DNA of 61,510 bases, filler included, from Jimgerdemannia flammicorona (Eukaryota), in the NCBI GenBank assembly GCA_003990765.1. It is 3 parts of 3 records of this genome, joined end to end, with 100 filler letters (N's around TTAATTAATTAA, not from the genome) between each part and the next. Parts side by side here need not be neighbours in the genome. Positions count along the whole stretch, not along the records: positions 41,078 to 61,510 come from RBNJ01001686.1; 2 more parts are not named here. The stretch is one strand, 5' to 3'. Every line of letters begins with the position of its first letter. The stretch's first letter is position 1. The translations under genes and the position numbers were made by a program. The notes beneath the pieces were generated by a model, which was not told the DNA's origin, searched no databases, and saw only the letters and a program-made list of their open reading frames with translations. This document shows positions 1-61,510 of the stretch, one piece after another.

Positions 1-910
1 ACCCCCTTCCTCCTCACTCCACAAACCCTGCCACCTCTCCTTCAAGGTCCCCAGGATTTGTTGCGTGCCATGAACCATGCCCCCATCGGCATCGAGGACC
101 CCATCCCACCGATGACGCACCCTCCTAGCTTTGAGAAGTCGCGATAAATACCTAGTGGGCCGCTCACCCTCCTCAAGCCCTTGCCACCGCAGCCTAGCAG
201 CCATGCCCCGCATATGAGCCTCCTCCTCTTCCCTCAGCACCTGTTGTAGTTCCACTATCTCCAGTTTCACCCAATTGCATTGCCACATCAACTCCCGGTT
301 CTAGTTGAGTATAGCCAGGATGCCAGCCCCTGCACTACCCCACTCCCTACTAGCCAATTGAAAGGCCCCATCAAAATATTATCTGCTCTAGCTCCGATGA
401 CCACTCCTAGTCTAGTACTCTACTAGTTCACCATTATTGCCCATCCTCCTATCTGTGATGGCCATCTCCTCTCCCATCCTGACAACATCTGAAAAACAGT
501 CACCTATACTAGAACTGTGCTTACCAGGAAGCTCACCAAAGCCAGAGGGCCCTACTACAGGCACTGAGGATCTACAGATAATCTACACTGAGCACTTGAT
601 GCCCAAGGTCAGCCAACTCCCTATATAATCCATGACATGCCAAGGCTGCACCTTATTGATGATGGTAAAAGGAAGAAGGCACCACACTAAATGGATATAC
701 TCCAGATATAGCTGAAGACACCAGAAACTATGAAAAAGTAGAGAAGACACTGATCTGATACTGAAAAAAGGGACAACTTATCACTATTACCCTCCTCCCA
801 CTATACCCATATAGGTATAGCAAACCAACCCAAGGTAGAGGGGGTAATAATAGGGGAAAGGGGACTCAGAAGGTTGCCTACCAAACCTTGTGACCAGTAA
901 GGTAGTAGAG
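1..910 (-). mobile_element. Copy of ~1 kb non-autonomous retroposon family (3' part runs off window start)
   Basis: Reverse complement of the 23644-24645 and 29190-29760 copies (e.g. ccaaaccttgtgaccagtaaggtag at ~881-905 vs ctaccttactggtcacaaggtttgg at ~23660). Confidence 0.8.
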
Positions 911-1099
911 AAAGGTTCATTGGTAAGAGCAGTAGCTGATAAGTAGATTATATTTGATAAATATCACTATACTCTTATCTGAATATCTCTCTACTATTGA
1001 TTAGTCATATATTATATCAATACTATATTAAAATATAAGAATAAGCAGTTAGATTACCCACCTTCAACCTCTGATCAAGGTGTAGACCATCTACTCAGC

Positions 1100-3150
1100 T
1101 AGATACTAATATCCTTTTTAAAAGACCTAGTCAGTATAAGGATACATTATCTCATTAGAGAAAGAAGTCAAATGAAGATTCAGTAGAATATTAGTCTGAT
1201 GATAGCCAATAAGAAATAGTAGGTCTAGGAATTTATTAAGAACTTACAGATCAAGAAGATCAGACCCATTAGACCCCAGAATCAATATAGACACCTATAT
1301 AGTAGTTTGGTTTATCTAGTCTTATAGGACTTTTTAACTTAATCTTTAAGAACTAAGCAACCTCAAGTTACTCTATACTATAACTATATCAGATAGAGTA
1401 ATTTTTTTGAAGAATCCATCCTAATAGATCTACTACTAGTAATTAATATAATAATAGATATAAATATTCTGATTCTCACATCTCAGCTAGCCACTCTAGT
1501 AGAAATAGTTAGACAAATTACTAAATAAAACAAATCTATCAAGACCTTGAGAGTTCTCACTTTTAGTAGAAAAAACAGCAATATTGAAACCTTTATCAAT
1601 ATAGTAGATATAGGATACTGAGCCAATCAATAAAATAATAACCAAATACTCACAAGAATACTTACTATCAATAGTAATAGTATTCTTTAATAGCTGTTTA
1701 TCACCTCTATAGTACAGGTAGAAATAGTGGTAACTTTTTTTATAGAAATAATAGCTAAGTTCTGATATACCCTAGAAGAATATCTGGTAATCTGAGAAAA
1801 CTACCCTCAAGTAGCTAAACAGGTGGTTACTCAAAACAAACTAGGATGAAATAACCATATAGCAGGTCCAGAACTCAAGACCTTACTGCTGAATAAATTC
1901 TGAAATATAGCTTATATTTAAGAGACTTGAAACAAACTAATTTAGATAAAGTTCTATAAGAATGGTAAGAAGAACTTAGAGATCTTTATTACCAGGATAG
2001 ATGACTATGTGATTTATCTATTAGAACAACAATCTGACTATCAATGGTACCAGAGCCAATCATCTCTTTGCTATCCTACCAGACTGGCTTACCTAGAAGA
2101 TTAAGAAATAAGATCTCTTTCAAGGATATCTATACTATTTATAGTACTTTGTCTAAGTATAAAAGAGAGTCTGTGAAATTCTTATAGCTCAGACTCTATG
2201 AAATTTAGAATATAAGAAGGACTGCTAAGATAAGAGAAGTTTCTCTAGAAAGAATAACCAAAGAGATCAAAGAAATCAGTAAAATTTCAGAAGACCAAAA
2301 TCTCTTAATGAGGATGAGAAGAAATAACTCTGCAAAAAAGGATTGTGCTTTATTTATAAAAAGACAGGATATATCTCTATTAGATATTCTGAGAAGAGAA
2401 ATAAAAACTCATCAGATAAACTCAGTAACCAGAATATAATCAGAAAAGAAGAATTTTGAGAATATTATAAAAGTATAGAAAATATGATATATATAAGGCC
2501 ACTATTTCCACTAAGACTTATCTCACTGATACTAGATATAACCTCTATAGTAGTTAGAATCTCATAATTCTACTAAGTACTAATACTATAGTATATACTG
2601 GAATTGTAATATAAGTTCTTAAGGAAATATATATCTGTTTTTGAATAAAGCAGCCTGGTCAAAGAATTCAATATTGATCTAAGAAGAGAAGTAGTTGACT
2701 AAGATTTCACTGGTAAAATCTATATCATCTTATAAAAATTTTGAAGATACATTATTTGAAGTCAAAGTAGACTAAAGAATTGTCTAAGTAATTATTGAAA
2801 AAATCTATTAAAATCTCACTATTGAAGAAGTCTCTGAGTTCTCTCAGACAGATCATGATAAAAAAGAATTTAGATTAACTAATAACTCTCTAGTCAAAAG
2901 ATTACTACTATAAAAGAAGATGATAAAAACTAGTATAAGAGAATTGTTGATAGTTATGTACTATAGATGATATTCTTATCTTATTCAAATATATGTACTA
3001 TATAAAATATATTAGTGAATATTATATATATCTCTCTAAGGGTTTCAAAATCTAATCTGAGAGATATCAAGCCCACTAGACTAAAGAGTCTAAACTAGAC
3101 TACACTTCTTATAAAGAATGAAAAGAGACTGAAGACACTCCTCTCTCTAC
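1100..3150 (+). pseudogene. Highly degenerate retroelement gag-like relic
   Basis: ~2340-2395 translates GLCFIYKKTGYISIRYSE, a CCHC zinc knuckle (CxxCxxxGHxxxxC) after G>A/C>T decay; many stops; boundaries approximate. Confidence 0.4.
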
Positions 3151-3243
3151 TATAATTTATATTATACAAGCTTCTGATAATACTTTTGATATAGTTTTTG
3201 GAGCAAAGATAATAATAATATAATAATTAATAAGAAATTAGAG

Positions 3244-3340
3244 AAGCATGCTGGACAGGGATTGAGTGAGGGGTTTATTGATTTTAGTATAAATAGATGG
3301 TTTGGTAATAAAGTAAAAGTTCTTAAGACTATAAAAAAAA

Positions 3341-3387
<47 letters not shown>

Positions 3388-4090
3388 ATACTAGACAGAG
3401 TAGCCCTAGTATATTTGACTAATAATATATAGAGAGGAGTTATGGCTTAGAGAAAAGTCTAAGAGACTTACTGGCTGGAGGATATGAAAGAGAAGATAGT
3501 AGTGCTAGAAGATAGGAGACTAGAAGAGTGAGCTTTGCTAATAAGGTCAAGGCTGAGTACTTATTGATAGATCTGGAGATCTGACTGCAAGGTAATAAAA
3601 AGAAGGAGAGAGATATAGAATGTAATAGAGAGGCTCCTGGGAGTAGTGAGTAATAGTGCTATCACTAGGCCCATTATACCATCTATTAGATCTCTGGGCC
3701 TCATACTTACCTCCTATTTAATCTACTATCTACTATCATATTTGTATTTTTTTTTCAGATTAGCAGTCTCCTTACCATTAGTAGTCCTACTCTCCTCAGT
3801 TACTACTCTCCCAGCTCTACTGCTCTCACTGCTAAGAGCTGCTCTATCAGACCTTTTAGGTCTCACTATCTTCTTGTTCTTCCTCAATCAACTCTCTAAT
3901 CTAGTTGCTAGATATCCCTTCTTTATCTTATCCATAAAGCTTATCCTTCTAGTCTCCTATCTCTCAGTACTGCTATCTTTACTTCTATATCCTTTAGCTA
4001 GTAAGTCTTACATACTTTTCTCCAAGCCATAACTCCTACCTATATACTGCCAGTTAAATGCACTAGGATTACCCTGTCCAGCATATACCT
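3244..4090. repeat. Inverted pair of fragments of the RT-less telomeric partner family
   Basis: 3387-3660 is the approximate reverse complement of 3810-4085; both resemble 21960-22130 and 27260-27440 (ctttgctaataaggtcaag vs ctttactaataaggtcaag). Confidence 0.65.
3261..3383 (+). mobile_element. 5'-truncated L1-like LINE 3' end with poly(A) and decayed TSD
   Basis: Ends ...taataaa...aagactataAAAA like 27020-27090; flanked by aagcatgctggacaggg (3244-3260) and aaacatactagacagag (3384-3400), which differ only by G>A. Confidence 0.75.
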
Positions 4091-4822
4091 CAGAATACTT
4101 ATTGGTTACTAAAAAATGATATCTTGAGTATTGCTAGAAGTTTGTATAACTTGAATATTATTAGAGAAAGATATTTTTGAATAGTTAATATTTCTGTAAA
4201 ATTGATAAATATTCAGTAATTCTCTTTTTCAAATTAGCTCTTCAATCATAAAGGTTTTAATATTACTTATATATCTGAAACTTGAACTGATGAATATATA
4301 CTATTCTATTAAGATCTACTTGCTATTCTATATAAGCTAATATCAAATACTTTATTTAAGGACAATATGAAATTTAAAGTAGAGAAATACTATATGGCAA
4401 ATAGTATATAAAAGTACTCTGAGATACATATATTAGAGTAATTTTTGGTAGCAAACACAGATAAAATAATAATTAATTTTAAATTTACAGGTGATCAGTC
4501 AGTATACTTACTGTTTGTAGACTATAATTCTTTTTTCAAACTATAGGAGAAACTTCTACTTAGTGTAATAGTAATCTCAGTATTACTTAAGATTGATCAA
4601 ATATATTACAATCTGCTTAAATATACTAAAATATATCTGCTATATATTTCTATTAGTAATCTCTCTAAATATATTTGATAAATATACTCATGAAATATAT
4701 TCCCAGTAATTATATATTTTCTAATTATTAAAAAGACTTCTAAGAAGACTGAAAAAGACTCCTTCTGTAAATGAAAGCAGTTTTATATTATAGATATATA
4801 TCATAGGTACTTTATAGACTAT

Positions 4823-5269
4823 TGTGATGGTACAGCCAAATTTGGAAGAAAGAAATAGGGAATAGACACTCGATCACACCCAGTCTTAAAGTAGTATAGC
4901 CTTATAGTTAGCAGTCCTCAATTTCGACATTGTCTAAATTCTTAGACATCATTCAAATTAAACGTTCTGATTTAGTATAGCATTTAGACATTGTCCAAAT
5001 ATTTCGACAAAGTCCAAATGACTCATTTATTACTTAGCCACCTTCACATAGCTAGCAAACTTGTATAAATAACCCAGTATCTTGGAGTGAATAAACCTCA
5101 GATTGAAAGTGTTAGAAAAAGAACAAGTATACCAATAAAAGGACCTTCAGGATTACCTCTTTAAACATATTTGGCCTCAAGGAACTACTGACTCTGGGAG
5201 TCAAGAAGACAAGAATTCAAGATAAAGAAATCTGACGTACTTGCCCACCTTAGTGTCCACTACGTTACA
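4823..5269 (+). repeat. 5' LTR of Gypsy-A
   Basis: Direct repeat of 11026-11472; TATAAATA at ~5064 and AATAAA at ~5090. Confidence 0.95.
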
Positions 5270-5325
5270 ACTTGGTGCCCATTGGCTGGTGATTCAAGAT
5301 GAATCCCTCACTTTCAAGCTGAACA

Positions 5326-8300
5326 ATGAACAACTGCAACCAGAACCCACACAATACAATCAGACAGAATGGATATGAGACCCCCCGTATTCCATGGATA
5401 TGTCCGACAAATCAATCATCACCTTTATTGATGATTTCGAGCAGTATGCTGCTATAAGGACCTTAAGTGCAGCACAACAAGTAACCCTACTCCCTATAAG
5501 CCTCTGAGGCTCAGCAAGAACTGTATTTACTGCAGCCAATGTACAAGCAGCTGATGATCCAGCAAGAATCATAGCTTTCAAGACCTGGCTCTGAGCAACC
5601 TACTATATAGATGAAATCAAACATGTACTCAAAGATCAACTGAATACTATCTGCCAAGGAATGTCTGAAGACCCAAACACATTCTATACAAGAATCTGAT
5701 ATCAAATAGTCCTTACTGACTACCCCGATGCAGTTCAAGACCAAGTGGCTGAGAATACCTTTATGAAAGGCATTCACCAAGAAATTGCTTTAGCCATTTG
5801 ATCTACCCCAACACCACTGGACCTGGGACAGAAGGTTACCTATGCTCAAAGATACTGGACTGCCAGATACCCTCAAGGCCATACAATGGAAAGGATAACT
5901 GGAGTAAAAATTGAACAAGCACCAAGAGTCACCAATATAATCCCAGCTACCATAGTTAACTGGAATATACAACTGCAACCACAAGACCAGAGAAGGGTCG
6001 ACCCAATGGAGGAACTGGCCAAACAGTTTGCAGAAATGACTGCACACCTCAGTGATGTAGTCTAAGAGTTCAAGAAGAAGCCAGTACAGAAGTTTACTAC
6101 TACAAATATAAGATGATCAATAATATGCTATAACTATAGAGAAGAAGGCCACTATGCCTCTGAATGTATGACAGAAACCAAGCAAAAGGCCAATCCAAGC
6201 AATGCAATCAGGAACCGCAAACAAGCAAACACTATCACCTTCGAGGAGATTGGGAAATCCAAGGAAGAAAGGGAGGAATGGAAAGCTTATCCTGCTACCT
6301 CAAGCAAGAAGGATGTCTGATCCAGTCTCTATAAAAGACCTCCAGGCAGACCTCCTAAAAAGGCCCAGACACAGACAAAATAACCAGAAACAGTCATTGA
6401 AAAAGGAATTCAGCAGAGCGAAGCTGACCAAGATATGGAGCTAGAATAAGATGCTGAGCTGGAGCAAGCAGTAGAAGATATTATTCAAAATACTACTCCA
6501 TCAAGTGAAGGGAAGAAGGAGCAGAAACTATGCAAGAGCAAGACCTTCAAGTATGACATCTTCAAGGACCTCAAGGACCAAAAGGTCAATGCAACCTTTG
6601 GCCAGCTGGCTGAAATCCCAACATTCAGACAACAAATGAGGACAGGAATCTCAGACATCAGCAAAGACCAAGGTTACAGAATAATCGAAGCCAACAATGC
6701 ACAAGAAGATTCAGATAAAGAGAGTAAAGATAACTGGAAAACATCAGCCTATGCTATCTGCCAGATTGAGGATCAAGTCTTCAAAGCCATTATTGATACG
6801 GGAGCAGGAGGATGTCTCATCACCAAGAAAGTAGTAGACTGCCTAGGTTGGGAGATAGAAGAAGCCACCAAATTGGTGTTTGTCACAGCTGATGGGACAT
6901 GAGCAATACTCTTGGAAAAAATCCGGGATATACCAATCAAGTTCAGCAAAGCCACTATCTCTGTGGATGTCATTGTCACCAATGCAACCAACTACGATAT
7001 CCTCATTGGCAACTAGTGGCTTCACAAAGCCAAGGCCATAATCGACCTCAGTATACAGAAGATGCAGATCGTCTACCAGGGAAAGAAGATCAGAATTCCC
7101 ATCAATATCTACAAAGAAGTCTGCCCTGAGATAGAGGAAGACCAAGAAGAAGAAGCCTATATAGTCACTACAAAGAAAGGAAAAGGCAAGCAATTGACAG
7201 AGAAAGAATGGTATACAAGAATCATAGATGGATATGCCCCACTAGGAAGGTACCCCCATGGTGAAAGAATGTACTGTGTCCAGCACTTAGATTGCTGCTA
7301 CTCTTGTATCATTGAGGTGAAGAAGATCATCAACAAGCCAAAGAAGAACCAGGAGGAACCAGAAGATGGACCACCAGAACTATTGGATGATAGTGATGAT
7401 GAAGAAGACATCACAGTCAAGATATGAAGAATCTACTCTGATGCAGTCATGCCACAATACAAATCAGAGAATACAGCAGGAATGGACCTATCTACCACAA
7501 TATACACAATACTCGAACCACAGACCACTACCATTCTAGGAACAGGAATTGAAGTAACCATTCCACCAAACCATGTCAGAATCCTCAAGATAAGGAGCAG
7601 CTTGGCAAAGAGCGAAATATTGATAGAAGGAGGAGTTATTGATTCAGACTATATGGAAGAAATTCTCCTCCTCACCAGGAACCACAACCCAACCATTCCA
7701 TTCGAAGTAAGGAAGAAGAATCAGCTGGTGCAAATGCTCATCCTACCTGTCCTTAATCCAAGAATCAAGGAGGTTACAAACATCAGACAAACTCAGCGAG
7801 GAAGGGCTGAATTCAGCTCTACAAGAAGAGGAGTCCTTGCAGCAACTAAGATCACTAAGTTAGAGTACAAGAAGGAGGAAAGCCAAGACAAACATATATA
7901 CCTATATAATTGGAAAGAACTTTCCCCTAAGGAAAGAATTGTGGAGCCTCTTGTATATATTTGAGAATGTACTGGCCACAGATTTCAAGGACATCAAAAC
8001 CAAAAAATCCTTGTACTATCATAATATTAATACTGGAGATGCAAAGCCAATCTATCAGAAGGCCCATCCCATTCCACCAGTATACAGGGAATGGCTCAAG
8101 ATGGAGATCAAGGAAATGGAGGAATCTGGTATCATTGAGGAAACCAGCAGCCCTTGGTTCTCCCCCATCGTCCTTGTACCAAAGAAAGAAAGCTGACCAG
8201 GAGAGTTTGTACCAAGACTCTGCATAGATTATAGAAGACTCAACAAGGTCACAGAAAAGGACAGACAACTATTGCCCAACATTGGTGATATTCTTATTAT

Positions 8301-9351
8301 GCTGGGAAATGAATCATAATTCTACACCACCTTGGATCTGTTCTCAGGATTCTACCAAATCGGCCTTACACCTGAAGCCAGCAAAAGATCAGCCTTCATC
8401 ACCCCTGATAGAACCTATGTCTATCTCCATATACTCTTTGGAATGTGCAATACACCAGCAAGCTTCCAGCGAATAATGAATAGCATCTTCAGAGATGTTA
8501 TGGAAAAATGGATGATGGTATATATAGATAATATGATCATCTTCAGTCAAACAGCCAAGGAGCACTTGGAACATATTGAGAAAATTCTCAGAAGGCTTCA
8601 CAAACATGGCCTCTACATCAAGTCCAAGAAATGCAAGTTTGGAGAAGAAGAGATTGCATACCTCAGACACATTATCAACTATGAAGGAATACATACAGAC
8701 CCTATAAAGATCAAAGCAGTAGCAGCATACCCAGTACCTATCAGTATCACTGAAGCCCGAGCCTTTATAGAACTTGCATCCTACTACAGAAGATTTATTA
8801 GAAGGTTCTCCCACATCGCCAGTCCTATCTATGATCTGTTCAGAAAAGAGGTCAAGTTCCAGTGGACTCAGCAGCAGCAACTAGCCTTGGATGAGCTCAA
8901 GACCAGATTGACCCAGGCCCCAATCCTGAGAAGATCTGACTGGACTCAAGAGTTTATTCTGCAGATGGATGCCAGTGCAATGGGACTTAGAGCTGTCCTC
9001 ATACAAAAGAAGAATAGTGCTGAATATATGGTAGCTTATCTCAGCTGAGGTACCCAAGGAGCTGAGCAGTCCTATGAATCATACAAGTTAGAATACCTTG
9101 CAGTCATCTGGGCTGTAGAGAAGTTCCACTACTATCTAGCTGGCAGACACTTCACCATCCAGACAGATCATTCAGCACTCACCTGGTTGCTCACTACCAG
9201 TGAGCCCAAAGGAATCTATGCCCGATGGATCATGAAGCTGCAAGCATATGATGCCACAATCACCCACCACCCTGGAAGAATCAATGCCAATGCTGATGCC
9301 CTCTCATGGATACTCCAAAGGACTCCACCCCCACGAAATCACCATAAATAG
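5326..9351 (+). pseudogene. Gypsy-A gag-protease-dUTPase-RT-RNase H polyprotein (disrupted)
   Basis: Zinc knuckle ~6127-6168 (GHYASEC), protease IIDTGA ~6790, dUTPase AGMDL...GGVIDSDY ~7450-7830, RT DLFSGFYQI...YIDN ~8335-8535, RNase H DASAMGL...TDHSAL...ADALS. Confidence 0.9.
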
Positions 9352-10537
9352 GGAGCTATATTATGGAATCATCAGCTACCTAGGGTAGCGAAAGATGCCC
9401 CTGTATCTGGAAGAATAGACAAAAACAATTATTAATTGGACATGGAAACAATTTGAAACTGATGGAGAAATACTCAAGAAAGGACAACAATTAGTCATCC
9501 CTGAGTATTGGAAGAATCAAGTAATGAAAGAAGTACATGAACAGGATCATGTAGGAGGAACAAATACATATGACAAAGCAAGAAGAACCATGTGATGGCC
9601 CAGAATGGAAGAAGATATCAGGCAATTTGTCAGGACCTGTGACAAATGCCAGAAATAGAAACAAAACTGACAGGATCAAGCCCCTGGATCAGCAGACATC
9701 GAACCAATACCATTTGCCCACATTGCAATGGATGTAATTGGCCCTCTACCCCTGACATTGACTGGCAACCAATATGTCATTATAATAGTGGATCTATTTA
9801 CAAAATGAGTAGAGGTCGGACCCCTCAAGGAAGCCAATGCACAGTCAATTGCTGATTTCTTTTACAGAGAAATTATCTGCCAATTCAAGACCCCAAAGCA
9901 AGTTACTACAGACAGAGGAACAGAATTCATCAACCAGTTCCATGAGGTTCTTTACAAGAAGTACAAGATCCAACACATCAAGACCACAGCCTATCACCTA
10001 CAAGGAAATGGACAAGCAGAAAGAACCAACAAGACCCTCAAGAACATCATTGCTAAGATCTGTGACAAATATGGAAACTGAGACCACTATCTACCAATAG
10101 CATTATCCACTCTGTGGGATATATGATCACAAAGTACCCATTTTACACCACGAGAAATACTATTCAGTAAAGAAGGTTCTGGTGGAAGTTTGTCAGCAAG
10201 TAATGATGCAATCTGGAAGCATGTGGATATAGAGATACAGAGATTACATCAAATTAGGAAAAAGACAGAGGATTACATAATTAAGGTGCAGGTACTACAA
10301 CAGAATACTGCGGAAAAAGCCCACAAGCCCCTGAAGATTATCAAGATAGGAGATGAAGTCCTAGTATATTGGAACATGATAGAAGCTTCTTGGTCATGAA
10401 AACTGAAGCCCAAGTAGGAAGGACCTTATCTGGTACAAGATATAAAAGGGACTACTTTCTGGCTATAAAAGCCCTCAGACACAATAATCTCCACCACCAT
10501 TCATCAAAACTAACTCAAGAAATACCATGGCCAATAA
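9344..10537 (+). pseudogene. Gypsy-A integrase in its own reading frame (disrupted)
   Basis: H...CDKCQ zinc-binding region, DVIGPLP, TDRGTEF, GNGQAERTNKTLK, and a GPY/F-like EGPY near 10420; the start overlaps the pol stop codon. Confidence 0.85.
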
Positions 10538-10988
10538 CCAAAGCACCACAATGGCACTCAAGATCACTAGTGCTGCCCAAAGAGTCATTGAAAGATAATG
10601 GCACACCACTGAGCCTCCGACCATAGAGGCATACTATGAGGATATTCAGAGTATTGTGCAGACTCATCTCTCTCAGATCTCGCACTTTAGAGCCTATCAA
10701 TATTGGGCAGAATTCCAAGAGTACTTCAAGCTTAGACAGGTGCTCAATTAGGATCTAGTAAAGACCAAAGAGGACTGGATTGCTGAGTGTCAACTCTCTT
10801 ACTCACAGATCACTATTGCCAAAAGGATCCACAAGTTATTCTGAGAAGATGAACCAGCAATAGACCATCTGAGAGAAGTAACCCCCACTGACTTCGAGAA
10901 AGTGAGAAGACATCATTGGGAAACAGTCATGCAGCAAATTGCACAGTACAAGACCATACAGACAGTTGAAGCCTGGGAGTTTGAATAG
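10527..10988 (+). pseudogene. Gypsy-A extra 3' ORF (ORF3, 154 codons, unknown function)
   Basis: MANNQSTTMALKITS...AWEFE*; collinear homolog of equal length at 47793-48254(-); internal stops are transition-derived. Confidence 0.7.
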
Positions 10989-11025
10989 ATGCCTCAGGGG
11001 TGAGACCATCTATTCAAGAGGAAGT

Positions 11026-11472
11026 TGTGACAGTACAGCCAAATTTGGAAGAAGGAAATAGGGAATAGACACTTGATCGCACCCAGTCCCAAAGTAGTAT
11101 AGTCTTATAGTTAGCAGTCCTCAATTTTGACATTGTCTAAATTCTTAGACATCATCTAAATCGAATGTCCTGATTTAGTATAGCATTTAGACATTGTCCA
11201 AATATTTCGACAAAGTCCAAATGACTCATTTATTACTTAGCCACCTTTGCATAGTTAGCAAACTTGTATAAATAACCCAGTATCTTGGAGTAAATAAACC
11301 TCAGATCAAAAGTATTAGAAAAAGAACAAGTATACTGATAAAAGGACTTTCGGGATTACCTCTTTAAACACATTTGGCCTCAAGGAACTACTGACTCTGG
11401 AAGTCAAGAAGACAAGAATTCAAGATAAAGAAATCTGACATACTTGCCCACCTTAGTGTCTGCTACATTACA
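11026..11472 (+). repeat. 3' LTR of Gypsy-A
   Basis: Direct repeat of 4823-5269, followed by CTAT. Confidence 0.95.
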
Positions 11473-13629
11473 CTATCTACAGTAGAAAAAAGATAATATT
11501 TATAATTATAAAATTGTTTTGATAAAAATTTTAATATTTAATAACTGATTATGAATATATTTTATAATAGTATTATTATGTATAAACCAGATAGCAAACT
11601 TTATAATTACTATCCAGTAGTTATATTCTATATAGTTGATTATCCAGAGATATATTTGATATATCTGATCTATATAAATCAAGCCTACCTAAAATGTATA
11701 GTCTCTTACTTATAATTTTTATACCTTAATAAGATATATCTTCTATGAATAGTTCTTGAGATACAGATAGTAGTTGTAAATATACAGATTTATAATTTAA
11801 AGGTAAATATAAGAAGAGTCTTCAAATGTATAGATTATAGAGACTAACTATATATATTAATTTTACTTATTTTTGAATAAATATTTTTTACTAACAATTA
11901 TATCATCTATTAACTAAACTCTAGAATATACTATAGGAACTATCTCTTACAAATATTTATTTAATAATTATATCTAATATACTTCATCAAGTGAAAAAAG
12001 ATATCTGAGAATACTTGATCAATCTAATTCTTAATCTTATCAAGAGTTTATTTGATATATATATGGCAAACCTACTTATACTGAAGCTAGATCTCTATAT
12101 TTGGCTTATTTTTTAATATCCTAAACTCAAAAAATTCTTTACTAGAATTTTAAATCTTAGTCAAATAACTGCAGCTGAATATTAACAACTAATATATATG
12201 AGTATTATATATATTATAGTGAGTTTGTAAACTATTTGTAAACTCTTTAACTAAAAAAAAAAATTCTTTTAAAAGATATTTCTCTATATATAAGAGGGAT
12301 TTTCAAATCACTTAGTATTATTAAATGCCTCACAATATTCATTAAGTAGTACTTCTATATCTCATCACTAGTTCAGACTGAAAAAAATACTTATAAATCA
12401 AAATATACTATTATTTCAATTTAATGAACTAAAAGAACAGTTTGTAAAGATCTTACCAAGTTTACTAAACTTTGAAAAACTCTACTCTCTGCAGAATATT
12501 TCTAAGTCAACTTAAATATTTAATATACTAGATAATACTAATACAGAAATAACTGAACATCATATTATATAGAAGTTAAAATATCATATTAATGAATAAA
12601 TAAATATTATTCTCTTCTCCAAGTTGTTAAGTTTATAGAGTATCAAATAGTACTTGAGAACAAGCTTGATTATATTATAATCAGTAAGTTTATAGATATC
12701 TCAAGCTTTAATAACTGAGAAATACTAGTATCTAAGTACTAGTATCTCTAAAGATATACTCCATATTGATGAAGTTTCAAAATTGTTTGAGCTATATAAC
12801 TTTGAACTTACCACTTAGATGTTTTTTTCATAATCTCTAGTTTACATCTAGAAATGAATATCATTATTGAGTGAATAGGAAGAATCTTCTCAAACTTTCA
12901 AATCTAATAGTAAGTTATTTATACTAAGTTAGTCTGTGAATTTTTTTTGTGATATTTCTAATATCTCTTCTTAATCTCTATAGATTAATATTTTTACCAC
13001 TTTATCAATTAGAGTTCATGATCTATTTGTAGATACAAAATTAGGTTTAGCTATATTTTGCCAACATATTTACTATGAGTAATAGTTTTATAGAAGTTTA
13101 TGATATAACTAAGTAGTATTATATGATCTTACAGACAAGCAGTTTGAAATAAGATAAGATATAGATAAATATCTTTTTGCCCAAGTTTGTCTTCTCTTCA
13201 AAATTGAGTAAGATCACCAAGTCTATTGACTTATATACTTGGAGTAATATAACATAGTAGATATTGAAGATCCTAGTATTAAAAACATAGTCTTTCATAA
13301 TTGTGAGATAATAATAACTATTGCTATATAGACTGAGTAGTTCAATATTATATCTATAGATACAATTGTTTATACAACATACATATAACTCTTGTTTGAG
13401 AAATATAATTCAGCAAGAAAGAACTTAGCAGATAGATTGAATATATATTCTTTTTATTTATATTTAGTAAATAAGTATTATAACAGTGACCTCAGAATAA
13501 TGATATCATCACAGAAGATAGTCTTTTCTTACAAACCACCATATCAGAGTATAAGAAAATTATATGACATAACTTACTCAGAGACATTGAGTCCATTAAA
13601 AAAATAAAATAAAATAAAATAAAAAAAAA

Positions 13630-15050
13630 GACATAACTTACCTAGGCTATAAGATGAGTAATAATGACTAACCATAAGTCATTGTGACCATAAGACAGAC
13701 ATCTCAAGGAATATAAAAGAAGAATCAAGAAATCACAGTAGCAGCAATCCAAATAAAGCTCACAGAAATAGTTTAAAAGACTTACCATAAACAAATACCT
13801 ACTACTTGCCAAACCTCAAGGTTCAGGAACTACTAAGGTCCCTCAGTCTAGAAAAGGATATTCTAAGACATCAGAAGAGCTATAAGGACTTATACAAGAA
13901 GAACTCCTAGTCTCAACCTGGATACTGGTAACCTTTATTATTATATTCTCTACTGTCACAAAATGGAAACAAGGATTACTATTACTACCAAATATCTTTG
14001 GATGTGGCCAAAGTATGAAATAGAAAACCTTCTCTGCCAGGAGTTCTCTCAGATCAGTCCTCAAAAGATTTAAGATGCTACTCTTATGGATATATACAAA
14101 ATAAAGATAGCTAAGAAGATTTATCAGATCTTCAGATATATACTATAGTTAATCCCTAACTTAGAATATACTAGAATCTCAGACTTCAAGGAATTATCAG
14201 CCTGCTATACCAATGTACTGGAGGCCATAGTGACCACAGAAGCCCAGTCCACTATTATCCTCAATAGTGATAAAGTAGAAGAGTTCTGATATCCCATTCT
14301 TCAGAACAATCCAGATCAATTTATATAAGAATTGATCTCAGCATTCTAAGGTCTCAGTATCTAGGTTAGACCTCTTCAAGATTCTATATTTGTTTCTTAT
14401 TTTGTAGAAGAGAATGGCATAGATTAGAGAGCTCCTGTTGCTGTCAAATATAATGATATTATTGGCAATGATGTCATTCTGCACAATATGTACAAAGTAT
14501 ATGAAGTATATAATATATGTAAAACAGACAAAATATTTGCAGACCTCATTTTCTTTGAGGATATCCTGACCTCTAGTAGTGATGAGGATAAAGCCTCCAT
14601 GGTTCTGAATATTCTGCTCTAAGTTCTTAATAATATTAAAATCTTCTGGTATCTTTTTTCTATATAACTGAGTTCTACTAGCATCTTTTTTCTATAATAC
14701 CTGAATCTTCAAGCACTCTTTTCCTATATCACTAAAATCTACTAGTATTCTGAACTTATATAACTATTTGTACAAATACTTGAATTTGTACTTATAACTA
14801 TAGTTTTCTATATTCTAGTATTTTATTTGGTTATTGAAATTTATATTTAGCTTTATAACTTAGCAACTATTGAATTATATTTTATATAAATATCCCTCTT
14901 ATTTCCTTTGAAATAAAGTCAGTTCCAGTTCACTTACTCTCAATTTCATATAAGTAATCTAAGAGATAATAAGATAGTTTAAAGATAAGAAGTTTGAGGA
15001 CTATAAGATCTTGGAAAGACACTCCATTAAGAACTTACTTATAACAAACT
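13630..15050 (+). mobile_element. LTR-like segment containing an ORF3-like relic, upstream of Gypsy-C gag
   Basis: Homologous to 44600-45960 (cagaacaatccagatcaatt in both); IAKKIYQIF resembles ORF3 IAKRIHKLF; TATAAATA then AATAAA at ~14885-14917; boundaries uncertain. Confidence 0.45.
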
Positions 15051-15974
15051 TGTAGTTAGTCTAAGAGATATATCTTGAAGAGAATCTGATATATTTGAAG
15101 GACTCAGTGACTACTATATGATAACTTGGTATTTATTGACTGGTAATTTAAAACAAATTGCTCACTTTTAAGCTAAAAAATGAATAACTACCACAACAAC
15201 TACTCTGACTACAAGAGTCATCTCCTGTAAGAATTCAAGATAAGATAGAAATATATCCCCCTACATTCTATAGATATACTACTAAAGAGTCAATCCTGAT
15301 CTTTATTAAAGACTTTGAATAATTCACTACCATATGAGTCCTTGTCATAGATACATAATTGGCCCTTCTATCTGTCAGCCTCAGAGGACCTGCTAGAGAT
15401 AAGTTCAATATAGCCACTATTGCTGATACTAGTGTAGCCAAACTTACCAATATAAAGACCTTTCTCAGAACTATATACTATACTGAAGAGATCAAGCAAG
15501 CTCTTAAGAATTATCTGTCAAAAACTCAGTAAAGATCCCAACTCATTCTATATCCAAATCTACTACTAGATTGTCTTGGCTGGCTATGATAATGCTCTCA
15601 AGGAACAAATAGCTGATTCAATCTTCCTTAAAGAAGTTCACCCTGAAATTACCCTAACAATCTGGTCTACTCTAGTTACTCTGACCCTTGATTAGAAAGT
15701 AGTCTTTGTACAGAGATATTAGACTGCCAGATACTCTGCTGAATACTCAATAGAGAAAATAACTAGCATTAAGATAGAGTCATCAAAACTAATCAGTATT
15801 ATACTCATCATAGTTATAAACAGACAACTATCTCTACCTACTCTCAAGATAGCTAAAGCTGATCTAGTAGAAGAACTCACCAAGTAGTTTATCAAGATGA
15901 CTGTACATCTTGGTAATGTTGTTAGAGAAGTCCAAAGTGCCAATAAGAGACCAGTATAGAGATTTGCAGTTGCT

Positions 15975-15975
15975 C

Positions 15976-16006
<31 letters not shown>
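15975..16006 (+). mobile_element. Minimal retroposed insertion (5 nt + poly(A)) with perfect 17-bp TSD
   Basis: agagatttgcagttgct at 15958-15974 and 16007-16023 flanks ctgtt followed by an A tract. Confidence 0.85.
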
Positions 16007-16010
<4 letters not shown>

Positions 16011-17063
16011 ATTTGCAGTTGCTACAGAAGAACATAATATTATATGCTTCAGATGTAGAGAAGAAGACCACTATACAAAGAGTTATATAACTGAAACAAG
16101 ACATAAAGCCCAACCAAGCAATGCTATCAGAACCAGAAAACAAACCAATATAGTAATTATTAAGGAGATTGGTGATACTGATGATGAAGAATACTATGAG
16201 GAGTCCAAATTCTACTCTATTACTAAAGGTACCAGAACCCAGTCCAAGCTCTATAATAAGAAGAGTAACAGCAAGCCAGTTAGAAGACCAAAGAAGACTT
16301 CAGCTATTACTATTTAAAGCAAGACCCAACCTAAGGAGATTGATCAAGACATAGAGTTAAATAAAGCTATCTGCTAAATTATTGAAGGTACTACTTCAGT
16401 TTCAGGAGAAAGTGAAAGCAAGAAAGAACAGAAGCTGTACAAGATCAAGATCCACTAGTATGATATCTATAAAGATCTCAAGGAATAAAAGATCAATGCT
16501 ATTTTTGAACAACTAGTCAAAGTCCCTGCCTTTAGACAGTAGTTGAGAGTAGGACTTACAACTACTGTCAAGAACTAAGAATATAAGATTGTAGAAGCTC
16601 ATAATATACAAAAAGAATCTGAAGACTTAGATAAAGAATCTGAAGATCAGTACAAGATATCAGCCTATACTCTATATCAGATTGAAGATTGTATCTTTGA
16701 TGCTATCATTAATACTAGTGCTAGAGAATATCTCTAAGTAAGAAGACAATTGACTGCCTAGGCTGGGACATTGAAGAGTCCACTAAAATGATCTATATTA
16801 TAGTAGATAGTATATAGTATATAAGCTACTCTCTTAGGCAAGATCTGAGAAGTCTCTATCAAGATTGGAGGAGCTACTATCTAGTAGATATGATTGTTAT
16901 AAGTACTACCAACTATAATATTCTCATTGGCAACCAATAGCTTTATAAGGTCAAGACTGTCATTGATTTTAATATCTAGAAGATACAGATTAACTATAGA
17001 GGAAGGAAGATATGAGTCTCTATCAATGTCCACAAAGAAGTACTATCAGATATGGAGAAAGGA

Positions 17064-17129
17064 AGAGTGGGTTTACTGTACTTATATGGGATAGATTAGT
17101 GTATTAATAAAAGGAGGAGTCTAAGTGAC

Positions 17130-17160
<31 letters not shown>
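17064..17160 (+). mobile_element. 5'-truncated L1-like 3' end inserted in Gypsy-C
   Basis: Matches 27000-27090 (gtattaataaa...gtctaag.gactataAAAA); TSD agatatggagaaagga (17048-17063) / agacatagagaaagga (17161-17176). Confidence 0.8.
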
Positions 17161-17163
<3 letters not shown>

Positions 17164-20100
17164 CATAGAGAAAGGAGATAAAGAGAATATAGAAGTCTTC
17201 ATATATTTAGTATATAAGAATAAGAGCAAGACACCCAAGCTTACAGATGAGCAGTAGTATAATAAGATCATCAATAATTATGCCCCTCAAGGAAGATACC
17301 TCCATAGTACTAGGATGTACTGCTCTGAACATCTGAATGACTACTGGTCCTGTATCAGTAAAGTCAGAAAAATCTACTAACAAAAGCATAAACAAGAAGC
17401 TACCAAAGCAAAAAAGAAAGCCAAAGAAGATGACTAACCTTCAGAGCTTTAAGCTAACAGTAATAATGAGAAGAAACAAAAACCAGATATTACTCTCAAG
17501 ATTAAGAAGTTCTATCCTAAAGCCAAGATTCTAGAATATAAGACTAAAGGAGTTATAGAAATAGATCTTATAAGTATTTAAGATACTATCCTCAAACCAC
17601 AGACTACTACTATACTTGGCACTAAAATTAGAGTTAAGTTTCCAGAGAACTATACTGGAATTATCAAGACCAGGAGCAGTCTGGCCAAAAGCAAAATCTC
17701 AGTTAAAGGAAGAGTAATTAACTTTAATTACACTGGTGAGATCTTCCTCATAGTCAGGAATCACAACCCTACTACCCTATTCAAAGTTAAGAAGTATAAT
17801 AGGATTGGTCAGATGCTGATTCATAAAGTTAAGAAGTCCAAGGTCATTGAAGCCATTGAATTCATCAAGACTAAGAGAGAAGAACAAAACTTTAGATCTA
17901 CTGAAAGAGGAGCCTATACTCTTACCAAGATTACCAAACTTGAGTATAAGAAAGATAAGGATCAGAATAAGTATATACATATATACTATTGGAGAAAACT
18001 TTCCTCTAGAGGAACAACTTCTCAAGATTCTGTACTAGAATGAAGGAGTACTTGCTACAGACTTCAGAGACATCCACAATCAAGAACCCAAGTACTACTA
18101 TAAAGTTGACACCAGTGATATCAAGCCCATCTACCAGAAAGCCAGACCTATATCACCTGCCTATAGAGAATGGCTGTAAGCAGATTTCAAGAAAATGGAA
18201 GAAGCTAGAATCATTAAGCAAGCTATTAGCCTCTGGGCTTCACCCATTGTTCTCATCCCAAAGAAAGGAAGTAAGTCTGGAGAGTTTGTCCCAAGACTCT
18301 GCATTGATTACAGAAAGCTCAATACAATCACCAAAAAGGATAGGCAGCTCTTGCTAAATATTCAAGAAATCTTTACTACCCTTAAAAGCAAAGCCAAATA
18401 CTACACCACCTTGGATCTATTCTCAGGCTTCCATCAGATTGGTTTTACTCAAGATGCTAGTGAGAAATTAGTCTTCATCACACCTGATACCACCTATGTC
18501 TACCTATGAATATTATTTGGAATATGCAATACCCCAGTAAGTTTTCAGTAAATGATGAACAGAGTCTTCAATAATGAGATTGGAAAATAGCTCTTTATCT
18601 ATATTGATGATGTGATCATCTTTAGTAATACTATATAGGAACATATCAACTATATATAGCTAGCTCTCAAGAAGCTCAAGGAATATAACCTCTACATCAA
18701 GCCCAAGAAGTGCAAGTATATAGCTCAAGAAATTGCCTATCTAGAACATATCATCAACCAGACTAGAATTCACATAGATCTCATGAAGATTGAGGCTGTT
18801 GTAGCCTACCTAAGACCCAGAATAACTATAGAAGTCCATGTCTTCCTTAGACTAGTCTTCTATTATAAAATATTTATCAAAGAATACTCCAAAATTACAG
18901 TACCTATCTATGAGCTACTGAAGAAGGAGACCAAATTCAAATAGACTAAAGAATATCAAGAAACCTTCAATGAACTCAAGATCAGGTTAACTTAAGCACC
19001 CATCTTCAGAAGACCAGATTGGAACCTAGAGTTCATCTTGCAGACAGATAAGTACTATAGAACTTAGAGCAGTCCTAGCTTAGAAGAAAGATGGATATGA
19101 ATATGTTATCTTCTATACAAGCTGAGATATTTATAGAGCAGAATAGAACTATAAGTTATATAAGCTTGAATACTTAGTAATAGTTTGGGCAGTAGACAAG
19201 TTCTACTACTACCTAGCTGGAAAATACTTCACTATTCAAACAGATCATTCTGCCCTCATCTGGCTATTTTACACTCTGAACTCCAAAGAAATATATGACA
19301 GATAGATCTACAGACTACAAGAGTATAACTGTACTATCAAGTACTGCTTAAGAAGAACCAATGTCAATGCTGATGTACTCTCAAGAATACTCCAAAATAT
19401 CTCCATCAAGATTATTTAATATGAATAAGAAGTTATACTATAGATTAATCAGCTATCTTAGGTAGTGGAAGATATCCAACCACCTCAAACCCTGGACTAT
19501 CACCATTATTAACTAGACTTGAAAATTATTTAAACTAGACAACACTATACTCAGAAAAGAAGAAAAGCTTGTAATACCCAAATATAAAAAGTATCAAGTA
19601 ATGAAAAAAGTATATGAACAAGAATACCTAAGAGGAATCAATATATATGACAAAGTAAGAAAAACTATATAGTGGCCCAAGATAGAAGAAGACCTACACC
19701 AATTTATCAAAGAGTGTGACAAGTATCAAAAACAAAAACAATATCAGTAAGACCAAGTACTCAGATTATCAAGAATTGAGCCTATCTCCTTCCACCATAT
19801 CATGATGGATATCATTGGACTGCTACCAGTAATACTATCAGAAAACTACTACATTATAGTTATTATAGACCTCTTTACCAAATGAATAAAAGCAAAAGTA
19901 TTACAAGAAGTCAATGCTCTCTTTATAGCTAACTTTCTATACTGAGAAATCATCTGTCACTATAAGATACTAAGACAAATCACCACAGATTGCAGCACAG
20001 AATTTGTCAATAGATTCTACAAGATAATATATTAGAAATACAAGATTCAGCATATCAAGACTACTGCATATCACCCTCAAGGAAATAGACAGACAGAAAG

Positions 20101-20439
20101 AACCAATAAGACTCTTAAGAACATTCTGATGAAGATCTCAGATACATATGATAATTGGGATAACTACTTCCTAACTGCCCTTTTTGTCCTATAAGATATA
20201 TGATTACAGAGTATACAAAAACTTCCTATTGATAGATGCATTCAACAGATATACAATTCTGCTTGATTCAATTATATCACATACTGCAGTTTACTGTCTG
20301 ACATATGAGTCAAGATGGTGGAAACATGAAGCATCAGCTTTTATGGATATTTTAGAGACAGGGGTTCAATATTTACATTATATCATATACCAAAATACAA
20401 TGTTCGAGTCTCTGTATAACAGTACCTATATTGAAAATG

Positions 20440-20539
20440 NNNNNNNNNNNNNNNNNNNNNNNNNNNNNNNNNNNNNNNNNNNNTTAATTAATTAANNNNN
20501 NNNNNNNNNNNNNNNNNNNNNNNNNNNNNNNNNNNNNNN
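20440..20539. other. Assembly gap with artificial TTAATTAATTAA spacer
   Basis: N-run, ttaattaattaa (stops in all six frames), N-run. Confidence 0.95.
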
Positions 20540-20543
20540 AAAA

Positions 20544-20577
<34 letters not shown>

Positions 20578-20579
20578 TC

Positions 20580-21240
20580 TCTTTAATATACACTATATTA
20601 GAAATAGCTAATTAATAGTCTGGTAATATAAGTAGTAATATAAATATATCAATTATGAGTATTCTTATAGATATAACCTTAACAGATATAAGAAATATAG
20701 TCTTAGTTATAAGTATAAATATAACCAAGAGGTCTATCCTGATTTTTGATAGAAAAGATTATACTATTTAGATATTTTAATATTAAATCTCTTTGATAAA
20801 TATAGCTTAGCAAACTATATAAAGCTATAAGTACTAATTCAAAATTATAATACTATAAATAATTACTATATATTATTTAAGATTATATTTACATTCTTGA
20901 ATTTATAATTAAAGCTTATAATATATGCTATAATAGCTCATAAGATATAAAAAAACTCTATATAATTATCATCTATTAGTATCTGTATCAAATTGATTCT
21001 ATCTAAAATCTTAGCTATTTCATCTATAAATAAAGTCTAAGGAAAACATCTGTAAATATATCAGTTATATTGATGATCTAGTATATTAAGTAAATTCTCT
21101 TAGTATGTCTATAAATTATATTAGTAATAAAGAAAGAGTTATAGGACCTATAAGAGAACTTTCAGATATATATAATATTGTTATTATAGCTATATATTAG
21201 AGTAACATACTCATGAACTATATCTATATATAAAATATAT
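20580..21240. repeat. Degenerate AT-rich dispersed repeat (probable DNA-transposon relic); inverted copy at ~43840-44520
   Basis: gatagaaaagattatactatttag (~20748) vs reverse complement of ctaaatagtatagtcttttctatt (~44310). Confidence 0.5.
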
Positions 21241-21449
21241 ATCTTTCTTTTCTTTTGTTTACTTAAATTAATTCTAATTATATATATATATATATATCTA
21301 TAATTTGAAATATATATATATATATATATAATAATTAATATTAATAATATTTAAATTAATAAAGTAAATTTATTTTCAACTTCTTTTTCATTTTTAAATA
21401 ATGAGATTAATAAATAGAAATTATAAATAGAAAAGTATATACTTTTAAG

Positions 21450-21478
21450 TTAGGGTTAGGGTTAGGATTAGAGTTAGG
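21450..21478 (+). repeat. Telomeric TTAGGG tract (5 units, partly decayed) forming an element tail
   Basis: ttagggttagggttaggattagagttagg followed by cttcaagtaa. Confidence 0.9.
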
Positions 21479-23643
21479 CTTCAAGTAATAGTTTATTCAT
21501 TGTAGAAAGGATAAGATACATTGGTACAATAAATGATAAAGCCACTAAAAATAAGAAAAGAAATGACAATTTGTCCTACAAGACAGGAGTAAGATAAAAA
21601 ATAGAAAGAGATCAGTAAAGCAAATAACTAACTAAGAAGAAATAATAAGATCAGAGATATAACCACCCAAGGGATGGGCTGGAAAACCCCATTTTTTTTA
21701 GCTATAAAGGAGATTAAAATGTACAAAAGTAGAAATAAAAAAGCTAAATAAAATATATATATACTTAGACTAACAATAAGAACTTGATATCTATAACTAA
21801 ATATCAAACAACTAATATAAAGAGCAGACCTTAGAGGCAACTTCTCCACTAACATTCACATCATACAAACTTCAAAACATACTTTTGAATTATTTATTAG
21901 AGAAAGCTACTAAGGATATAGTAACTACCAAGTGAGCCAATATGTATACTGGATTAAGTGAACTTAGGACCTTCAACTGGCAATATGTCAGAAGAAGGTA
22001 TGGATTGGGGATGGGGTCTTTTGGTGGCCCAAGTGGGCAGGGCAGTTTAGGCAGTGATGGTGGTACTAGCAGAGGAGCAAGAGGGCAGGGGGAGAGAAAT
22101 TTTGTATATATACTAAAGGCTGATAGATGACCTACTAGATCTCATAGTGATTAGACAGAAGAGAAGAAAAAGTAAAGAGAGTGGAGACAGAGAGTTCGGC
22201 ATCTTGACTGATAGATGGAAGAGCTAGTAGTGAAGTTGCTGGGAGTAGAGGGGGACTACTGATGGGGACATAACTGTAGATTGGGAAAAAAATCCAGATA
22301 TGATAGTAGATAGAGAGACTAGACCATTGAGACGAAAGCAGATGAGAGACCTGGCTGATAGTGTGATGAGGCTAGTGGTGGCACCATTACTCAAGAAGTC
22401 TATATCAGAGTTTGCTATAACCTTGTACTTCCAGAGTTTGGTAGTAATGGCTAGAATAGTTTTGGAGCTTATCTTTAAGCAGGTGGCTGAAACTGCCTTA
22501 GTGAGATTTCTGAAGAGACTGGAGGGAGTTGAGGTAGAATTTGAGGAGGTGGGCCCTCTGGAGAAAGCATTGAAGACAGGAGTAGCAGTAGGGGAGATAG
22601 TGGTCTCTAGGGTGTATTACTTAAGATGGGATCCCAGGGTAGTTCAGCTTTTAGTGAAGGGAGTACCTACAGTGATGACAGCTGAGACCAGGAGGAGGGT
22701 TGAGGAGGTGATGGTAGAGTATAGTGACATAGTTAATATTGAATTTCAGATATAAGAGAGGACTATTCCCAGAACTAGAGATGTGGATATCAGGATCTGG
22801 TTTACTAGGAAAGAGGTCACTGGGAAGATAAGTGACTGGTCTTTTGTCATACTGTAGAGAGCCATCATCTGTAAGGTATCAAGAGTGAAGAGGAGAGAGG
22901 AGGAGGAGAAAGATCTACTAGAGGTATTGAAGGAGTAGAGTAGAGCAGTTGAGAGAAGGACAAAGGCCTGAAGATACATGTAGAGGTAACACACTTAGAG
23001 ATTGTTGAAGGGAAGCATATTCAAGTTGATAAGAAAATGTGGGAGAGGTTCCAGGGCCATAAGTTGCAGAGGGAGTTATTGGTGAAGCTAGGGAATAAGG
23101 CATCAATATCTGCTAGAGATAGTGAGGATACTGAGGGAGCCAAGGTGAGTATCTGGGCTGGTAGAAATAGTGAGATGGAAGGGGGGGGTCAAGAGGAGGC
23201 CAGGAAGGTACCTAGCAGTAATCTATAAGGATGATATATTGGAAGTCTGGAAGGAAGTCTGTGAGAATTCTCTCACTCCTCTTATCAGAAAGAGACCAGC
23301 AGCAAGGAGACAAGGAGCAGTAGATGTGTCAATATATAGAGTCTAGTGAGTACGATTTAGAGTTCTTAAGATAGAGAAGAGGGACAGGTAGTGGCTATAG
23401 ACAAGGAGAAATTGGTGGATGTCTCTGAGAAAGGATAGGATAAGACTACAAGCATGGGGGCTAATATGACAATGCTAGATGGGGGTCAACCAGCAATACC
23501 TGGGGGATAGAAGGTAGGGAACTGGCTTTGGATGTGTTAGATGATAAATAACTTTACAGTGAGGAGTTGAGAGAGATGGACCTGAGGGTGATGAGTGATA
23601 AGCAATACTATATAGTGATGGAGTAGTGAAGGCATTGAAGGCA

Positions 23644-24612
23644 TGGGCTTCTTTCTCCGCTACCTTACTGGTCACAAGGTTTGGTAGGCGACCTTCTGAG
23701 TCTCCTTTCCCCTATTATTACCCCCTCTACCTTGGGTTGGTTTGCTGTGCCTACAGGGGCATGGTGGGAGGAGGGCTATGGTGATGAGTTGCCCCTTTAT
23801 CGGTGTCGGATCGGTGCTTCCTCCACTTTTTCATAGATTCTGGTACCTTCGGCTACGTCTGGGGTATACCCGTTTTGATGCGGCGCCTTCTTCCTTTTGC
23901 CATCGCCAATAAGGGGTTGTCTCAGTGTGTCTCGGGCTACATAGGGAGTTGGCCGACCTTGGGCGTCAAGTGCTCAGTGTAGGTTACCTGCAGGTCTTCG
24001 GTGCTTGTAGTGGGGCCCTCTGGCTTTGGAAAGCTTCCCGGCGAGCATGGTTCTGGCGTAGGTGACTGTTTTTTGGGTGTTGTCGGGATGGGAGGGGAGA
24101 TGGCCATTACAGATAGGAGGATGGGCGATTATGGTGAACCAGTGGGGTGCCAGGCTGGGGGCGGTCGTCGGGGCTGGGGCAGGTGCTGCTTTGATGGGGC
24201 CTTTTGATTGGTGTGGTGTGGTTAGGTGGTAGGTGTCACTATCGGCTTCTTTTGGTGGTTAGCGGGGTTGGGCCCCAGTCGTCAGGGGGGGTCAGGAGGC
24301 CTGAGGCTACCCATTTCAGGTGTCTTGGCTGCACTCAACTGGAACCGGGAGCTGATACGGCAACATGATCGAGGCCCGCAGGCTTGAGTAGTGGGGTATT
24401 GGGGGTTTCCCCTGGTGTTAGGGAGAGCATAGTGTGCAGAATGAGGTGCGGGCATATAACAGCCCTGCTGCTCCTGCCATGGTTGAGCTGCTGGACAATA
24501 GCTAGCCTAGGTTAATGGGGGGGCAGTGCTTGGTGGGTGGTGGGGGAGGGTTTTGGCCTATATAGTCTAGGTTTCCTTCCAATAAAATTCTGCAGGACAT
24601 GCGTCCATTAAA

Positions 24613-24645
<33 letters not shown>
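23644..24645 (+). mobile_element. ~1 kb non-autonomous poly(A) retroposon (SINE-like), complete with TSD
   Basis: 15-bp TSD aaggcattgaaggca at 23629-23643 and 24644-24658; AATAAA at 24581; A tail 24614-24645; no credible ORF. Confidence 0.85.
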
Positions 24646-24650
<5 letters not shown>

Positions 24651-24949
24651 TGAAGGCAGAAGTACTTGCAGTTTTCCTGGAGAAGAAGGGATATGAGGTT
24701 GATAAGAAGAGAAAGGCTGAGTTAGCAATGGTGGTAGAGGAGTGGGCAGCCTACTGTTGGATAGAGCATTATGGTCTACAGCTCTGGTAGGATGCTTGTC
24801 AGAAGTATTATAAGAATTTTGAGGAGAAAAAGGAGAGAGAACTAAATGAGCTTCTGGGGGAATTAGAGGCAAAGAGAATTGAGGAGGAGAAGCAGGCTGC
24901 AGAATATATCTTGGACTTAGCACAAGAGCATATAGAGGTGAAGTAGTAG

Positions 24950-27050
24950 AGAAAGTGTTGGGACTTTTCATCTAAACATTTTTCCCAATGAACAGTACAA
25001 TCAAAAATTTTTCTCTTAATGTAAATAGACTACAAGGTTCAGAGCAATATAAGAACATTTTTACTTAGCTTTAAGGATTAGAGACTGATCTCTTCTTGCT
25101 GTAGGATATATGGTATAAAGATGAGATAGATCAAGTAAAGTGAACTAGAGAATAGAGAGGTACTATAGCTTGGATTGGTAAAGCAGCAATTTTGGTACAG
25201 AATGATAAGGGAGATCTAGGGTGAATCAGGAATTGGGAAGACTGCTTAATATGGGGAAAATGGTATAGACTTTGGTGGGGGTTACTGAGAGTAGGCTCTT
25301 GCTACTACCTAGTAGTCAGAGATAAGAGAATTATATAGATTAAGGAGCTCTTAGAGGAGGGTACATTCTTGGAGGATGGGGTAGATATTCTGGATAATAA
25401 CTTTAATATAGTGTGAAACCCTCAGTTAGATAGAACTGATAGAAAGAGAAGTGCTGGTAATAGAAGTGATGGCCTCTTAACTCCTCTCTGCTGACTAAGA
25501 AGAAGTTATAGGACCTATGGGTGGAGGACATCTAGGGAACGATTGCAAGCTGGAGATAGGAGAGTGTAATAGTAGGTATTTGGTAGATAAGGTTGAAAGA
25601 AGCTGTAAGGGAATACTGGGGGAGAGCTGGAAGAGATACTGAGAGGGAGAAAAGGAAAAAGGTGAGGTGTACTTTGTAGAGAAGAGGGTGGCTATCTAGA
25701 GTGAGATTCTTAGAAGTTAAGGAGGTTGCTATATCTCTCTAGCAGGCAGAGTATTGATTTTGAATACCTACTGATTTTCTAAGCTATAGTATATTGCATA
25801 TCACTTGGACTTCTCAGCTTGGGTGGTGAAGAGGATGATAAAGCTAGCTAGGGATTGGATTTGAACTAGGAAGCAGTCACATATCAGTTGCGATATCCTA
25901 TTATTATCAGTGGTTAGAGAAGGTCTAGGACTGGTGGATCTTCCTAAGAGGCCCAATAGCCTGAGAGCTTGGTGGCTGAAGCAGGTCACTGAATTGTAGG
26001 GAGTAGAATAGGTTCTACTGATACAGAAGATATAGAAGATAAGATTCTCCTCAAGAGGGTCTACAGGAGACTTACTATTGCTGGTAGGTCAGGGTGGGAG
26101 CTGTCAGTAGATATAAAAGCTTCTAATAGAGGATAGTAGATAAAGCTCATCATATTGACTTATACTGGTATAGTAATGAAGGAGAGATATATACTATAGG
26201 GACTAGCAATATAGCAATAGGACAGACTGCTTTTGTGAGGTCCTCTATTGGCTGAGTTTGACATTGATGATAGAGTAGAGTATCAGAGGATACTAAGTCA
26301 GGATATCTGGACTGCTAGTTGGCAAGCAGTAGGGATTGGGAAGGAGTTGGACTGGGCAGGAGTCTGATCATAGAGTATTTGAATGAGGAGGTAGCTGCCT
26401 TCTAAGTTCTGGGTAGTATAGTAGAGGATGCTATAGAGGAATATCATATTGAATTTCCACACTGAGTATCTGGTGGATGGGGGGCAACTGGATAGCAAGG
26501 AGTGTTACAATATTAGACAAATTGAGAGATTTGTATAGATACCAGAACATTGGTTAAGAGAGTATAAAGTTCTGAGAGACTTTTGGTTAGCCTAGGTAAA
26601 TAGATGTGGGTTAAGAGGACACCAGAAGGAGAGAGAGTTCAATAGGAAGATTTGAGAACTAGGTTAGTGGGAGATGTAGGCAATGAATGGTCTACTGTTG
26701 AGTGGGTTTTGGTTATATGGATAGGGCTGGCTAGATATTGACTCTTTGTTTTTGAGAAGAGCCAATAATTAGTTCTGCAAGAGAAGTTGTTAAAATAGGA
26801 GGGATTGTTGGGAGACTTATTGACAGGACAATGGGTCAGTTGGGATTCCCAGGGTGAATACTATCACTAACTAGTTTTAGGAATCTATAAATAGAGTGGT
26901 GAGCAGATTGTAATAGTTAATGATCTAGTGGTCTTTAATTATAAAAAAGTAGTAATAGAGAAGGCCCCCTAGGGGGATTGGATAGGGGCAGGCTCAATGT
27001 ATTTATATTGGATAGATGGGTGTATTAATAAAGGAAGAAGTCTAAGAGAC

Positions 27051-27090
<40 letters not shown>
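24950..27090 (+). mobile_element. L1/Tx1-like LINE relic, apparently internally deleted
   Basis: ORF2 start MNSTIKNFSLNVNRL (APE motif SLNVNGL) at 24988, EGLGLVDL at ~25920, decayed C-terminal Cys region ~26450-26600, AATAAA and poly(A) at 27055-27090; RT core not recognisable. Confidence 0.6.
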
Positions 27091-27091
<1 letters not shown>

Positions 27092-29190
27092 CAATCAATA
27101 CAAAATAAATAATTCAATATACTCTCAATAATAAAAGAAAACAACCTTTCTCCAGTAATATTCAGGTAACTCAAACTTCAGACAATACTTCCAACAATAT
27201 TTTGATAAAAAGGTTCTAATATTATAGTGAGTAACAAGCTTTCAGAAAATCATACAGTACAGGTCAGCTCTAGGACCTTTGACTGGCAGTATGTAGAGTA
27301 GAGACAAGGTGCAGGCTTTGGGATGCCTAGTGTCTCTCTGAGGGAGAGAGGGGCTGAAGTTGATAGAAGAGGTGGAATGAGATAGTAGAGAAATAGACAG
27401 TTGACCTTTACTAATAAGGTCAAGATGAGAGCTCAGACAAAGAGACTGAAGAGATAGCTAGACCTGAAGAAGGAGAAAGCAGCTACTGGAAAGAAGAAGG
27501 GAGGTCCTCTGGTGTGCCAGTATAGTAGGACAGATAGTGTAGTAGCTAGGGGAGTGACTAATGATAGAAGTATGATAGGCAATCTGGAAAAAAATCTAAA
27601 TAGTCTGACAGATGATATAATGGACCTGGTAGTGGCTCTATTGCCCCAGAGGTCAAACTCAAAGTTCACAGCTATCTTGTGCTTTTGGAGCTTAGAAGTA
27701 ATAGCAAAAATAGTTCTAGGAAGCAGGTGAGTAGAGCAGTATCCATGAAGTTTCTGAAGGGATTGGAAGGAGAGGAAGTGGGCTTTGAAGAGGCAGGGAT
27801 ATTAGAGAATATATTGTAGACTAGGCTGACTGTTGAAGAGGTATATGTTTTAATTGTGTACTGCTTGAGATTAGACCCCAGGGTGGTACAATTGTTGATA
27901 AAAGTGGTACTCATGATAATAGCTATGGATATAAGGAGGAGAGTCAAGGAAGTCATGGCTAAGTTTAGAGAGAAAGTAGATATTGAGTTTCAGATCCAGG
28001 AAGGGATCTTATTCAAAAGTGGAGATATTTATGTCTGGATTCAGTTAGTAGAGAAGAAAGCTACCAAAAAGGCTATAGATTAGCCTTGGGAAATGAGGGT
28101 AAAGGGGAGTAAAGAAGAGGAGGAGAATTTACTAGAGATACTGGAGGAGCTGAGTGGAGTAGTATAGTAGAGAGTGAAGGCTTGAAAAATATATATAGAG
28201 TCAATATATTTGGAAGTAGTAGATGGAAAGTAGATCCACATAGACAAGAGGTAGGGAGAAAGGTCTTAAGGATATAAGAGGTAGAGAGAGCTGCTGACAA
28301 AGCTAGAGAGTAGAGTAAAGAAGAATACTGATGAAACTGAAAATATAGGGAATATCAAAGTGAGTGTCTGAGCTGGTGAAGTAGGAGAGAATATAGAGAA
28401 GGAGAAGTGACCAAAGAGGTAGCTAGCAATGATCTGTATATAGATAGTATATTTGGAATCTAGAAGGACACCTCTCACCTTATTAGATAGCCTTGAGGAG
28501 CCAGGTTGAGGAGAATATACCTATGTATGGGGCTCAGCAGGTATACTTTGGAGTTTCAGAGATAGCAAAAGAGTGATAGATAATAGTAGCTAGTAAAGAT
28601 GAACTAGTAGATATCCCAGAGGAGGAGTGAGATTTAGATATAGAAAGGCTGGCTACTCTGGGAAGAAAGGATATGGGAAACTCACTATGGATTTGCTAGA
28701 TAATGAATAACTTTATAGCTAAAGAGTTGAGAGAAGAAGACCTAAGAGTGATGAGTGATGAATATTGGTCATAGATTTTGTATAGCAATAGAGTAGTGGA
28801 GGTACTGAAAGAGATACTGTAATTTTTCTAGAAGAGAAAGAGTATAAGATTGATAAGAAGAGAGAGACTGAGTTAGTAGCTGTAGCTAGTGAGCAGGCCA
28901 CCTTCTGTTGGGCAGAGCATCATAGCTACCAACACTGGGGAGGCAGGAGACCAAAGGAATGGTGGCGGAGGCACTGGGGGCATTTGGTGAGATGGTTGAC
29001 TGATTAAAGCTTTAACAGGAGGCCTGTTTAGAGTATTATAAGAACTTTAAGAAAAAGAAGAATAGTGAACTTACTGATCTATTAGTTAGATTGGAGAATA
29101 AGAGGCTTAAAGAGAAGGAGGTGAATATTGAATATAATCTGAACTTAGTATAGGAGATGATGAATATAGAGCAATAGAGGATATGCTTGA
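27091..29190 (-). mobile_element. RT-less telomeric partner element, copy B (extreme 3' end lost at the L1 insertion)
   Basis: Collinear with 21840-24800 (TTLGSNLKQYTIKT); 27109-27133 aataattcaatatactctcaataata matches the LINE 3' UTR aataattcaatgcgctctcaacaacg (~30573). Confidence 0.65.
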
Positions 29191-30253
29191 TACGAGCTCC
29201 ATTCTCCTCTACCTTACCAGTCACAAGGTTTGGTAGGTGACCTTCCGAGTCCCCTTTCCCCTATTATTACCCCCTCTACCTCAGGTTGGTTTGCTGTGCC
29301 TGCAGGGGCATGGTGGGAGGAGGGCAATGGTGATGAGTTGCCCCTTTATCAGTGCCGGATCGGTGTCTTCTCTACTTTTTCGTAGTTTCTGGTGTCTTCG
29401 GCTGCATCTGGAGTGTATCCGTTTTGGTGCAGCACCTTCTTCCTTTTGCTGTTGCCAACAAGGTGCTGTCTCGGTGTATCTCAGGCTACATAGGGAGTCG
29501 GCCGACCTTGGGCATCAAGTGCTCAGTGTAGGTTACCTGCAGGTCCTCGGTGCCTATAGTGGGGCCCTCTGGCTTTGGCGAGCTTCCCGGCGAGTGTGGT
29601 TCTGGCGTAGGTGACTGTTTTTTGGGTGATGTCAGGTTGGGAGGGGAGATGGCTATCACAGATAGGTGGAAAGGCAATTACGGTGAACCAGTGGGGTGCC
29701 AGGCTGGGAGCGGTCATTGGGGCTCGGGCGGACAATATTTCGGTGGGGCCTTTCAATTGGCTGGTGGAGGGTGGGGTGGTGCAGAGGCCGGCGTTCTGGC
29801 TGTACCCAACTGGAACCGGGAGCTGATGCGGCAACGTGATCAAGGCCTGCAGGCTTGGGGAGTGGGGTCTTCCTCATTTGGCAGTACCCAACTGGAACCG
29901 GGAGCTGACATGGTAACATGATCAAGGCCCGCAGGTTCGGGGAGTGGGAGTGGGGTCTCTTTAGGCCCTAGTCCATGTATAAGTCCTTTGAGGAAGGTGC
30001 TGCATATACGTCCTTTACTCACCCGCTTTGAATCTACTTTGCTCTCTGTTGGTTGGTTGGGGGGTTTTTTCTTTGCCTCGGGCTTTCTTTTGGGGTTCGG
30101 GGGGCTATTCTTTATTCAGTCCCAGTGCTGCTAGATCTGACGCGTAGGTGTGCTCTCGCGTGTAAACGATGATCCAGCCCTAGTGAGCAGACAAGTCTAG
30201 TCTATATCGTGGGGGTCGACATAGCCGGTATTTGACAGGCATAGCTGGAGCGG
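29190..30253 (+). mobile_element. Third copy of the ~1 kb retroposon family (divergent 3' half, cut off by a telomeric tail)
   Basis: 29209-29760 is highly similar to 23660-24210; internal repeats caactggaaccgggagctga. Confidence 0.75.
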
Positions 30254-30661
30254 TAGGGTTAGGGTTAGGCTTCAAGTAAGAATTTATTCATTGTAGAGAA
30301 GACAAGTGACATCGGAGCAACAAAAGACAAAGACTCCTAAGATGAGAAAAGCAAAACAAGACCAGCGAAGTAAACAACTAGCTATAAAGTACAAACAAGG
30401 GCCAGGGAGGTGACCACCCTATGGACGGGCTGGATAAAACCATTTTGTCATGGCCGTAGGGATAATGAATGCAAAAAGCAGAGAAAAGAAAGACTAAAGT
30501 ATAATACACATTCGCCCGGCGCCTACTACAAGAACAATCGTCAACCAAACACCAAACGACTGACATGAAATGAATAATTCAATGCGCTCTCAACAACGGT
30601 GGGAACCAACCAGGGTGAATGAGGGGAAAGAAAGAAATAAAGAAAATATGCAATCGCTCGA

Positions 30662-33600
30662 TCACCCAAGCATCTTCGTAATCTCGGTTAGGTAGAACCC
30701 GACCGCGAGGTGGCCACCAGAATTACACATTGCGTCGATAGCATGGTAGGCTGTCTCGTGAAGAGCGTGAAGAGGGTAGGCGCGAAGTTCCTCCTGCCAT
30801 TCGTCACTGGTAAACCAGTCGAGCTGTTCATCTTGATCTGAAGAACCTCAGAAAGCAGAATACGAACTGTCGAGAAGACCGCACCTGAGGAGATGGCCAC
30901 GATGAAACTTATCTCCACAGGGGCAGGGGCGGGGTTGGCCAAAATAGCCATAGCGCCAGGCGAGGGCAGAACACACAAGCCGGGGGGGGAAGGAGAGGAT
31001 GCGATCAGTGCCCCACGACCATAAATGGCCTTTGGGGGTAATGTACCGAATGAGAGTCTGGGAGGAGGAGGCCCATTCCTGCAACAGCTGATCCCGGAGG
31101 AAGGACTGGAGGAAGGAGCGGAGCGAGCGAGTCTTGCGGACCTGGGGACGGAGGTCTCAGTACCAGTCGAGGAAGTCAAGCCAGGAGGTCCAACGCCGGA
31201 ATTTGTCAATAATAGAACCCGGGGGACGCGTGACAAAGCGCTCGCTAAGAGGGCCGATGGGGTTGTTGCCCGACTTGCTACACCAATCCAGGTGGGCTTG
31301 GAACATGCAGCAGAGGTCAGACGTACGACGAAGGAAGGAAGGGAGGCCGAGAATCGAACTGCCGAGCAAGGGACGGCCAGAAAATCCAACCTCCCAGGTG
31401 ACAGCGTCATCAAAGACCTGCTTGGGACGCTTCAACGCCTGAAGCCCCGTGGTAGTAGCTGGACAGGAAGCTCGTAGAAGGGGGAGGCCATACTCCAGCT
31501 GAGGCCTGATGAAAGTTTGTACGATGGCCAGCTTGACCATTGGTGACCAGAGGGGACTACGGGCACGGCAGAACCCAAGAGTTCGTTCCGCCTTCGCCGC
31601 ATTCTGTAACGCCAGGTTGACAAAGTCAAACCCTTTGTTGGTGTACGGCATGCCCAGGTACACGTAGGAGGTGGGTTGCAGGCAGGGTTCGCCCCCAATC
31701 AGCACAGTACAGTCAGCAGGGCCAACATAACTACACTTCTTGGGATTGAGCTCCATACCGTTCACCCGGAGCCAATCTTCGCAGAAATCAACCATCCTTT
31801 GCCCTTCCGCGGCAGTGCGGGGGGTGAGGGCGATATCATCAGTAAAGAAGAGCCCGAGGGGAAAGTTGTACTCCTTGAACTGCTCATCAAAGGAGGCGGC
31901 AAGGGGATCGATAAAGACATCAAAGAGCTAGGGGGAGAGGAGGGAGCCCTGGAAAAGGCTGCACTCAGTGGGGACCGAAGGGGTGACGAGGCCATTAACA
32001 ACCACCTGGTAGAAACAGTGGTTAAACAGGCTTCGGATAATACTAAGGAGGGCCGCATCGGCACCTCACGCCTCAAGGCGGGAAAGAATGCGCTTGAGGG
32101 GGACTCAATCGTAAGTCTGCCAGAGGTCCAAGAAGACATAGTGGCCCCATCCCTTAGCCCACGTCTCGTGTTATAACAGGACATGAGAAAGGGACGAGAA
32201 GTGGGTTCGGAAGCCGCCTTGGCAGCGCGACATTTCTGTCAGGCCACTTCGGCTCTTGACGTATCCTTCCAAACACTGCTCGAAGAGTCTACGAAACATT
32301 TCAGTCAGAGCAATAGGGCGAAATCCATCGATCGTATGCGATTCCTCCTTCTTGGGGACCAGGGTGATGATGGCTGAGTTCTAGTGGCGAGGAGTGAGCC
32401 CCCAGACCACACACATCTGGAAGAAGAACGAGAGGGCTTTCGAAAGGCTACAGGGGGCGTCCTTCTCACCCGCCATCATCTGAAGGATCCGGACGTGCAA
32501 GGAGTTGGCACCACATGCCTTAGAGAGGGGGTAGCTGCAGACAGCACTCCAAACCGCAGGTTGGTCAAACCAAGACTGCAGCCCAAGAGCGCCCACGCCA
32601 AGTGGGAAGACATCTTCAGAGTCATCGAGACGAAGGGAGGCATCTGGCTGGCTGAAGATAGTGGTAAAGTGAGCAACCACGTCATCGAATACAGGGACAT
32701 TGAGGGAGCGAGACTGAAGGGGTGCGGAGGGGGTGGAGCGATACGCTCGCTTAAAACCACAGATGGCATCGGAGACCGAAGATGCACTGCGGAGGAGGTC
32801 ATGCCTAGGGAGCAGCGCTGCTCTGATTTCTCTTGTATCATACGAGCCAAGAATGTCCTCACAGACAGACTGCAGACCAGAGGTCAAAAGAGCATCAAGG
32901 GAATCCACAAACTGCTGGCGATCATCCACAGAGCGAAAGCCAGCGATATGGTCCCTAACAGAGTAGATAGACTTGATAACGGTATCGCAAATAATATCCG
33001 CTGATTCCCGAAGGTGAGCTTGAATGATCGGGTCAGTCAGGTATCTCGCAGAGTAACAACGGACGCCAGCCAAGGCAGCAACTGGCGAGGGGGAGAAGGG
33101 GAAGGAGACAGTGAGGAGGGAGGGGAGATCGGTAGCGACAGGAGGAGTGGAGCAGGTGAGGGACGTGTGGAGGGACGTGGTGGTGAATGCGTGGTCAACG
33201 AGTGTGGATCCAGCCACTGGGGTCAGGTGGTTCAACAACCACGTCATCAAGGAGGTGTCGACGACATCCATCCGATCGCGAGGACCAGAGTTGACGTCAC
33301 CAAGGCGGGCACCGAAATGGGTATTGATGTCACCGATCAAGAGGGCCTTACCCGGGAAGGGTCCAGACACTAGATCACGGAAACCACCAATGGGAAGAGA
33401 GGGGGGGGCGTAAACCCCAACCAAAGCCAGGCCCTGGAACATGAGCCGGATATGGAAGGGGTCGGCAGAGGACTCGGAAATGAGGGGGGCGAAACGGTTT
33501 GACACAAGGACCACGAGACCACCATTCTGGTGACCCACGATTCTGTGCGACGCCGGAGGGGAGGACATGTGAATGAGCGGAGAGGGATGCAGTGGGATGT

Positions 33601-33709
33601 GCCACGTTTCACATACGAAAATAACATCGAGGGCAGGACCAATCAACCGACTGAGCACATCGAACTTGTCCTGGGGTAGTCCGTGTGCATTGAGGAATCC
33701 GACTCTCAT
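30662..33709 (-). pseudogene. LINE copy 1 ORF2: APE endonuclease + reverse transcriptase + C-terminal CCHC-like motif (~1015 codons, a few stops/frameshifts)
   Basis: MRVGFLNAHGL, FVCETW, GDIN, VDHAF (APE); QGGFR, QGSLLSP, FTDD (FADD in copy 2), LNPKKC, YVYLGM, FIRPQLEYG (RT); CPCGDKFHRGHLLRC. Confidence 0.92.
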
Positions 33710-35204
33710 TGGGGGCTAGGTGCGTTAGCGCCAACAGCGTGGGAAGCACCTGAGGCAGAAGCTTCAGCTTCCAAATCCATCGCCATGTCACCCATCACAG
33801 CCACAGTACCACCTGCCTTCAAAGCAGGGCCGGCCATCGGGGAGGCGAAGGAGGGGAGGGTGAGGCCGAGTTCTGCGGCACATGCTCTGTAGAAGGTCTG
33901 TACCTCAGGCCTCTTCGTAGTGGCTTCGCCTGTCAACTACCGGACCTGAGCATGGAATGATTGGAGAACCTATGTCTTCACGGCCTCCGTGGCGTTCTTG
34001 TTGTGTGGGAGTATAGGGTCCTAGGCCGACAGCACCGAGAACCCAAGCGCCTTCATCTTCTTTTGGAACGCCGTGACATAATCAGGGCAGAGAAGAAATT
34101 CGATGGTCGATGCCGAAACATACAACATGTTGAGGACCTTTGACAACATCACATGGACATCATACAAGTTCTTCCGGATTTGCCCGATCTTCAGATGGGC
34201 GAATCCGTCAATGTAGACGTGCTGCAGCCTAGCGCCCTTCTCAGTCGGCAACAAATGAGAGGTCGGCTTGCGGGTTATGCGTGAAAGGGCGGTGGCAGCA
34301 GCTGCCCTTTCCATCTTGGGGTAGGCCTGGGTCCTATCTTTGATAGAGACCTTCTTGGCGGCGGCGGCGTACGATTTGGGGGGGGCGGGGGTCGAAGCGG
34401 GGGATGAAGACGGACCGGCGGCACTGGGTCCCACAGGCGTAGCCTGGGGCACTGGCCCGGGAGCCTTGGCCTTGTCCTTTTTAGGGGGCGCAGCTTTAGC
34501 AGCCGGAGGTGCAGCCGTGGGAGTTACCTCCTTTGGCAGCGCACCAGACTGCGACGCAGCGGCTTTAGCGGCCCGCTTATCTACTCGCTTCTGGGCCTTC
34601 GACCGCGTGTTCGCGGCAGGACCAGTAGGAGGGGGGGCCGAGGACTTGGGGGGGGCAGGTGTGGATGGGGCAATGGGGGTACTTCCCGAAGGAGCACCAG
34701 ATGTTGAGGGGGCGGTGGGCGCATGATGCGCAGCAAGCTGCGCCATCAGCTGGGCGTTGATCTTGGCCAGATCGGCTACTTGAGTCAGAAGATCTGAGAT
34801 CTGCTTCCTTATCATGGCCATCTCTATGACCAGATCGGGTTCGGCTGAGGGGCCTGCACGATTGGCCGTTGGGGTCATTCCCAAACTAGTGTTCAGGCGA
34901 CCACGCTTGTTCTGGTTGAGGGGCGGGGGTGTGGGAGAATAGTTGATGTGCTGGGTATCGTGGTCCGAATCGGAAGAGATCGCAATCTCTTCGTCATCTT
35001 CCGCGTCGCACAGAGAAGATAAATATGCCGATATCGGTCGTGCATCCCGCACGACCTGCACATCACCATAAGGCTACCCTCGCCGAAGCCAAGGGAAAGG
35101 AGACCGATGCCGTGACATTCAGCGCAGCGGAGCGAGGTGCCGAAGCGCGCGAAAAGTTGGGTGGCGTTGCCGTCATCGCCGACGACGGAGGAGGTGGCCG
35201 ACAT
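33706..35204 (-). pseudogene. LINE copy 1 ORF1 (gag-like; CxxC..CxxC, coiled coil, Pro/Ala linker, C-terminal domain)
   Basis: ORF pieces 34893-35204, 34021-35061 and 33706-33936 join after one 1-bp frameshift and nonsense changes; the stop overlaps the ORF2 start (ATGA). Confidence 0.8.
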
Positions 35205-35821
35205 TGCCGAAATAGGCAGAGGTGTGTTTGTTTGTTTTTTTGAAATTGAGAAACATGGGTCACATGACCTTTGTTTGTATAACGAAAAAATAATGTTTAA
35301 GGGGGGTATTTATATCTGATGAGAGGCTTAGCTAATCAAAGTGACTGCTTTCTTAATTTGGAATAGCTTCGGGCCGTAAAGCCGAGTCTAACCAAATGGG
35401 GAAATCACATGAGTGGTTAGGGTTAGGCTTCAAGTAAGGATTTATTCATTGTAGAGAAGACAAGGTACATCGGAGTAACAAAAGACAAAGACTCCTAAGA
35501 TGAGAAAAGCAAAACAAGGCCAGCGGAGCAACAGCTAGCTAGGAAGTACAAAACAAAGGCCAAAGAGGTGACCACCCTATGGACGGGCTGGATAAAACCA
35601 TTTTGTCACAGCCGTAGAGATAATAAATGCAAAAAGCAAAGAAAAGAAGGGCTAAGATATAATATACATTCGCCCAGCACCAACTACAGGAACTGTATCG
35701 ACAACTAAAACACCAAACGACTGACAGGAAATGAATAATTCAATGCGCTCTCAACAACGGGAGAACCAACCAGAGCGAATGAGGGGAAAGAAAGAAGTAA
35801 AGAAAATGTGCGATCGCTTGA

Positions 35822-38800
35822 TCACCCAAGCATCTTCGTAATCTCGGTCAGGCAGAACCCAACCGCGAGGTGGCCACCAGAATTATACATGGTGTCTATG
35901 GTGTGGTAGGCGGTTTCGTGAAGAGCGTGAAGAGGGTAGGCACGAAGTTCCTCCTGCCATTCGTCACCGGTAAACTAGTTGAGCTATTCTTCTCAATCTA
36001 GAGAACCTCGGAAAGCAGAATACGAACCGTCGAGAAGACCGCACCTGAGGAGATGGTCATGATGAAACTTATCTCCACAGGGGCAGGGGCGGGGTTGGCC
36101 AAAATAGCCATAATGCCAAGCGAGAGCACAACGCACAAGCCGGGGGGGGAAGGAGAGGACACGGTCGGCTCCTCATGACCGCAAGCAGCCTTTGGAGGTG
36201 ATGTACCGAACGAGAGCCTGGGAAGAGGAGGCCCATTCCTGCAGCAGCTGATCCTGAAGGAAGGACTGAAGGAAGGAGCGGAGCGAGCAAGTCTTGCGGA
36301 CCTGGGGACGGAGGTCCCAGTACCAGTCGAGGAAGTCAAGCCAAGAGGTCCAACGCCGGAACTTGTCAATGATAGAACCCGGGGGACGCGTGACAAAGTG
36401 CTCGCTAAGGGGACTGATGGGGTTGTTGCCCGACTTGCTACACCAATCCAGATGGGCTTGGAACATGCAGCAGAGTTCAGACATACGACGAAGGAAGGTA
36501 GGGAGGCCAAGAATCGAACTGCCAAGCAAGGGCCGGCCAGAAAATCCAACTGCCCAAGCGACAGCATCATCAAAGACCTGCTTGGGACGCTTCAACACCT
36601 GAAGCCCCGTGGTAGTAGCCAGATAGGAAGCACGTAGAAGGGGAAGGCCATATTCCAGCTGAGGCCTGATGAACATTTGTACGATGGCCAACTTGACCAT
36701 TGGCGACCAGAGGGGACCACGGGCGCGGCAGAAACCAAGAGTACGTTCCGCCTTCGCCGCATTCTACAACGCTAGGTTGACAAAGTCAAACCCTTTGTTG
36801 GTGTACGGCATGCCCAGGTACACATAGGAGGTGGGTCGCAGGCAGGGTTCGCCCCCAATCAGCACAGTACAGTCGGCTGGGCCAACATAACTACACTTCT
36901 TGGGATTGAGCTCCATACCATTCGCCCGAAGCCAATCTTCACAAAAATCGACCATCCTTTGCCCTTCCGCGGCAGTGCGGGGGTAAGGGCGATGTCATCG
37001 GCAAAGAAAAGCCCGAGGGGAAGTCGTACTCCTTGAACTGATCATCAAAGGAGGTGGCGAGAGGATCGATAAAGACATCAAACAGCCAAGGGGAGAGGAG
37101 AGAGCCCTGAAAGAGGCCATGCTCAGTGGGGACCGAAGGGGTGACGAGGCTATTAACAACCACCTGATAAGAACAGTGGTTGAACAAGCTTCGAATAATG
37201 CTAAGGAGGGCCACATCGGCACCTTGCGCCTCAAGGCGAGAAAGAATGCACTTGAGGGGGACTCGGTCGTACACCTGCCGGAGGTCCAAAAAGACACGGC
37301 GGCCCCATCCTTTAGCCCACGTCTCGTGCGAAAGCAAGACATGAGATAGGAATGAGAAGCGGGTTCGGAAGCCACCTTGGCAGCGCGACATTTCTGTCAG
37401 GCCACTTCGGCTCTTGACATATCCTTCCAAACACCGCTCGAAGAGTCTACGAAACATTTCAGTCAGAGATAGGGCGAAATCCATCGATCGTATGCGATTC
37501 CTCCTTCTTGGGGACCGGGGTGATGATGGCTGAGTTCCAGCGGTGGGGAGTGAGCCCCCAGATCATGCACATCTGGAAGTAGAATGAGAGGGCTTTCGAA
37601 AGGCTACAAGGGGCATCCTTCTCACCCGCCATCACCCGAAGGATCCAGACATGCAAGGAGTCAGCACCACACGCCTTTGAGAGGGGGTAGCTGCGGATAG
37701 CTCTCCAAACTACAGGCTGGTCAAACCAAGACTGCAGCCCAAGAGCTCCCATGCCAAGGGGGAAGACGTCCTCAGAGTCATCGAGACGGAGGGAGGCGTT
37801 CGGCTGCCCGAAGATAGTGGTAAAGTGAACAACCACATCATCGAACACCGGGACGTTGGGGGAGCGAGATTGGAGGGGGGCGGAGGGGGTGGAGTGATAT
37901 GCTCGCTTGAAACCACGAATGGCATCAGAGACTGAAGATGCACTGCGAAGGAGGTCCCGCCTAGGAAGCGGCGCTGCCCTGATTTCTCTTGCATCATACG
38001 AGCCAAGAATGTCCTCGCAGACTGACTGTAGACCAGAGGTCAAAAGGGCGTCAAGGGAATCTACAAACTGCTGGCGATCTTCCATGGAGCGAAAGCTGGC
38101 AATGTGGTCCCTGACAGAGTAGATGGACCTAATAACGGTATCGCAGATGATATCTGCTGATTCCCGAAGGTGGGCTTGGACGACCGAGTCGGTCAGGTAT
38201 CTCGCAGAGTAATGACGGACACCTGCCAAGGCAGCAACCGGCGAGGGAGAGAAGGGAAAGGAGATGGTAAGGAGGGAGGGGTAGTCGGTAGCGACAGGAG
38301 GGGTGGAGCAGGTGAGGGACGCATGGAGGGACGCGGTGGCGAATGCATGATCAACGTGTGTAGATCCAGCCACCGGGGTCAGGTGGTTCAATGACCACGT
38401 CATCAGGGAGGTGTCAATGACATCCATCCGGTCGCGAGGACCAGAGTTGACGTCACCAAGATGGGCACTGAAGCGGGTATTGATGTCACCGATCAAAAGG
38501 GCCTTACCCGGGAAGGGTCCAGACACCAGATCACGGAAGCCACCAATGGGAAGAGAGGGGGGGGCGTAAACCCCAACCAAAGCCAAGCACTGGAATATGA
38601 GCCACATATGGAAGGGGTTGGCAGAGGACCCGGAAACAAGGGGGGCGAAACGGTTTGACACAAGAACCACAAGACCACCATTCTGGTGACCCACGATTCT
38701 GTGCGATGCTGGGGAGAGGACATGTGAACGAGCGGAGAGGGACGCAGCGGAATGTGCCACGTTTCACATACGAAAAGAACGTCGAGGGCAGGACCAATCA

Positions 38801-38864
38801 ACTGACTGAGCACATTGAACTTGTCCTGAATTAGTCCGTGTGCATTGAGGAACCCAACTCTCAT
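35822..38864 (-). pseudogene. LINE copy 2 ORF2 (APE-RT, frameshifted)
   Basis: Same motifs as copy 1, including FRPIS, QGGFR, FLDLRQVYDRV, QGSLLSP and FADD. Confidence 0.9.
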
Positions 38865-40298
38865 TGTGGGCCGGGTGCGTTAGCACCACCAGCGTGAGAA
38901 GCACCTGAGGCAGAAGCTTCAGCTTCCAAATTCATCGCCATATCGCCCGTCATGGCCACAGTACCACCCACCTTCGAAGCAGGGCTGGCCAATGGGGGGG
39001 CGAGGGAGGGAAGGGTGAGGCCGAGTTCCGCGGCCCATGCCTTGTAGAAGGTCTGCACCTCAGGCCTCTTCGCAGTGGCTTCGCCTGCCAACTGCCGGAC
39101 CCGAGCATGGAAGGATTGGAGTACCGGTGTTTTCACGGCCTCTATGGCATTCTTGTTGCGTGGGAGGGCAGGGTCCCAGGCCGAAAGCACTGAGAACCCG
39201 AGTGCCTTCATCTTCTTTTGGAATGCCGTGACATAATCAGGGCAGAGCAGGAATTCGATGGTCGACGCCGAGACGTACGACATGTTGAGAACTTTTGACA
39301 ACATCATATGGACGTCGTACAAGTTCTTCTGGATCTGCCTGATCTTAAGATGGGCAAATCCATCGATGTAAACGCGCTGCAGCCTAGCACCCTTCTCAGT
39401 CGGCGACAAATGAGAGGTCGGCTTGCGAGTCATGCGCGAGAGGGCGGCTGCGGCAGCAGCCCTTTTTGTCTCAGGGTATGTCTGGGTCCTATCTTTGATA
39501 GAAACCTTCTTGGCGGCGGTGGGTCCTGCAGGCGTAACCTGGGGCACTGGTCCAGGGCCTTAGCTTCGCCCTTTTTAGGGGGCGCGGCTTTGGCGGCCGG
39601 GGGTACAGCTGTGGGAGTTGCCTCCTTTGGCGGTGCACCAGACTGCGACGCGGTGACTTTAGCAGCCCGCTTATCCGCTCGCTTCTGGGCCTTCGACCAC
39701 GTGTTCGCGGCAGGACCAGTAGGAGGGGGGGCCGAGGACTTGGGGGGGGCGGATGTGGAAGGGGCGGCGGGGGTACCTCCCAAGGAGGTACTATACAGCA
39801 ATGAAGTCGGGGCGGCTGACCTTTCGGCAAGCTGTGCCATGAGTTGGGCGTTGATCTTGGCCAGTTCGGCCACTTGAGTTAGCAGATCCGAGATCTGCTT
39901 CCTCATCGCGGCCATCTCCGTGACCAAATCGGGGTCGGCTGAGGGGCCCGCATGACTGGCCATCGGGGTCATTCCCAAACTAGTGTTCGGGCGACCACGC
40001 TTGTTCCGATTGAGGGGCGGGGGCGTGGGAGAGTAATTTTAGCGCTGGGTGTCGTGGTCTGAATCAGACGAGATCGCAATCTCTTCGTCATCTTCCGCAT
40101 CGTGCAGGGAAGATAAATATGCCGATATTGGTCGTACATCCCCGCACGACTGCACATCGCCATAAGGCTACCCTTGCCGAAGCTGAGGGAGAGGAGACCG
40201 ATGCCGCGACATTTGGCGCAGCGGAGCGAGGCACTGAAGCGCACGAAGAGATAGATGGCAGTGCCGTCATTGCTGATGACGGAGGAGGAGGCCGACAT
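38861..40298 (-). pseudogene. LINE copy 2 ORF1 (frameshifted)
   Basis: MSASSSVIS...RCAKCRG; RKQISDLLTQVAELAKINAQL; RLQRVYIDGFAHLK; ATGA overlap with ORF2. Confidence 0.8.
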
Positions 40299-40350
40299 TG
40301 CCGAAATAGGCGGAGGTAGGTTTGTTTCTTTGGTTGAAATTGTGAAACGC

Positions 40351-40364
40351 GGGTCACGTGACCC
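40351..40364. promoter_or_regulatory. Perfect palindrome GGGTCACGTGACCC (E-box/Cbf1-type site) in the LINE 5' UTR; TATAAATA ~35 nt upstream on the - strand
   Basis: Seen directly; copy 1 has the CpG-decayed version gggtcacatgacct at ~35257. Confidence 0.45.
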
Positions 40365-40501
40365 TTGTTTGTGCAACGAAAAAATAATGGGAAGGGGTAT
40401 TTATACCCGATGAGAGGCTTAGCTAATGAAAGTGACTGCTTTCTTAATTTGAAATAGTTTCGGGCCGTTAAGCCGAGTCTAGCCAAATGGGGAAATCACA
40501 T

Positions 40502-40977
40502 GTTAGGGTTAGGGTTAGGCTTCAAGTAAGGATTTATTCATTGTAGAGAAGAAAAGATACATCGGAGCAACAAACGGCGAAGACTCCTAAGATGAGAAAA
40601 GCAAAACAAGGCCAGCGAAGTAAACAACTAGCTAAGAAGTACAAAAACAAAGGCCAGAGAGGTGACCACCCTTTGGACGGGCTGGATAAACCATTTTGTC
40701 ACGGCCGTAAAGATAATAAATGCAAAAAGCAGAGAAGAGAGAAACTAAGAGAAAATACACAAACGCCCGGCACCAACTACAGGAACCGTATCGACAACTA
40801 ATCACCAAATGACTAACATGAGATGAATAACTCAATGCACTCTCAACAATGGGGGAACCAACCAAGGCGAATGAGGGGAAAGAAAGAAATAAAGAAAATG
40901 TGCGATCACTCGATCACCCAAGCATCTTCGTAATCTCGGTCAGGCAGAACCCGACCGCGAGGTGGCCACCAGAATTA
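40502..40977 (-). mobile_element. 3' end of telomere-tailed LINE copy 3 (cut by gap)
   Basis: Tail GTTAGGGTTAGGGTTAGG at 40502-40519, 3' UTR, and ORF2 end (EITKMLG*) at ~40914. Confidence 0.9.
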
Positions 40978-41077
40978 NNNNNNNNNNNNNNNNNNNNNNN
41001 NNNNNNNNNNNNNNNNNNNNNTTAATTAATTAANNNNNNNNNNNNNNNNNNNNNNNNNNNNNNNNNNNNNNNNNNNN
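40978..41077. other. Assembly gap with artificial TTAATTAATTAA spacer
   Basis: N-run, spacer, N-run. Confidence 0.95.
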
Positions 41078-43836
41078 TCTCGGGCAGGGTACCTTCTTTC
41101 TTCTTGCTGGTAATTCCTGTTATCTCTTGGTGGATAACCTTGGCTCCTCTGTGGTGGGTACCCTCTGTTGTTTTGGTAGTCCCAATTTTCGCGTGTGGTG
41201 AGTTTTTCAATCTATCCAACCAATCGGTCTAACTTGGAGCTGAGGTCTTGAATTTCGCTTCTGTCTTTCTTTCCTTCCTTGGCAGGCCTTCTTTCTTCAG
41301 ACCTTTCTTGTCCTTGAAGGAGTCCTTGTAGGGCTTTAACCAGGATATCTTCTTTATCTTCCTTTTTGTCATAGTCACTCTAGGTAGTTCCTTGCCTGAC
41401 ATCAAAGAATCCTTGGGCTACATCTACTTGCTCTTCAGACCTTCTGATGCCTAGGGTGCGGACATGCTGGGCAATATTCAGAGGAATCCCATTCATGAAG
41501 GTCATTGGACCTATGATGTCTTGGTTGGTGGCATTGAACCCGGCAGAGTGCATCCTCTTCTGGATTCTTGTAAAGAAGGCTCTGGGTGATTCTCCAAGAT
41601 TCATCTTCATTCCCATGATGGATTCCTGGGCCTTGTGGTGGGTTTCATTTCCTGCATACTTTTCTATGAGCCAGTAGACCATGGCCTGATATTCCAGCTC
41701 ATAGGAGACTGCTGCTTATATCTGTCTTGCTAGTTCGGAATCTGGGTTGTTTGCTGTTCGGTGGAAGATCCCTCTGGCTGGTTCTCTGAGCTGAGCTTTG
41801 TAGATGGCGATTTTCCTTTCATCTGAGAGATTCCTCAGGGCTGCGATTCCTTCGATTCCATCAAGGAATTCTCTGGGGTCTTCCTCTGGGTATCCTGCAA
41901 AGATTGGCAATAAGGTGGCCATTTCTTTGTCACTTTCTTCTGATTCTGGTTCAAATTCTGATTTTGATTCTGATTCGCTTTCTGAACTGTCACTAGAGAC
42001 CAGGGTGCTTGGATATCTTGAAGACGGTGTTCTGGTCCTTGGATGGGGTGGAGTAGGCCTAGGTATCCTTGTAGGAGCTACTTCTGGTTCTGCAAGAGGT
42101 TGTGGTAGGGGTTCTATTGGTGAAATTGGTGGGACTGGTGTGGGGTATCTGGCTGTAAGGTGTTGGGTCTGGGTAATAAAGTCTTCTAGTTCTTATGCAA
42201 GTTCTCCAAAATCTCCAGCAGGGCTGCCTATATTGTCTGGTTGATCTGGTTGATCTGGTTGATCTGGCTGAGGATTTCAGGCTATACTGCCTCCTGCTTC
42301 TGGTTGAGATCCTTCTGATGCTGGGTAGTTGGCAAGTCTTGAGGTAATTACTTCTCTTCCTGTCCAAATGCTAGTGATGACTGGTTCTCCTGTAGTAGCA
42401 GAGGTTGGTGTTGTATCAAATGTATCCAGTTTGACTGTGGGTTCTTGTGAGCTGAAAAGTCACATCGATTTTGAAATCTTCCCAGTTGAGCCCCCAAATG
42501 TAACGTGCCAGCTCAATGGAGGCAAATTACAAGGTTGGGGGTTGATGTAGTTTGGCTTGAGCCCCCAGTTACTTTGTTAAAAGTAACAAAATGTTCTTGG
42601 TGTTTAGCGGTATAATAGTCAAGATCTGGATACTGTGCAAGTGGTTTCCTTTTTGGGACGGTTCTCTGGGTGTAGCGGTGACTTGTGTGTGAATGGACTT
42701 CCTTCTTGGGTCAACTGGGAATGGTACAATTTGTGTAGCATGAGTGGTTTCCTTCTTGAGTAGCAGGTGATTTCTGTGTAGCATGATGATCTTGTGTGTG
42801 ACGGTCTGGCAATTTAGCAGTTCTCCTTATGCGATTTCTGTGTGACAATCTCTGTGTAGTGCGATGGGTTCCTTATGCGGATGTTCTGATAATTTGGCGG
42901 ATAACTCGATTTGGTACGGATTTTCCAAAAGCGGCGGGCTTTACTGAGAATTGTATAGCGAGAATTCTTCTGCAATGGGCTCACTGAGAATAACAAAGAA
43001 CTCGGATGGCTCTTCTGGGAATGCGGCGGATAGCTTAGGAATGGCGGGTGATGCAGATTCTTCCTGAATCAGCGGGCTCTTAACTGGGAAACAGGATGGT
43101 GCAGATTCTTTCTGAATCGGCAGGCTTCTGGGAAATAACTTGGGTGGTGCAGATTCTTCCTGAATCAGCTTCAACTGGGAATACTACTTGGATTCTTAGC
43201 AAGTTACATCAAAGACTGGCTTTGTTTGCATGGGGTTACGTTGTAGACTGGCTCTACTGCGAAGTTGCATCAGAAAGACTAGCTTGTGGCAAGAAAGGTG
43301 GTGGAAATCTTCAGGCTTATCTGGCAAGCAAACCAATAACAATAATTCCAAAGGCGGTAAAGTTCTTCCTTGAACTTAGGCAGCAAACTCGAATTCTTCA
43401 GGCTTATCTGGCAAGTGAACCAAAAATGTATCAGACTCTTCTTTATATCGGAAAGTGGACCGGAGTGGAAAGAGGACCAATGCTCAATCTTTAGAGACTT
43501 CTTTGGTGTTTGTATTTCGGACTGAGGTTTTTATTCACTCTCGCCTCTGGGGTAATTTATACAAGTTGGTTGCTATCTGGTTACTATGTGGCTAACTATA
43601 GATCTGCTACTTATGGCAGGTATATAGAGTCTGTATAGTGTACAGGACCTGTACAGTGTACAGAGTCTGTATGGTGTACAGAGTCTATACAGGTAAACAG
43701 ACCCTTTCTGGTATGTCTGGCTATTTATACAGTTTCCACAGCAAGAGTTGCTAGTTACTAAGCTGAGTGTTCATGTCATCTTGTTCGCGTCATCTGGTTA
43801 AGATATGATTCGGGTAGTACGTCTTGGCTTGTCACA
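41078..43836 (-). mobile_element. 5' part of a different LTR retrotransposon (Gypsy-D): ~1.34 kb LTR, tRNA-Pro-like PBS, gag
   Basis: TGTGAC start at 43836, GTTACA end at 42499, PBS TGGGGGCTCAACTGGGA immediately after; gag PIFAGYPEEDPREFL...GESPRAFFTRI...FMNGIP. The partner LTR is not in the window, so LTR limits are inferred. Confidence 0.7.
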
Positions 43837-44599
43837 TTATATAGATATAGTTTATAAGTCTACTGTTCTCATATATAGCAGTTACTATAATATTATATAT
43901 TTCTGAAAGTTCTTTTATAAGTATTAGAATCTTATTCTTATCTCTAATATAATCTATAAATATGCTGAGAGAATTCACTTAATTTATCAGATTGTTGATA
44001 TAATTAGTATACTTATAGATACTCTTCTTATTATTAGATTTTATTTATAGATTAAATAACTGAGATTTTAGATGGAATCAATTTGATATAGATATTTATA
44101 TATAATAATTATATAGAGCTTCTCATATCTTATAAACTATCATTATATATACATATATATTATAAGTTTTATTTACTAATTTAAAAGAATGAAGACAATC
44201 TCTTATAATACTCAACAGTTGTTTGCAGTATTATAGTTTTAAATTTGTACTTGCAGTATATATACTCTACTAAGTCATACTTATTAAAGAGATTCATCAT
44301 ATAGAAAACCTAAATAGTATAGTCTTTTCTATTGAAGATTAGAATAGATCTCTTGATTATATTTGTATAAAGACTATATTTCTTATTATATATAATATCT
44401 ATACTGATTACAATAGAGACTATTTCTATTATTACTAAAATACTCATATATTTGTTAAATTACTAAGCTTATCTTAGCTTATTATAGAGTTTATTTATAA
44501 TATATATGTATATATATTATAATGATATTTTTGAAACTGATAATATCAGAACCCAAAGACTACTTAGACATAGCAAGTCACCAGTTACAAGTTATGACT

Positions 44600-45960
44600 C
44601 AACTATGACTCATCTTGATCATAAGATGATCTGAAACCAAATTCATAATGACTTATAATGACCCCAGCAGTATACTACTCAAGTTAAGTAACTCTATACT
44701 CTAGACCAAAAGAGTAGATCCTTAAGATATAAAAGAAGCATCCTGAGAAAGAAGACAAGGTATTAATTACAAAGCTTACTATAAAATAAAATGTCTGTCA
44801 TCTACTAAAAAATAAGATCAAGAAGTTATTCAGATTTATCAGTCTAAGAATAAATATTTACTAATATTAAGAGGGCAATGAGGTTGCATATAAAAAGGAT
44901 CTCTAGTCTGAACCTCTATATAAGGAACCCCTACCACTATACTCTCAACTACCAGAAAATAGAAATAAGAATTACTATTACTACTGAGTACCTCTGAATG
45001 TAACAAGAATATAAAATAGAACATTATCTCTACCAGAAGTTCTCATAGGCCAGCTCTCAAGAAATTGAAGATATCACATATATGAATAGACATGAGCAAA
45101 AACTAGTCAAAAGAGTTCATCAGATCTTCAAATATATACCCTAGACTATTCCCAATCTTGAGTATGTCAAGGTTTCTAATATTTAAGAATTGACAAGCTA
45201 TCATACAGACTATCTCAAGAAAATAGTTACCAAGACCCAATTTACTATCACAGTCAAAAGTGATGAAGTTCAAGACCTTTGGAACTCTATTCTAGAGAAC
45301 AATCCAGATCAATTCCTCTATAGTTTAATTATACTATTTTAAGGCCCTCCTCTGAGAGTTTGCTATCCTCAGAACTCTATAGATATTCTCTACTTTGTGG
45401 ATGACCTTACTATTGACTGGAGACCTTAAGAGCAGAATGATATTACTCCCTCAGACAACTTGGAGAATAATGACAACCCACTTATTCTACTGAAAGATGA
45501 TGTCTACAACTTCCTTTCTCTTTTCTAAGACCCTCTCACTGATCTCAATATAACTATAGAGAATACAGAAAATGATTTGGCCAGACTTCTTGAAGAAAAT
45601 GAGAAGAAAGATGAGAACAATATAATTCCTATTATATTGAACTTTAAGATACATGAGGATAGCTCTATTAGTCAAATTTGAGTAAGTTAGTGACTGTACA
45701 TCTAATTAGCCATATTTAAGTTAGTTAGTTAGTTGTACAAACAGTGGCTGCACTTTAACAAGCCAAATTTGTCACAAATATAAAACTAAGTCTTTTTCAG
45801 TTAGTTGGTTATCTGAATTCAAAAAGTGTACTAATTAGTATCTTCTAGTAATTATGAGTTTTAACTAATTACTCAGCCTTATATATAGCCTAAAATCTGT
45901 ATAAATACCCCTCTGATCTATAGTGAATAAATCTCAGTTAGTTCTAGTTTGAAGTAAAAA
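44600..45960 (+). mobile_element. Solo LTR-like segment with ORF3-like relic, homologous to 13630-15050
   Basis: LVKRVHQIF...ENNPDQF; TATAAATA at ~45900 and AATAAA at ~45926. Confidence 0.45.
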
Positions 45961-47292
45961 GAAAATTTTATAGAGAAACACACTGCCTCCAAGAGAACAA
46001 ATAATTCTAGAGATTAATATATCTATCTGAAGCATGAAGCTTGGAGATTAAGAAGACAAATCACTCTTACCACTACCACTAGTTAAGTCAGCCAGTTAAA
46101 CACTATCTCAGAAATCAGATACCAAGAACTACTACCACTACAGAATCAGAATATACTGTCACAGAATACTAGAATAATTATCAAATTACCAGTATACTTA
46201 AGAACAATATATGATATAAATGATTGCCCTTTTGATATATGAACAATTGTCATATGACCTAAAACTCAGTAATACTACTTCAGTCAAATAAGAGAAATAA
46301 CTTTAGGAAACCTATCAGGAAACTTAGTTAAGAATACTAAAATAATCACTAACTGCCAGAGAGCTTGGAAAATCCATAAAAACAATTGCCAGAATCTGCA
46401 ATATAGTTCTTTCACCTTTTACTATTCCAAATGTCTAGTTATGTGACTAATAACTCATGATATATAAACTCTAATATAACATGAACTCCAACTTGATGCA
46501 AACAGATAATGTAAACAAATTGAATAGTAGTTGAACTGAACATTGAGCCAGAACATTATTAGTAAATAAAGATATCAATAGTATATAATTAATCAGTAGC
46601 ATATTGAGCCATATATAATATCTATCAGTAACTAGAACTATATAAATCACACACTATAATATATATTAGAAATATATTATTATATATAGCTGCTTAATGC
46701 TAGCAGAACTTATAATTTTTATTGTAAATAGACTAAAAAGAACAATAGAGAGTATTTGTTTATTTCTTAAGATAGTGTAAATTTATATATTAAAATTAGT
46801 AATATAATCATTAGTAATATAGTTATATATAAGCTATATAAGTTATAAATTATTAAAATGTAAAATAATAAAAATTTTAACAAAATCAAATTGAGGGCTA
46901 TTCAAATTGAATTGGGTTCTAATTTAATTTGAATCAAATCAAATTAAGATCCAATTTGACTTAAAATTTTTATCTCAACTTCAAAATATAAAAATAATAA
47001 CTTGATGAAAATATATCCAAATTTAATATTCTTTATTATACCAGATTCATTATACTAAGATATATCTAATAAGTTAAAATTTATTAAATTTGGATTTAAA
47101 TTGAACTTTAAATTAAATTGAATTATAATCAAATTCAATTTAATTCAACTCATTTTAAGTATTATTCTAAATATAATATTATTTGAAAACTACTAGTTAA
47201 CTTCAAGAATATATAAGATCTCATTTAAGACTTTGAAGAAAAAATATACATCTCTATTTCTACTTACTAGTTTGATATACTTTTATATATAG

Positions 47293-50200
47293 TGTAACAT
47301 AGTGGATACTTAACCTTGGAAGTATATCAGATTTCTGTATTTTGAAAACTTGACCTTCTTTGACTCTGCAGAGTCCTCAAGATACAGGAGTGGGTAAGTT
47401 CAAAGTATATCTGCCTATAGGCTTACTAGTTTCTTTGCTTTTTCTTTACTTTGAACTATTTCAATCTGAGGTTTATTCACTCTAAGATACTGAGTTATTT
47501 ATACAAGTTTGCTAGTTATAAGGTGGCTAAGTTATGACTATATTATGAGTTACTTTTCATAAGTATTGAATCTTTCAATATCTGTAAAATCTTCAGTATC
47601 TGTGAAGAGTTCAATATTCATGAAAACTTTAATAGTTGTGAAATAACAATGACTGCTATTTATAAGACTATACTATATCAGGAATTGAGTTCAGATACCA
47701 TGATCAAATGTCTAATTCCTTTGATTCATATTTCTAATTCAGATCAACTGTCACAACTTCCTCCTGAATAGGCAATTTGTCTCTGAAATATTCTATTCAA
47801 ACTTCCAAGCTTCTACAATTTATATCTCCTTATACTGATCAATCTGCATTATTATATACTCTCAGTATTATTTCTTGATATATTTGAAGTCTCCTGGAAC
47901 TACTCTATGAAGATAGGCAAGAGCTGGCTCATTATCCTTGAACATCTTATTGACTCATTTGGCAGTTATAATCTGAGTATAAGAGAGCTAACACTCTCTA
48001 ATTGAGTCTTCTTTTCCCATATCTGGCTGTAAGTTCAGTAGTTGTCCCAACTTGAAGTATTCTTGAAACTCAGTTCAGTTCTAGTAGACCTTAAAGTATG
48101 AGATTTGTGATATATGTATCTGGACTATACTCTGCATATCATTAAAGGATTCTTCTATGACTGGCAGCTCAGTAGTGTACCATTGTCTTTCTATGGCTCA
48201 CTGTACAGTACTGATGATCTTGAGGGCTACAGCAGTACTCTGTTGGTTAGCCATGATACTTCTTAAGTCAGTTTTAGTGGATGGTAGTGAAGATGATTGT
48301 GTCCGAGAGTTTTTATAGCCAAAAGGTGGTCTCTTTTATATCTTGCACAAGGTAAGGTCCTTCTTACTTAGGCTCCAGTTTTCATAACTATAAAGTTTTT
48401 ACTATATTTCAATATACCAGAACTTTGTCTTCTATCTTGATAATCTCCAGGGGCTAGTGAACCTTTTCCACATTATTCTGTTATAGTGCCTGTACCTTAG
48501 TTATGTAATCTTCAGCCTTCTTTCTGATTTGGTATAGTTTCTATATCTCTTCATCTATGTGTTTCCATACAGTATCTCTATTGGATGATAGGGTTTCTTG
48601 AGAACCTTCTTCTCTAAATAGTATTTTCCAAGAGGTGAAATGGGTGTTTTGTGATTGAATATCCCAGAAAGTAGATAATGCTATTGGCAAATAGTGATCC
48701 CAGTTTTTGTAGTTATCACAGATCTTGGCAATAATATTTTTGAGAGTCTTATTGATCCTTTTTACCTATCTGTTTCCTTAGAGATGATATGCTGTGGTCC
48801 AAATGTGCTGGATCTTTTACTTCTTGTAGAGGATCTCAAAGAACTGATTCACAAATTCTGTTCCTCTATCTGTAGTTACTTATGTTGGAGTCTTGAACTG
48901 AGAGATGATTTCTTTATAAAAGAAATTAGTAATTGACTGTGCATTGGCTTCCTTGAGGAGTCCTGCCTCTATTTATTTCATGAAAAGATCTATGATGATG
49001 ATGATATATTGGTTGTCAGTCAAAGTCAAAGGTAGAGGACCAATCACATCTATTGCAATATACTGGTTCTATGTGTACTGATCCTGGGACTTGGTTTTGT
49101 TGATTTTGTTTCTACTTCTGACATTTGTTACAAGTCTTGATAAATCATCTGATATCTTCCTCTATTCCTGACTACCATATTGTTCTTCTTACTTTATCAT
49201 ATGTATTTGTTCCTCCTAGATGACCAAGTTCATATACTGATTTTATTGCTTGCTCCTTCTTATGTTCTGGTATGACTAGTAGCTTTTCTTTCTTCAATGT
49301 TTCTCTATTAGTTTCAAATTATTTCCATGTTCTATTGATAATTATTTGTATTCATTCTTCCAGATATTGGGGCATCTTTTACTATTCTAGATAGGTGATG
49401 ATTCTATTGTAGAGCTCTTTATTTATGATTGATTTGCTGGTTGGAGGTCCTTCAGAGTGTCTATAAGAGGGTATCTGTATTGACATTGGTTCTTCCTGGG
49501 CAGTGTACAAGGGTTATGTCATATGCTTGCAACTTCATGATCTATCTGGCATAGATTCCTTTGGGTTGATCAGTGGTCAGTAGCTAAATAAGGGCTGAGT
49601 GGTCTATCTAGATAGTGAAGTGTCTTCTGGCAAGATAGTAGTAGAACTTCTCTATGGTCCAGATAACTGCAAGGCATTTCAACTTGTAGGATTCATATTT
49701 TTTTTCAGCTTCTCAGATTCCTTGGCTTAGGTATATAATGACATACTCTACTTTATCTTTCTTTTGAGCTAGAACTACTCCTAGTCCCTAGGCACTTGCA
49801 TCTGTCTACAGAATGAATTCTTGAGTCCAATTAGGTCTTCTGAGGATAAGTGCCAGGGTCAGTCTGACCTTGAGCTCATCAAATGCTTTTTGTTGCCTAC
49901 CAGTCTATTGGAACTTAGTATCCTTCTTATTGAGTTCATAGATTGGCCCAGTAATGTTGGAGAATCCTCTGATAAATTATCAGTAATATGAGACCAGTCT
50001 CATGAAGGCTTGGGCTTCAGTAACTGTGGTGAGCCTTGGGTATGCTGCTACTACTTGAATCTTGAGAGGGTCTGTATATATTCTATCTCGATTAATGATA
50101 TGGCCAAGATAGATAATTTTGATTTCTGCAAATTTGTACTTCTTGGGCTTGATATAAAGACCATACTATCTCAGCTTCTCCATTATCTGTTGGATATGCT

Positions 50201-53200
50201 GCAGATGTTCTTTAGCTGTCCTGCTATAAATGATAACATCATCCATATAAACCATCATCTATCTTTCTATATCATAGTGGAAGATTTTACTTATCATTTG
50301 CTGGAAGCTCACAGGGACATTATATATTCTGAATAGCATTCATAAGTAGATATAGATTCTATCTGGAGTGATGAAGGCTGATTTCTCACTTGCTGTTTCT
50401 GTGAGTTTGATTTGGTGGAATCCTAAGTATAGATCTAAGGTACTGTAATACTGAGCTTTGTCTTCCAAAGTTATAAGAATGTCATTGATGAGTGGTAGTG
50501 ATTGGTGATCCTTCTTGATGACTATGTTGAGCTTTCTATAATCAATACAGAGTCTTGGTACAAATTCTTCAAGCTTGCTTTCTTTTTTTGAAACTAGTAT
50601 AACTAGTGAAGACCAGGGGCTGCTGGCCTTCTTGATGATATTGGCTTCTTCTATCTGCTTGATTTCTTCTCTGAGCCACTCTCAGTAGGCTGGTGAGATA
50701 GGTCTTGCCTTCTAGTAAATTGATTTGATATCTCCAGATCTATATTATAATAGTAGTATGGAGTTTTTCCTTTGATATCCTTGAAGTCTGTGGCAGTATT
50801 TTCTTGAGCTCTGTCTTGAGTGGGAATTTATTTCCAATAGTGTAGCTGTACTTATTTGTAGTTTCCTCCTTTTTATGCTACAGCTTGGTGATCTTGGTAC
50901 TGGTGAATACTCCTCTTCCTGTGGATCCGAATTCTTTTCTTTCTCTTTCTGTTTTCTCCAACTTCTTGACTTCCATGATTCTCAGCTGAAGAACTGGAAA
51001 GATCAACATCTATGCCAGTCAGTCCTTCTTCTTGATTGGAAATGGAATCATAGAGTTGTGGTTTCTGGTAATAAGTAGTATTTCTCCAATATAATCTGAA
51101 TCAATCACTCCTCCTTCAATTATGATTTTACTTCTAGCCAGACTACTTCTTGTCTTGAGGATTCTGACATAGTTCTTTGGAATGGTCATCTCTAGACCAG
51201 TTGCAAGTAGGGCAGTTATCTGAGGTTCAAGTATAGTTTTCTTTACTGTGGCAATATCCATTCCAGCTATATTTTCTGACTTATATTCTGATAAGACTAC
51301 ATTAGGGTGAATTTTCTGAATCTTGATCTTGATTTCCTCTTCATCATCACTGTCTTTGAGGAAAGCTGGTGGTTTGTCATCTTCTTTCTCTTCTTCTTTC
51401 ATTCTCTTTTCTTTTCTTACTTATTTCTCAAAAACCTTCTCTCTTCTTTGATGGTAGATTTTTTTGATTTTACCAGTATATTGGTAACACTTGTTGATAT
51501 ACTCCATATAGTACATTCAGATTCCATGGGGGCAGACTTCTTGTGGTACATATCTTTTTATAATCTTCTTACACCAGTCTTCTTTACTCATCCATCTAAT
51601 TTTCTTCTTCTTTTTCTAAGTTATCACCATATAGGCTTCCCCTTATTTGCTCTCTTCTTCCTCCATCTCAGGCAGGACTCCTTTATTGACATTGATGGGA
51701 ATTTGCATCTTCTGTCTATGGTAGATGATCTGTATCTTCTGAGAATTTAGATCAATTATTGCCTTAGCTTTATGAAGCCACTGGTTGCTGATGAGGATGT
51801 CATAGTTGGTTGTATTGGTTATGATCATATTTATTGGAATGGTTGCTCCTCCAAACTTGATGGGAACATTTCTGATCTTTCTCAGAGGTGTGGCTCTTAT
51901 GCTATCTGCTATGATGAACACTAATTTAGTTACTTCTTCAACTTCTCAACCTAGGCAGTCTGCTGCTTTCTTACTAAGGAGGCATTCTCCTGCTCCTATA
52001 TCAATAATAGTCTCAAAGACTCTATCCTCAATTTGACAAGTTGCATAGGCAGAGGTTTTACAGTTATCTTTGCTTTATTCTCCTGAGTCTTCTTGAATAT
52101 TGTTGGTCTCAGTTATCTTCTATTCTTACTTCTTGATTGTTTCGGCTAGTCTATATCTCATTTGCTGTCTGAATGTAGGTATTTCTGCAAGCTGGTCAAA
52201 GGTTGCATTGATCTTTTATTGACTGAAATCCTTGAAGATATCATACTTGAAGGTCTTGATTTTGCAAAGCTTCTTCTTCTTTTCTCCTTTACTGGCTGGA
52301 GTAGTTTCTTAGATGATATCTTGAACAGTCTATTCTAACTCCATATCTTGATCCATTTCTTTACCTTGGCTTTCTCTATCTGCTTTTCCATAGGGTTCTT
52401 CTTGGGTCTCCCTGGTGGTCTCTTGTAGGGTTCTTTTGTAGATGTCCTTCTTGGTAGTCTGTATAAGATAGGCTTCCTATTTCTCTTCATCTGATTCTTC
52501 AATCTCTTCAAAGGTGATGATGTTGGCCTGTTCTTTATTTCAAGTAGCATTGCTTAGCTATACCTTGCACTTGGTTTTGCTCATATATTCATATAAGTAG
52601 TGGTCCTCTTCTCTGCAGATATAGCAGGTATCTCTCTTCTTGTCCAAGGTGGTGGTAAATTTCTGAACTAGGTGGCAGTCTCTTCTTTTGATTTTCTTGA
52701 CCACATCTCCTAGGTGAGCAGTCATTTCAGCAAACTACTTGGTGAGTTCTTTCATAGGATTACTATTTCTCTGTTATTCAATAACTCTTGGTTGAGGTGT
52801 ATTTCAATTGATTACTGTGGTAGGGATCATACTAGTTGTCTTGAGTGCTTCGATTCTAACTTTAGTAACTCTCTCCATTATATAGTCTTGTGAGTGTCTG
52901 GCTATCCAATATTGCTGAGTATAGGTGATCTTCTGTACTAGATCCAGAACTATTAGTGATGAGCAAATGGCCAGAACTATCTCTGGGTATATTTCTTTCA
53001 TGAAGATTGCTTTAGCTACTTGGTCCCTGATAGTAGTAGTATAATTTGCAAGAATTATCTAATATTAAATTCTGGTATAGAATATATTTAGATCCTCACT
53101 CATTTCTTGGCATGTTGTATTGAGCTGATCTTTCAGTGCCTGCTTGATCTTGTCTGTATAGTATGTGACTTGGAGCCAGGTCTTCTGTACTGCTAGCATA

Positions 53201-53974
53201 GCATCATTATTATTTTCTATATGGGTTGCAGCTGTGAATACTACTCTTGCTAGTTCTCAGAGACTGAAGGGCATAAGAGTTACTTGCTGCCTTACTGTCA
53301 GGCCTCTTATAGCAGCATATTACTCAAAATCATCAATGAAGGTGATGATTGATTTGTCTGAAGTATAACTATAGAATACTGATGGTCTTATATCTATCTT
53401 GTCTGAGTATCTTAGTTTAATTTATATGATTGTTCAAGTAGTGGCAGTTATTCATTATTTAGCTTAAAAGTGAGAGATTTATCTTAAATTACCAGCCAAT
53501 GGACACTAAGTTGTAATATAGCAGATACTTAATCTTAGAAGTATGTCAGATTTCTGTATCTTGAAAACTTGACCTTCTTTGACTTTGCAGAGTCCTTGGG
53601 ATATAGAAGTGAGTGAGTTTGAAGTATATCTGCCTGCAGGCTTACTAGTTTCTTTGCTTTCTCTTTGCTTTAAACTATTTCGATCTGAGGTTTATTCACT
53701 CTAAGATACTGGGTTATTTATATAAGTTTGCTAGCTATAAGATGGCTAAGTTATGACTATGTTATGATTCACTTTTCACAAGTGTTGAATCTTTCAATAT
53801 CTGTGAAATCTTCAGTATCTGCAAAGAGTTCAACATTCACAAAAACTTTAATAGTTGTAAAATAACAATGACTGCTATTTATAAGGTTATACTATATTAG
53901 AAATTAGGTTCAGGTACTGTAATAAAATATCTAATTTTCTTGATTTATATTCCTAATTCAGATCAACCACTACA
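47293..53974 (-). mobile_element. Complete Ty3/Gypsy element (Gypsy-B), same family as Gypsy-A, heavily mutated
   Basis: 463-bp LTRs at 47293-47755 and 53512-53974, ATAG TSD, PBS as in Gypsy-A (53491-53509), dUTPase AGMDI...GGVIDSDYIGEI (~51020-51300), RT/RH, IN 48247-49426, ORF3 47793-48254. Confidence 0.95.
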
Positions 53975-55409
53975 ATAGATATAATCACTACTAGTAAGCT
54001 TATTCAAGATAACAAGATTTTTTTCTATATAGTTTAAATGTCTAATTACTAAATCTTCAGCTCTTACCTTATCCCTTTGTCTGTAGATAAGATCATCTTT
54101 TAAAATCATTTAGCAGACAAATTAAAGTTTGAAAAAAATGATTTTTTGAAACATTGTTTTTCTGTTAAAAATATATCTTAATTTGTTTAAAAACAAATTT
54201 TTTTTTTTTTGTAAAATTTTTACCAAAGGTAGAATTATTATATAAAAAATTATTGGTAAATTTTTTTTTAAAAGCTATTATGATTTTAAAAGTTATAACC
54301 TTTTAAAATCTTGCCTCTAAATATAGGTGCAAAACAGTCAAAGGGATATGAAGTCAGTCAATTCTTTATAATAGTATCTAATTTTATTTGAGAAATTTTG
54401 ATTAAGTATAGTTATTTTTATATAACTTTAAAAATTTAATAAGAAAATTAATTCTTAAAAAAAGAGAGATGTAATAATTTCTTAATTATATTTTAGTCAT
54501 AGTACATATATTTTCATATCTTTCTCTAGTTTTTTCTTATCTTTTCTTGAATATTCTACAATATTCCAGTATCTTCTAAATGCTTAGAAATTCTCTCTTA
54601 GTATTAAAACTTTACTAGAATATTCTTATCTTTTTTTAATACTAAGTATCCTGTCTTAGCTAGATATAGAACCTCTTAGAATATTATAGAATCTTATTAG
54701 TCATCTTTGTTGAGATTCACTTTCTGGGCTTTTCTTTTTATTTCTAACATCTTTCTATATCTTTCTTTCAGATCTTATATAAATATCTACTTTCTTTGCT
54801 TGAATAAAGCTCAGAATATTTTCTCTAGAAACCCTTTAAGACCACTTGGACCTATAAGTATCTCTTTGAACTACTTTAGGTCCACCAGAACTTTTCAGAT
54901 TTAGCCACTTCCTCTTAAAGAGACTAGAACCATTATATCTATTGAGCTGACATATTACAGTACAGACATCTACAGAGTTTTTTTTTTTTTTTTTTCTCAA
55001 TTAACTTGTGCTGATAAGAAAATTATGAAAACGTTTATTACTTCGAGTAAATACCGGACATCATCATGATCACATTCCATCATTCATCACGGATAGGGGC
55101 TCATTCCGCTTTTGCTACTCGCCAGCCGATTTCTCGATATGCCGATCCATTCAAGGATGACAGATACAGGTTTTTAACTAAGAGACAGACCCCGCTTATG
55201 TTCTGCCCTACCCGTTTCGTTTCAGACATCGATCCCTAATTCCACTACCCAAACGACATACGAACACTTGAGTAATTGCTCTAGAGCTGGAGTGTCATTA
55301 CCACATCAATCTGTTATAATAGGTTGCCCTACCACTTTTGCCAATACTATTAGCAACAGAGGAATATATATAAATTTATATACATGCAAAGATATAATGT
55401 GCGCCATTT

Positions 55410-58400
55410 CTACAAGCTTATCCTGTTCAAAATCCGCGCTTCGGCTGGTGCGATGACTCCCTTGTCAACACCACTCGCTACAGGGGAAGGCACGGGATGT
55501 ACGCGCGTGGTTGTCAGCTGGAAGGCCAAACAGAAGAAGGCAAAAGTAACGCGTTTGGTTCCTACGTACATTGTAGGTTCAGGTTCTGCAGGCCCGTGTT
55601 CGTTTTTAGCACGTCGGCTAGTGCGATGACTCCCTTCTCCCCAACATCATTTCCTAAATAGGAACGCACGGGATGTACGCGCGCGGTTGTCAGCTGGAAG
55701 GCCAAAGAGACGAACATAAAAACGTAACACGCTTCATTCCTATGTACCGCCTAAGTTCAGGATCTGCAGGCCCATGTTCGATTTCAGCGCATCGGCTAGT
55801 GCGATGGCTCCCTTCTCGCCAACTCGATTGGCTACAGGGGAACGCACAGGATGCACGTGCGCGTGGTTGTTAGCTGGAAGGCCAAACAGACGAAGGCAAA
55901 AGTAACGTGCTTCGTTCCTACGTACCGTATAGATCCAGGTAGAGCAAGCTCGTGTTCGTTTTCAGCGCGTCGGCTAGTGCGATGACTCCCTTCTCCCCAA
56001 CACAATTCCCTACAGGGGAACGATCGGGATGTACGCGCGCGGTTGTCAGCTGGAAGGTCAAACAGACGAAGACAAAATGTAACGCGCTTCGCTCTTACGT
56101 ACTTCCTAGGTTCAGGTACTGCAGGCCCGTGTTCGATTTCAGCGCGTCGGCTAGTGCGATGGCTCCCTTCTCACCAATAATGTTAGCTACAGGGGAACGC
56201 ACGGGATGTACGCGCGCACGGTTGTCAGCTGGAAGGCCAAACAACCGAACGCAAAAATGTAACATGCTTCGTTCCTACATACCATGTAGGTTCAGGCACT
56301 TCAGGCGCGTGTTTGTTTTAAGCGCGTCGGCTAGTGCGATGACTCCCATGTCGTCAACAATATTCACTACAGGGAAACGAATTGGATGTGCGCGCGCGGT
56401 TGTCAGCTGGAAGGTCAAACAGATGAAAGCAAAAACGTAACGCGTTTCGTTCCTACGTACGGCTTAGCTCCAGGTCCTGCAGATCCGTGTTCGTTTTCAG
56501 CACGTTGGCTAGTGCGATGGCTCCCTTCTCGCCAACACCATTACCTAGAGGAGAACGAATGGAATGTGCGCGTGCGGTTGTCAGCTGGAAGGCCAAACAG
56601 ATGAACGCAAAACGTAACGCGTTTCGTTCCTGCGTACGGCCTAGGTTCAGGTCCTGCAGGCTCGTGTTCGTTTTCAGCGCGTCGGCAAGTGCGATGGCTC
56701 CCTTGTCGTCAACAACATTCACTACAGGGGAACGCATAGAATGTGCGCGCGCGGTTGTCGGCTGGAAGCCCAAACAGACGAACAAAAAAACGTAACGCGT
56801 TTCGTTCCTACGCACTGCCTAGGTCTAGGATCTGCAGGCCCGTGTTCGTTTTCAGCACGTTGGCTAGTGCGGTGGCTCCCTTCTCGCCAACACGATTACC
56901 TACAGGAGAACGAACGGAATGTACGTGCGCGGTTGTCAGCTGGAAGGCCAAACAGACGAACGCAAAAATGTAACGCGTTTCGTTCGTACGTACAGCCTAG
57001 GTTCAGATTCTGTAGGCCCGTGTTCGTTTTCAGCGCATTAGCTAGTGCGATGACTCCGTTCTCGCCAATATAACTCGCTACAGAGGAACGCACGGGATGT
57101 ACGCGCGTGCGATTGTCAGCTGGAAGGCCAAATAGACGAACGCAAAATCGCAACGCGCTTCGTTCCTACGTACAGCGTAGGTTCAGGTCCTGCAGGCCCG
57201 TGTTCGTTTTCAGCGCGTCGGCTAGAGCGATGGCTCCTTTCTCCCCAACATCATTTCCTACAGGGAATGTACGCATGCGGTTGTCAACGGAAGATCAAAC
57301 AGACGAACGCCAAAACGTAACGCGCTTCGTTCCTACGTACGGCCTAGATTCAGGTCCTGTAGGCTCGTGTTCGATTTCAGCGCGTCAGCTAGTGCGATGG
57401 CTCCGTTCTTGCCAACACCATTATCTACAAGGGGAATGTACGCGCGCAGTTGTCAGCTGGAAGGCCAAACAGATGAATGCAAAACGCAACACGTTTCGTT
57501 TCTACGTACTGCCTAGGTTCAGGTCCTGCAGGCCCGCGTTCGTTTTCAGCGCGTTGGCTAGTGCGATGGCTCCCTTTTCGCCAACACGATTACCTACAGG
57601 AGAACGAACGGAATATATGCGGGCGGTTGTCAGCTGGAAGGCCAAACAGACGAACGCAAAAACGTAACGGCTTTGTTCCAACGTACAACCCAGGTCCAGA
57701 TTCTGCAAGCCCGTGTTCGTTTTCAGCGCGTCGGCTAGTGTGATGGCTCCCTTCTCACCAATAACATTCCCTACAGAGGAACGCACGGGATGTACGTGCG
57801 TATGGTTGTCAGCTGGAAGGTCAACAGACGAACGCTAAAACGTAACGCGCTTTGTTCCTACGTACAGCCTAGGTCCAGATTCTGCAGGCCCCTGTTCGTT
57901 TTCAGCGCGCCGGCTAGTGTGATGGCTCCTTTCTCGCCAACAACGTTCCCTACAGAGTAACGCACAGGATGTACGTGTGTGCGGTTGTCAGCTGGAAGGC
58001 AAAAACAGCGCGCTTCGTTCCTACGTACCGTATAGGTTCAGGTTCTGCAGGCCCGTGTTCGTTTTCAGCGCGTCGGCTAGTGCGCTGGCTCCTTTCTCCC
58101 CAACACCACTCCCTATAGGAGAACGCGCAGGATGTACGCGCGCGGTTGTCAGCTGGAAGGCCAAACAAACGGACGCAAAAACGTAACGCGCTTCGCTCCT
58201 ACGTACCGCCTAGGTTCAGGATCTGCAGGCCCGTGTTTGATTTCAGCACATCGGCTAGTGCGATGACTCCCATATCCCCAACATCATTTCCTACATAGGA
58301 ACGCACAGGATGTACGCGCACGGTTGTCAGCTGGAAGGTCAAACCGACGAACGCAAAAACGTAACACGCTTCGTTCCTACATACCACCTAGGTTCAGGTT

Positions 58401-59000
58401 GTGCAAGCCCGTGTTCGTTTTCAGCGCGTCGGCTAGTACGCTGGCTCCTTTCTCGCCAATACTACTAACTATAGAGATAAAATGAATAGATTGTGGTTGT
58501 CAACTGAACACCAAATTAAATGAATCGAAAATATAATGTGGTTCATTCCTACATACAGTTTACATTCAAGGCTTGCAGGCTTGTGTTTATTTTCAGTGCT
58601 TTGGCTAGTACATGGGCTCCTTCCTCGTCCATGTAAAAATCTACAGAATTTATAAATGTGGCTGTCAGCTGACACACTGGACGAACGAACGCAAAAAAAT
58701 GCAACGTGGTTCGTTCCTACACTGGTGGACCAACGAATCCGCAATATTTTTCCAAAACGCCTCGCCAAATATGGATACATCATCATATGTATTGAAGGTT
58801 CTTCCGCGACAAAGGTGCACCTCCTTCCAGAGCAGTGGGAGGGCGGCAGCGCGCCAGTCAAGTGAGACAAGTGAGCAATTGAAGAGGTCGGTACGATTGA
58901 GATAATGCCCAATGGCCTCTCCTTTTGGGAGAAATTTGAAGATGGCAGTGAGCGTTTCGAAAGGAAGTCTTGGGGAGGTCATAATAGTGGCGAGATGCAT
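55410..59000 (-). CDS. F-box + 18-19 ribonuclease-inhibitor-type (28-aa) LRR protein, 20 exons, ~613-619 aa
   Basis: Exon 1, 59000(or 58982)-58721: LPFETLTAIFKFL...DLFNCSLVSLDWRAAALPLLW (F-box-like). 84-nt exons: 58640-58557, 58468-58385, 58290-58207, 58112-58029, 57949-57866, 57770-57687, 57593-57510, 57424-57341, 57257-57174, 57077-56994, 56899-56816, 56721-56638, 56544-56461, 56366-56283, 56186-56103, 56009-55926, 55831-55748, 55653-55570. Last exon 55477-55410 (TAG). All introns GT..TAG with a (C/T)TGAC branch site; the spliced frame is open. The exon 1 donor (GTAGGA) is the least certain. Confidence 0.88.
55440..58720. repeat. Tandem array of ~178-bp exon+intron units
   Basis: The unit ...gttgtcagctggaaggccaaacagacgaacgcaaaaacgtaacgcg..cgttcctacgtac...gttttcagcgcgtcggctagtgcgat... 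recurs about 19 times. Confidence 0.95.
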
Positions 59001-60230
59001 TAAAGAATGGTTTACCGTGCCTTAAAAGTATTAATTAATTAAGTGCAACGTGGTCCCCATGGAGACTGGGACGTGGTCGTCATAGCCTGCGTCACCATTC
59101 ACAGTCCATCGTCCAGTGGTAAATTATTGCTAAAACATCAATTTCTCAAAATTGTATATGCTTTATTAAAAAATAAAATATACCAAAGAAAATTAGGTAA
59201 ATAATTTTTGCAACATAAATATATAGCTTCAACCATAGTAGAAAGGTAGTTTGAAAATTTAAGACAGTGCATTGCAAGTAGCTGTATGGTCGAAGCCGCG
59301 TCCAAAAGACACCCTAGAGCGCTGCTATGTATCTGGTGCCACGACACTCCACTCACCCACGTTTTAGGAATAGGAAGGCGCATTCAAGGGCCGAGATGGC
59401 AAGTCCATAGTGATAAAATATTATGCACTCGCGAGATCGTATGACAAAGATCTGTTTGCATGTACGTCTGGTGAATACATGCACGAGGATGCAACAAAGG
59501 ATAATCACATCAGCTATTTCTGAATGGACGTGCGCTCTCGACAGATGCGCACGCCCACCTACACGTCGACGCCGCAACGTGGGATCAAATGACGAACAAG
59601 GTGCAAGACGAATCGATCAGGCGCAGGCTGAGCAGCCGCCGGAGTAACCGGCCCAAATAATCGAATCCAAGATTTTCGAGACCTCGAGCATGAACGTCTA
59701 CATTCCGTTGAGATTGTTAGCCTAGCCGCTGCGGTTGGAGGACTGACAGCGACGGCTGGAGGTCTGACGGTGAGGATGGAGGCTAACGGTGATAGTCGGA
59801 GAATGACAGAAAGAGGTGAAAGAGAAGTTCTTCATTAGTGTAGAGCAAGTTTGGTAACACTTTTTTGTACGTGATTGAATAAAATGGCCCCGCATCGACA
59901 AATGTTCGCGATGAATCATGTACTTGCGAAGCGCATATGTAGTTTGCTGTTCATCGCCTACGACGAGTGGGTAAATCAATGTAGGGTATCATGCGAGGCT
60001 CTGCGGAAAATAGCGTTAATGCCTATTAATGCCAATTCTCACATTGCAATATTTCGCGCACCGGCGACGATCATGTCCATGGTTCGGTGTCTCAGCCTCT
60101 TTTTACGGGCGGTTGCTGTCGTCATTTAAGTGTTTAAATTTTTGATGATGTCATCAATATAGTGGTTATAGTCCAACATCACGTGATAGTCGTTTCAATT
60201 TCGACGAGAGCAGCCACATAGGAAATTAAG

Positions 60231-60280
60231 AATAATTTTTGTTGTAACGCCACCCGCGGTGGCGTCACCAAAAAATTATT
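60231..60280. repeat. 50-bp imperfect palindrome/hairpin
   Basis: aataatttttg..acgccacc-cgc-ggtggcgt..caaaaaattatt. Confidence 0.6.
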
Positions 60281-61048
60281 AGGGGTATGCAAATTTAACT
60301 GTATTCTGTGTGTTCAGACCCGACAGATCTTCCCAACGTTCTCAAAGACCAAAACGTTCCATAGTCGGCACTCAAAGCCAGCAAGCACATGAGCGTTGAC
60401 GGCACTCTGATCATTGTGCAATGGTTCAATAATGTTCCTGCGGCCCCAGGAATGAGGGACGGCGTCGTAGGGCAGACGAAAGAGGCGTTGATCAATACCA
60501 TTATTGCAAGTGGTGGTATAGCACTCACCGCATTTCATTTCCGAAAGGGTGACTGCGCGCAGGAGATGCCTCATTGGTACGAGAAACCTCATTTTAAATT
60601 CTATATTAATGGCTGACCCGTTTTTCTTTCAAAGGTGTCGTCATCGCGCTGGTGTAACTGACGTTGGGCAAGCTTGCCGTATCAGCAATCTAACCGATTT
60701 GGGTGTGCTGGGGGCGGAGTCGTTGCGCTTCATGTTCAATCTCAGTTGGTGAAAAACGACAAAGTACTCCTGAGCACGCCGTTGATCTTCAAGGGTTTGT
60801 TAACTGTATATTTGTACAAGAATTGCATGGATTTCATTTCCTCGCTTGCTGTGTGTGTTGAGAACAATGTATTGGGAACAGGGATAGGCAATGAAGAATA
60901 AATATCTTATGCCAGCAGATTTTCGACTTTACGGGAAAGGTGTGACGCAGTATGCAATGAGGTGACGTCGCAAAGTGGAGTCAAATGGTCACGAAAAAAA
61001 CTTGGGCAACACGCAACACGCCAACACGCTCTCGTCCTCACATTCGTA

Positions 61049-61429
61049 ATGTCCACCTACACCGCCTTTCCACAGGCCACCACCGTTCCCCCGCACCCCA
61101 AAGCCGCCGCCGCCGCCTCTGTCCATCCGCTGCGCCCCTACTATGCTCCTCCCCAGTCGCAGCTCTACTTGCCCAACGGCGGCTCCGCCCCACAGTACGA
61201 CGACGACGACTACGAGTTCCTCGACTCCCGCGCTGCCGCCAAGGAGCTCGCTAATTTTGCCGTTGTAAAATTCTTGACTACCGCTGTCGGATCGCCATTC
61301 GATGTTGGGAAGACCCTTCTGCAGGTCCAGTATGTTCCCAGCGACGACGTCGAGGGGATGGAGGGAGCCGAAGAGACGGCCGAGGAGGTTATACCGGAAA
61401 ATGGTGGAGGGAATAGTGGCGATGGGGAG
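61049..61429 (+). CDS. UGO1: First exon of a Ugo1/SLC25A46-like mitochondrial outer-membrane fusion protein
   Basis: N-terminal HPLRPYYAPP motif and carrier-like SPFDVGKTLLQVQY followed by an acidic tract, as I recall for fungal Ugo1; GTGAG donor at 61430; gene continues past the window. Confidence 0.72.
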
Positions 61430-61510
61430 GTGAGGTTTTAATTTGATTTTCCTTGATTGGAAGGCGGGTAGTTTTTTTTGTGAACCACGAGGAAGGGACT
61501 GGAGAGGTGG

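Follow-up and report, generated by a model that had tools for sequence, protein, structure and literature searches.

The HeT-A, TART and TAHRE elements of Drosophila, members of the Jockey clade in a host without telomerase, form head-to-tail terminal arrays with their 5' ends distal, and it is poly(A) tails, not telomerase repeats, that join their copies. TRAS and SART are R1-clade APE elements. TRAS1 and SART1 of Bombyx mori are APE-type, two-ORF LINEs that sit in telomere repeats in a fixed orientation; the TRAS sense strand is continuous with the C-strand, and in SART1 the ORF1 stop and the ORF2 start overlap as UAAUG. An APE-type nuclease is described for target-specific elements of the Tx1 and R1 clades (PMC4640811), and accurate initiation by SART1 is reported to depend on a long poly(A) tail (PMC7265360). 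Tx1-1_ACar of the green anole is cited as a telomere-specific LINE of the Tx1 clade (PMC10088271) and, as target-specific elements of that clade encode an APE-type nuclease, it would thus combine an APE nuclease with a TTAGGG-repeat target (PMC10088271, PMC4640811). MoTeR1/2 of Pyricularia and FoTeR of Fusarium oxysporum, which are fungal non-LTR elements, are reported to carry no poly(A) but 3-7 TAACCC units at the 3' end, to lie at chromosome ends and to leave 5'-truncated relics without target-site duplications (PMC12857005, PMC8381367); their endonuclease is C-terminal and restriction-like (CCHC...RHD/N...E...R/KPD), and they are placed in the CRE clade with Cnl1 and SLACS (PMC12857005). 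Athena and Coprina, found in ascomycetes, are described as having a TERT-like Penelope-type reverse transcriptase, no endonuclease and a fixed orientation to the chromosome end, and the few telomere repeats of the host at their 3' ends are believed to prime reverse transcription by pairing with the G-overhang (PMC13159263, PMC4522978).

Our searches of the literature returned no description of an APE-type LINE with a telomere-repeat 3' end. The element described here was studied in one stretch of 61,510 nucleotides (hereafter the window) and in its distant relatives. It resembles TRAS1 and SART1 in being an APE-type, two-ORF LINE of fixed orientation, both in the window and in the related loci, and its polarity is that of TRAS; its ORF1 stop and ORF2 start overlap too (ATGA), and the best fold match of its nuclease is the endonuclease of R1Bm. 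However, no poly(A) stands between its 3' UTR and the repeat, and the unit here is TTAGGG, unlike the TTAGG of the insect hosts. The telomere tracts span only 11-29 nt, with no long telomere array within any contig of the window or of the relatives. While SART1 is reported to need poly(A), none of the 14 3' ends scored in this family (0/14) has it; the lack of an A-rich end and of a target-site duplication is typical of site-specific LINEs and no bar to membership among them. Telomere repeats at the 3' end recall MoTeR and FoTeR, and a telomere-like motif at the 5' end occurs in two relatives only (L005 and L007), with none in the window. In contrast to MoTeR and FoTeR, the nuclease is N-terminal and APE-fold, with no REL motifs C-terminal to the reverse transcriptase. 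Unlike Athena and Coprina, the element has an APE domain and an L1-like reverse transcriptase, and it shares head-to-tail order with the Drosophila arrays, but not their poly(A) joints. Its likeness to Tx1-1_ACar, compared by citation only, would lie in the APE nuclease and a probable telomere aim. A preliminary description of this locus had listed analogues, and its characterisation of MoTeR as a restriction-like endonuclease element (PMC12857005), of Athena/Coprina as endonuclease-less (PMC13159263, PMC4522978) and of SART as tied to poly(A), a requirement reported for SART1 (PMC7265360), agrees with these sources; the list lacked, however, the APE-type Tx1 element of anole telomeres (PMC10088271).

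The elements in the window read 5'->3' on the minus strand, where two full copies (about 5.1 kb each) and the cut 3' part of a third, all of the same element, lie head to tail. Copy 1 (30270..35411, 5142 nt) ends in tail 1 (30254..30269, CCTAACCCTAACCCTA on the sense strand), which joins it to a truncated copy of another repeat; the adjacent bases 30252-30253 could be telomeric too, and, as a loose end at 30254 shows, the repeat to the left of it runs on differently in another data set. The 3' end of copy 2 (35428..40502, 5075 nt, 89% identity to copy 1) is linked to the 5' end of copy 1 by tail 2 (35415..35427, minus strand, CCTAACCCTAACC), and tail 3 (40503..40519, minus strand, CCTAACCCTAACCCTAA) links copy 3 to the 5' end of copy 2. 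Copy 3 is represented by no more than its final 458 nt (40520..40977, minus strand), as it is cut by the contig end at 40977, past which an N...TTAATTAATTAA...N linker follows at 40978-41077. On the plus strand the three tracts read TAGGGTTAGGGTTAGG (30254-30269), GGTTAGGGTTAGG (35415-35427) and TTAGGGTTAGGGTTAGG (40503-40519), each followed by CTTCAAGTAAG/ATTTATT, the complement of AATAAAT(T/C)CTTACTTGAAG, and the latter two adjoin the 5' end of the neighbouring copy (...CACATG on the plus strand). In the sense direction, each array copy ends as AATAAA-N13-CCTAACCCTAA, and the neighbour's 5' end comes next. The three co-oriented copies with AATAAA, telomeric tails and joints to a neighbour's 5' end that the preliminary description had reported are thus present, all on the minus strand. 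Its tail-to-5'-end joints are direct at copy 2, but at copy 1 three extra bases (ACT on the sense strand, 35412..35414) stand between tail 2 and the 5' end. It had also stated that poly(A) and ordinary target-site duplications are absent, and we indeed found no A or T run and no visible duplication at any of the four junctions in the window.

The fourth of these junctions belongs to a strongly mutated relic (21450-21822 and 27091-27150) which, like the contig end at 40977, goes beyond that account. Its tail (21450..21478, minus strand, CCTAACTCTAATCCTAACCCTAACCCTAA) is of the array type and has 29 nt in 5 units, two of them with transitions. The first part of its 3' UTR (21479..21822, minus strand) shows 78% identity to copy 1, or 85-92% once purines and pyrimidines are collapsed, and the second part (27091..27150, minus strand) matches 30556-30611. 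As the relic stops at 27150, it is 5'-truncated, and tblastn found no ORF2 remnant beyond the second part. At 21822 the relic is interrupted by a poly(A)-tailed insertion that is bounded on both sides by a direct repeat of about 13 bp; ordinary poly(A) retroposition has therefore left different scars on this same contig. All four tails (16, 13, 17 and 29 nt) start directly past the same last base of the element, and they are the sole telomere-like 11-mers within the 61.5 kb, in a single orientation. CTTGAAGCCTAACYCTAA occurs four times in the window, on the minus strand only (21468-21485, 30259-30276, 35417-35434 and 40509-40526), against 0 expected from 100 shuffles, and the six occurrences of CCTAACCCTAA, against 0.04 expected, all lie inside the four tails.

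The element is a two-ORF non-LTR retrotransposon, an APE-type LINE, as had been proposed. Copy 1 consists of a 5' UTR of about 207 nt, a finger ORF (34893..35204, minus strand, 103 codons) with a Cys-rich finger-like motif, ORF1 (33706..34878, minus strand, 390 codons, 3 in-frame stops), ORF2 (30665..33709, minus strand, 1015 codons in a single frame, 7 in-frame stops) and a 3' UTR of about 390 nt with AATAAA 13 nt ahead of the tail. The Cys-rich motif forms the N-terminus of ORF1 in relatives and lies in another frame in copies 1 and 2. ORF1 of copy 1 encodes a Pro/Ala-rich region, a coiled-coil stretch and a C-terminal RRM-like domain, and its TGA stop overlaps the ATG of ORF2 (ATGA). In ORF2 the APE endonuclease covers approximately residues 1-205 and RVT_1 residues 451-687 (1.5e-20), and a CCHC motif (CX1-2CX7HX3C) lies near residue 930; in the approximately 70 residues that come after it, restriction-like endonuclease motifs (RHD/N...E...R/KPD) are absent. 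The family profile gave 4.9e-50 against human L1 ORF2p, with which it aligns over residues 10-774, endonuclease motifs included, and about 1e-34 against R2. The Pfam EEP models did not match the nuclease of ORF2; its N, E, Y, D-N and D-H motifs align with L1 EN, and an AF2 model of residues 1-240 (pLDDT 85) found R1Bm EN as its best Foldseek match (4e-10), together with L1 EN and APE1 (E about 1e-9 to 1e-10). Both full copies in the window are dead, with stops or frameshifts: ORF2 of copy 2 falls into four tblastn pieces owing to frameshifts, with 5 stops in the last piece, and its ORF1 has a 60-nt deletion. The last catalytic His of the endonuclease is replaced by L in copy 1 and by Y in copy 2.

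Relatives were taken from 18 metagenome loci with 24-33% identity (42% in one fragment), and the family, with at least 150 clusters at 50% identity, is large and apparently unnamed. In a tree built of unnamed sequences only, with no named reference LINEs, a 24-row clade including the window copy has 99% SH-aLRT, and tail-bearing loci fall into five separate sub-branches of this clade. Residues N7, E34, Y100, D127, N129, D172 and H173, which match the catalytic set of L1 EN, are invariant in 15/15 family sequences and H195 is present in 14/15, which suggests that the family keeps its nuclease under constraint. An exact (CCCTAA)2 run lies on the sense strand downstream of ORF2 in half of the loci (9/18), and L003 carries CCTAAACCCTAA. 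The orientation seen in the window holds in these distant relatives, as exact G-strand runs are absent from all 18 loci and a scan allowing at most one mismatch gave a single G-strand site, in L014; the same scan added a 3' tail in L009 and 5'-side sites in L005 and L011. Runs of A or T reaching 10 nt are likewise absent from the 18 loci. At every one of the 14 scored tail sites (4 in the window and 10 in the loci), AATAAA or ATTAAA precedes the C-strand repeats by 6-22 nt, with no poly(A) at any of these 3' ends, and in every lineage scored the repeat is the canonical telomere unit in C-strand sense. The first features of locus L011 are, in order, a 3' end, a tail and a 5' end, which make up a head-to-tail junction; in L017, a stretch of 415 nt that begins 238 nt past the tail repeats the start of the same locus at 95% identity, and in L003 a 5'-truncated copy comes after the tail.

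Taken together, we consider it quite likely that the array was built by an APE LINE whose RNA ends in a few CCCUAA units after a poly(A) signal and which is primed by the G-strand onto TTAGGG DNA; the family as a whole probably copies itself onto telomere DNA. The proximal flank of the array at 30254, which like that of L018 has the look of a healed break, speaks for this reading. The polarity put forward in the preliminary description, with the sense strand as the C-strand, follows directly from the sequence, and it is a G-strand 3' end that would prime. In this scheme, the transcript would carry C-strand CCCUAA units right after the AAUAAA, at the place where other LINEs have a poly(A) or microsatellite tail. 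The bicistronic RNA would be translated into an ORF1 protein with finger, coiled coil and RRM-like domain and, with a start via the ATGA overlap, into ORF2 protein. The resulting RNA-protein particle would meet TTAGGG DNA, presumably telomeric, which might be either a free (natural) G-strand end or duplex repeats that the APE domain nicks on their G-strand; the short tracts behind older copies would count among the latter. The 3'-OH of the G-strand would then pair with CCCUAA near the RNA 3' end and be extended by the reverse transcriptase, and repeated rounds would give arrays with 11-17 nt of telomere repeat between copies. With such priming, the sense strand of every copy would therefore be continuous with the C-strand, with the 3' end interior and the 5' end toward the tip. 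At 11-17 nt, the inter-copy tracts fall far short of a telomere, and RNA could have templated them entirely, for instance through template jumping.

On one hand, the tails might be simple CCCTAA microsatellites made by the reverse transcriptase of an ordinary dispersed LINE with no telomere aim, much as other LINE clades make short-repeat tails, the arrays arising as copies enter each other's tails or through unequal crossing-over. The tails are indeed short (2-5 units), unrelated DNA follows after 2-3 repeats in L001, L002, L014 and L018 (in the last, three repeats adjoin an exon-like fragment of succinyl-CoA ligase alpha), the own 3' end of L011 has only CCTA before unrelated DNA, and the conserved APE domain would permit insertion anywhere. 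Because these five 3' ends meet unrelated DNA, strict telomere specificity is not established. Such an origin nevertheless seems unlikely to us, as the unit is the canonical telomere one, always in C-strand sense, in all scored lineages, target-site duplications are not visible at the window junctions, both non-element flanks seen are truncations and not split targets, and the 5' ends preceded by a telomere tract (two in the window and that of L011) always have another copy's 3' end directly before the tract. On the other hand, addition could occur solely at free chromosome ends, with no targeting role for APE; this mode has been proposed for Penelope-like elements that lack an endonuclease and is known of L1 where telomeres are uncapped. 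The arrays, and maybe the short tracts as well, would then result from serial addition or from a reverse transcriptase that, on reaching the 5' end of one RNA, jumps to the CCCUAA 3' end of another. Head-to-tail arrays with the 5' end distal would be explained, the three extra bases at 35412-35414 are expected of non-templated addition at a template jump, and the truncated flanks fit healed breaks here too. This version likewise seems unlikely to us, since the invariance of the APE catalytic residues over a very deep family suggests a need for nicking in the spread of the element; the bioinformatic data as such do not separate it from the G-strand-primed reading that we prefer.

An assembly artefact, or tandem duplication of a single insertion, is conceivable for a short, repeat-rich contig that ends inside a copy. 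We regard it as very improbable, since copies 1 and 2 differ by 580 mismatches in 5066 aligned columns, plus indels, and must thus be separate diverged copies and not an assembly duplicate; moreover, the tails are unequal in length, only one junction has extra bases, and the same architecture is found again in unrelated metagenome contigs. An endonuclease-deficient Penelope-like element of the Coprina/Athena type, the kind of retroelement for which telomere-repeat 3' ends had already been described in fungi, would share the 3' telomere repeats, the fixed orientation and, as described for some Coprina/Athena elements, two ORFs (PMC13159263, PMC4522978). Its probability is close to nil: the N-terminal APE-fold nuclease of ORF2 and the end-to-end alignment with L1 ORF2p (10-774) refute this identity, and in an Rfam scan of the window no family, the hammerhead ribozyme included, reached its gathering score.

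Two further observations concern the window sequence itself. It shows AT-rich blocks and transition-dominated decay, which together with the TTAGGG repeat suggest a fungal element, and a TATAAATA box lies about 100 nt inside the element, a position that has no place in a simple model of a promoter acting at +1.

The window is made of three unrelated contigs joined by artificial linkers (20440-20539 and 40978-41077, each TTAATTAATTAA between N runs); adjacency across these is meaningless. The array sits in the middle contig (20540-40977), and coordinate 40977 marks only the end of that contig. The sense 5'->3' direction of the elements is the minus strand. Read in this direction, the array opens with the last 458 nt of copy 3 (40977 to 40520), followed by a tail of C-strand telomere repeats, CCTAACCCTAACCCTAA. 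Copy 2 then runs from 40502 to 35428 and ends in CCTAACCCTAACC plus ACT, and copy 1 extends from 35411 to 30270, where it is followed by CCTAACCCTAACCCTA and then by unrelated DNA. The two full copies share the same beginning, CATGTGATTTCCCC. A fourth copy, a 5'-truncated relic seen after purine/pyrimidine collapse of the sequence, retains the last ~400 nt of the 3' UTR (21479-21822 and 27091-27150) and a 29-nt tail (21450-21478). CTTGAAGCCTAACYCTAA was found at four sites, all on the minus strand (21468, 30259, 35417 and 40509), with none expected from 100 shuffles, and all six window matches to CCTAACCCTAA lie inside the four tails (0.04 expected). With four tails on one strand, the array of co-oriented, telomere-tailed copies announced in the preliminary description is borne out, and so is its observation on the junctions: neither an A run nor a target-site duplication is visible at those in the window. 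Copies 1 and 2 are 89% identical, differing at 580 of 5066 aligned columns (490 of these mismatches are transitions, mostly in CpG context) and by several indels. Given these differences, we regard the two copies as real and separately decayed, and we reject an assembly artefact.

In copy 1, ORF2 (30665-33709, minus strand) spans 1015 codons of one frame and is broken by 7 stops; that of copy 2 was recovered by tblastn in four pieces, the last of which contains 5 stops. No Pfam family matched when the broken ORFs were searched one by one. When ORF2 was translated across its stops, which were entered as X, it matched RVT_1 at 1.5e-20 (residues 451-687) and no other Pfam family, and no RNase H domain was detected in it. 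A profile built from ORF2 and 8 relatives aligns with residues 10-774 of human L1 ORF2p (E 4.9e-50), a span covering the endonuclease motifs N..E..Y..GDxN..D(H)..(S)DH. Residues 1-240 were modelled with AlphaFold2 on a 15-sequence alignment (mean pLDDT 85), and Foldseek matched the model to the R1Bm endonuclease (E 4e-10) as well as to the L1 endonuclease, human APE1 and ExoA. N7, E34, Y100, D127, N129, D172 and H173 are invariant in that alignment; H195 is present in all aligned sequences except that of the window, copy 1 having L and copy 2 having Y at this position. ORF2 thus encodes an APE endonuclease followed by a reverse transcriptase, and the assignment to APE-type LINEs made from the sequence at first reading holds. 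A CX1-2CX7HX3C motif lies near residue 930, and the ~70 residues C-terminal of it contain no restriction-like endonuclease motifs; membership in a family with such an endonuclease was therefore rejected. A Penelope-like element was rejected as well, on account of the APE-fold domain and the alignment with L1 ORF2p residues 10-774.

ORF1 of copy 1 (33706-34878, minus strand) comprises a Pro/Ala-rich region, a coiled-coil-like stretch and a conserved C-terminal domain. It matches no Pfam family, either in the window or in 11 relatives. The C-terminal domain was modelled with a pLDDT of 81 around a beta-alpha-beta-beta-alpha-beta core; VIA-align returned mostly RRM domains at a borderline Z of ~8, and Foldseek gave nothing at E <= 0.001. 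In the relatives the N-terminus of ORF1 is a CxxC...C...C finger-like motif, which in copies 1 and 2 lies out of frame, as an ORF of its own (copy 1: 34893-35204). The stop codon of ORF1 overlaps the start of ORF2 as ATGA in both window copies and in the metagenome loci L001, L002, L005, L007 and L010; the junction reads TAATG in L013, and the codons abut or nearly overlap in L014 and L011. As overlapping or abutting codons occur in 10 of the 13 sequences checked, translational coupling of the two ORFs is suggested. In the 5' UTR (35200-35411 in copy 1, 40290-40502 in copy 2), TATAAATA lies ~100 nt inside the element and the palindrome GGTCACGTGACC at about +150, the latter mutated to CATGTG in copy 1. 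CACGTG is also present in the 5' regions of L005, L007 and L009, and it may be a conserved promoter element. The cycle proposed below offers no explanation for TATAAATA or for the palindrome. G-quadruplex motifs show no striking enrichment, with none on the sense and one on the antisense strand of each copy.

A word-indexed protein search returned 12 relatives at ~30% identity, on contigs of 2.5-11 kb, and a profile search 19 further matches. The exhaustive profile search, which covered 1.84 billion cluster representatives, yielded at least 150 proteins, mostly as full-length matches. The weakest among the matches listed scored 570 bits, as against 58-167 bits for the lower matches of the 19-match search (most of which have Pfam-detectable APE domains), and the family thus amounts to at least 150 clusters at 50% identity. 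Most of the 20 representatives that we looked up lie on contigs of ~3-7 kb. A match in Artemia, in six stretches, was rejected as a family member, being a generic reverse transcriptase match, and the search of genome contigs found no relative. Scanning of JGI metagenome contigs gave 18 loci (L001-L018), 13 of which carry an open ORF2 frame of ~870-1160 codons without a stop. Of the sequencing runs, one, of soil-metagenome DNA, shared 0.05 of the words sampled; no RNA run was among those listed. The 83 contigs of the soil run, mostly less than 90% alike, cover 29 of 30 element bins, and none bridges a tail.

Exact (CCCTAA)2 on the sense strand downstream of ORF2 is present in 9 of the 18 loci. 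When up to one mismatch is allowed, L009 (3' end) and L005 and L011 (5' sides) are added, together with one G-strand site, in L014. Most tail-less loci stop before or just past the ORF2 stop codon. Exact G-strand runs are absent from all 18 loci, as are A or T runs of 10 or more; poly(A) tails, whose presence in most other copies the preliminary description had named among the observations that would speak against it, were not seen in these relatives. AATAAA lies 6-22 nt upstream of the tail at all 14 scored sites (4 in the window and 10 in the loci), in the form ATTAAA in L009, while the 3' UTRs are between 23 and 819 nt long. A quick maximum-likelihood tree was built from 45 ORF2 proteins; the window copy and the 13 loci represented in it fall together in a clade of 24 rows (SH-aLRT support 99%). 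The tail-bearing loci are spread over five separate sub-branches of this clade, and the tail is therefore an old character of the family. Taken together, the loci show a 3' module that is conserved family-wide, which is the main result. The tail of L003 (3395-3425), CCTAAACCCTAA, is a substring of a TTTAGGG-type repeat; if the host of L003 has telomeres of that type, the tail would co-vary with the host telomere.

The head-to-tail structure recurs in relatives. L011 starts with AATAAAGCTCGTTAAT and CCTAACCCT followed by a 5' region; in L017, 415 nt beginning 238 nt past the tail are 95% identical to its own first 415 nt; and in L003 a 5'-truncated copy follows the tail. As a separate observation, the 5' region of L007 (1-240) contains a 118-bp tandem duplication with one CCTAACCCTAA per unit. 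Past the tail of the same locus (5340-5804) internal repeats extend over ~400 nt and close with ATTAAA, N9 and CCTAACCCTAA; they may represent a short non-autonomous partner sharing the same tail.

The DNA to the left of the tail of copy 1 belongs to another repeat family, two copies of which, ~87% identical, lie at 23517-24400 and 28676-29948. Within the second lies an 82-bp tandem duplication (29797-29948), and the telomere tract cuts this copy short at 30253. The soil run holds diverged copies of both repeats, and one of its contigs matches up to 30254 and then continues into other sequence, which places the tail of copy 1 at a truncation point of the repeat. In L018 (4177-4317), three telomere units abut a reading frame of 37 residues, with GT after a conserved GRRMG; we take this frame to be an exon-like fragment of succinyl-CoA ligase alpha. 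Either a chromosome break that was healed or an insertion into an intron of a eukaryote could have produced this junction. Both flanks look like broken ends that were given telomere repeats and then the element, though each may also be an insertion whose other flank falls outside the contig. Ordinary retroposition has left scars of a different kind here: the relic is interrupted by a 5.27-kb insertion (21823-27090) that ends in a run of 37 A (27054-27090), with diverged direct repeats of ~13 bp on either side. Given a further run of 36 A at 24610-24645, the insertion appears to comprise two poly(A)-tailed retroelements on the plus strand, one nested in the other or both in tandem; no protein domain was identified in 21823-27090.

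The sense strand of the copies runs on into the C-strand and the cDNA strand accordingly into TTAGGG, so that a G-strand 3'-OH would have primed each copy and the chromosome tip would lie beyond 40977. The telomere-repeat priming proposed in the preliminary description is supported: the G-strand polarity follows from the sequence, while priming, targeting and telomeric location are what we infer. In the cycle that we propose, the RNA would be cleaved inside the first repeats, at a position set by the conserved AATAAA just upstream. The resulting end, ...CCUAA(CCCUAA)n, with or without poly(A), would pair with the G-strand, and reverse transcription would start within the repeats, since poly(A) is never copied. 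Nicking of duplex TTAGGG by the APE endonuclease is likely to be part of the cycle, because the APE residues are invariant. Free-end addition or RNA-to-RNA template jumping predicts the same arrays, and either may have built those described here.

A broader reading, which we put forward tentatively and consider rather unlikely to hold as a whole, is that of an ancient, telomere-specialised clade of APE LINEs distributed across eukaryotes. An AAUAAA-set cut would expose a CCCUAA end resembling a telomerase template; the element would nick duplex repeats and extend or heal free ends without telomerase, and its tail would track the host repeat (CCTAAACCCTAA in L003). If true, this would be the third independent case of telomere-repeat priming among fungal retroelements, after Coprina and MoTeR/FoTeR, and the element would link nick-dependent LINEs to telomerase-like end extension as a natural intermediate. 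As intact relatives exist, the RNA end, APE cutting of the TTAGGG duplex and priming by a free G-strand are all testable.

Two kinds of telomere-targeting retroelement are known from fungi in the literature searched, namely Coprina and MoTeR/FoTeR. FoTeR, MoTeR and Cnl1 belong to the CRE clade and have a C-terminal restriction-like endonuclease, and FoTeR 3' ends carry 3-7 TAACCC units (PMC12857005). The telomere-limited elements of Zymoseptoria and Ascochyta have been assigned to the endonuclease-less Penelope-like elements (PMC4522978, PMC13159263). Among APE LINEs, target-specific members have been described in the R1 and Tx1 clades (PMC4640811); SART1 depends on a long poly(A) tail together with three TTAGG units (PMC7265360). 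MoTeR1 is the only fungal telomeric retrotransposon listed in a 2023 survey, which also cites a telomere-specific Tx1 element of anole (PMC10088271). The present element thus shares the APE nuclease with insect TRAS/SART and the templated telomere-repeat tail with Coprina and MoTeR, whereas Coprina is endonuclease-less and MoTeR/FoTeR use a restriction-like endonuclease. It is of a known kind, the telomere-associated non-LTR retrotransposons; the combination of an APE nuclease, a templated telomere-repeat tail and a strikingly conserved AATAAA 6-22 nt before it would be new. No APE LINE with a telomere-repeat tail appeared in the literature searched (PMC8381367 included), which does not take in subscription journals, Dfam or Repbase Reports; since public data hold at least 150 clusters, a generic name may already have been given to some deposited members. 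How telomerase, Penelope-like elements and LINEs are related, and how transposons come to serve chromosome ends or to destabilise them, are debated questions in which telomere-targeting retroelements are central. Arrays of such elements create interstitial telomere tracts, which in Pyricularia drive chromosome-end instability (PMC8381367).

The rest of the window is repeat DNA with AT-rich blocks of 22-30% GC, and Rfam gave no match in the window. The first contig contains fragments of Gypsy-type LTR elements (6450-9048 and 17582-18043) with aspartyl protease, dUTPase and RT/RNase H. GC skew is strong over 8 kb (22001-30000), at +0.35 to +0.40 against only +0.10 to +0.15 in the LINE copies. 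Finally, an inverted repeat pair (20688-21230 and 43838-44386, 75% identical) places one repeat family in both the second and the third contig.

Follow-up and report, generated by a model that had tools for sequence, protein, structure and literature searches.

A probable F-box receptor gene of a fungus with an array of NOD2-like leucine-rich repeats, one per exon

In the vertebrate NOD/NLRC genes, each ribonuclease-inhibitor (RI)-type leucine-rich repeat (LRR) of 28 amino acids has an exon of its own of 84 nt, and these exons are strictly frame-preserving, with the border at the same place in every repeat, according to the portion of Hoss et al. (2019, PMC6642158) drawn on here. The LRR-ROCO genes of the brown alga Ectocarpus also encode one LRR per symmetric exon of constant length (72 nt, 24 amino acids, described as 'phase 0'), next to a ROC-COR GTPase. 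Their symmetry means that repeats can be gained or lost without a change of frame; the variation falls on the ligand-binding face, and non-coding and reversed remnants of LRRs in the introns testify to recent shuffling, so far as described in the portions drawn on of Zambounis et al. (2012, PMC3341825), which proposes the proteins as candidate recognition receptors; a follow-up appeared in 2024 (PMC11378527). Fungal NLR-like proteins, proposed to act in non-self recognition, join a NACHT or NB-ARC domain to highly conserved WD, ANK or TPR repeats, which lie within exons; repeats count as highly internally conserved above 85% amino acid identity, and the survey found no LRR, again in the portion drawn on (Dyrka et al. 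2014, PMC4986451). The layout of one LRR per exon is known from animal NOD and brown-algal receptors and has apparently not been described in fungi, and our literature search found no description of an F-box/LRR-cassette gene family.

Within the window (the whole stretch of DNA that was analysed, 61,510 nucleotides, filler included), a gene on the minus strand (59000..55410) opens with an F-box-like exon, continues with 18 exons that are each exactly 84 nt long and closes with a short terminal exon. Exon 1 (58721..59000, minus strand, 280 nt) ends in phase 1 and carries an ATG at 59000 and a second at 58982, and the homologues P0001 and P0002 begin at this second methionine. By script, all 18 of the 84-nt exons lie between an AG and a GT, and each exon border divides its codon 1|2 (phase 1-1). 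The spliced frame is open over 619 codons, giving 613 amino acids from the ATG used by the homologues. All 19 introns run from GT to AG and span 79–96 nt (introns 1–10: 80, 88, 94, 94, 79, 95, 93, 85, 83 and 96 nt; introns 11–19: 94, 94, 93, 94, 96, 93, 94, 94 and 92 nt).

Intron 1 (58641..58720, minus strand, 80 nt, GT..AG) is a diverged copy of the array intron, with 62–71% identity to the others, and exon 2 (58557..58640, minus strand, 84 nt) encodes a diverged first LRR with 55–64% nucleotide identity to the other cassettes. Seventeen canonical units follow, E3–E19 (55570..58468, minus strand), each an 84-nt phase 1-1 exon with a homologous intron of 79–96 nt. On the minus strand their exons occupy 58468-58385, 58290-58207, 58112-58029 and 57949-57866 (E3–E6), 57770-57687, 57593-57510, 57424-57341 and 57257-57174 (E7–E10), 57077-56994, 56899-56816, 56721-56638 and 56544-56461 (E11–E14), and 56366-56283, 56186-56103, 56009-55926, 55831-55748 and 55653-55570 (E15–E19). 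The last copy of the array intron, intron 19 (55478..55569, minus strand, 92 nt), leads to the terminal exon (55410..55477, minus strand, 68 nt), which encodes a truncated, degenerate LRR and ends in a TAG stop at 55412-55410. The minus strand and this short terminal exon had been left out of an earlier description.

Introns 3–19 share a mean pairwise identity of 85.0%, more than the exons (81%), and introns 1 and 2 only 57–71% with the remaining introns. In Tandem Repeats Finder the array has a period of 178 nt (14.6 copies, 55436-58004, 81% matches), next to a row of 356 nt that extends to 58459 (8.6 copies, 81% matches); a two-unit super-repeat of 356 nt was rejected, units at lag 2 being no more alike than those at lag 1 (0.834 versus 0.830). 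A search of the window for a double intron motif gave 9 occurrences, against 0 in 100 shuffles, which excludes chance as the source of the array. The window holds no second array of this sort, and no LRR-like frames were found in it outside the 18 exons or on the opposite strand. The anatomy proposed in the preliminary description, with an F-box exon at the start, 18 phase 1-1 exons of 84 nt that each encode one 28-residue LRR (18 of 18 by script), introns that are copies of each other and a spliced frame without a stop, is thus borne out, more weakly so for introns 1 and 2.

Splicing was examined in contigs from two public sequencing runs, X1 and X2, whose word shares are small (0.17 and 0.06) and whose RNA nature is a guess (label 'RNA?'). 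Among the alignments listed, contigs carry spliced joints at at least 4 of the 19 predicted introns, exactly at introns 1, 11 and 14 and within 2 nt at intron 17, in agreement with the predicted junctions. Intron 1 is removed in an X2 contig (record 14) that joins 58721 to 58640, and an X1 contig stops precisely at 58721. The intron 11 joint (56899|56994) appears in both runs, and those of intron 14 (56366|56461) and intron 17 (~55831|55926) in X2. X1 pieces match E12 and E13 with 0 differences, and one X1 contig (55354-55584) retains intron 19 unspliced. Since contigs join exons at four introns, the gene is transcribed and spliced.

The reading we favour, with a probability of about 0.7, is that of a genuine transcribed and spliced gene for an F-box protein with RI/NOD-type LRRs, a substrate receptor of an SCF ubiquitin ligase, whose array stems from an old burst of cassettes. 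The host would be an Endogonaceae-like (Mucoromycotina) fungus, and the C-terminal part of the protein would be entirely a solenoid of ~19.5 ribonuclease-inhibitor/NOD-type LRRs of 28 residues. The array would have grown by amplification from one cassette of 178 nt (84-nt phase 1-1 exon and ~94-nt intron) in what looks like one old burst, the units having since diverged by ~15–20%, and it would have been fused to an F-box exon from a family of lineage-specific F-box proteins, other members of which have a different C-terminal domain. We infer that the F-box docks on Skp1 and that the protein serves the ligase as substrate receptor; the LRR surface would bind the target, whose nature is likewise a matter of inference, through x positions that differ between repeats while the rest of the scaffold stays constant.

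Every unit has 28 residues, with the consensus NxVGEKGAIALADALKTNTGLQxLNLG over 18 units, and the variation is confined to few places. Entropy peaks at unit positions 1, 3, 24 and 28, which are x positions of the LxxLxLxxNx motif, and 17 of 17 units agree on G8, L12, A13, L16, K17, N19, L22, L25 and L27. The x positions of this motif line the concave face of an LRR solenoid. At six of them chosen beforehand, dN is 0.59 (elsewhere dN 0.116, dS 0.207), about three times the divergence of the introns (diversity 0.16) or of synonymous sites in the scaffold (4-fold-site distance 0.137, from scaffold codons with only 5 such sites). The dN/dS ratio is 0.77 at these six positions, failing to exceed 1 because the NG86 method gives the same codons a high dS (0.77) as well, and it reaches 1.10 only for four positions picked after seeing the data.

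Constraint on the introns was rejected as the cause of their exceeding the exons in likeness: the 4-fold sites of the scaffold are as conserved as the introns, so the excess divergence of the exons is explained by the hypervariable codons. RNAalifold gave the introns a weak consensus (-5.17 kcal/mol, 1 covarying pair), and five introns folded singly had z-scores between -0.3 and -2.3. The two ends of the intron can pair over 6 bp (GGAACG with CGUUCC) and do so in 92.6% of cells, with no compensatory changes and no excess over shuffles.

A cassette receptor that is actively diversifying, in which crossover in the introns, paralogue exchange and/or exon skipping create new numbers and orders of LRRs, would yield a recognition repertoire, for example against endobacteria, viruses or non-self hyphae; we consider it unlikely. 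The 18 symmetric cassettes of equal length, the 85% likeness of their introns and the placement of the variation at x positions all agree with it, and position 1, where the residues vary most, has its codon divided between two exons, so that a new join alters it. The cassettes had been called interchangeable, which is correct as to frame, the exons all being phase 1-1, but three of the 18 (E4, E10 and E19) start with GA and would form a TGA after any of 7 exons ending in T, so some joins are inviable. Recent turnover, moreover, has left no trace at the locus: identity between units is 0.81–0.85 whatever the distance between them, they form a star-like tree, and the two most similar units are 89.6% alike, with no near-identical pair. 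The ongoing unequal crossover that had been proposed for the array is not visible in these values. Judged by the traces that mark recent shuffling in Ectocarpus, too, the window shows no remnants, the comparison between loci consisting of the P0003 protein.

Contigs matching the array at 90% likeness or more number 198 in X1 and 148 in X2, which suggests, at the level of sequence likeness, that several paralogues may be expressed. Many of their joints leave out cassettes or change their order while falling on an exon border or no more than a few bases from it; one skip of 273 nt, from 56543 to 56817, would remove exactly E13, and others go back along the array. Such joints would be expected of a diversifying receptor, but they call for caution, as they lie on pieces ~5–10% different or have sides shorter than 30 nt. 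Because they sit on pieces only ~90% alike, they are more likely transcripts of paralogues, placed on the most similar units, than isoforms, and the exon-skipping isoforms envisaged in the preliminary description find no better footing than this.

The expectation of a paralogue family fared better, a related cassette array being present in Jimgerdemannia flammicorona. A word-based protein search, with the read-through frame across two cassettes as query, gave P0003 (E 7e-140) as the sole clear relative of the cassette, plus one weak match, which speaks against a diversifying family. P0003 is a mis-modelled protein that includes translated copies of the array intron, so a second genome also has the cassette. 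Its units are 81% identical in amino acids among themselves and 73% identical to those of the window, as a diversifying receptor would predict, and this hints that its array may have been homogenised separately. The double intron motif was also used to scan metagenomes, where it hit 19 loci; blastn and tblastn showed no resemblance to the array in any of them, so they are chance matches. Of the Jimgerdemannia flammicorona gene models inspected for the family, three contain translated intron, a practical warning for the use of models of this family.

A broader proposal, which we regard as quite improbable, is an Endogonaceae family of ubiquitin-ligase receptors built from NOD2-like cassettes that would be reassorted within and between loci and by splicing, with junction residues re-coded, and aimed at intracellular non-self (endobacteria, mycoviruses), the target being ubiquitinated. 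If true, it would constitute LRR-based combinatorial recognition in fungi in which the target is disposed of by ubiquitination. A role of the present gene in non-self or symbiont recognition is speculation.

We also weighed an LRR scaffold protein that targets no substrate. Its F-box-like segment would cap the N-terminus, either as a degenerate remnant or as a structural element, and the protein would bind or inhibit partners in the way of other LRR proteins of the RI type. When the peptides of all 18 exons were combined into a profile, solved structures of rabbit NOD2 ranked first (E 2.8e-8); LRRC34, tropomodulin and radial spoke protein 15 were matched as well, and these, having neither immune nor ligase functions, fit such a scaffold. 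By these profile matches the repeats are RI/NOD-type LRRs of 28 residues. Single window exons fall short of the Pfam LRR_6 cut-off (three tried: E 0.12, E 0.96 and no match) because this 24-position model straddles the exon border; in the relatives LRR_6 scores 66.8 (P0001), 46.0 (P0002) and 60.3 bits (P0003) against a cut-off of 23.4. A scripted comparison puts the identity of the spliced protein to P0001 and P0002 at 56% over 237–239 residues, and in a model of P0002, a relative that stands in for the window protein, the LRR part is confident (pLDDT 72–95), with NOD2 as best fold match (E 2e-10, rmsd 1.8 over 149 columns). The F-box part of that model is unreliable (pLDDT 30–41 for residues 1–90, from an alignment of 3 rows), which would suit a degenerate cap.

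The profile evidence speaks against such a cap: exon 1 matches F-box-like (PF12937) at E 6.9e-9 and 35.8 bits, above the curated cut-off of 24.3, and the classic F-box (PF00646) at 23.7 bits against 20.5. The C-terminal interaction domain expected of an F-box protein is present as 18 full LRR exons and a truncated one in the same frame. Of 1.84 billion proteins searched with exon 1, no more than 15 representatives matched at E<=0.001, and across these the N-terminal domain is kept at 39–67% identity. Nine of the 15 were looked up and all are named Jimgerdemannia flammicorona, as is the top match, P0001; six of the nine bear the source name 'F-box domain-containing protein'. The same search found P0001 and P0002, both an F-box plus LRR_6, and ten further members (P0020–P0030 less P0001) with other C-termini. 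Since most relatives of the F-box (P0020–P0030) differ in their C-terminal region, the RI-LRR array looks like a later fusion. On this evidence a scaffold without substrate targeting is highly unlikely.

Selection acts on frame and exon length: gaps fall in 0 of 84 exon columns and 32 of 96 intron columns, and when substitutions equal in number to the differences between units and consensus were simulated, the 17 units stayed free of stops in only 2.5% of 3000 trials (mean 3.5 stops). A decaying or non-functional tandem array, its open frame left over from recent duplication, might show the overall dN/dS of 0.75, the near-equal diversity at codon positions 1–3 (0.20, 0.17 and 0.205) and the low depth (5–12) of the exactly matching X1 contigs, yet it is scarcely credible given zero stops after ~12% divergence of each unit from the consensus (simulated probability 0.025), indels in the introns and none in the exons, 19 of 19 intact splice-site pairs, spliced contigs and nine scaffold residues invariant throughout the canonical units.

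The fungal gene, which we take most probably to encode an SCF substrate receptor with an old cassette array, shares with vertebrate NOD/NLRC genes, as set out in the portion of that work drawn on, the frame-preserving 84-nt exon with constant border for each 28-residue RI-type LRR, and NOD2 is the best solved match of its repeats. It differs in its F-box N-terminus without NACHT or NB-ARC, in introns that are still recognisable copies (85%) and in being hosted by a fungus. With the Ectocarpus ROCO genes, within the portion of the accounts drawn on, it has in common one LRR per exon of equal length and symmetric phase (18 of 18 exons here), variation at positions expected to face the ligand and candidacy as a recognition receptor; different are the 84-nt length, phase 1-1 and the F-box partner, and the window shows neither intronic or reversed LRR remnants nor recent exchange of units. 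The locus is a clear example of an LRR array in which exon and intron have visibly been duplicated together, and it shows a possible origin for the one-LRR-per-exon layout of animal NOD/NLRC and brown-algal ROCO genes.

Classical FBXL repeats are cysteine-containing LRRs of ~26 residues. The gene resembles FBXL SCF receptors in its N-terminal F-box followed by an LRR solenoid and departs from them, by that general definition, in its uniform 28-residue RI/NOD-type repeats, whose best solved matches are NOD2, LRRC34, tropomodulin and RI-type proteins. It falls outside the NLRs, which have a central NACHT or NB-ARC: the spliced product consists of a 93-residue F-box exon and LRR units, no NACHT or NB-ARC domain was found in it, and exon 1 matches F-box families only in Pfam. 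Like the fungal NLR-like proteins, as presented in the surveyed portion of that work, it has unusually alike repeats that vary at a few binding-surface positions, and unlike them it has LRR cassettes in exons of their own; the repeats stay below 85% amino acid identity, at 69% mean pairwise (14 strict-pattern units) and 79% mean column identity (18 units). Given a fungal NLR survey whose portion drawn on reports no LRR (PMC4986451), a candidate LRR module tied to ubiquitin would widen the picture of fungal recognition, with NOD2-like LRRs, variable at the expected ligand-facing positions, set on an F-box in an early-diverging mycorrhizal lineage of fungi.

The F-box exon followed by 18 phase 1-1 LRR exons of 84 nt that the preliminary description had reported was confirmed on reanalysis, at the coordinates given there (55410-59000). 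Tandem Repeats Finder returned a 178-nt period (14.6 copies, 55436-58004, 81% matches) and a 356-nt repeat row (8.6 copies, 81% matches) that extends to 58459, and stop-to-stop frames identified the minus strand as the coding sense of the array. A script seeking 84-nt stretches bounded by AG and GT with an open LRR-like frame recovered 18 LRR exons of exactly 84 nt (E2-E19), both borders of each dividing a codon 1|2. They lie between exon 1 (59000..58721, minus strand, 280 nt) and a short terminal exon (55477..55410, minus strand) that ends in the stop TAG. All 19 introns are 79-96 nt long and begin and end with GT..AG. The joined exons give 619 codons with an open frame, bearing out the stop-free spliced frame; the start codon of homologues corresponds to the second ATG, at 58982, which yields 613 residues. 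A double intron motif occurs nine times in the window versus 0 in 100 shuffles, and no second LRR array was found elsewhere in the window.

Every intron of the canonical array (introns 3-19; for example 56900-56993, minus strand) has the motif CTGAC (in CCAGCTGACAAC), which resembles a branch point, some 36 nt upstream of the 3′ splice site, and 6-bp complementarity close to both intron ends is conserved without compensatory changes. An adjacent open frame (60902-61441, plus strand) gave only sub-threshold Pfam matches (mitochondrial carrier, E 0.09; DUF7703, E 0.11). Elsewhere in the window, LTR-retrotransposon-like frames (6450-9048, plus strand) encode a weakly matched aspartyl protease, a dUTPase (E 5.5e-21) and reverse transcriptase with RNase H (E 9e-24), and a second dUTPase-like frame lies at 17582-18043 (plus strand). 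A long retroelement-like unit is present in two minus-strand copies (about 30690-35070 and about 36000-40040) that are alike in translation; one frame matches reverse transcriptase at borderline strength (RVT_1, E 6.8e-7), and frames of 444 and 350 aa match no Pfam family. Two pairs of 44-N runs (20440-20483 and 20496-20539; 40978-41021 and 41034-41077) occupy filler positions between the joined records, each pair close to retroelement sequence.

Exon 1 matches Pfam F-box-like above the cut-off (E 6.9e-9). Alignment of the 18 exon peptides needs no gaps (consensus NxVGEKGAIALADALKTNTGLQxLNLG), and the top-ranking solved structures for their profile are rabbit NOD2 chains, ahead of LRRC34, tropomodulin and radial spoke protein 15. 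Single exons fall below the LRR_6 cut-off because the LRR_6 model straddles the exon border. The relative P0002, 56% identical to the spliced protein over 239 residues, served as its stand-in for fold modelling. In its model the LRR part is confidently folded (pLDDT 72-95) and the F-box part is unreliable (pLDDT 30-41); the closest fold is NOD2 (E 2e-10, rmsd 1.8), and a strand spans residues equivalent to unit positions 24-26. Most likely, the gene encodes a substrate receptor for SCF whose NOD2-like LRR solenoid arose by cassette amplification.

We looked for a spliced transcript in contigs of two public sequencing runs, X1 and X2 (word shares 0.17 and 0.06), whose RNA nature is a guess (labelled 'RNA?'), compared over 55300-59100. 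The joints listed remove at least 4 of the 19 predicted introns: intron 1 (58640 joined to 58721, X2 record 14), intron 14 (56366 joined to 56461, X2 record 11), intron 11 (56899|56994, in X1 at depth 12.4 and in X2) and intron 17, where the X2 joint lies within 2 nt of the predicted position. X1 pieces cover E12 and E13 with no differences, and one X1 contig stops precisely at the donor site of exon 1. Another X1 contig (55354-55584) retains intron 19 unspliced, which counts against a wholly clean splicing pattern. Alignment of the units places gaps in 32 of 96 intron columns versus 0 of 84 exon columns. In 3000 trials that scattered over each unit as many random substitutions as separate it from the consensus, only 2.5% left none of the 17 units with a stop. 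This exon-confined absence of gaps and the stop-free units are independent signs of selection; the gene is real, spliced and under selection.

Many further joints in the X2 and X1 contigs coincide with exon borders, exactly or to within a few bases, but connect non-adjacent or reversed units. They could reflect exon skipping or back-splicing of the window gene, which would be indistinguishable from paralogue transcripts; the pieces that carry them differ from the window by 5-10%, and they are most simply read as paralogue transcripts made up of the same 84-nt exons. X2 joints in the intervals 55747-56009 and 56105-57077 go back, linking a downstream cassette end to an upstream cassette start, and break no more than 1-2 nt from an exon border; the roughly 10% difference of these pieces from the window favours paralogues with another cassette order over back-spliced RNA.

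The introns are indeed homologous, as had been proposed: introns 3-19 are on average 85.0% identical and exons E3-E19 80.9%, making the introns the more conserved part. Across the 17 units, amino acid entropy peaks at positions 1 (10 residues), 3 (8), 24 (5) and 28 (6), and nine scaffold positions never vary. The sites that do vary correspond to x in LxxLxLxxNx, residues that in LRRs line the concave face. Pooled Nei-Gojobori estimates gave dN 0.59 and dS 0.77 at six x positions chosen beforehand, and dN 0.116 and dS 0.207 at all other positions. Judged against neutral proxies (4-fold-site distance 0.137, from 5 sites only; intron diversity 0.16), the variable codons diverged about three times faster. 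Diversifying selection at these codons, or diversity kept for a long time while the scaffold stayed conserved, is suggested by these patterns but not proven, because dN/dS is 0.77 at the pre-chosen positions and reaches 1.10 only at four positions picked afterwards.

Whole-unit identity is 0.81-0.85 at every spacing from 1 to 16 units, and the unit tree is star-like, with U5-U10 the closest pair (89.6% identity). This pattern is consistent with a single, old amplification burst and not with local duplication or homogenisation that is still going on. The cassettes are interchangeable in reading frame, but not for every exon pair: E4, E10 and E19 start with GA and would create TGA after any exon ending in T (exon 1, E2, E6, E7, E10, E11 and E19). 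The residue that varies most within the unit is encoded by the codon split at the junction, so any new join would re-code it. An actively reshuffling recognition system would be a possible reading, but this locus lends it no support.

A search of 1.84 billion proteins with exon 1 found only 15 representatives at E<=0.001; the source was Jimgerdemannia flammicorona for all nine relatives looked up and for the top match, P0001. P0001 and P0002 combine F-box-like and LRR_6 domains (Pfam) and share the exon 1/intron 1/exon 2 layout of the window gene, and both models hold stretches equal to translated intron. Ten further members (P0020-P0030 less P0001) carry a different domain after the F-box, suggesting that the RI-type LRR array was fused to an F-box exon specific to the lineage. 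Querying with the read-through frame across two cassettes matched P0003 ('LOW QUALITY PROTEIN', 543 aa; E 7e-140), which holds translated copies of the array intron in several frames, indicating that another genome and another gene also have the exon-plus-intron cassette. Its units are 81% identical among themselves and 73% identical to those of the window, which are 69% identical internally; the next matches are generic RI-type LRR proteins (34-47% identity). The P0003 model also contains out-of-frame exon sequence, with a spurious Whi5 Pfam match as a result. Public Jimgerdemannia flammicorona models of cassette genes (P0001, P0002 and P0003) appear systematically mis-annotated, with translated intron included.

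We found no description of the gene in F-box/LRR literature on Jimgerdemannia, Endogonales or Mucoromycota, and no mention of it in one Mucoromycotina genome paper. Most human NOD and NLRC genes devote one exon to each 28-aa LRR, and the LRR exons of NLRs strictly keep the reading frame (Hoss et al. 2019, PMC6642158); Ectocarpus ROCO genes have 72-nt exons of one LRR each, LRR remnants in their introns and a binding face under positive selection (Zambounis et al. 2012, PMC3341825). A survey of fungal NLRs found WD, ANK and TPR repeats of more than 85% identity and no LRR (Dyrka et al. 2014, PMC4986451). In contrast to that survey, the Gonapodya sp. protein P0016, from an early-diverging fungus, combines NB-ARC (E 1e-17) with TPR_12 and RI-type LRRs (LRR_6, E 1e-22) in a single chain. 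The window gene shares its exon logic with the human NOD/NLRC and Ectocarpus ROCO genes, and its logic of a conserved scaffold with a variable surface with the fungal NLR repeats. It is unlike those three systems in its combination of features: it is fungal, carries an F-box without a NOD or ROC-COR domain, and has kept homologous introns.

Follow-up and report, generated by a model that had tools for sequence, protein, structure and literature searches.

The minus strand of a 61,510-nucleotide stretch of Jimgerdemannia flammicorona DNA (the window) carries a 20-exon gene at 59000..55410 that is probably a chimera: an F-box joined to a solenoid of 18 ribonuclease inhibitor (RI)-type LRRs, made of tandemly duplicated exon cassettes whose contact residues appear to be under diversifying selection. 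An F-box exon is followed by 18 LRR exons and a short last exon. The reading frame is open across the spliced exons for 619 codons, and the product consists of 93 residues of F-box and linker, 18 full LRRs and one partial LRR. The parts of the gene are listed below with the basis for each; X1 and X2 are two public runs whose contigs were mapped onto the gene.

58721..59000, minus strand: exon 1, F-box domain and short linker, 280 nt, ATG at 59000 (frame, donor, Pfam)
58641..58720, minus strand: intron 0, 80 nt (alignment with array introns; X2 contig joint)
58557..58640, minus strand: LRR exon 1, 84 nt, the most diverged unit (gene model, framework comparison)
58385..58468, minus strand: LRR exon 2, 84 nt (gene model, nhmmer exon profile)
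58207..58290, minus strand: LRR exon 3, 84 nt (gene model, exon profile; X1 joint to LRR exon 4)
58029..58112, minus strand: LRR exon 4, 84 nt (gene model, exon profile; X1 contig joint)
57866..57949, minus strand: LRR exon 5, 84 nt (gene model, nhmmer exon profile)
57687..57770, minus strand: LRR exon 6, 84 nt (gene model, nhmmer exon profile)
57510..57593, minus strand: LRR exon 7, 84 nt (gene model, nhmmer exon profile)
57341..57424, minus strand: LRR exon 8, 84 nt (gene model, nhmmer exon profile)
57174..57257, minus strand: LRR exon 9, 84 nt (gene model, nhmmer exon profile)
56994..57077, minus strand: LRR exon 10, 84 nt (gene model, exon profile; X1 and X2 joints to LRR exon 11)
56816..56899, minus strand: LRR exon 11, 84 nt (gene model, exon profile; X1 and X2 contig joints)
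56638..56721, minus strand: LRR exon 12, 84 nt (gene model, nhmmer exon profile)
56461..56544, minus strand: LRR exon 13, 84 nt (gene model, exon profile; X2 joint to LRR exon 14)
56283..56366, minus strand: LRR exon 14, 84 nt (gene model, exon profile; X2 contig joint)
56103..56186, minus strand: LRR exon 15, 84 nt (gene model, nhmmer exon profile)
55926..56009, minus strand: LRR exon 16, 84 nt (gene model, nhmmer exon profile)
55748..55831, minus strand: LRR exon 17, 84 nt (gene model, nhmmer exon profile)
55570..55653, minus strand: LRR exon 18, 84 nt (gene model, nhmmer exon profile)
55410..55477, minus strand: last exon, 68 nt including the TAG stop; degenerate partial LRR, C-terminal end (nhmmer exon profile, E 2.5e-8)
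55478..58556, minus strand: 18 array introns, 79–96 nt, alternating with the LRR exons (gene model, alignment, TRF)

Every LRR exon is exactly 84 nt long (18/18) and encodes one 28-residue RI-type LRR. All 19 introns are GT..AG, all 19 lie in phase 1 and their lengths span 79–96 nt. Defined by one exact exon length, one exon per LRR and one intron phase, this is an exon-per-repeat cassette array. Exon 1 also ends in phase 1, its final base T being the first base of junction codon 1. A sequence-only reading had started from coordinates 55477 and 58721; they mark, to the base, where the last exon begins and where exon 1 ends. The array was built by tandem duplication of a 178-bp unit (84-nt exon plus about 94 nt of intron), and each repeat is therefore a cassette of phase 1-1. 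Neighbouring cassettes meet within the codon of LRR-motif position 8, which directly precedes the conserved Asn.

TRF over the array gives a period of 178 with 14.6 copies and 81% matches. The array introns are conserved like the exons (mean pairwise difference 0.15–0.18) and have a consensus 5′ end GTACGTAGG, an internal CTGAC that we take to be branch-site-like, and a 3′ end YAG. LRR exon 1 has a GC content of 0.42, and unit 1 is off consensus at 22/72 framework bases and 34/87 intron bases. An nhmmer search of the window with the exon profile matched nothing outside the 19 predicted places, which all lie on the minus strand, and found no second copy. A two-unit (356-bp) super-repeat from TRF was rejected: it has the same 81% matches, and the tree of repeats shows only a weak pairing of units 11 and 13. 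The plus-strand ORFs at 55952..56440 and 57107..57667 run antisense across exons and introns alike and were set aside as repeat artefacts. Rfam found no RNA family over the whole window. The gene sits in an AT-rich region with retroelement fragments.

Among the joints listed, contigs from X1 and X2 bridge at least 5 of the 19 introns at the predicted borders. Intron 0 is bridged in X2 (record 13), where 58640 is joined to 58721; intron 3 in X1 (record 6) with 0–1 other letters; intron 10 by contigs of both runs; intron 13 in X2 (record 10); and intron 16 in X2 with two junction bases differing. Exon 1 is covered at 58721–58989 by X1 contigs and at 58721–58978 by X2 contigs. X1 and X2 are presumed to be RNA by guess only (word shares 0.17 and 0.06), and an intron-less DNA copy is formally a possible source. 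In total, 149 X1 and 125 X2 contigs map onto the 3.7-kb stretch at no less than 92% likeness; many fit two places (69/149 and 58/125), and there are mosaic joints. We conclude that the locus holds a genuine gene that is spliced and comes from an Endogonales-like (Mucoromycota) fungus.

Exon 1 scores above the curated domain thresholds for F-box membership. Pfam F-box-like (PF12937) matches with E 6.9e-9 and 35.8 bits (cut-off 24.3), and F-box (PF00646) with 23.7 bits (cut-off 20.5). Three single LRR exons of 27 residues gave no Pfam match (0/3) because they are too short, and the Pfam family evidence covers exon 1 and database homologues. The closest relatives, P0001 and P0002 of J. flammicorona, have 67% identity over exon 1 and carry F-box-like plus LRR_6. 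Among 1.84 billion representatives, only 15 relatives of exon 1 have E≤1e-3. F-box-like was found in 13/14 of the exon 1 relatives scanned and LRR_6 in 0/14, and the species was J. flammicorona in 9/10 of those looked up. In metagenome contigs, no relative was found by exon 1 (0/163 pattern matches confirmed) or by alignment A1 (0/40). The exon 1 F-box family thus appears, from its sequence relatives, to be restricted to Endogonales.

Other members of this family have a cysteine-containing-like C-terminus, which points to the gene being an exon-shuffling chimera. P0001 and P0126 are alike solely over residues 1–92, a likeness that stops where exon 1 ends. Intron 0 is homologous to the array introns in the alignment but lacks the 4 bases with which they begin; it differs from the intron consensus at 23/78 aligned bases, and its donor in use is the internal GT (bases 5–6) of the array consensus 5′ end. 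The fusion of the Endogonales-restricted F-box exon with the LRR array thus probably took place within the intron of an LRR unit. The gene is a clean example of exon shuffling, with the fusion point still readable within the intron. The F-box would couple a target bound by the LRR solenoid, the putative target-binding part of the protein, to an SCF ubiquitin ligase; both Skp1 binding and the substrate are putative.

[quoted passage not shown] RI-like (RNI-like) LRRs are described, in the available part of the source, as beta-alpha units of 28–29 residues in which LxxLxLxx(N/C)xL is followed by a helix. Repeats of the present gene fit this pattern, with L at repeat positions 22, 25 and 27 in 17–18 of 18, N at position 2 in 14/18 and V/I/M at position 4. 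They do not fit the cysteine-containing FBXL class of about 26 residues. By sequence, the LRRs of P0001 match chains of ribonuclease inhibitor (RI 1dfj, E 8e-26), NOD2 and NLRP, and a fold comparison finds the same chains (top match NOD2 5irl, E 2.4e-7). Pfam found no NACHT or NB-ARC domain in exon 1, and the remainder of the 619-residue product is fully taken by LRRs, leaving no space for a NOD domain.

Within the repeats, variation is concentrated at four positions. Across the 18 repeats, position 1, encoded by the split junction codon, is the most variable (11 residues, entropy 3.24 bits), followed by position 3, after N (8 residues, 2.89 bits), position 24, after LQ (6 residues, 2.29 bits), and position 28, before the junction (7 residues, 1.94 bits). 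The remaining 24 positions have entropies of at most 1.34 bits. Mean pairwise amino acid identity is 0.66 for all 18 repeats and 0.69 for repeats 3–18, rising to 0.74 and 0.77 without the four positions. The same positions vary among the repeats of the J. flammicorona homologue P0001. Much of this pattern had been described in the sequence-only reading, and its description stands. Each intron follows the first base of the codon before the conserved N of LxxLxLxxN, and the junction residues Y,F,G,G,G,W,C,N,R,S,C,M,R,L,A,R,A,G,S are reproduced at 19/19 junctions. The residue sets given for the positions after LQ, before the junction and after N agree with our per-position table for the 18 repeats, and the helix ALADALK is nearly fixed.

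The four codons also stand out from the introns. Between units, introns and framework codons differ by about 15–20% and the four codons are near saturation. Of 177 aligned columns (84 exon and 93 intron), the 7 most variable all lie within the four codons (hypergeometric P 2.4e-8 for the top 6). Mean diversity is 0.554 at the 12 hypervariable bases, 0.176 at the 93 intron columns and 0.198 at framework third positions, bearing out the prediction that these codons vary more than the adjacent introns (Mann–Whitney P 6e-7). Framework third positions do not differ from introns (P 0.59). A diversity of 0.6 or more is reached by 7/12 hypervariable bases and 0/93 intron columns, and all four bases occur at 6/12 hypervariable, 2/72 other exon and 3/93 intron columns. 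The transition/transversion ratio is 0.74 at hypervariable bases versus 2.67 in introns, a contrast that speaks against a plain mutational hot spot. At codon 3, diversities are 0.71, 0.69 and 0.22 at the first, second and third positions.

To measure selection, we used a codon model on the ML tree of the 18 repeats with branch lengths fixed from the introns, which serve as the neutral yardstick and may not be fully neutral. Codon 1 had a relative nonsynonymous rate of 164 (saturated) and codon 3 one of 15.9, and codons 24 and 28 had rates of 5.0 and 5.5; all four were above neutral with P from 7e-19 to 7e-5. At the other 24 codons the rate was at most 2.1, and none was significantly above 1. 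A star tree gave the same picture. When the synonymous rate was left free at each site, only codon 3 was individually significant; codons 24 and 28 had P 0.27–0.48, and codon 1 was too saturated to evaluate. Pooled Nei–Gojobori counts over the four codons gave pN 0.56 and pS 0.53, a ratio of 1.06, which is uninformative because the codons are saturated and hold only 2.6 synonymous sites. The dN/dS analysis answers differently by yardstick: calibrated on introns, the codons evolve at 5 to more than 100 times the neutral rate, and measured within the codons the pooled ratio is about 1.

Selection for residue diversity at the four codons is supported. Of the diversifying selection that had been proposed from the sequence, the excess over introns and the location of the sites hold up and the dN/dS part is left open. 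The comparison is of 18 paralogous repeats in one gene copy, a design that does not distinguish diversification still under way from differences that are old and have been kept. Most bootstraps in the repeat tree are below 70, and distances in the exon framework are uncorrelated with those in the flanking introns (Mantel r −0.09 to 0.0, upstream and downstream introns). The uncorrelated distances and the weak tree fit a star burst and also short-tract gene conversion; conversion, if present, would break the rate model.

Structural placement comes from the AlphaFold model of the homologue P0001, not from a model of the present protein. Its mean pLDDT is low (57.9), with 68–84 in the LRR part and under 50 over residues 1–77, where the F-box part is unusable. 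In this model 4/4 strands begin at repeat position 24 and end at 26–28, the helix runs from position 5, and strand and helix recur with a period of 28. Hypervariable repeat positions 24, 28, 1 and 3 correspond to LRR-motif positions 3, 7, 8 and 10. As far as the available source text goes, motif positions 3–5 form the strand of the concave sheet and the ascending loop comes next. In agreement with this, the model puts the four variable sites on the beta-strand that helps to form the concave sheet and in the loop directly following it. The expectation that they would map to the concave face is borne out for the sites in the strand, but motif positions 8 and 10 strictly belong to the ascending loop. 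On the model, then, the fast-evolving sites appear concentrated on the ligand-binding face, with a within-codon dN/dS of about 1. We infer that selection may favour different residues in each repeat at ligand-contact positions, giving a horseshoe with a varied binding surface.

The contrast between the four codons and the rest of the unit could arise in other ways. We think it unlikely, though worth serious consideration, that the repeats are ancient, each keeping its own contact residues under purifying selection, with conversion or unequal crossing-over homogenizing framework and introns; the hypervariable contrast would then be an escape from homogenization rather than fast substitution or an arms race. 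Mosaic conversion would leave uncorrelated Mantel distances and a star-like, weak tree, as seen here. The edge units are the most diverged, as in arrays homogenized in the middle, and concerted evolution with positive selection is a published model for fungal NLR repeats (PMC4986451, from the part of the article available). The ‘synonymous’ positions of the hypervariable codons are saturated too (local pS 0.53), but saturated third positions are equally expected after many amino acid replacements. Conversion tracts would also have to stop short, repeatedly, of codons lying within 16 nt of the intron on one side and within 8 nt on the other, and the four positions vary between the repeats of P0001 as well. 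That selection is absent, the four codons being either free of constraint or hot spots of mutation beside the splice sites, in a tandem repeat that was amplified recently and may have no function, is strongly disfavoured and very improbable. The within-codon dN/dS of about 1 and the AT-rich surroundings with retroelement fragments would suit it, but unconstrained sites should resemble introns and third positions (0.18–0.20) rather than reach 0.55, the low transition/transversion ratio is unlike a transition-driven hot spot, and the third position of codon 3 stays near the background while its first two do not. Frame and length are kept in 18/18 exons and splice sites in 19/19 introns, and contigs without the introns exist.

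The sequence-only reading also proposed ‘junctional diversity’, in which joining any two cassettes creates a new residue. Its arithmetic is true, and nothing shows that cassettes have been re-joined. As a functional process, it would have exon skipping or germline intronic unequal crossing-over re-join cassettes into new binding surfaces, which we regard as improbable. Because 18/18 cassettes are symmetric (phase 1-1, 84 nt), skipping never shifts the frame; no codon varies more than the split one, with its 11 residues in 18 repeats; and non-adjacent forward joins could yield P, D, T and V beyond the residues observed. Exon skipping in modular LRR exons is known for human NLRP3 (PMC6642158, from the portion available). 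The contigs contain many long ‘skip’ joints, but the same contigs have ‘goes back’ joints that are impossible by linear splicing, multi-mapping is heavy, and letters are replaced at several joints; at an 806-base skip, three junction letters fit the intron side and not the start of LRR exon 17. The skip joints were rejected as evidence of exon skipping on these grounds; they are best explained by sequence from other repeats or from paralogues that was aligned to the closest exon. The remark that exons ending in T joined to exons starting GA would give a stop is accurate: 12 of 171 non-adjacent forward exon joins do so, all of them T + GA, and skipping LRR exon 2 alone would create TGA. There is thus no sign of selection for free joinability, and one re-join alters one residue only. 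A fixed border within the beta-sheet is also reported for vertebrate NOD/NLRC/NLRP genes (PMC6642158, same portion), so the split hypervariable codon looks like a by-product of the cassette architecture, in which gain, loss or skipping of a unit would each alter one contact residue. The reading we prefer is still the F-box and LRR chimera with selected contact residues.

Known systems share parts of this design; the comparisons below follow the portions of the sources that were available. [quoted passage not shown] The present gene is like them in its fixed-length exon per repeat, uniform intron phase, junction amino acid drawn from two exons, and proposed origin by exon shuffling or unequal crossing-over; unlike them it has 84-nt exons in phase 1, is fungal and has an F-box in front. 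In Ectocarpus ROCO (LRR-GTPase) genes each LRR is likewise a single fixed-length exon, of 72 nt, with exon shuffling, and positively selected sites were reported to map to the concave face of what the authors consider candidate recognition receptors (Mol Biol Evol 2012, PMC3341825); a follow-up reportedly appeared in 2024 (PMC11378527). Their LRRs have 24 residues and belong to another class, on a ROC-COR GTPase, and their introns contain inactivated and inverted exon copies (PMC3341825), whereas the exon profile search of the window found none here. Vertebrate NOD/NLRC genes have one 28-residue LRR per exon with the border at a constant place in the beta-sheet (Nat Commun 2019, PMC6642158); they and NLRP genes share with the present gene the RI-type 28-residue class and frame-preserving exons. 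This likeness concerns exon architecture and a border fixed within the beta-sheet; a literature search on intron phase in 84-bp NLR exons yielded no usable source. The present gene has an F-box in place of the NACHT domain.

In fungal NLRs, WD40, ANK and TPR repeats are kept alike with few positions diversifying, and shuffling with concerted evolution is proposed to generate specificities (Genome Biol Evol 2014, PMC4986451). As far as the available part of that survey goes, the repeats are attached to NACHT or NB-ARC and no LRR was found, and high internal conservation is defined as more than 85% identity over at least 100 residues (PMC4986451). The repeats described here are alike in tandem with few diversifying positions, as in those proteins, but their amino acid identity of 66–69% is below the 85% threshold. 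Fungal NLR repeats with high internal conservation were reportedly also the subject of a PLoS One 2007 study (PMC1805685). FBXL proteins, the F-box/LRR substrate receptors of SCF, use cysteine-containing LRRs of about 26 residues. Like them, the present gene has its F-box at the N terminus and then an LRR solenoid that presumably binds the substrate; it differs in its RI-type repeats of 28 residues. F-box/LRR receptors of this kind are reportedly the subject of a review (PMC7729025). Assembly of the lamprey VLR type, in which an incomplete germline gene is completed by somatic copying of flanking cassettes, is unlike the gene here, which is complete and open in the germline with no flanking cassettes within the window.

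The receptor design itself is already known in ciliates, brown algae and vertebrates, where exon-per-repeat LRR arrays with fast-evolving binding residues are discussed as generators of recognition diversity. In the literature we found no LRR cassette array or F-box/RI-type LRR family described for Endogonales or Mucoromycota. The present gene shows that this architecture also arose in a fungal lineage that diverged early and forms mycorrhizas, where a ubiquitin-ligase adaptor takes the place of the nucleotide-binding switch. Within one compact locus, its introns moreover provide a built-in neutral standard against which selection on the repeat residues can be gauged.

It is conceivable, though we hold it to be rather unlikely, that the F-box-LRR cassette genes of Endogonales form a diversified intracellular ‘immune-like’ repertoire that tags variable foreign proteins for ubiquitination. 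The targets would then be proteins of endobacteria, viruses, competitors or plant hosts, handled without NOD-domain signalling. New specificities would come from point changes at four contact positions per repeat; phase-1 cassettes that are gained, lost or skipped would provide others, and every such event would also recode the split contact residue. On this view the numerous related contigs of X1 and X2 would belong to such a repertoire.

The gene is read from the minus strand of a tandem array with a period of 178 bp (TRF: 55436-58004 and onward, 14.6 copies, 81% matches). GC content in the array is 0.53, above that of its AT-rich surroundings. The gene model comprises the following features.

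59000..58721, minus strand: exon 1, from the minus-strand reading
between exon 1 and the last exon, minus strand: 18 LRR exons, each exactly 84 nt
55477..55410, minus strand: last exon, with TAG at its end

All 19 introns (79–96 nt) have GT..AG ends and are in phase 1, and each falls after base 1 of the codon preceding the conserved Asn of LxxLxLxxN. The spliced product has an open frame of 619 codons. Searching the whole window with a profile built from the 18 LRR exons gave 19 matches, at the 18 exons and the partial last exon, on the minus strand only. Two plus-strand ORFs, at 55952-56440 (162 codons) and 57107-57667 (186 codons), run antisense across array exons and introns; since the period of 178 bp is not divisible by 3, they are treated as chance products of the repeat.

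Splicing was assessed with contigs from two public sequencing runs of one organism (X1 and X2), which cover parts of the stretch and whose RNA nature is only guessed. Intron 0, between exon 1 and the first LRR exon, is removed in X2 record 13 (58560-58640 joined to 58721-58978). Intron 3 is removed in X1 record 6 (58055-58111 joined to 58206-58289, with 0–1 other letters), where the one-base offset is an alignment tie, and intron 13 in X2 record 10 (56283-56366 joined to 56461-56536). Both runs have a 94-base skip with ends CT..AC at intron 10 (56896>56991, cut +3), and intron 16 shows a 96-base skip (55829>55926) with two junction letters replaced. Among the joints listed, contigs match the predicted borders at 5 or more of the 19 introns. 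This is the pattern expected of spliced mRNA, with the runs presumed to be RNA; an intron-less DNA copy is a formally possible alternative. Summed contig depth in the two runs over 55570-58640 differs more than thousand-fold between neighbouring exons, and 149 (X1) and 125 (X2) contigs fall on 3.7 kb of array. Together these suggest that the source organism has numerous related transcripts or genes whose LRR cassettes are similar.

An F-box is encoded in exon 1 (PF12937, E 6.9e-9). Closest to this exon are two Jimgerdemannia flammicorona proteins (67% identity) that carry F-box-like and LRR_6 annotations. The sequence of one of these homologues, P0001, includes a translation of the same initial letters of intron 0, so the same junction is present in J. 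flammicorona. Non-LRR stretches lie between the F-box and the first LRR of P0001 and of the second homologue, P0002, and also inside P0002. The deposited models of both appear to translate through LRR-array introns, which gives these stretches, and annotation of these genomes probably under-represents such cassette arrays.

In sequence searches, the LRRs of P0001 match ribonuclease inhibitor (RI), NOD2 and NLRP chains, and a fold search with its predicted model returned NOD2, NLRP9, NLRP1 and RI. LRR relatives by sequence include ‘RNI-like’ proteins of Mortierellomycota, chytrids and dinoflagellates, as well as fish NLRC3. The 28-residue repeat is of the RI-like class, fitting its published consensus. 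Some of the closest LRR relatives combine NACHT (PF05729) with RI-type LRR_6, for example P0118 of Mortierella alpina and many unnamed ‘ena’ proteins. A 2014 survey of fungal NLRs (PMC4986451) reported none that bear LRRs.

A search of 1.84 billion representative proteins found only 15 relatives of exon 1 at E<=1e-3; a domain scan found F-box-like in 13 of 14 and LRR_6 in none of the 14, and 9 of 10 looked up were from J. flammicorona. At the C-terminus these relatives differ in kind and look like cysteine-containing LRRs, and similarity between P0001 and one such relative, P0126, is confined to residues 1-92, stopping where exon 1 stops. Intron 0 can be aligned with the array introns, minus the first four bases of those, so the donor used is the internal GT of the array GTACGTAGG. 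From the different C-terminus of the exon 1 family and this alignment, we take the gene to be a chimera, in which an F-box exon became fused to the LRR array within the intron of an LRR unit. The fusion predates the divergence of the window's organism and J. flammicorona.

Within the array, introns are conserved to the same degree as exons: mean pairwise difference is 0.15–0.18 in introns, and 0.19–0.22 (synonymous) and 0.11–0.14 (nonsynonymous) in the 24 framework codons. The tree of units is star-like and weakly supported, with unit 1 the most diverged and most AT-rich, and distances of exon framework, upstream intron and downstream intron are uncorrelated. The star-like tree and uncorrelated distances fit a burst of unit duplication, continuing homogenization, or both.

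Retroelement fragments show that the gene's surroundings carry transposons; GC content there is very uneven. At 7449-9048 (plus strand), one ORF has a dUTPase (E 1.8e-20) and a second has RVT_1 and RNase H (E 1.6e-22); a further RVT_1 ORF lies at 36939-37484 (minus strand, E 2.9e-8). GC skew across the 8 kb at 22001-30000 is strong and constant (+0.35 to +0.40), with a GC content of 39–46%; TRF found only one short 82-bp repeat there (29797-29948), and a Pfam scan of a 151-residue ORF gave no match. The GC-rich block at 30001-40000 (53–58%) has many long minus-strand ORFs, the largest of 442 residues; six of the seven scanned matched no Pfam family, the seventh being the RVT_1 ORF at 36939-37484. 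This block may be a degraded large element.

Four codons of the repeat are hypervariable: the intron-split junction codon (position 1) and positions 3, 24 and 28. Across the 18 aligned repeats they carry 11, 8, 6 and 7 different residues, respectively, with entropies of 1.94–3.24 bits against at most 1.34 elsewhere. All 19 junction residues listed in the sequence-only reading are identical to those of the gene model; its residue sets at the other variable positions recur in the aligned repeats, and the helix segment is nearly invariant, as it had stated. Variability is also well above that of introns (mean diversity 0.554 at the 12 hypervariable bases versus 0.176), while framework third positions (0.198) do not differ from introns (P 0.59). 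Among 177 columns, the 7 most variable are without exception hypervariable bases. Columns in which all four bases are seen number 6 of 12 at hypervariable sites versus 3 of 93 in introns, and the transition/transversion ratio is 0.74 versus 2.67.

The same reading had proposed diversifying selection at these sites. On the ML tree, a codon model whose branch lengths were set by the introns gave nonsynonymous rates relative to neutral of 164 (saturated), 15.9, 5.0 and 5.5 at codons 1, 3, 24 and 28 (P 7e-19 to 7e-5); a star tree gave the same picture, and the other 24 codons do not exceed 2.2. Against this, the Nei–Gojobori within-codon ratio at the hypervariable codons is 1.06. With a free site-specific synonymous rate, codon 3 alone reaches significance (P about 1e-4); codons 24 and 28 do not, and codon 1 is too saturated for the comparison.

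Numbered by the LRR motif, the four sites fall at positions 3, 7, 8 and 10. According to published LRR geometry, motif positions 3-5 make up the concave-sheet strand, and the ascending loop comes next. The AlphaFold model of P0001 has strands that start at repeat position 24 and end at 26-28 (4/4), and a helix that starts at position 5. The motif geometry and this model would therefore place the sites along the concave sheet and the rim leaving it, so that the proposed concave-face location applies to some sites and others are on the rim. The model is of a homologue, with an overall pLDDT of 57.9 (68–84 in the LRR part). Ribonuclease inhibitor uses the same motif positions to contact its ligands. 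These results are best read as selection for diversity at four contact positions.

The split codon had further been taken as a source of ‘junctional diversity’. Since every cassette is symmetric, gaining, losing or skipping a unit leaves the frame intact and recodes one contact residue; of 171 possible exon joins, 12 create a stop codon, with TGA on skipping LRR exon 2. That joining changes one residue and sometimes yields a stop is borne out, but we found no evidence in the X1 and X2 contig joints that cassette re-joining is used. Long-skip joints were rejected as isoforms, given the ‘goes back’ joints alongside them and the replaced junction letters. Contigs fitting two places number 69 of 149 (X1) and 58 of 125 (X2), and the long-skip joints point to other repeats or paralogues. 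Exons that each encode a single 28-residue LRR, all bounded at the same point in the beta-sheet, are already described for vertebrate NOD/NLRC genes (PMC6642158). The split codon follows from the cassette architecture, and a part in generating diversity is hypothetical.

Related arrays have been published: Tetrahymena has LRR arrays with exons of exactly 90 bp, introns in phase 2 and a residue named the ‘junction amino acid’, and in Ectocarpus ROCO genes each LRR has its own 72-nt exon, with positively selected sites on the concave face (PMC3341825). [quoted passage not shown] Literature searches on Endogonales or Mucoromycota turned up neither an array of this type nor a family that pairs an F-box with RI-type LRRs. 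Exon-per-repeat LRR arrays are known; what is new here is one that is fungal, coupled to an F-box, in phase 1 and built of 84-nt exons.
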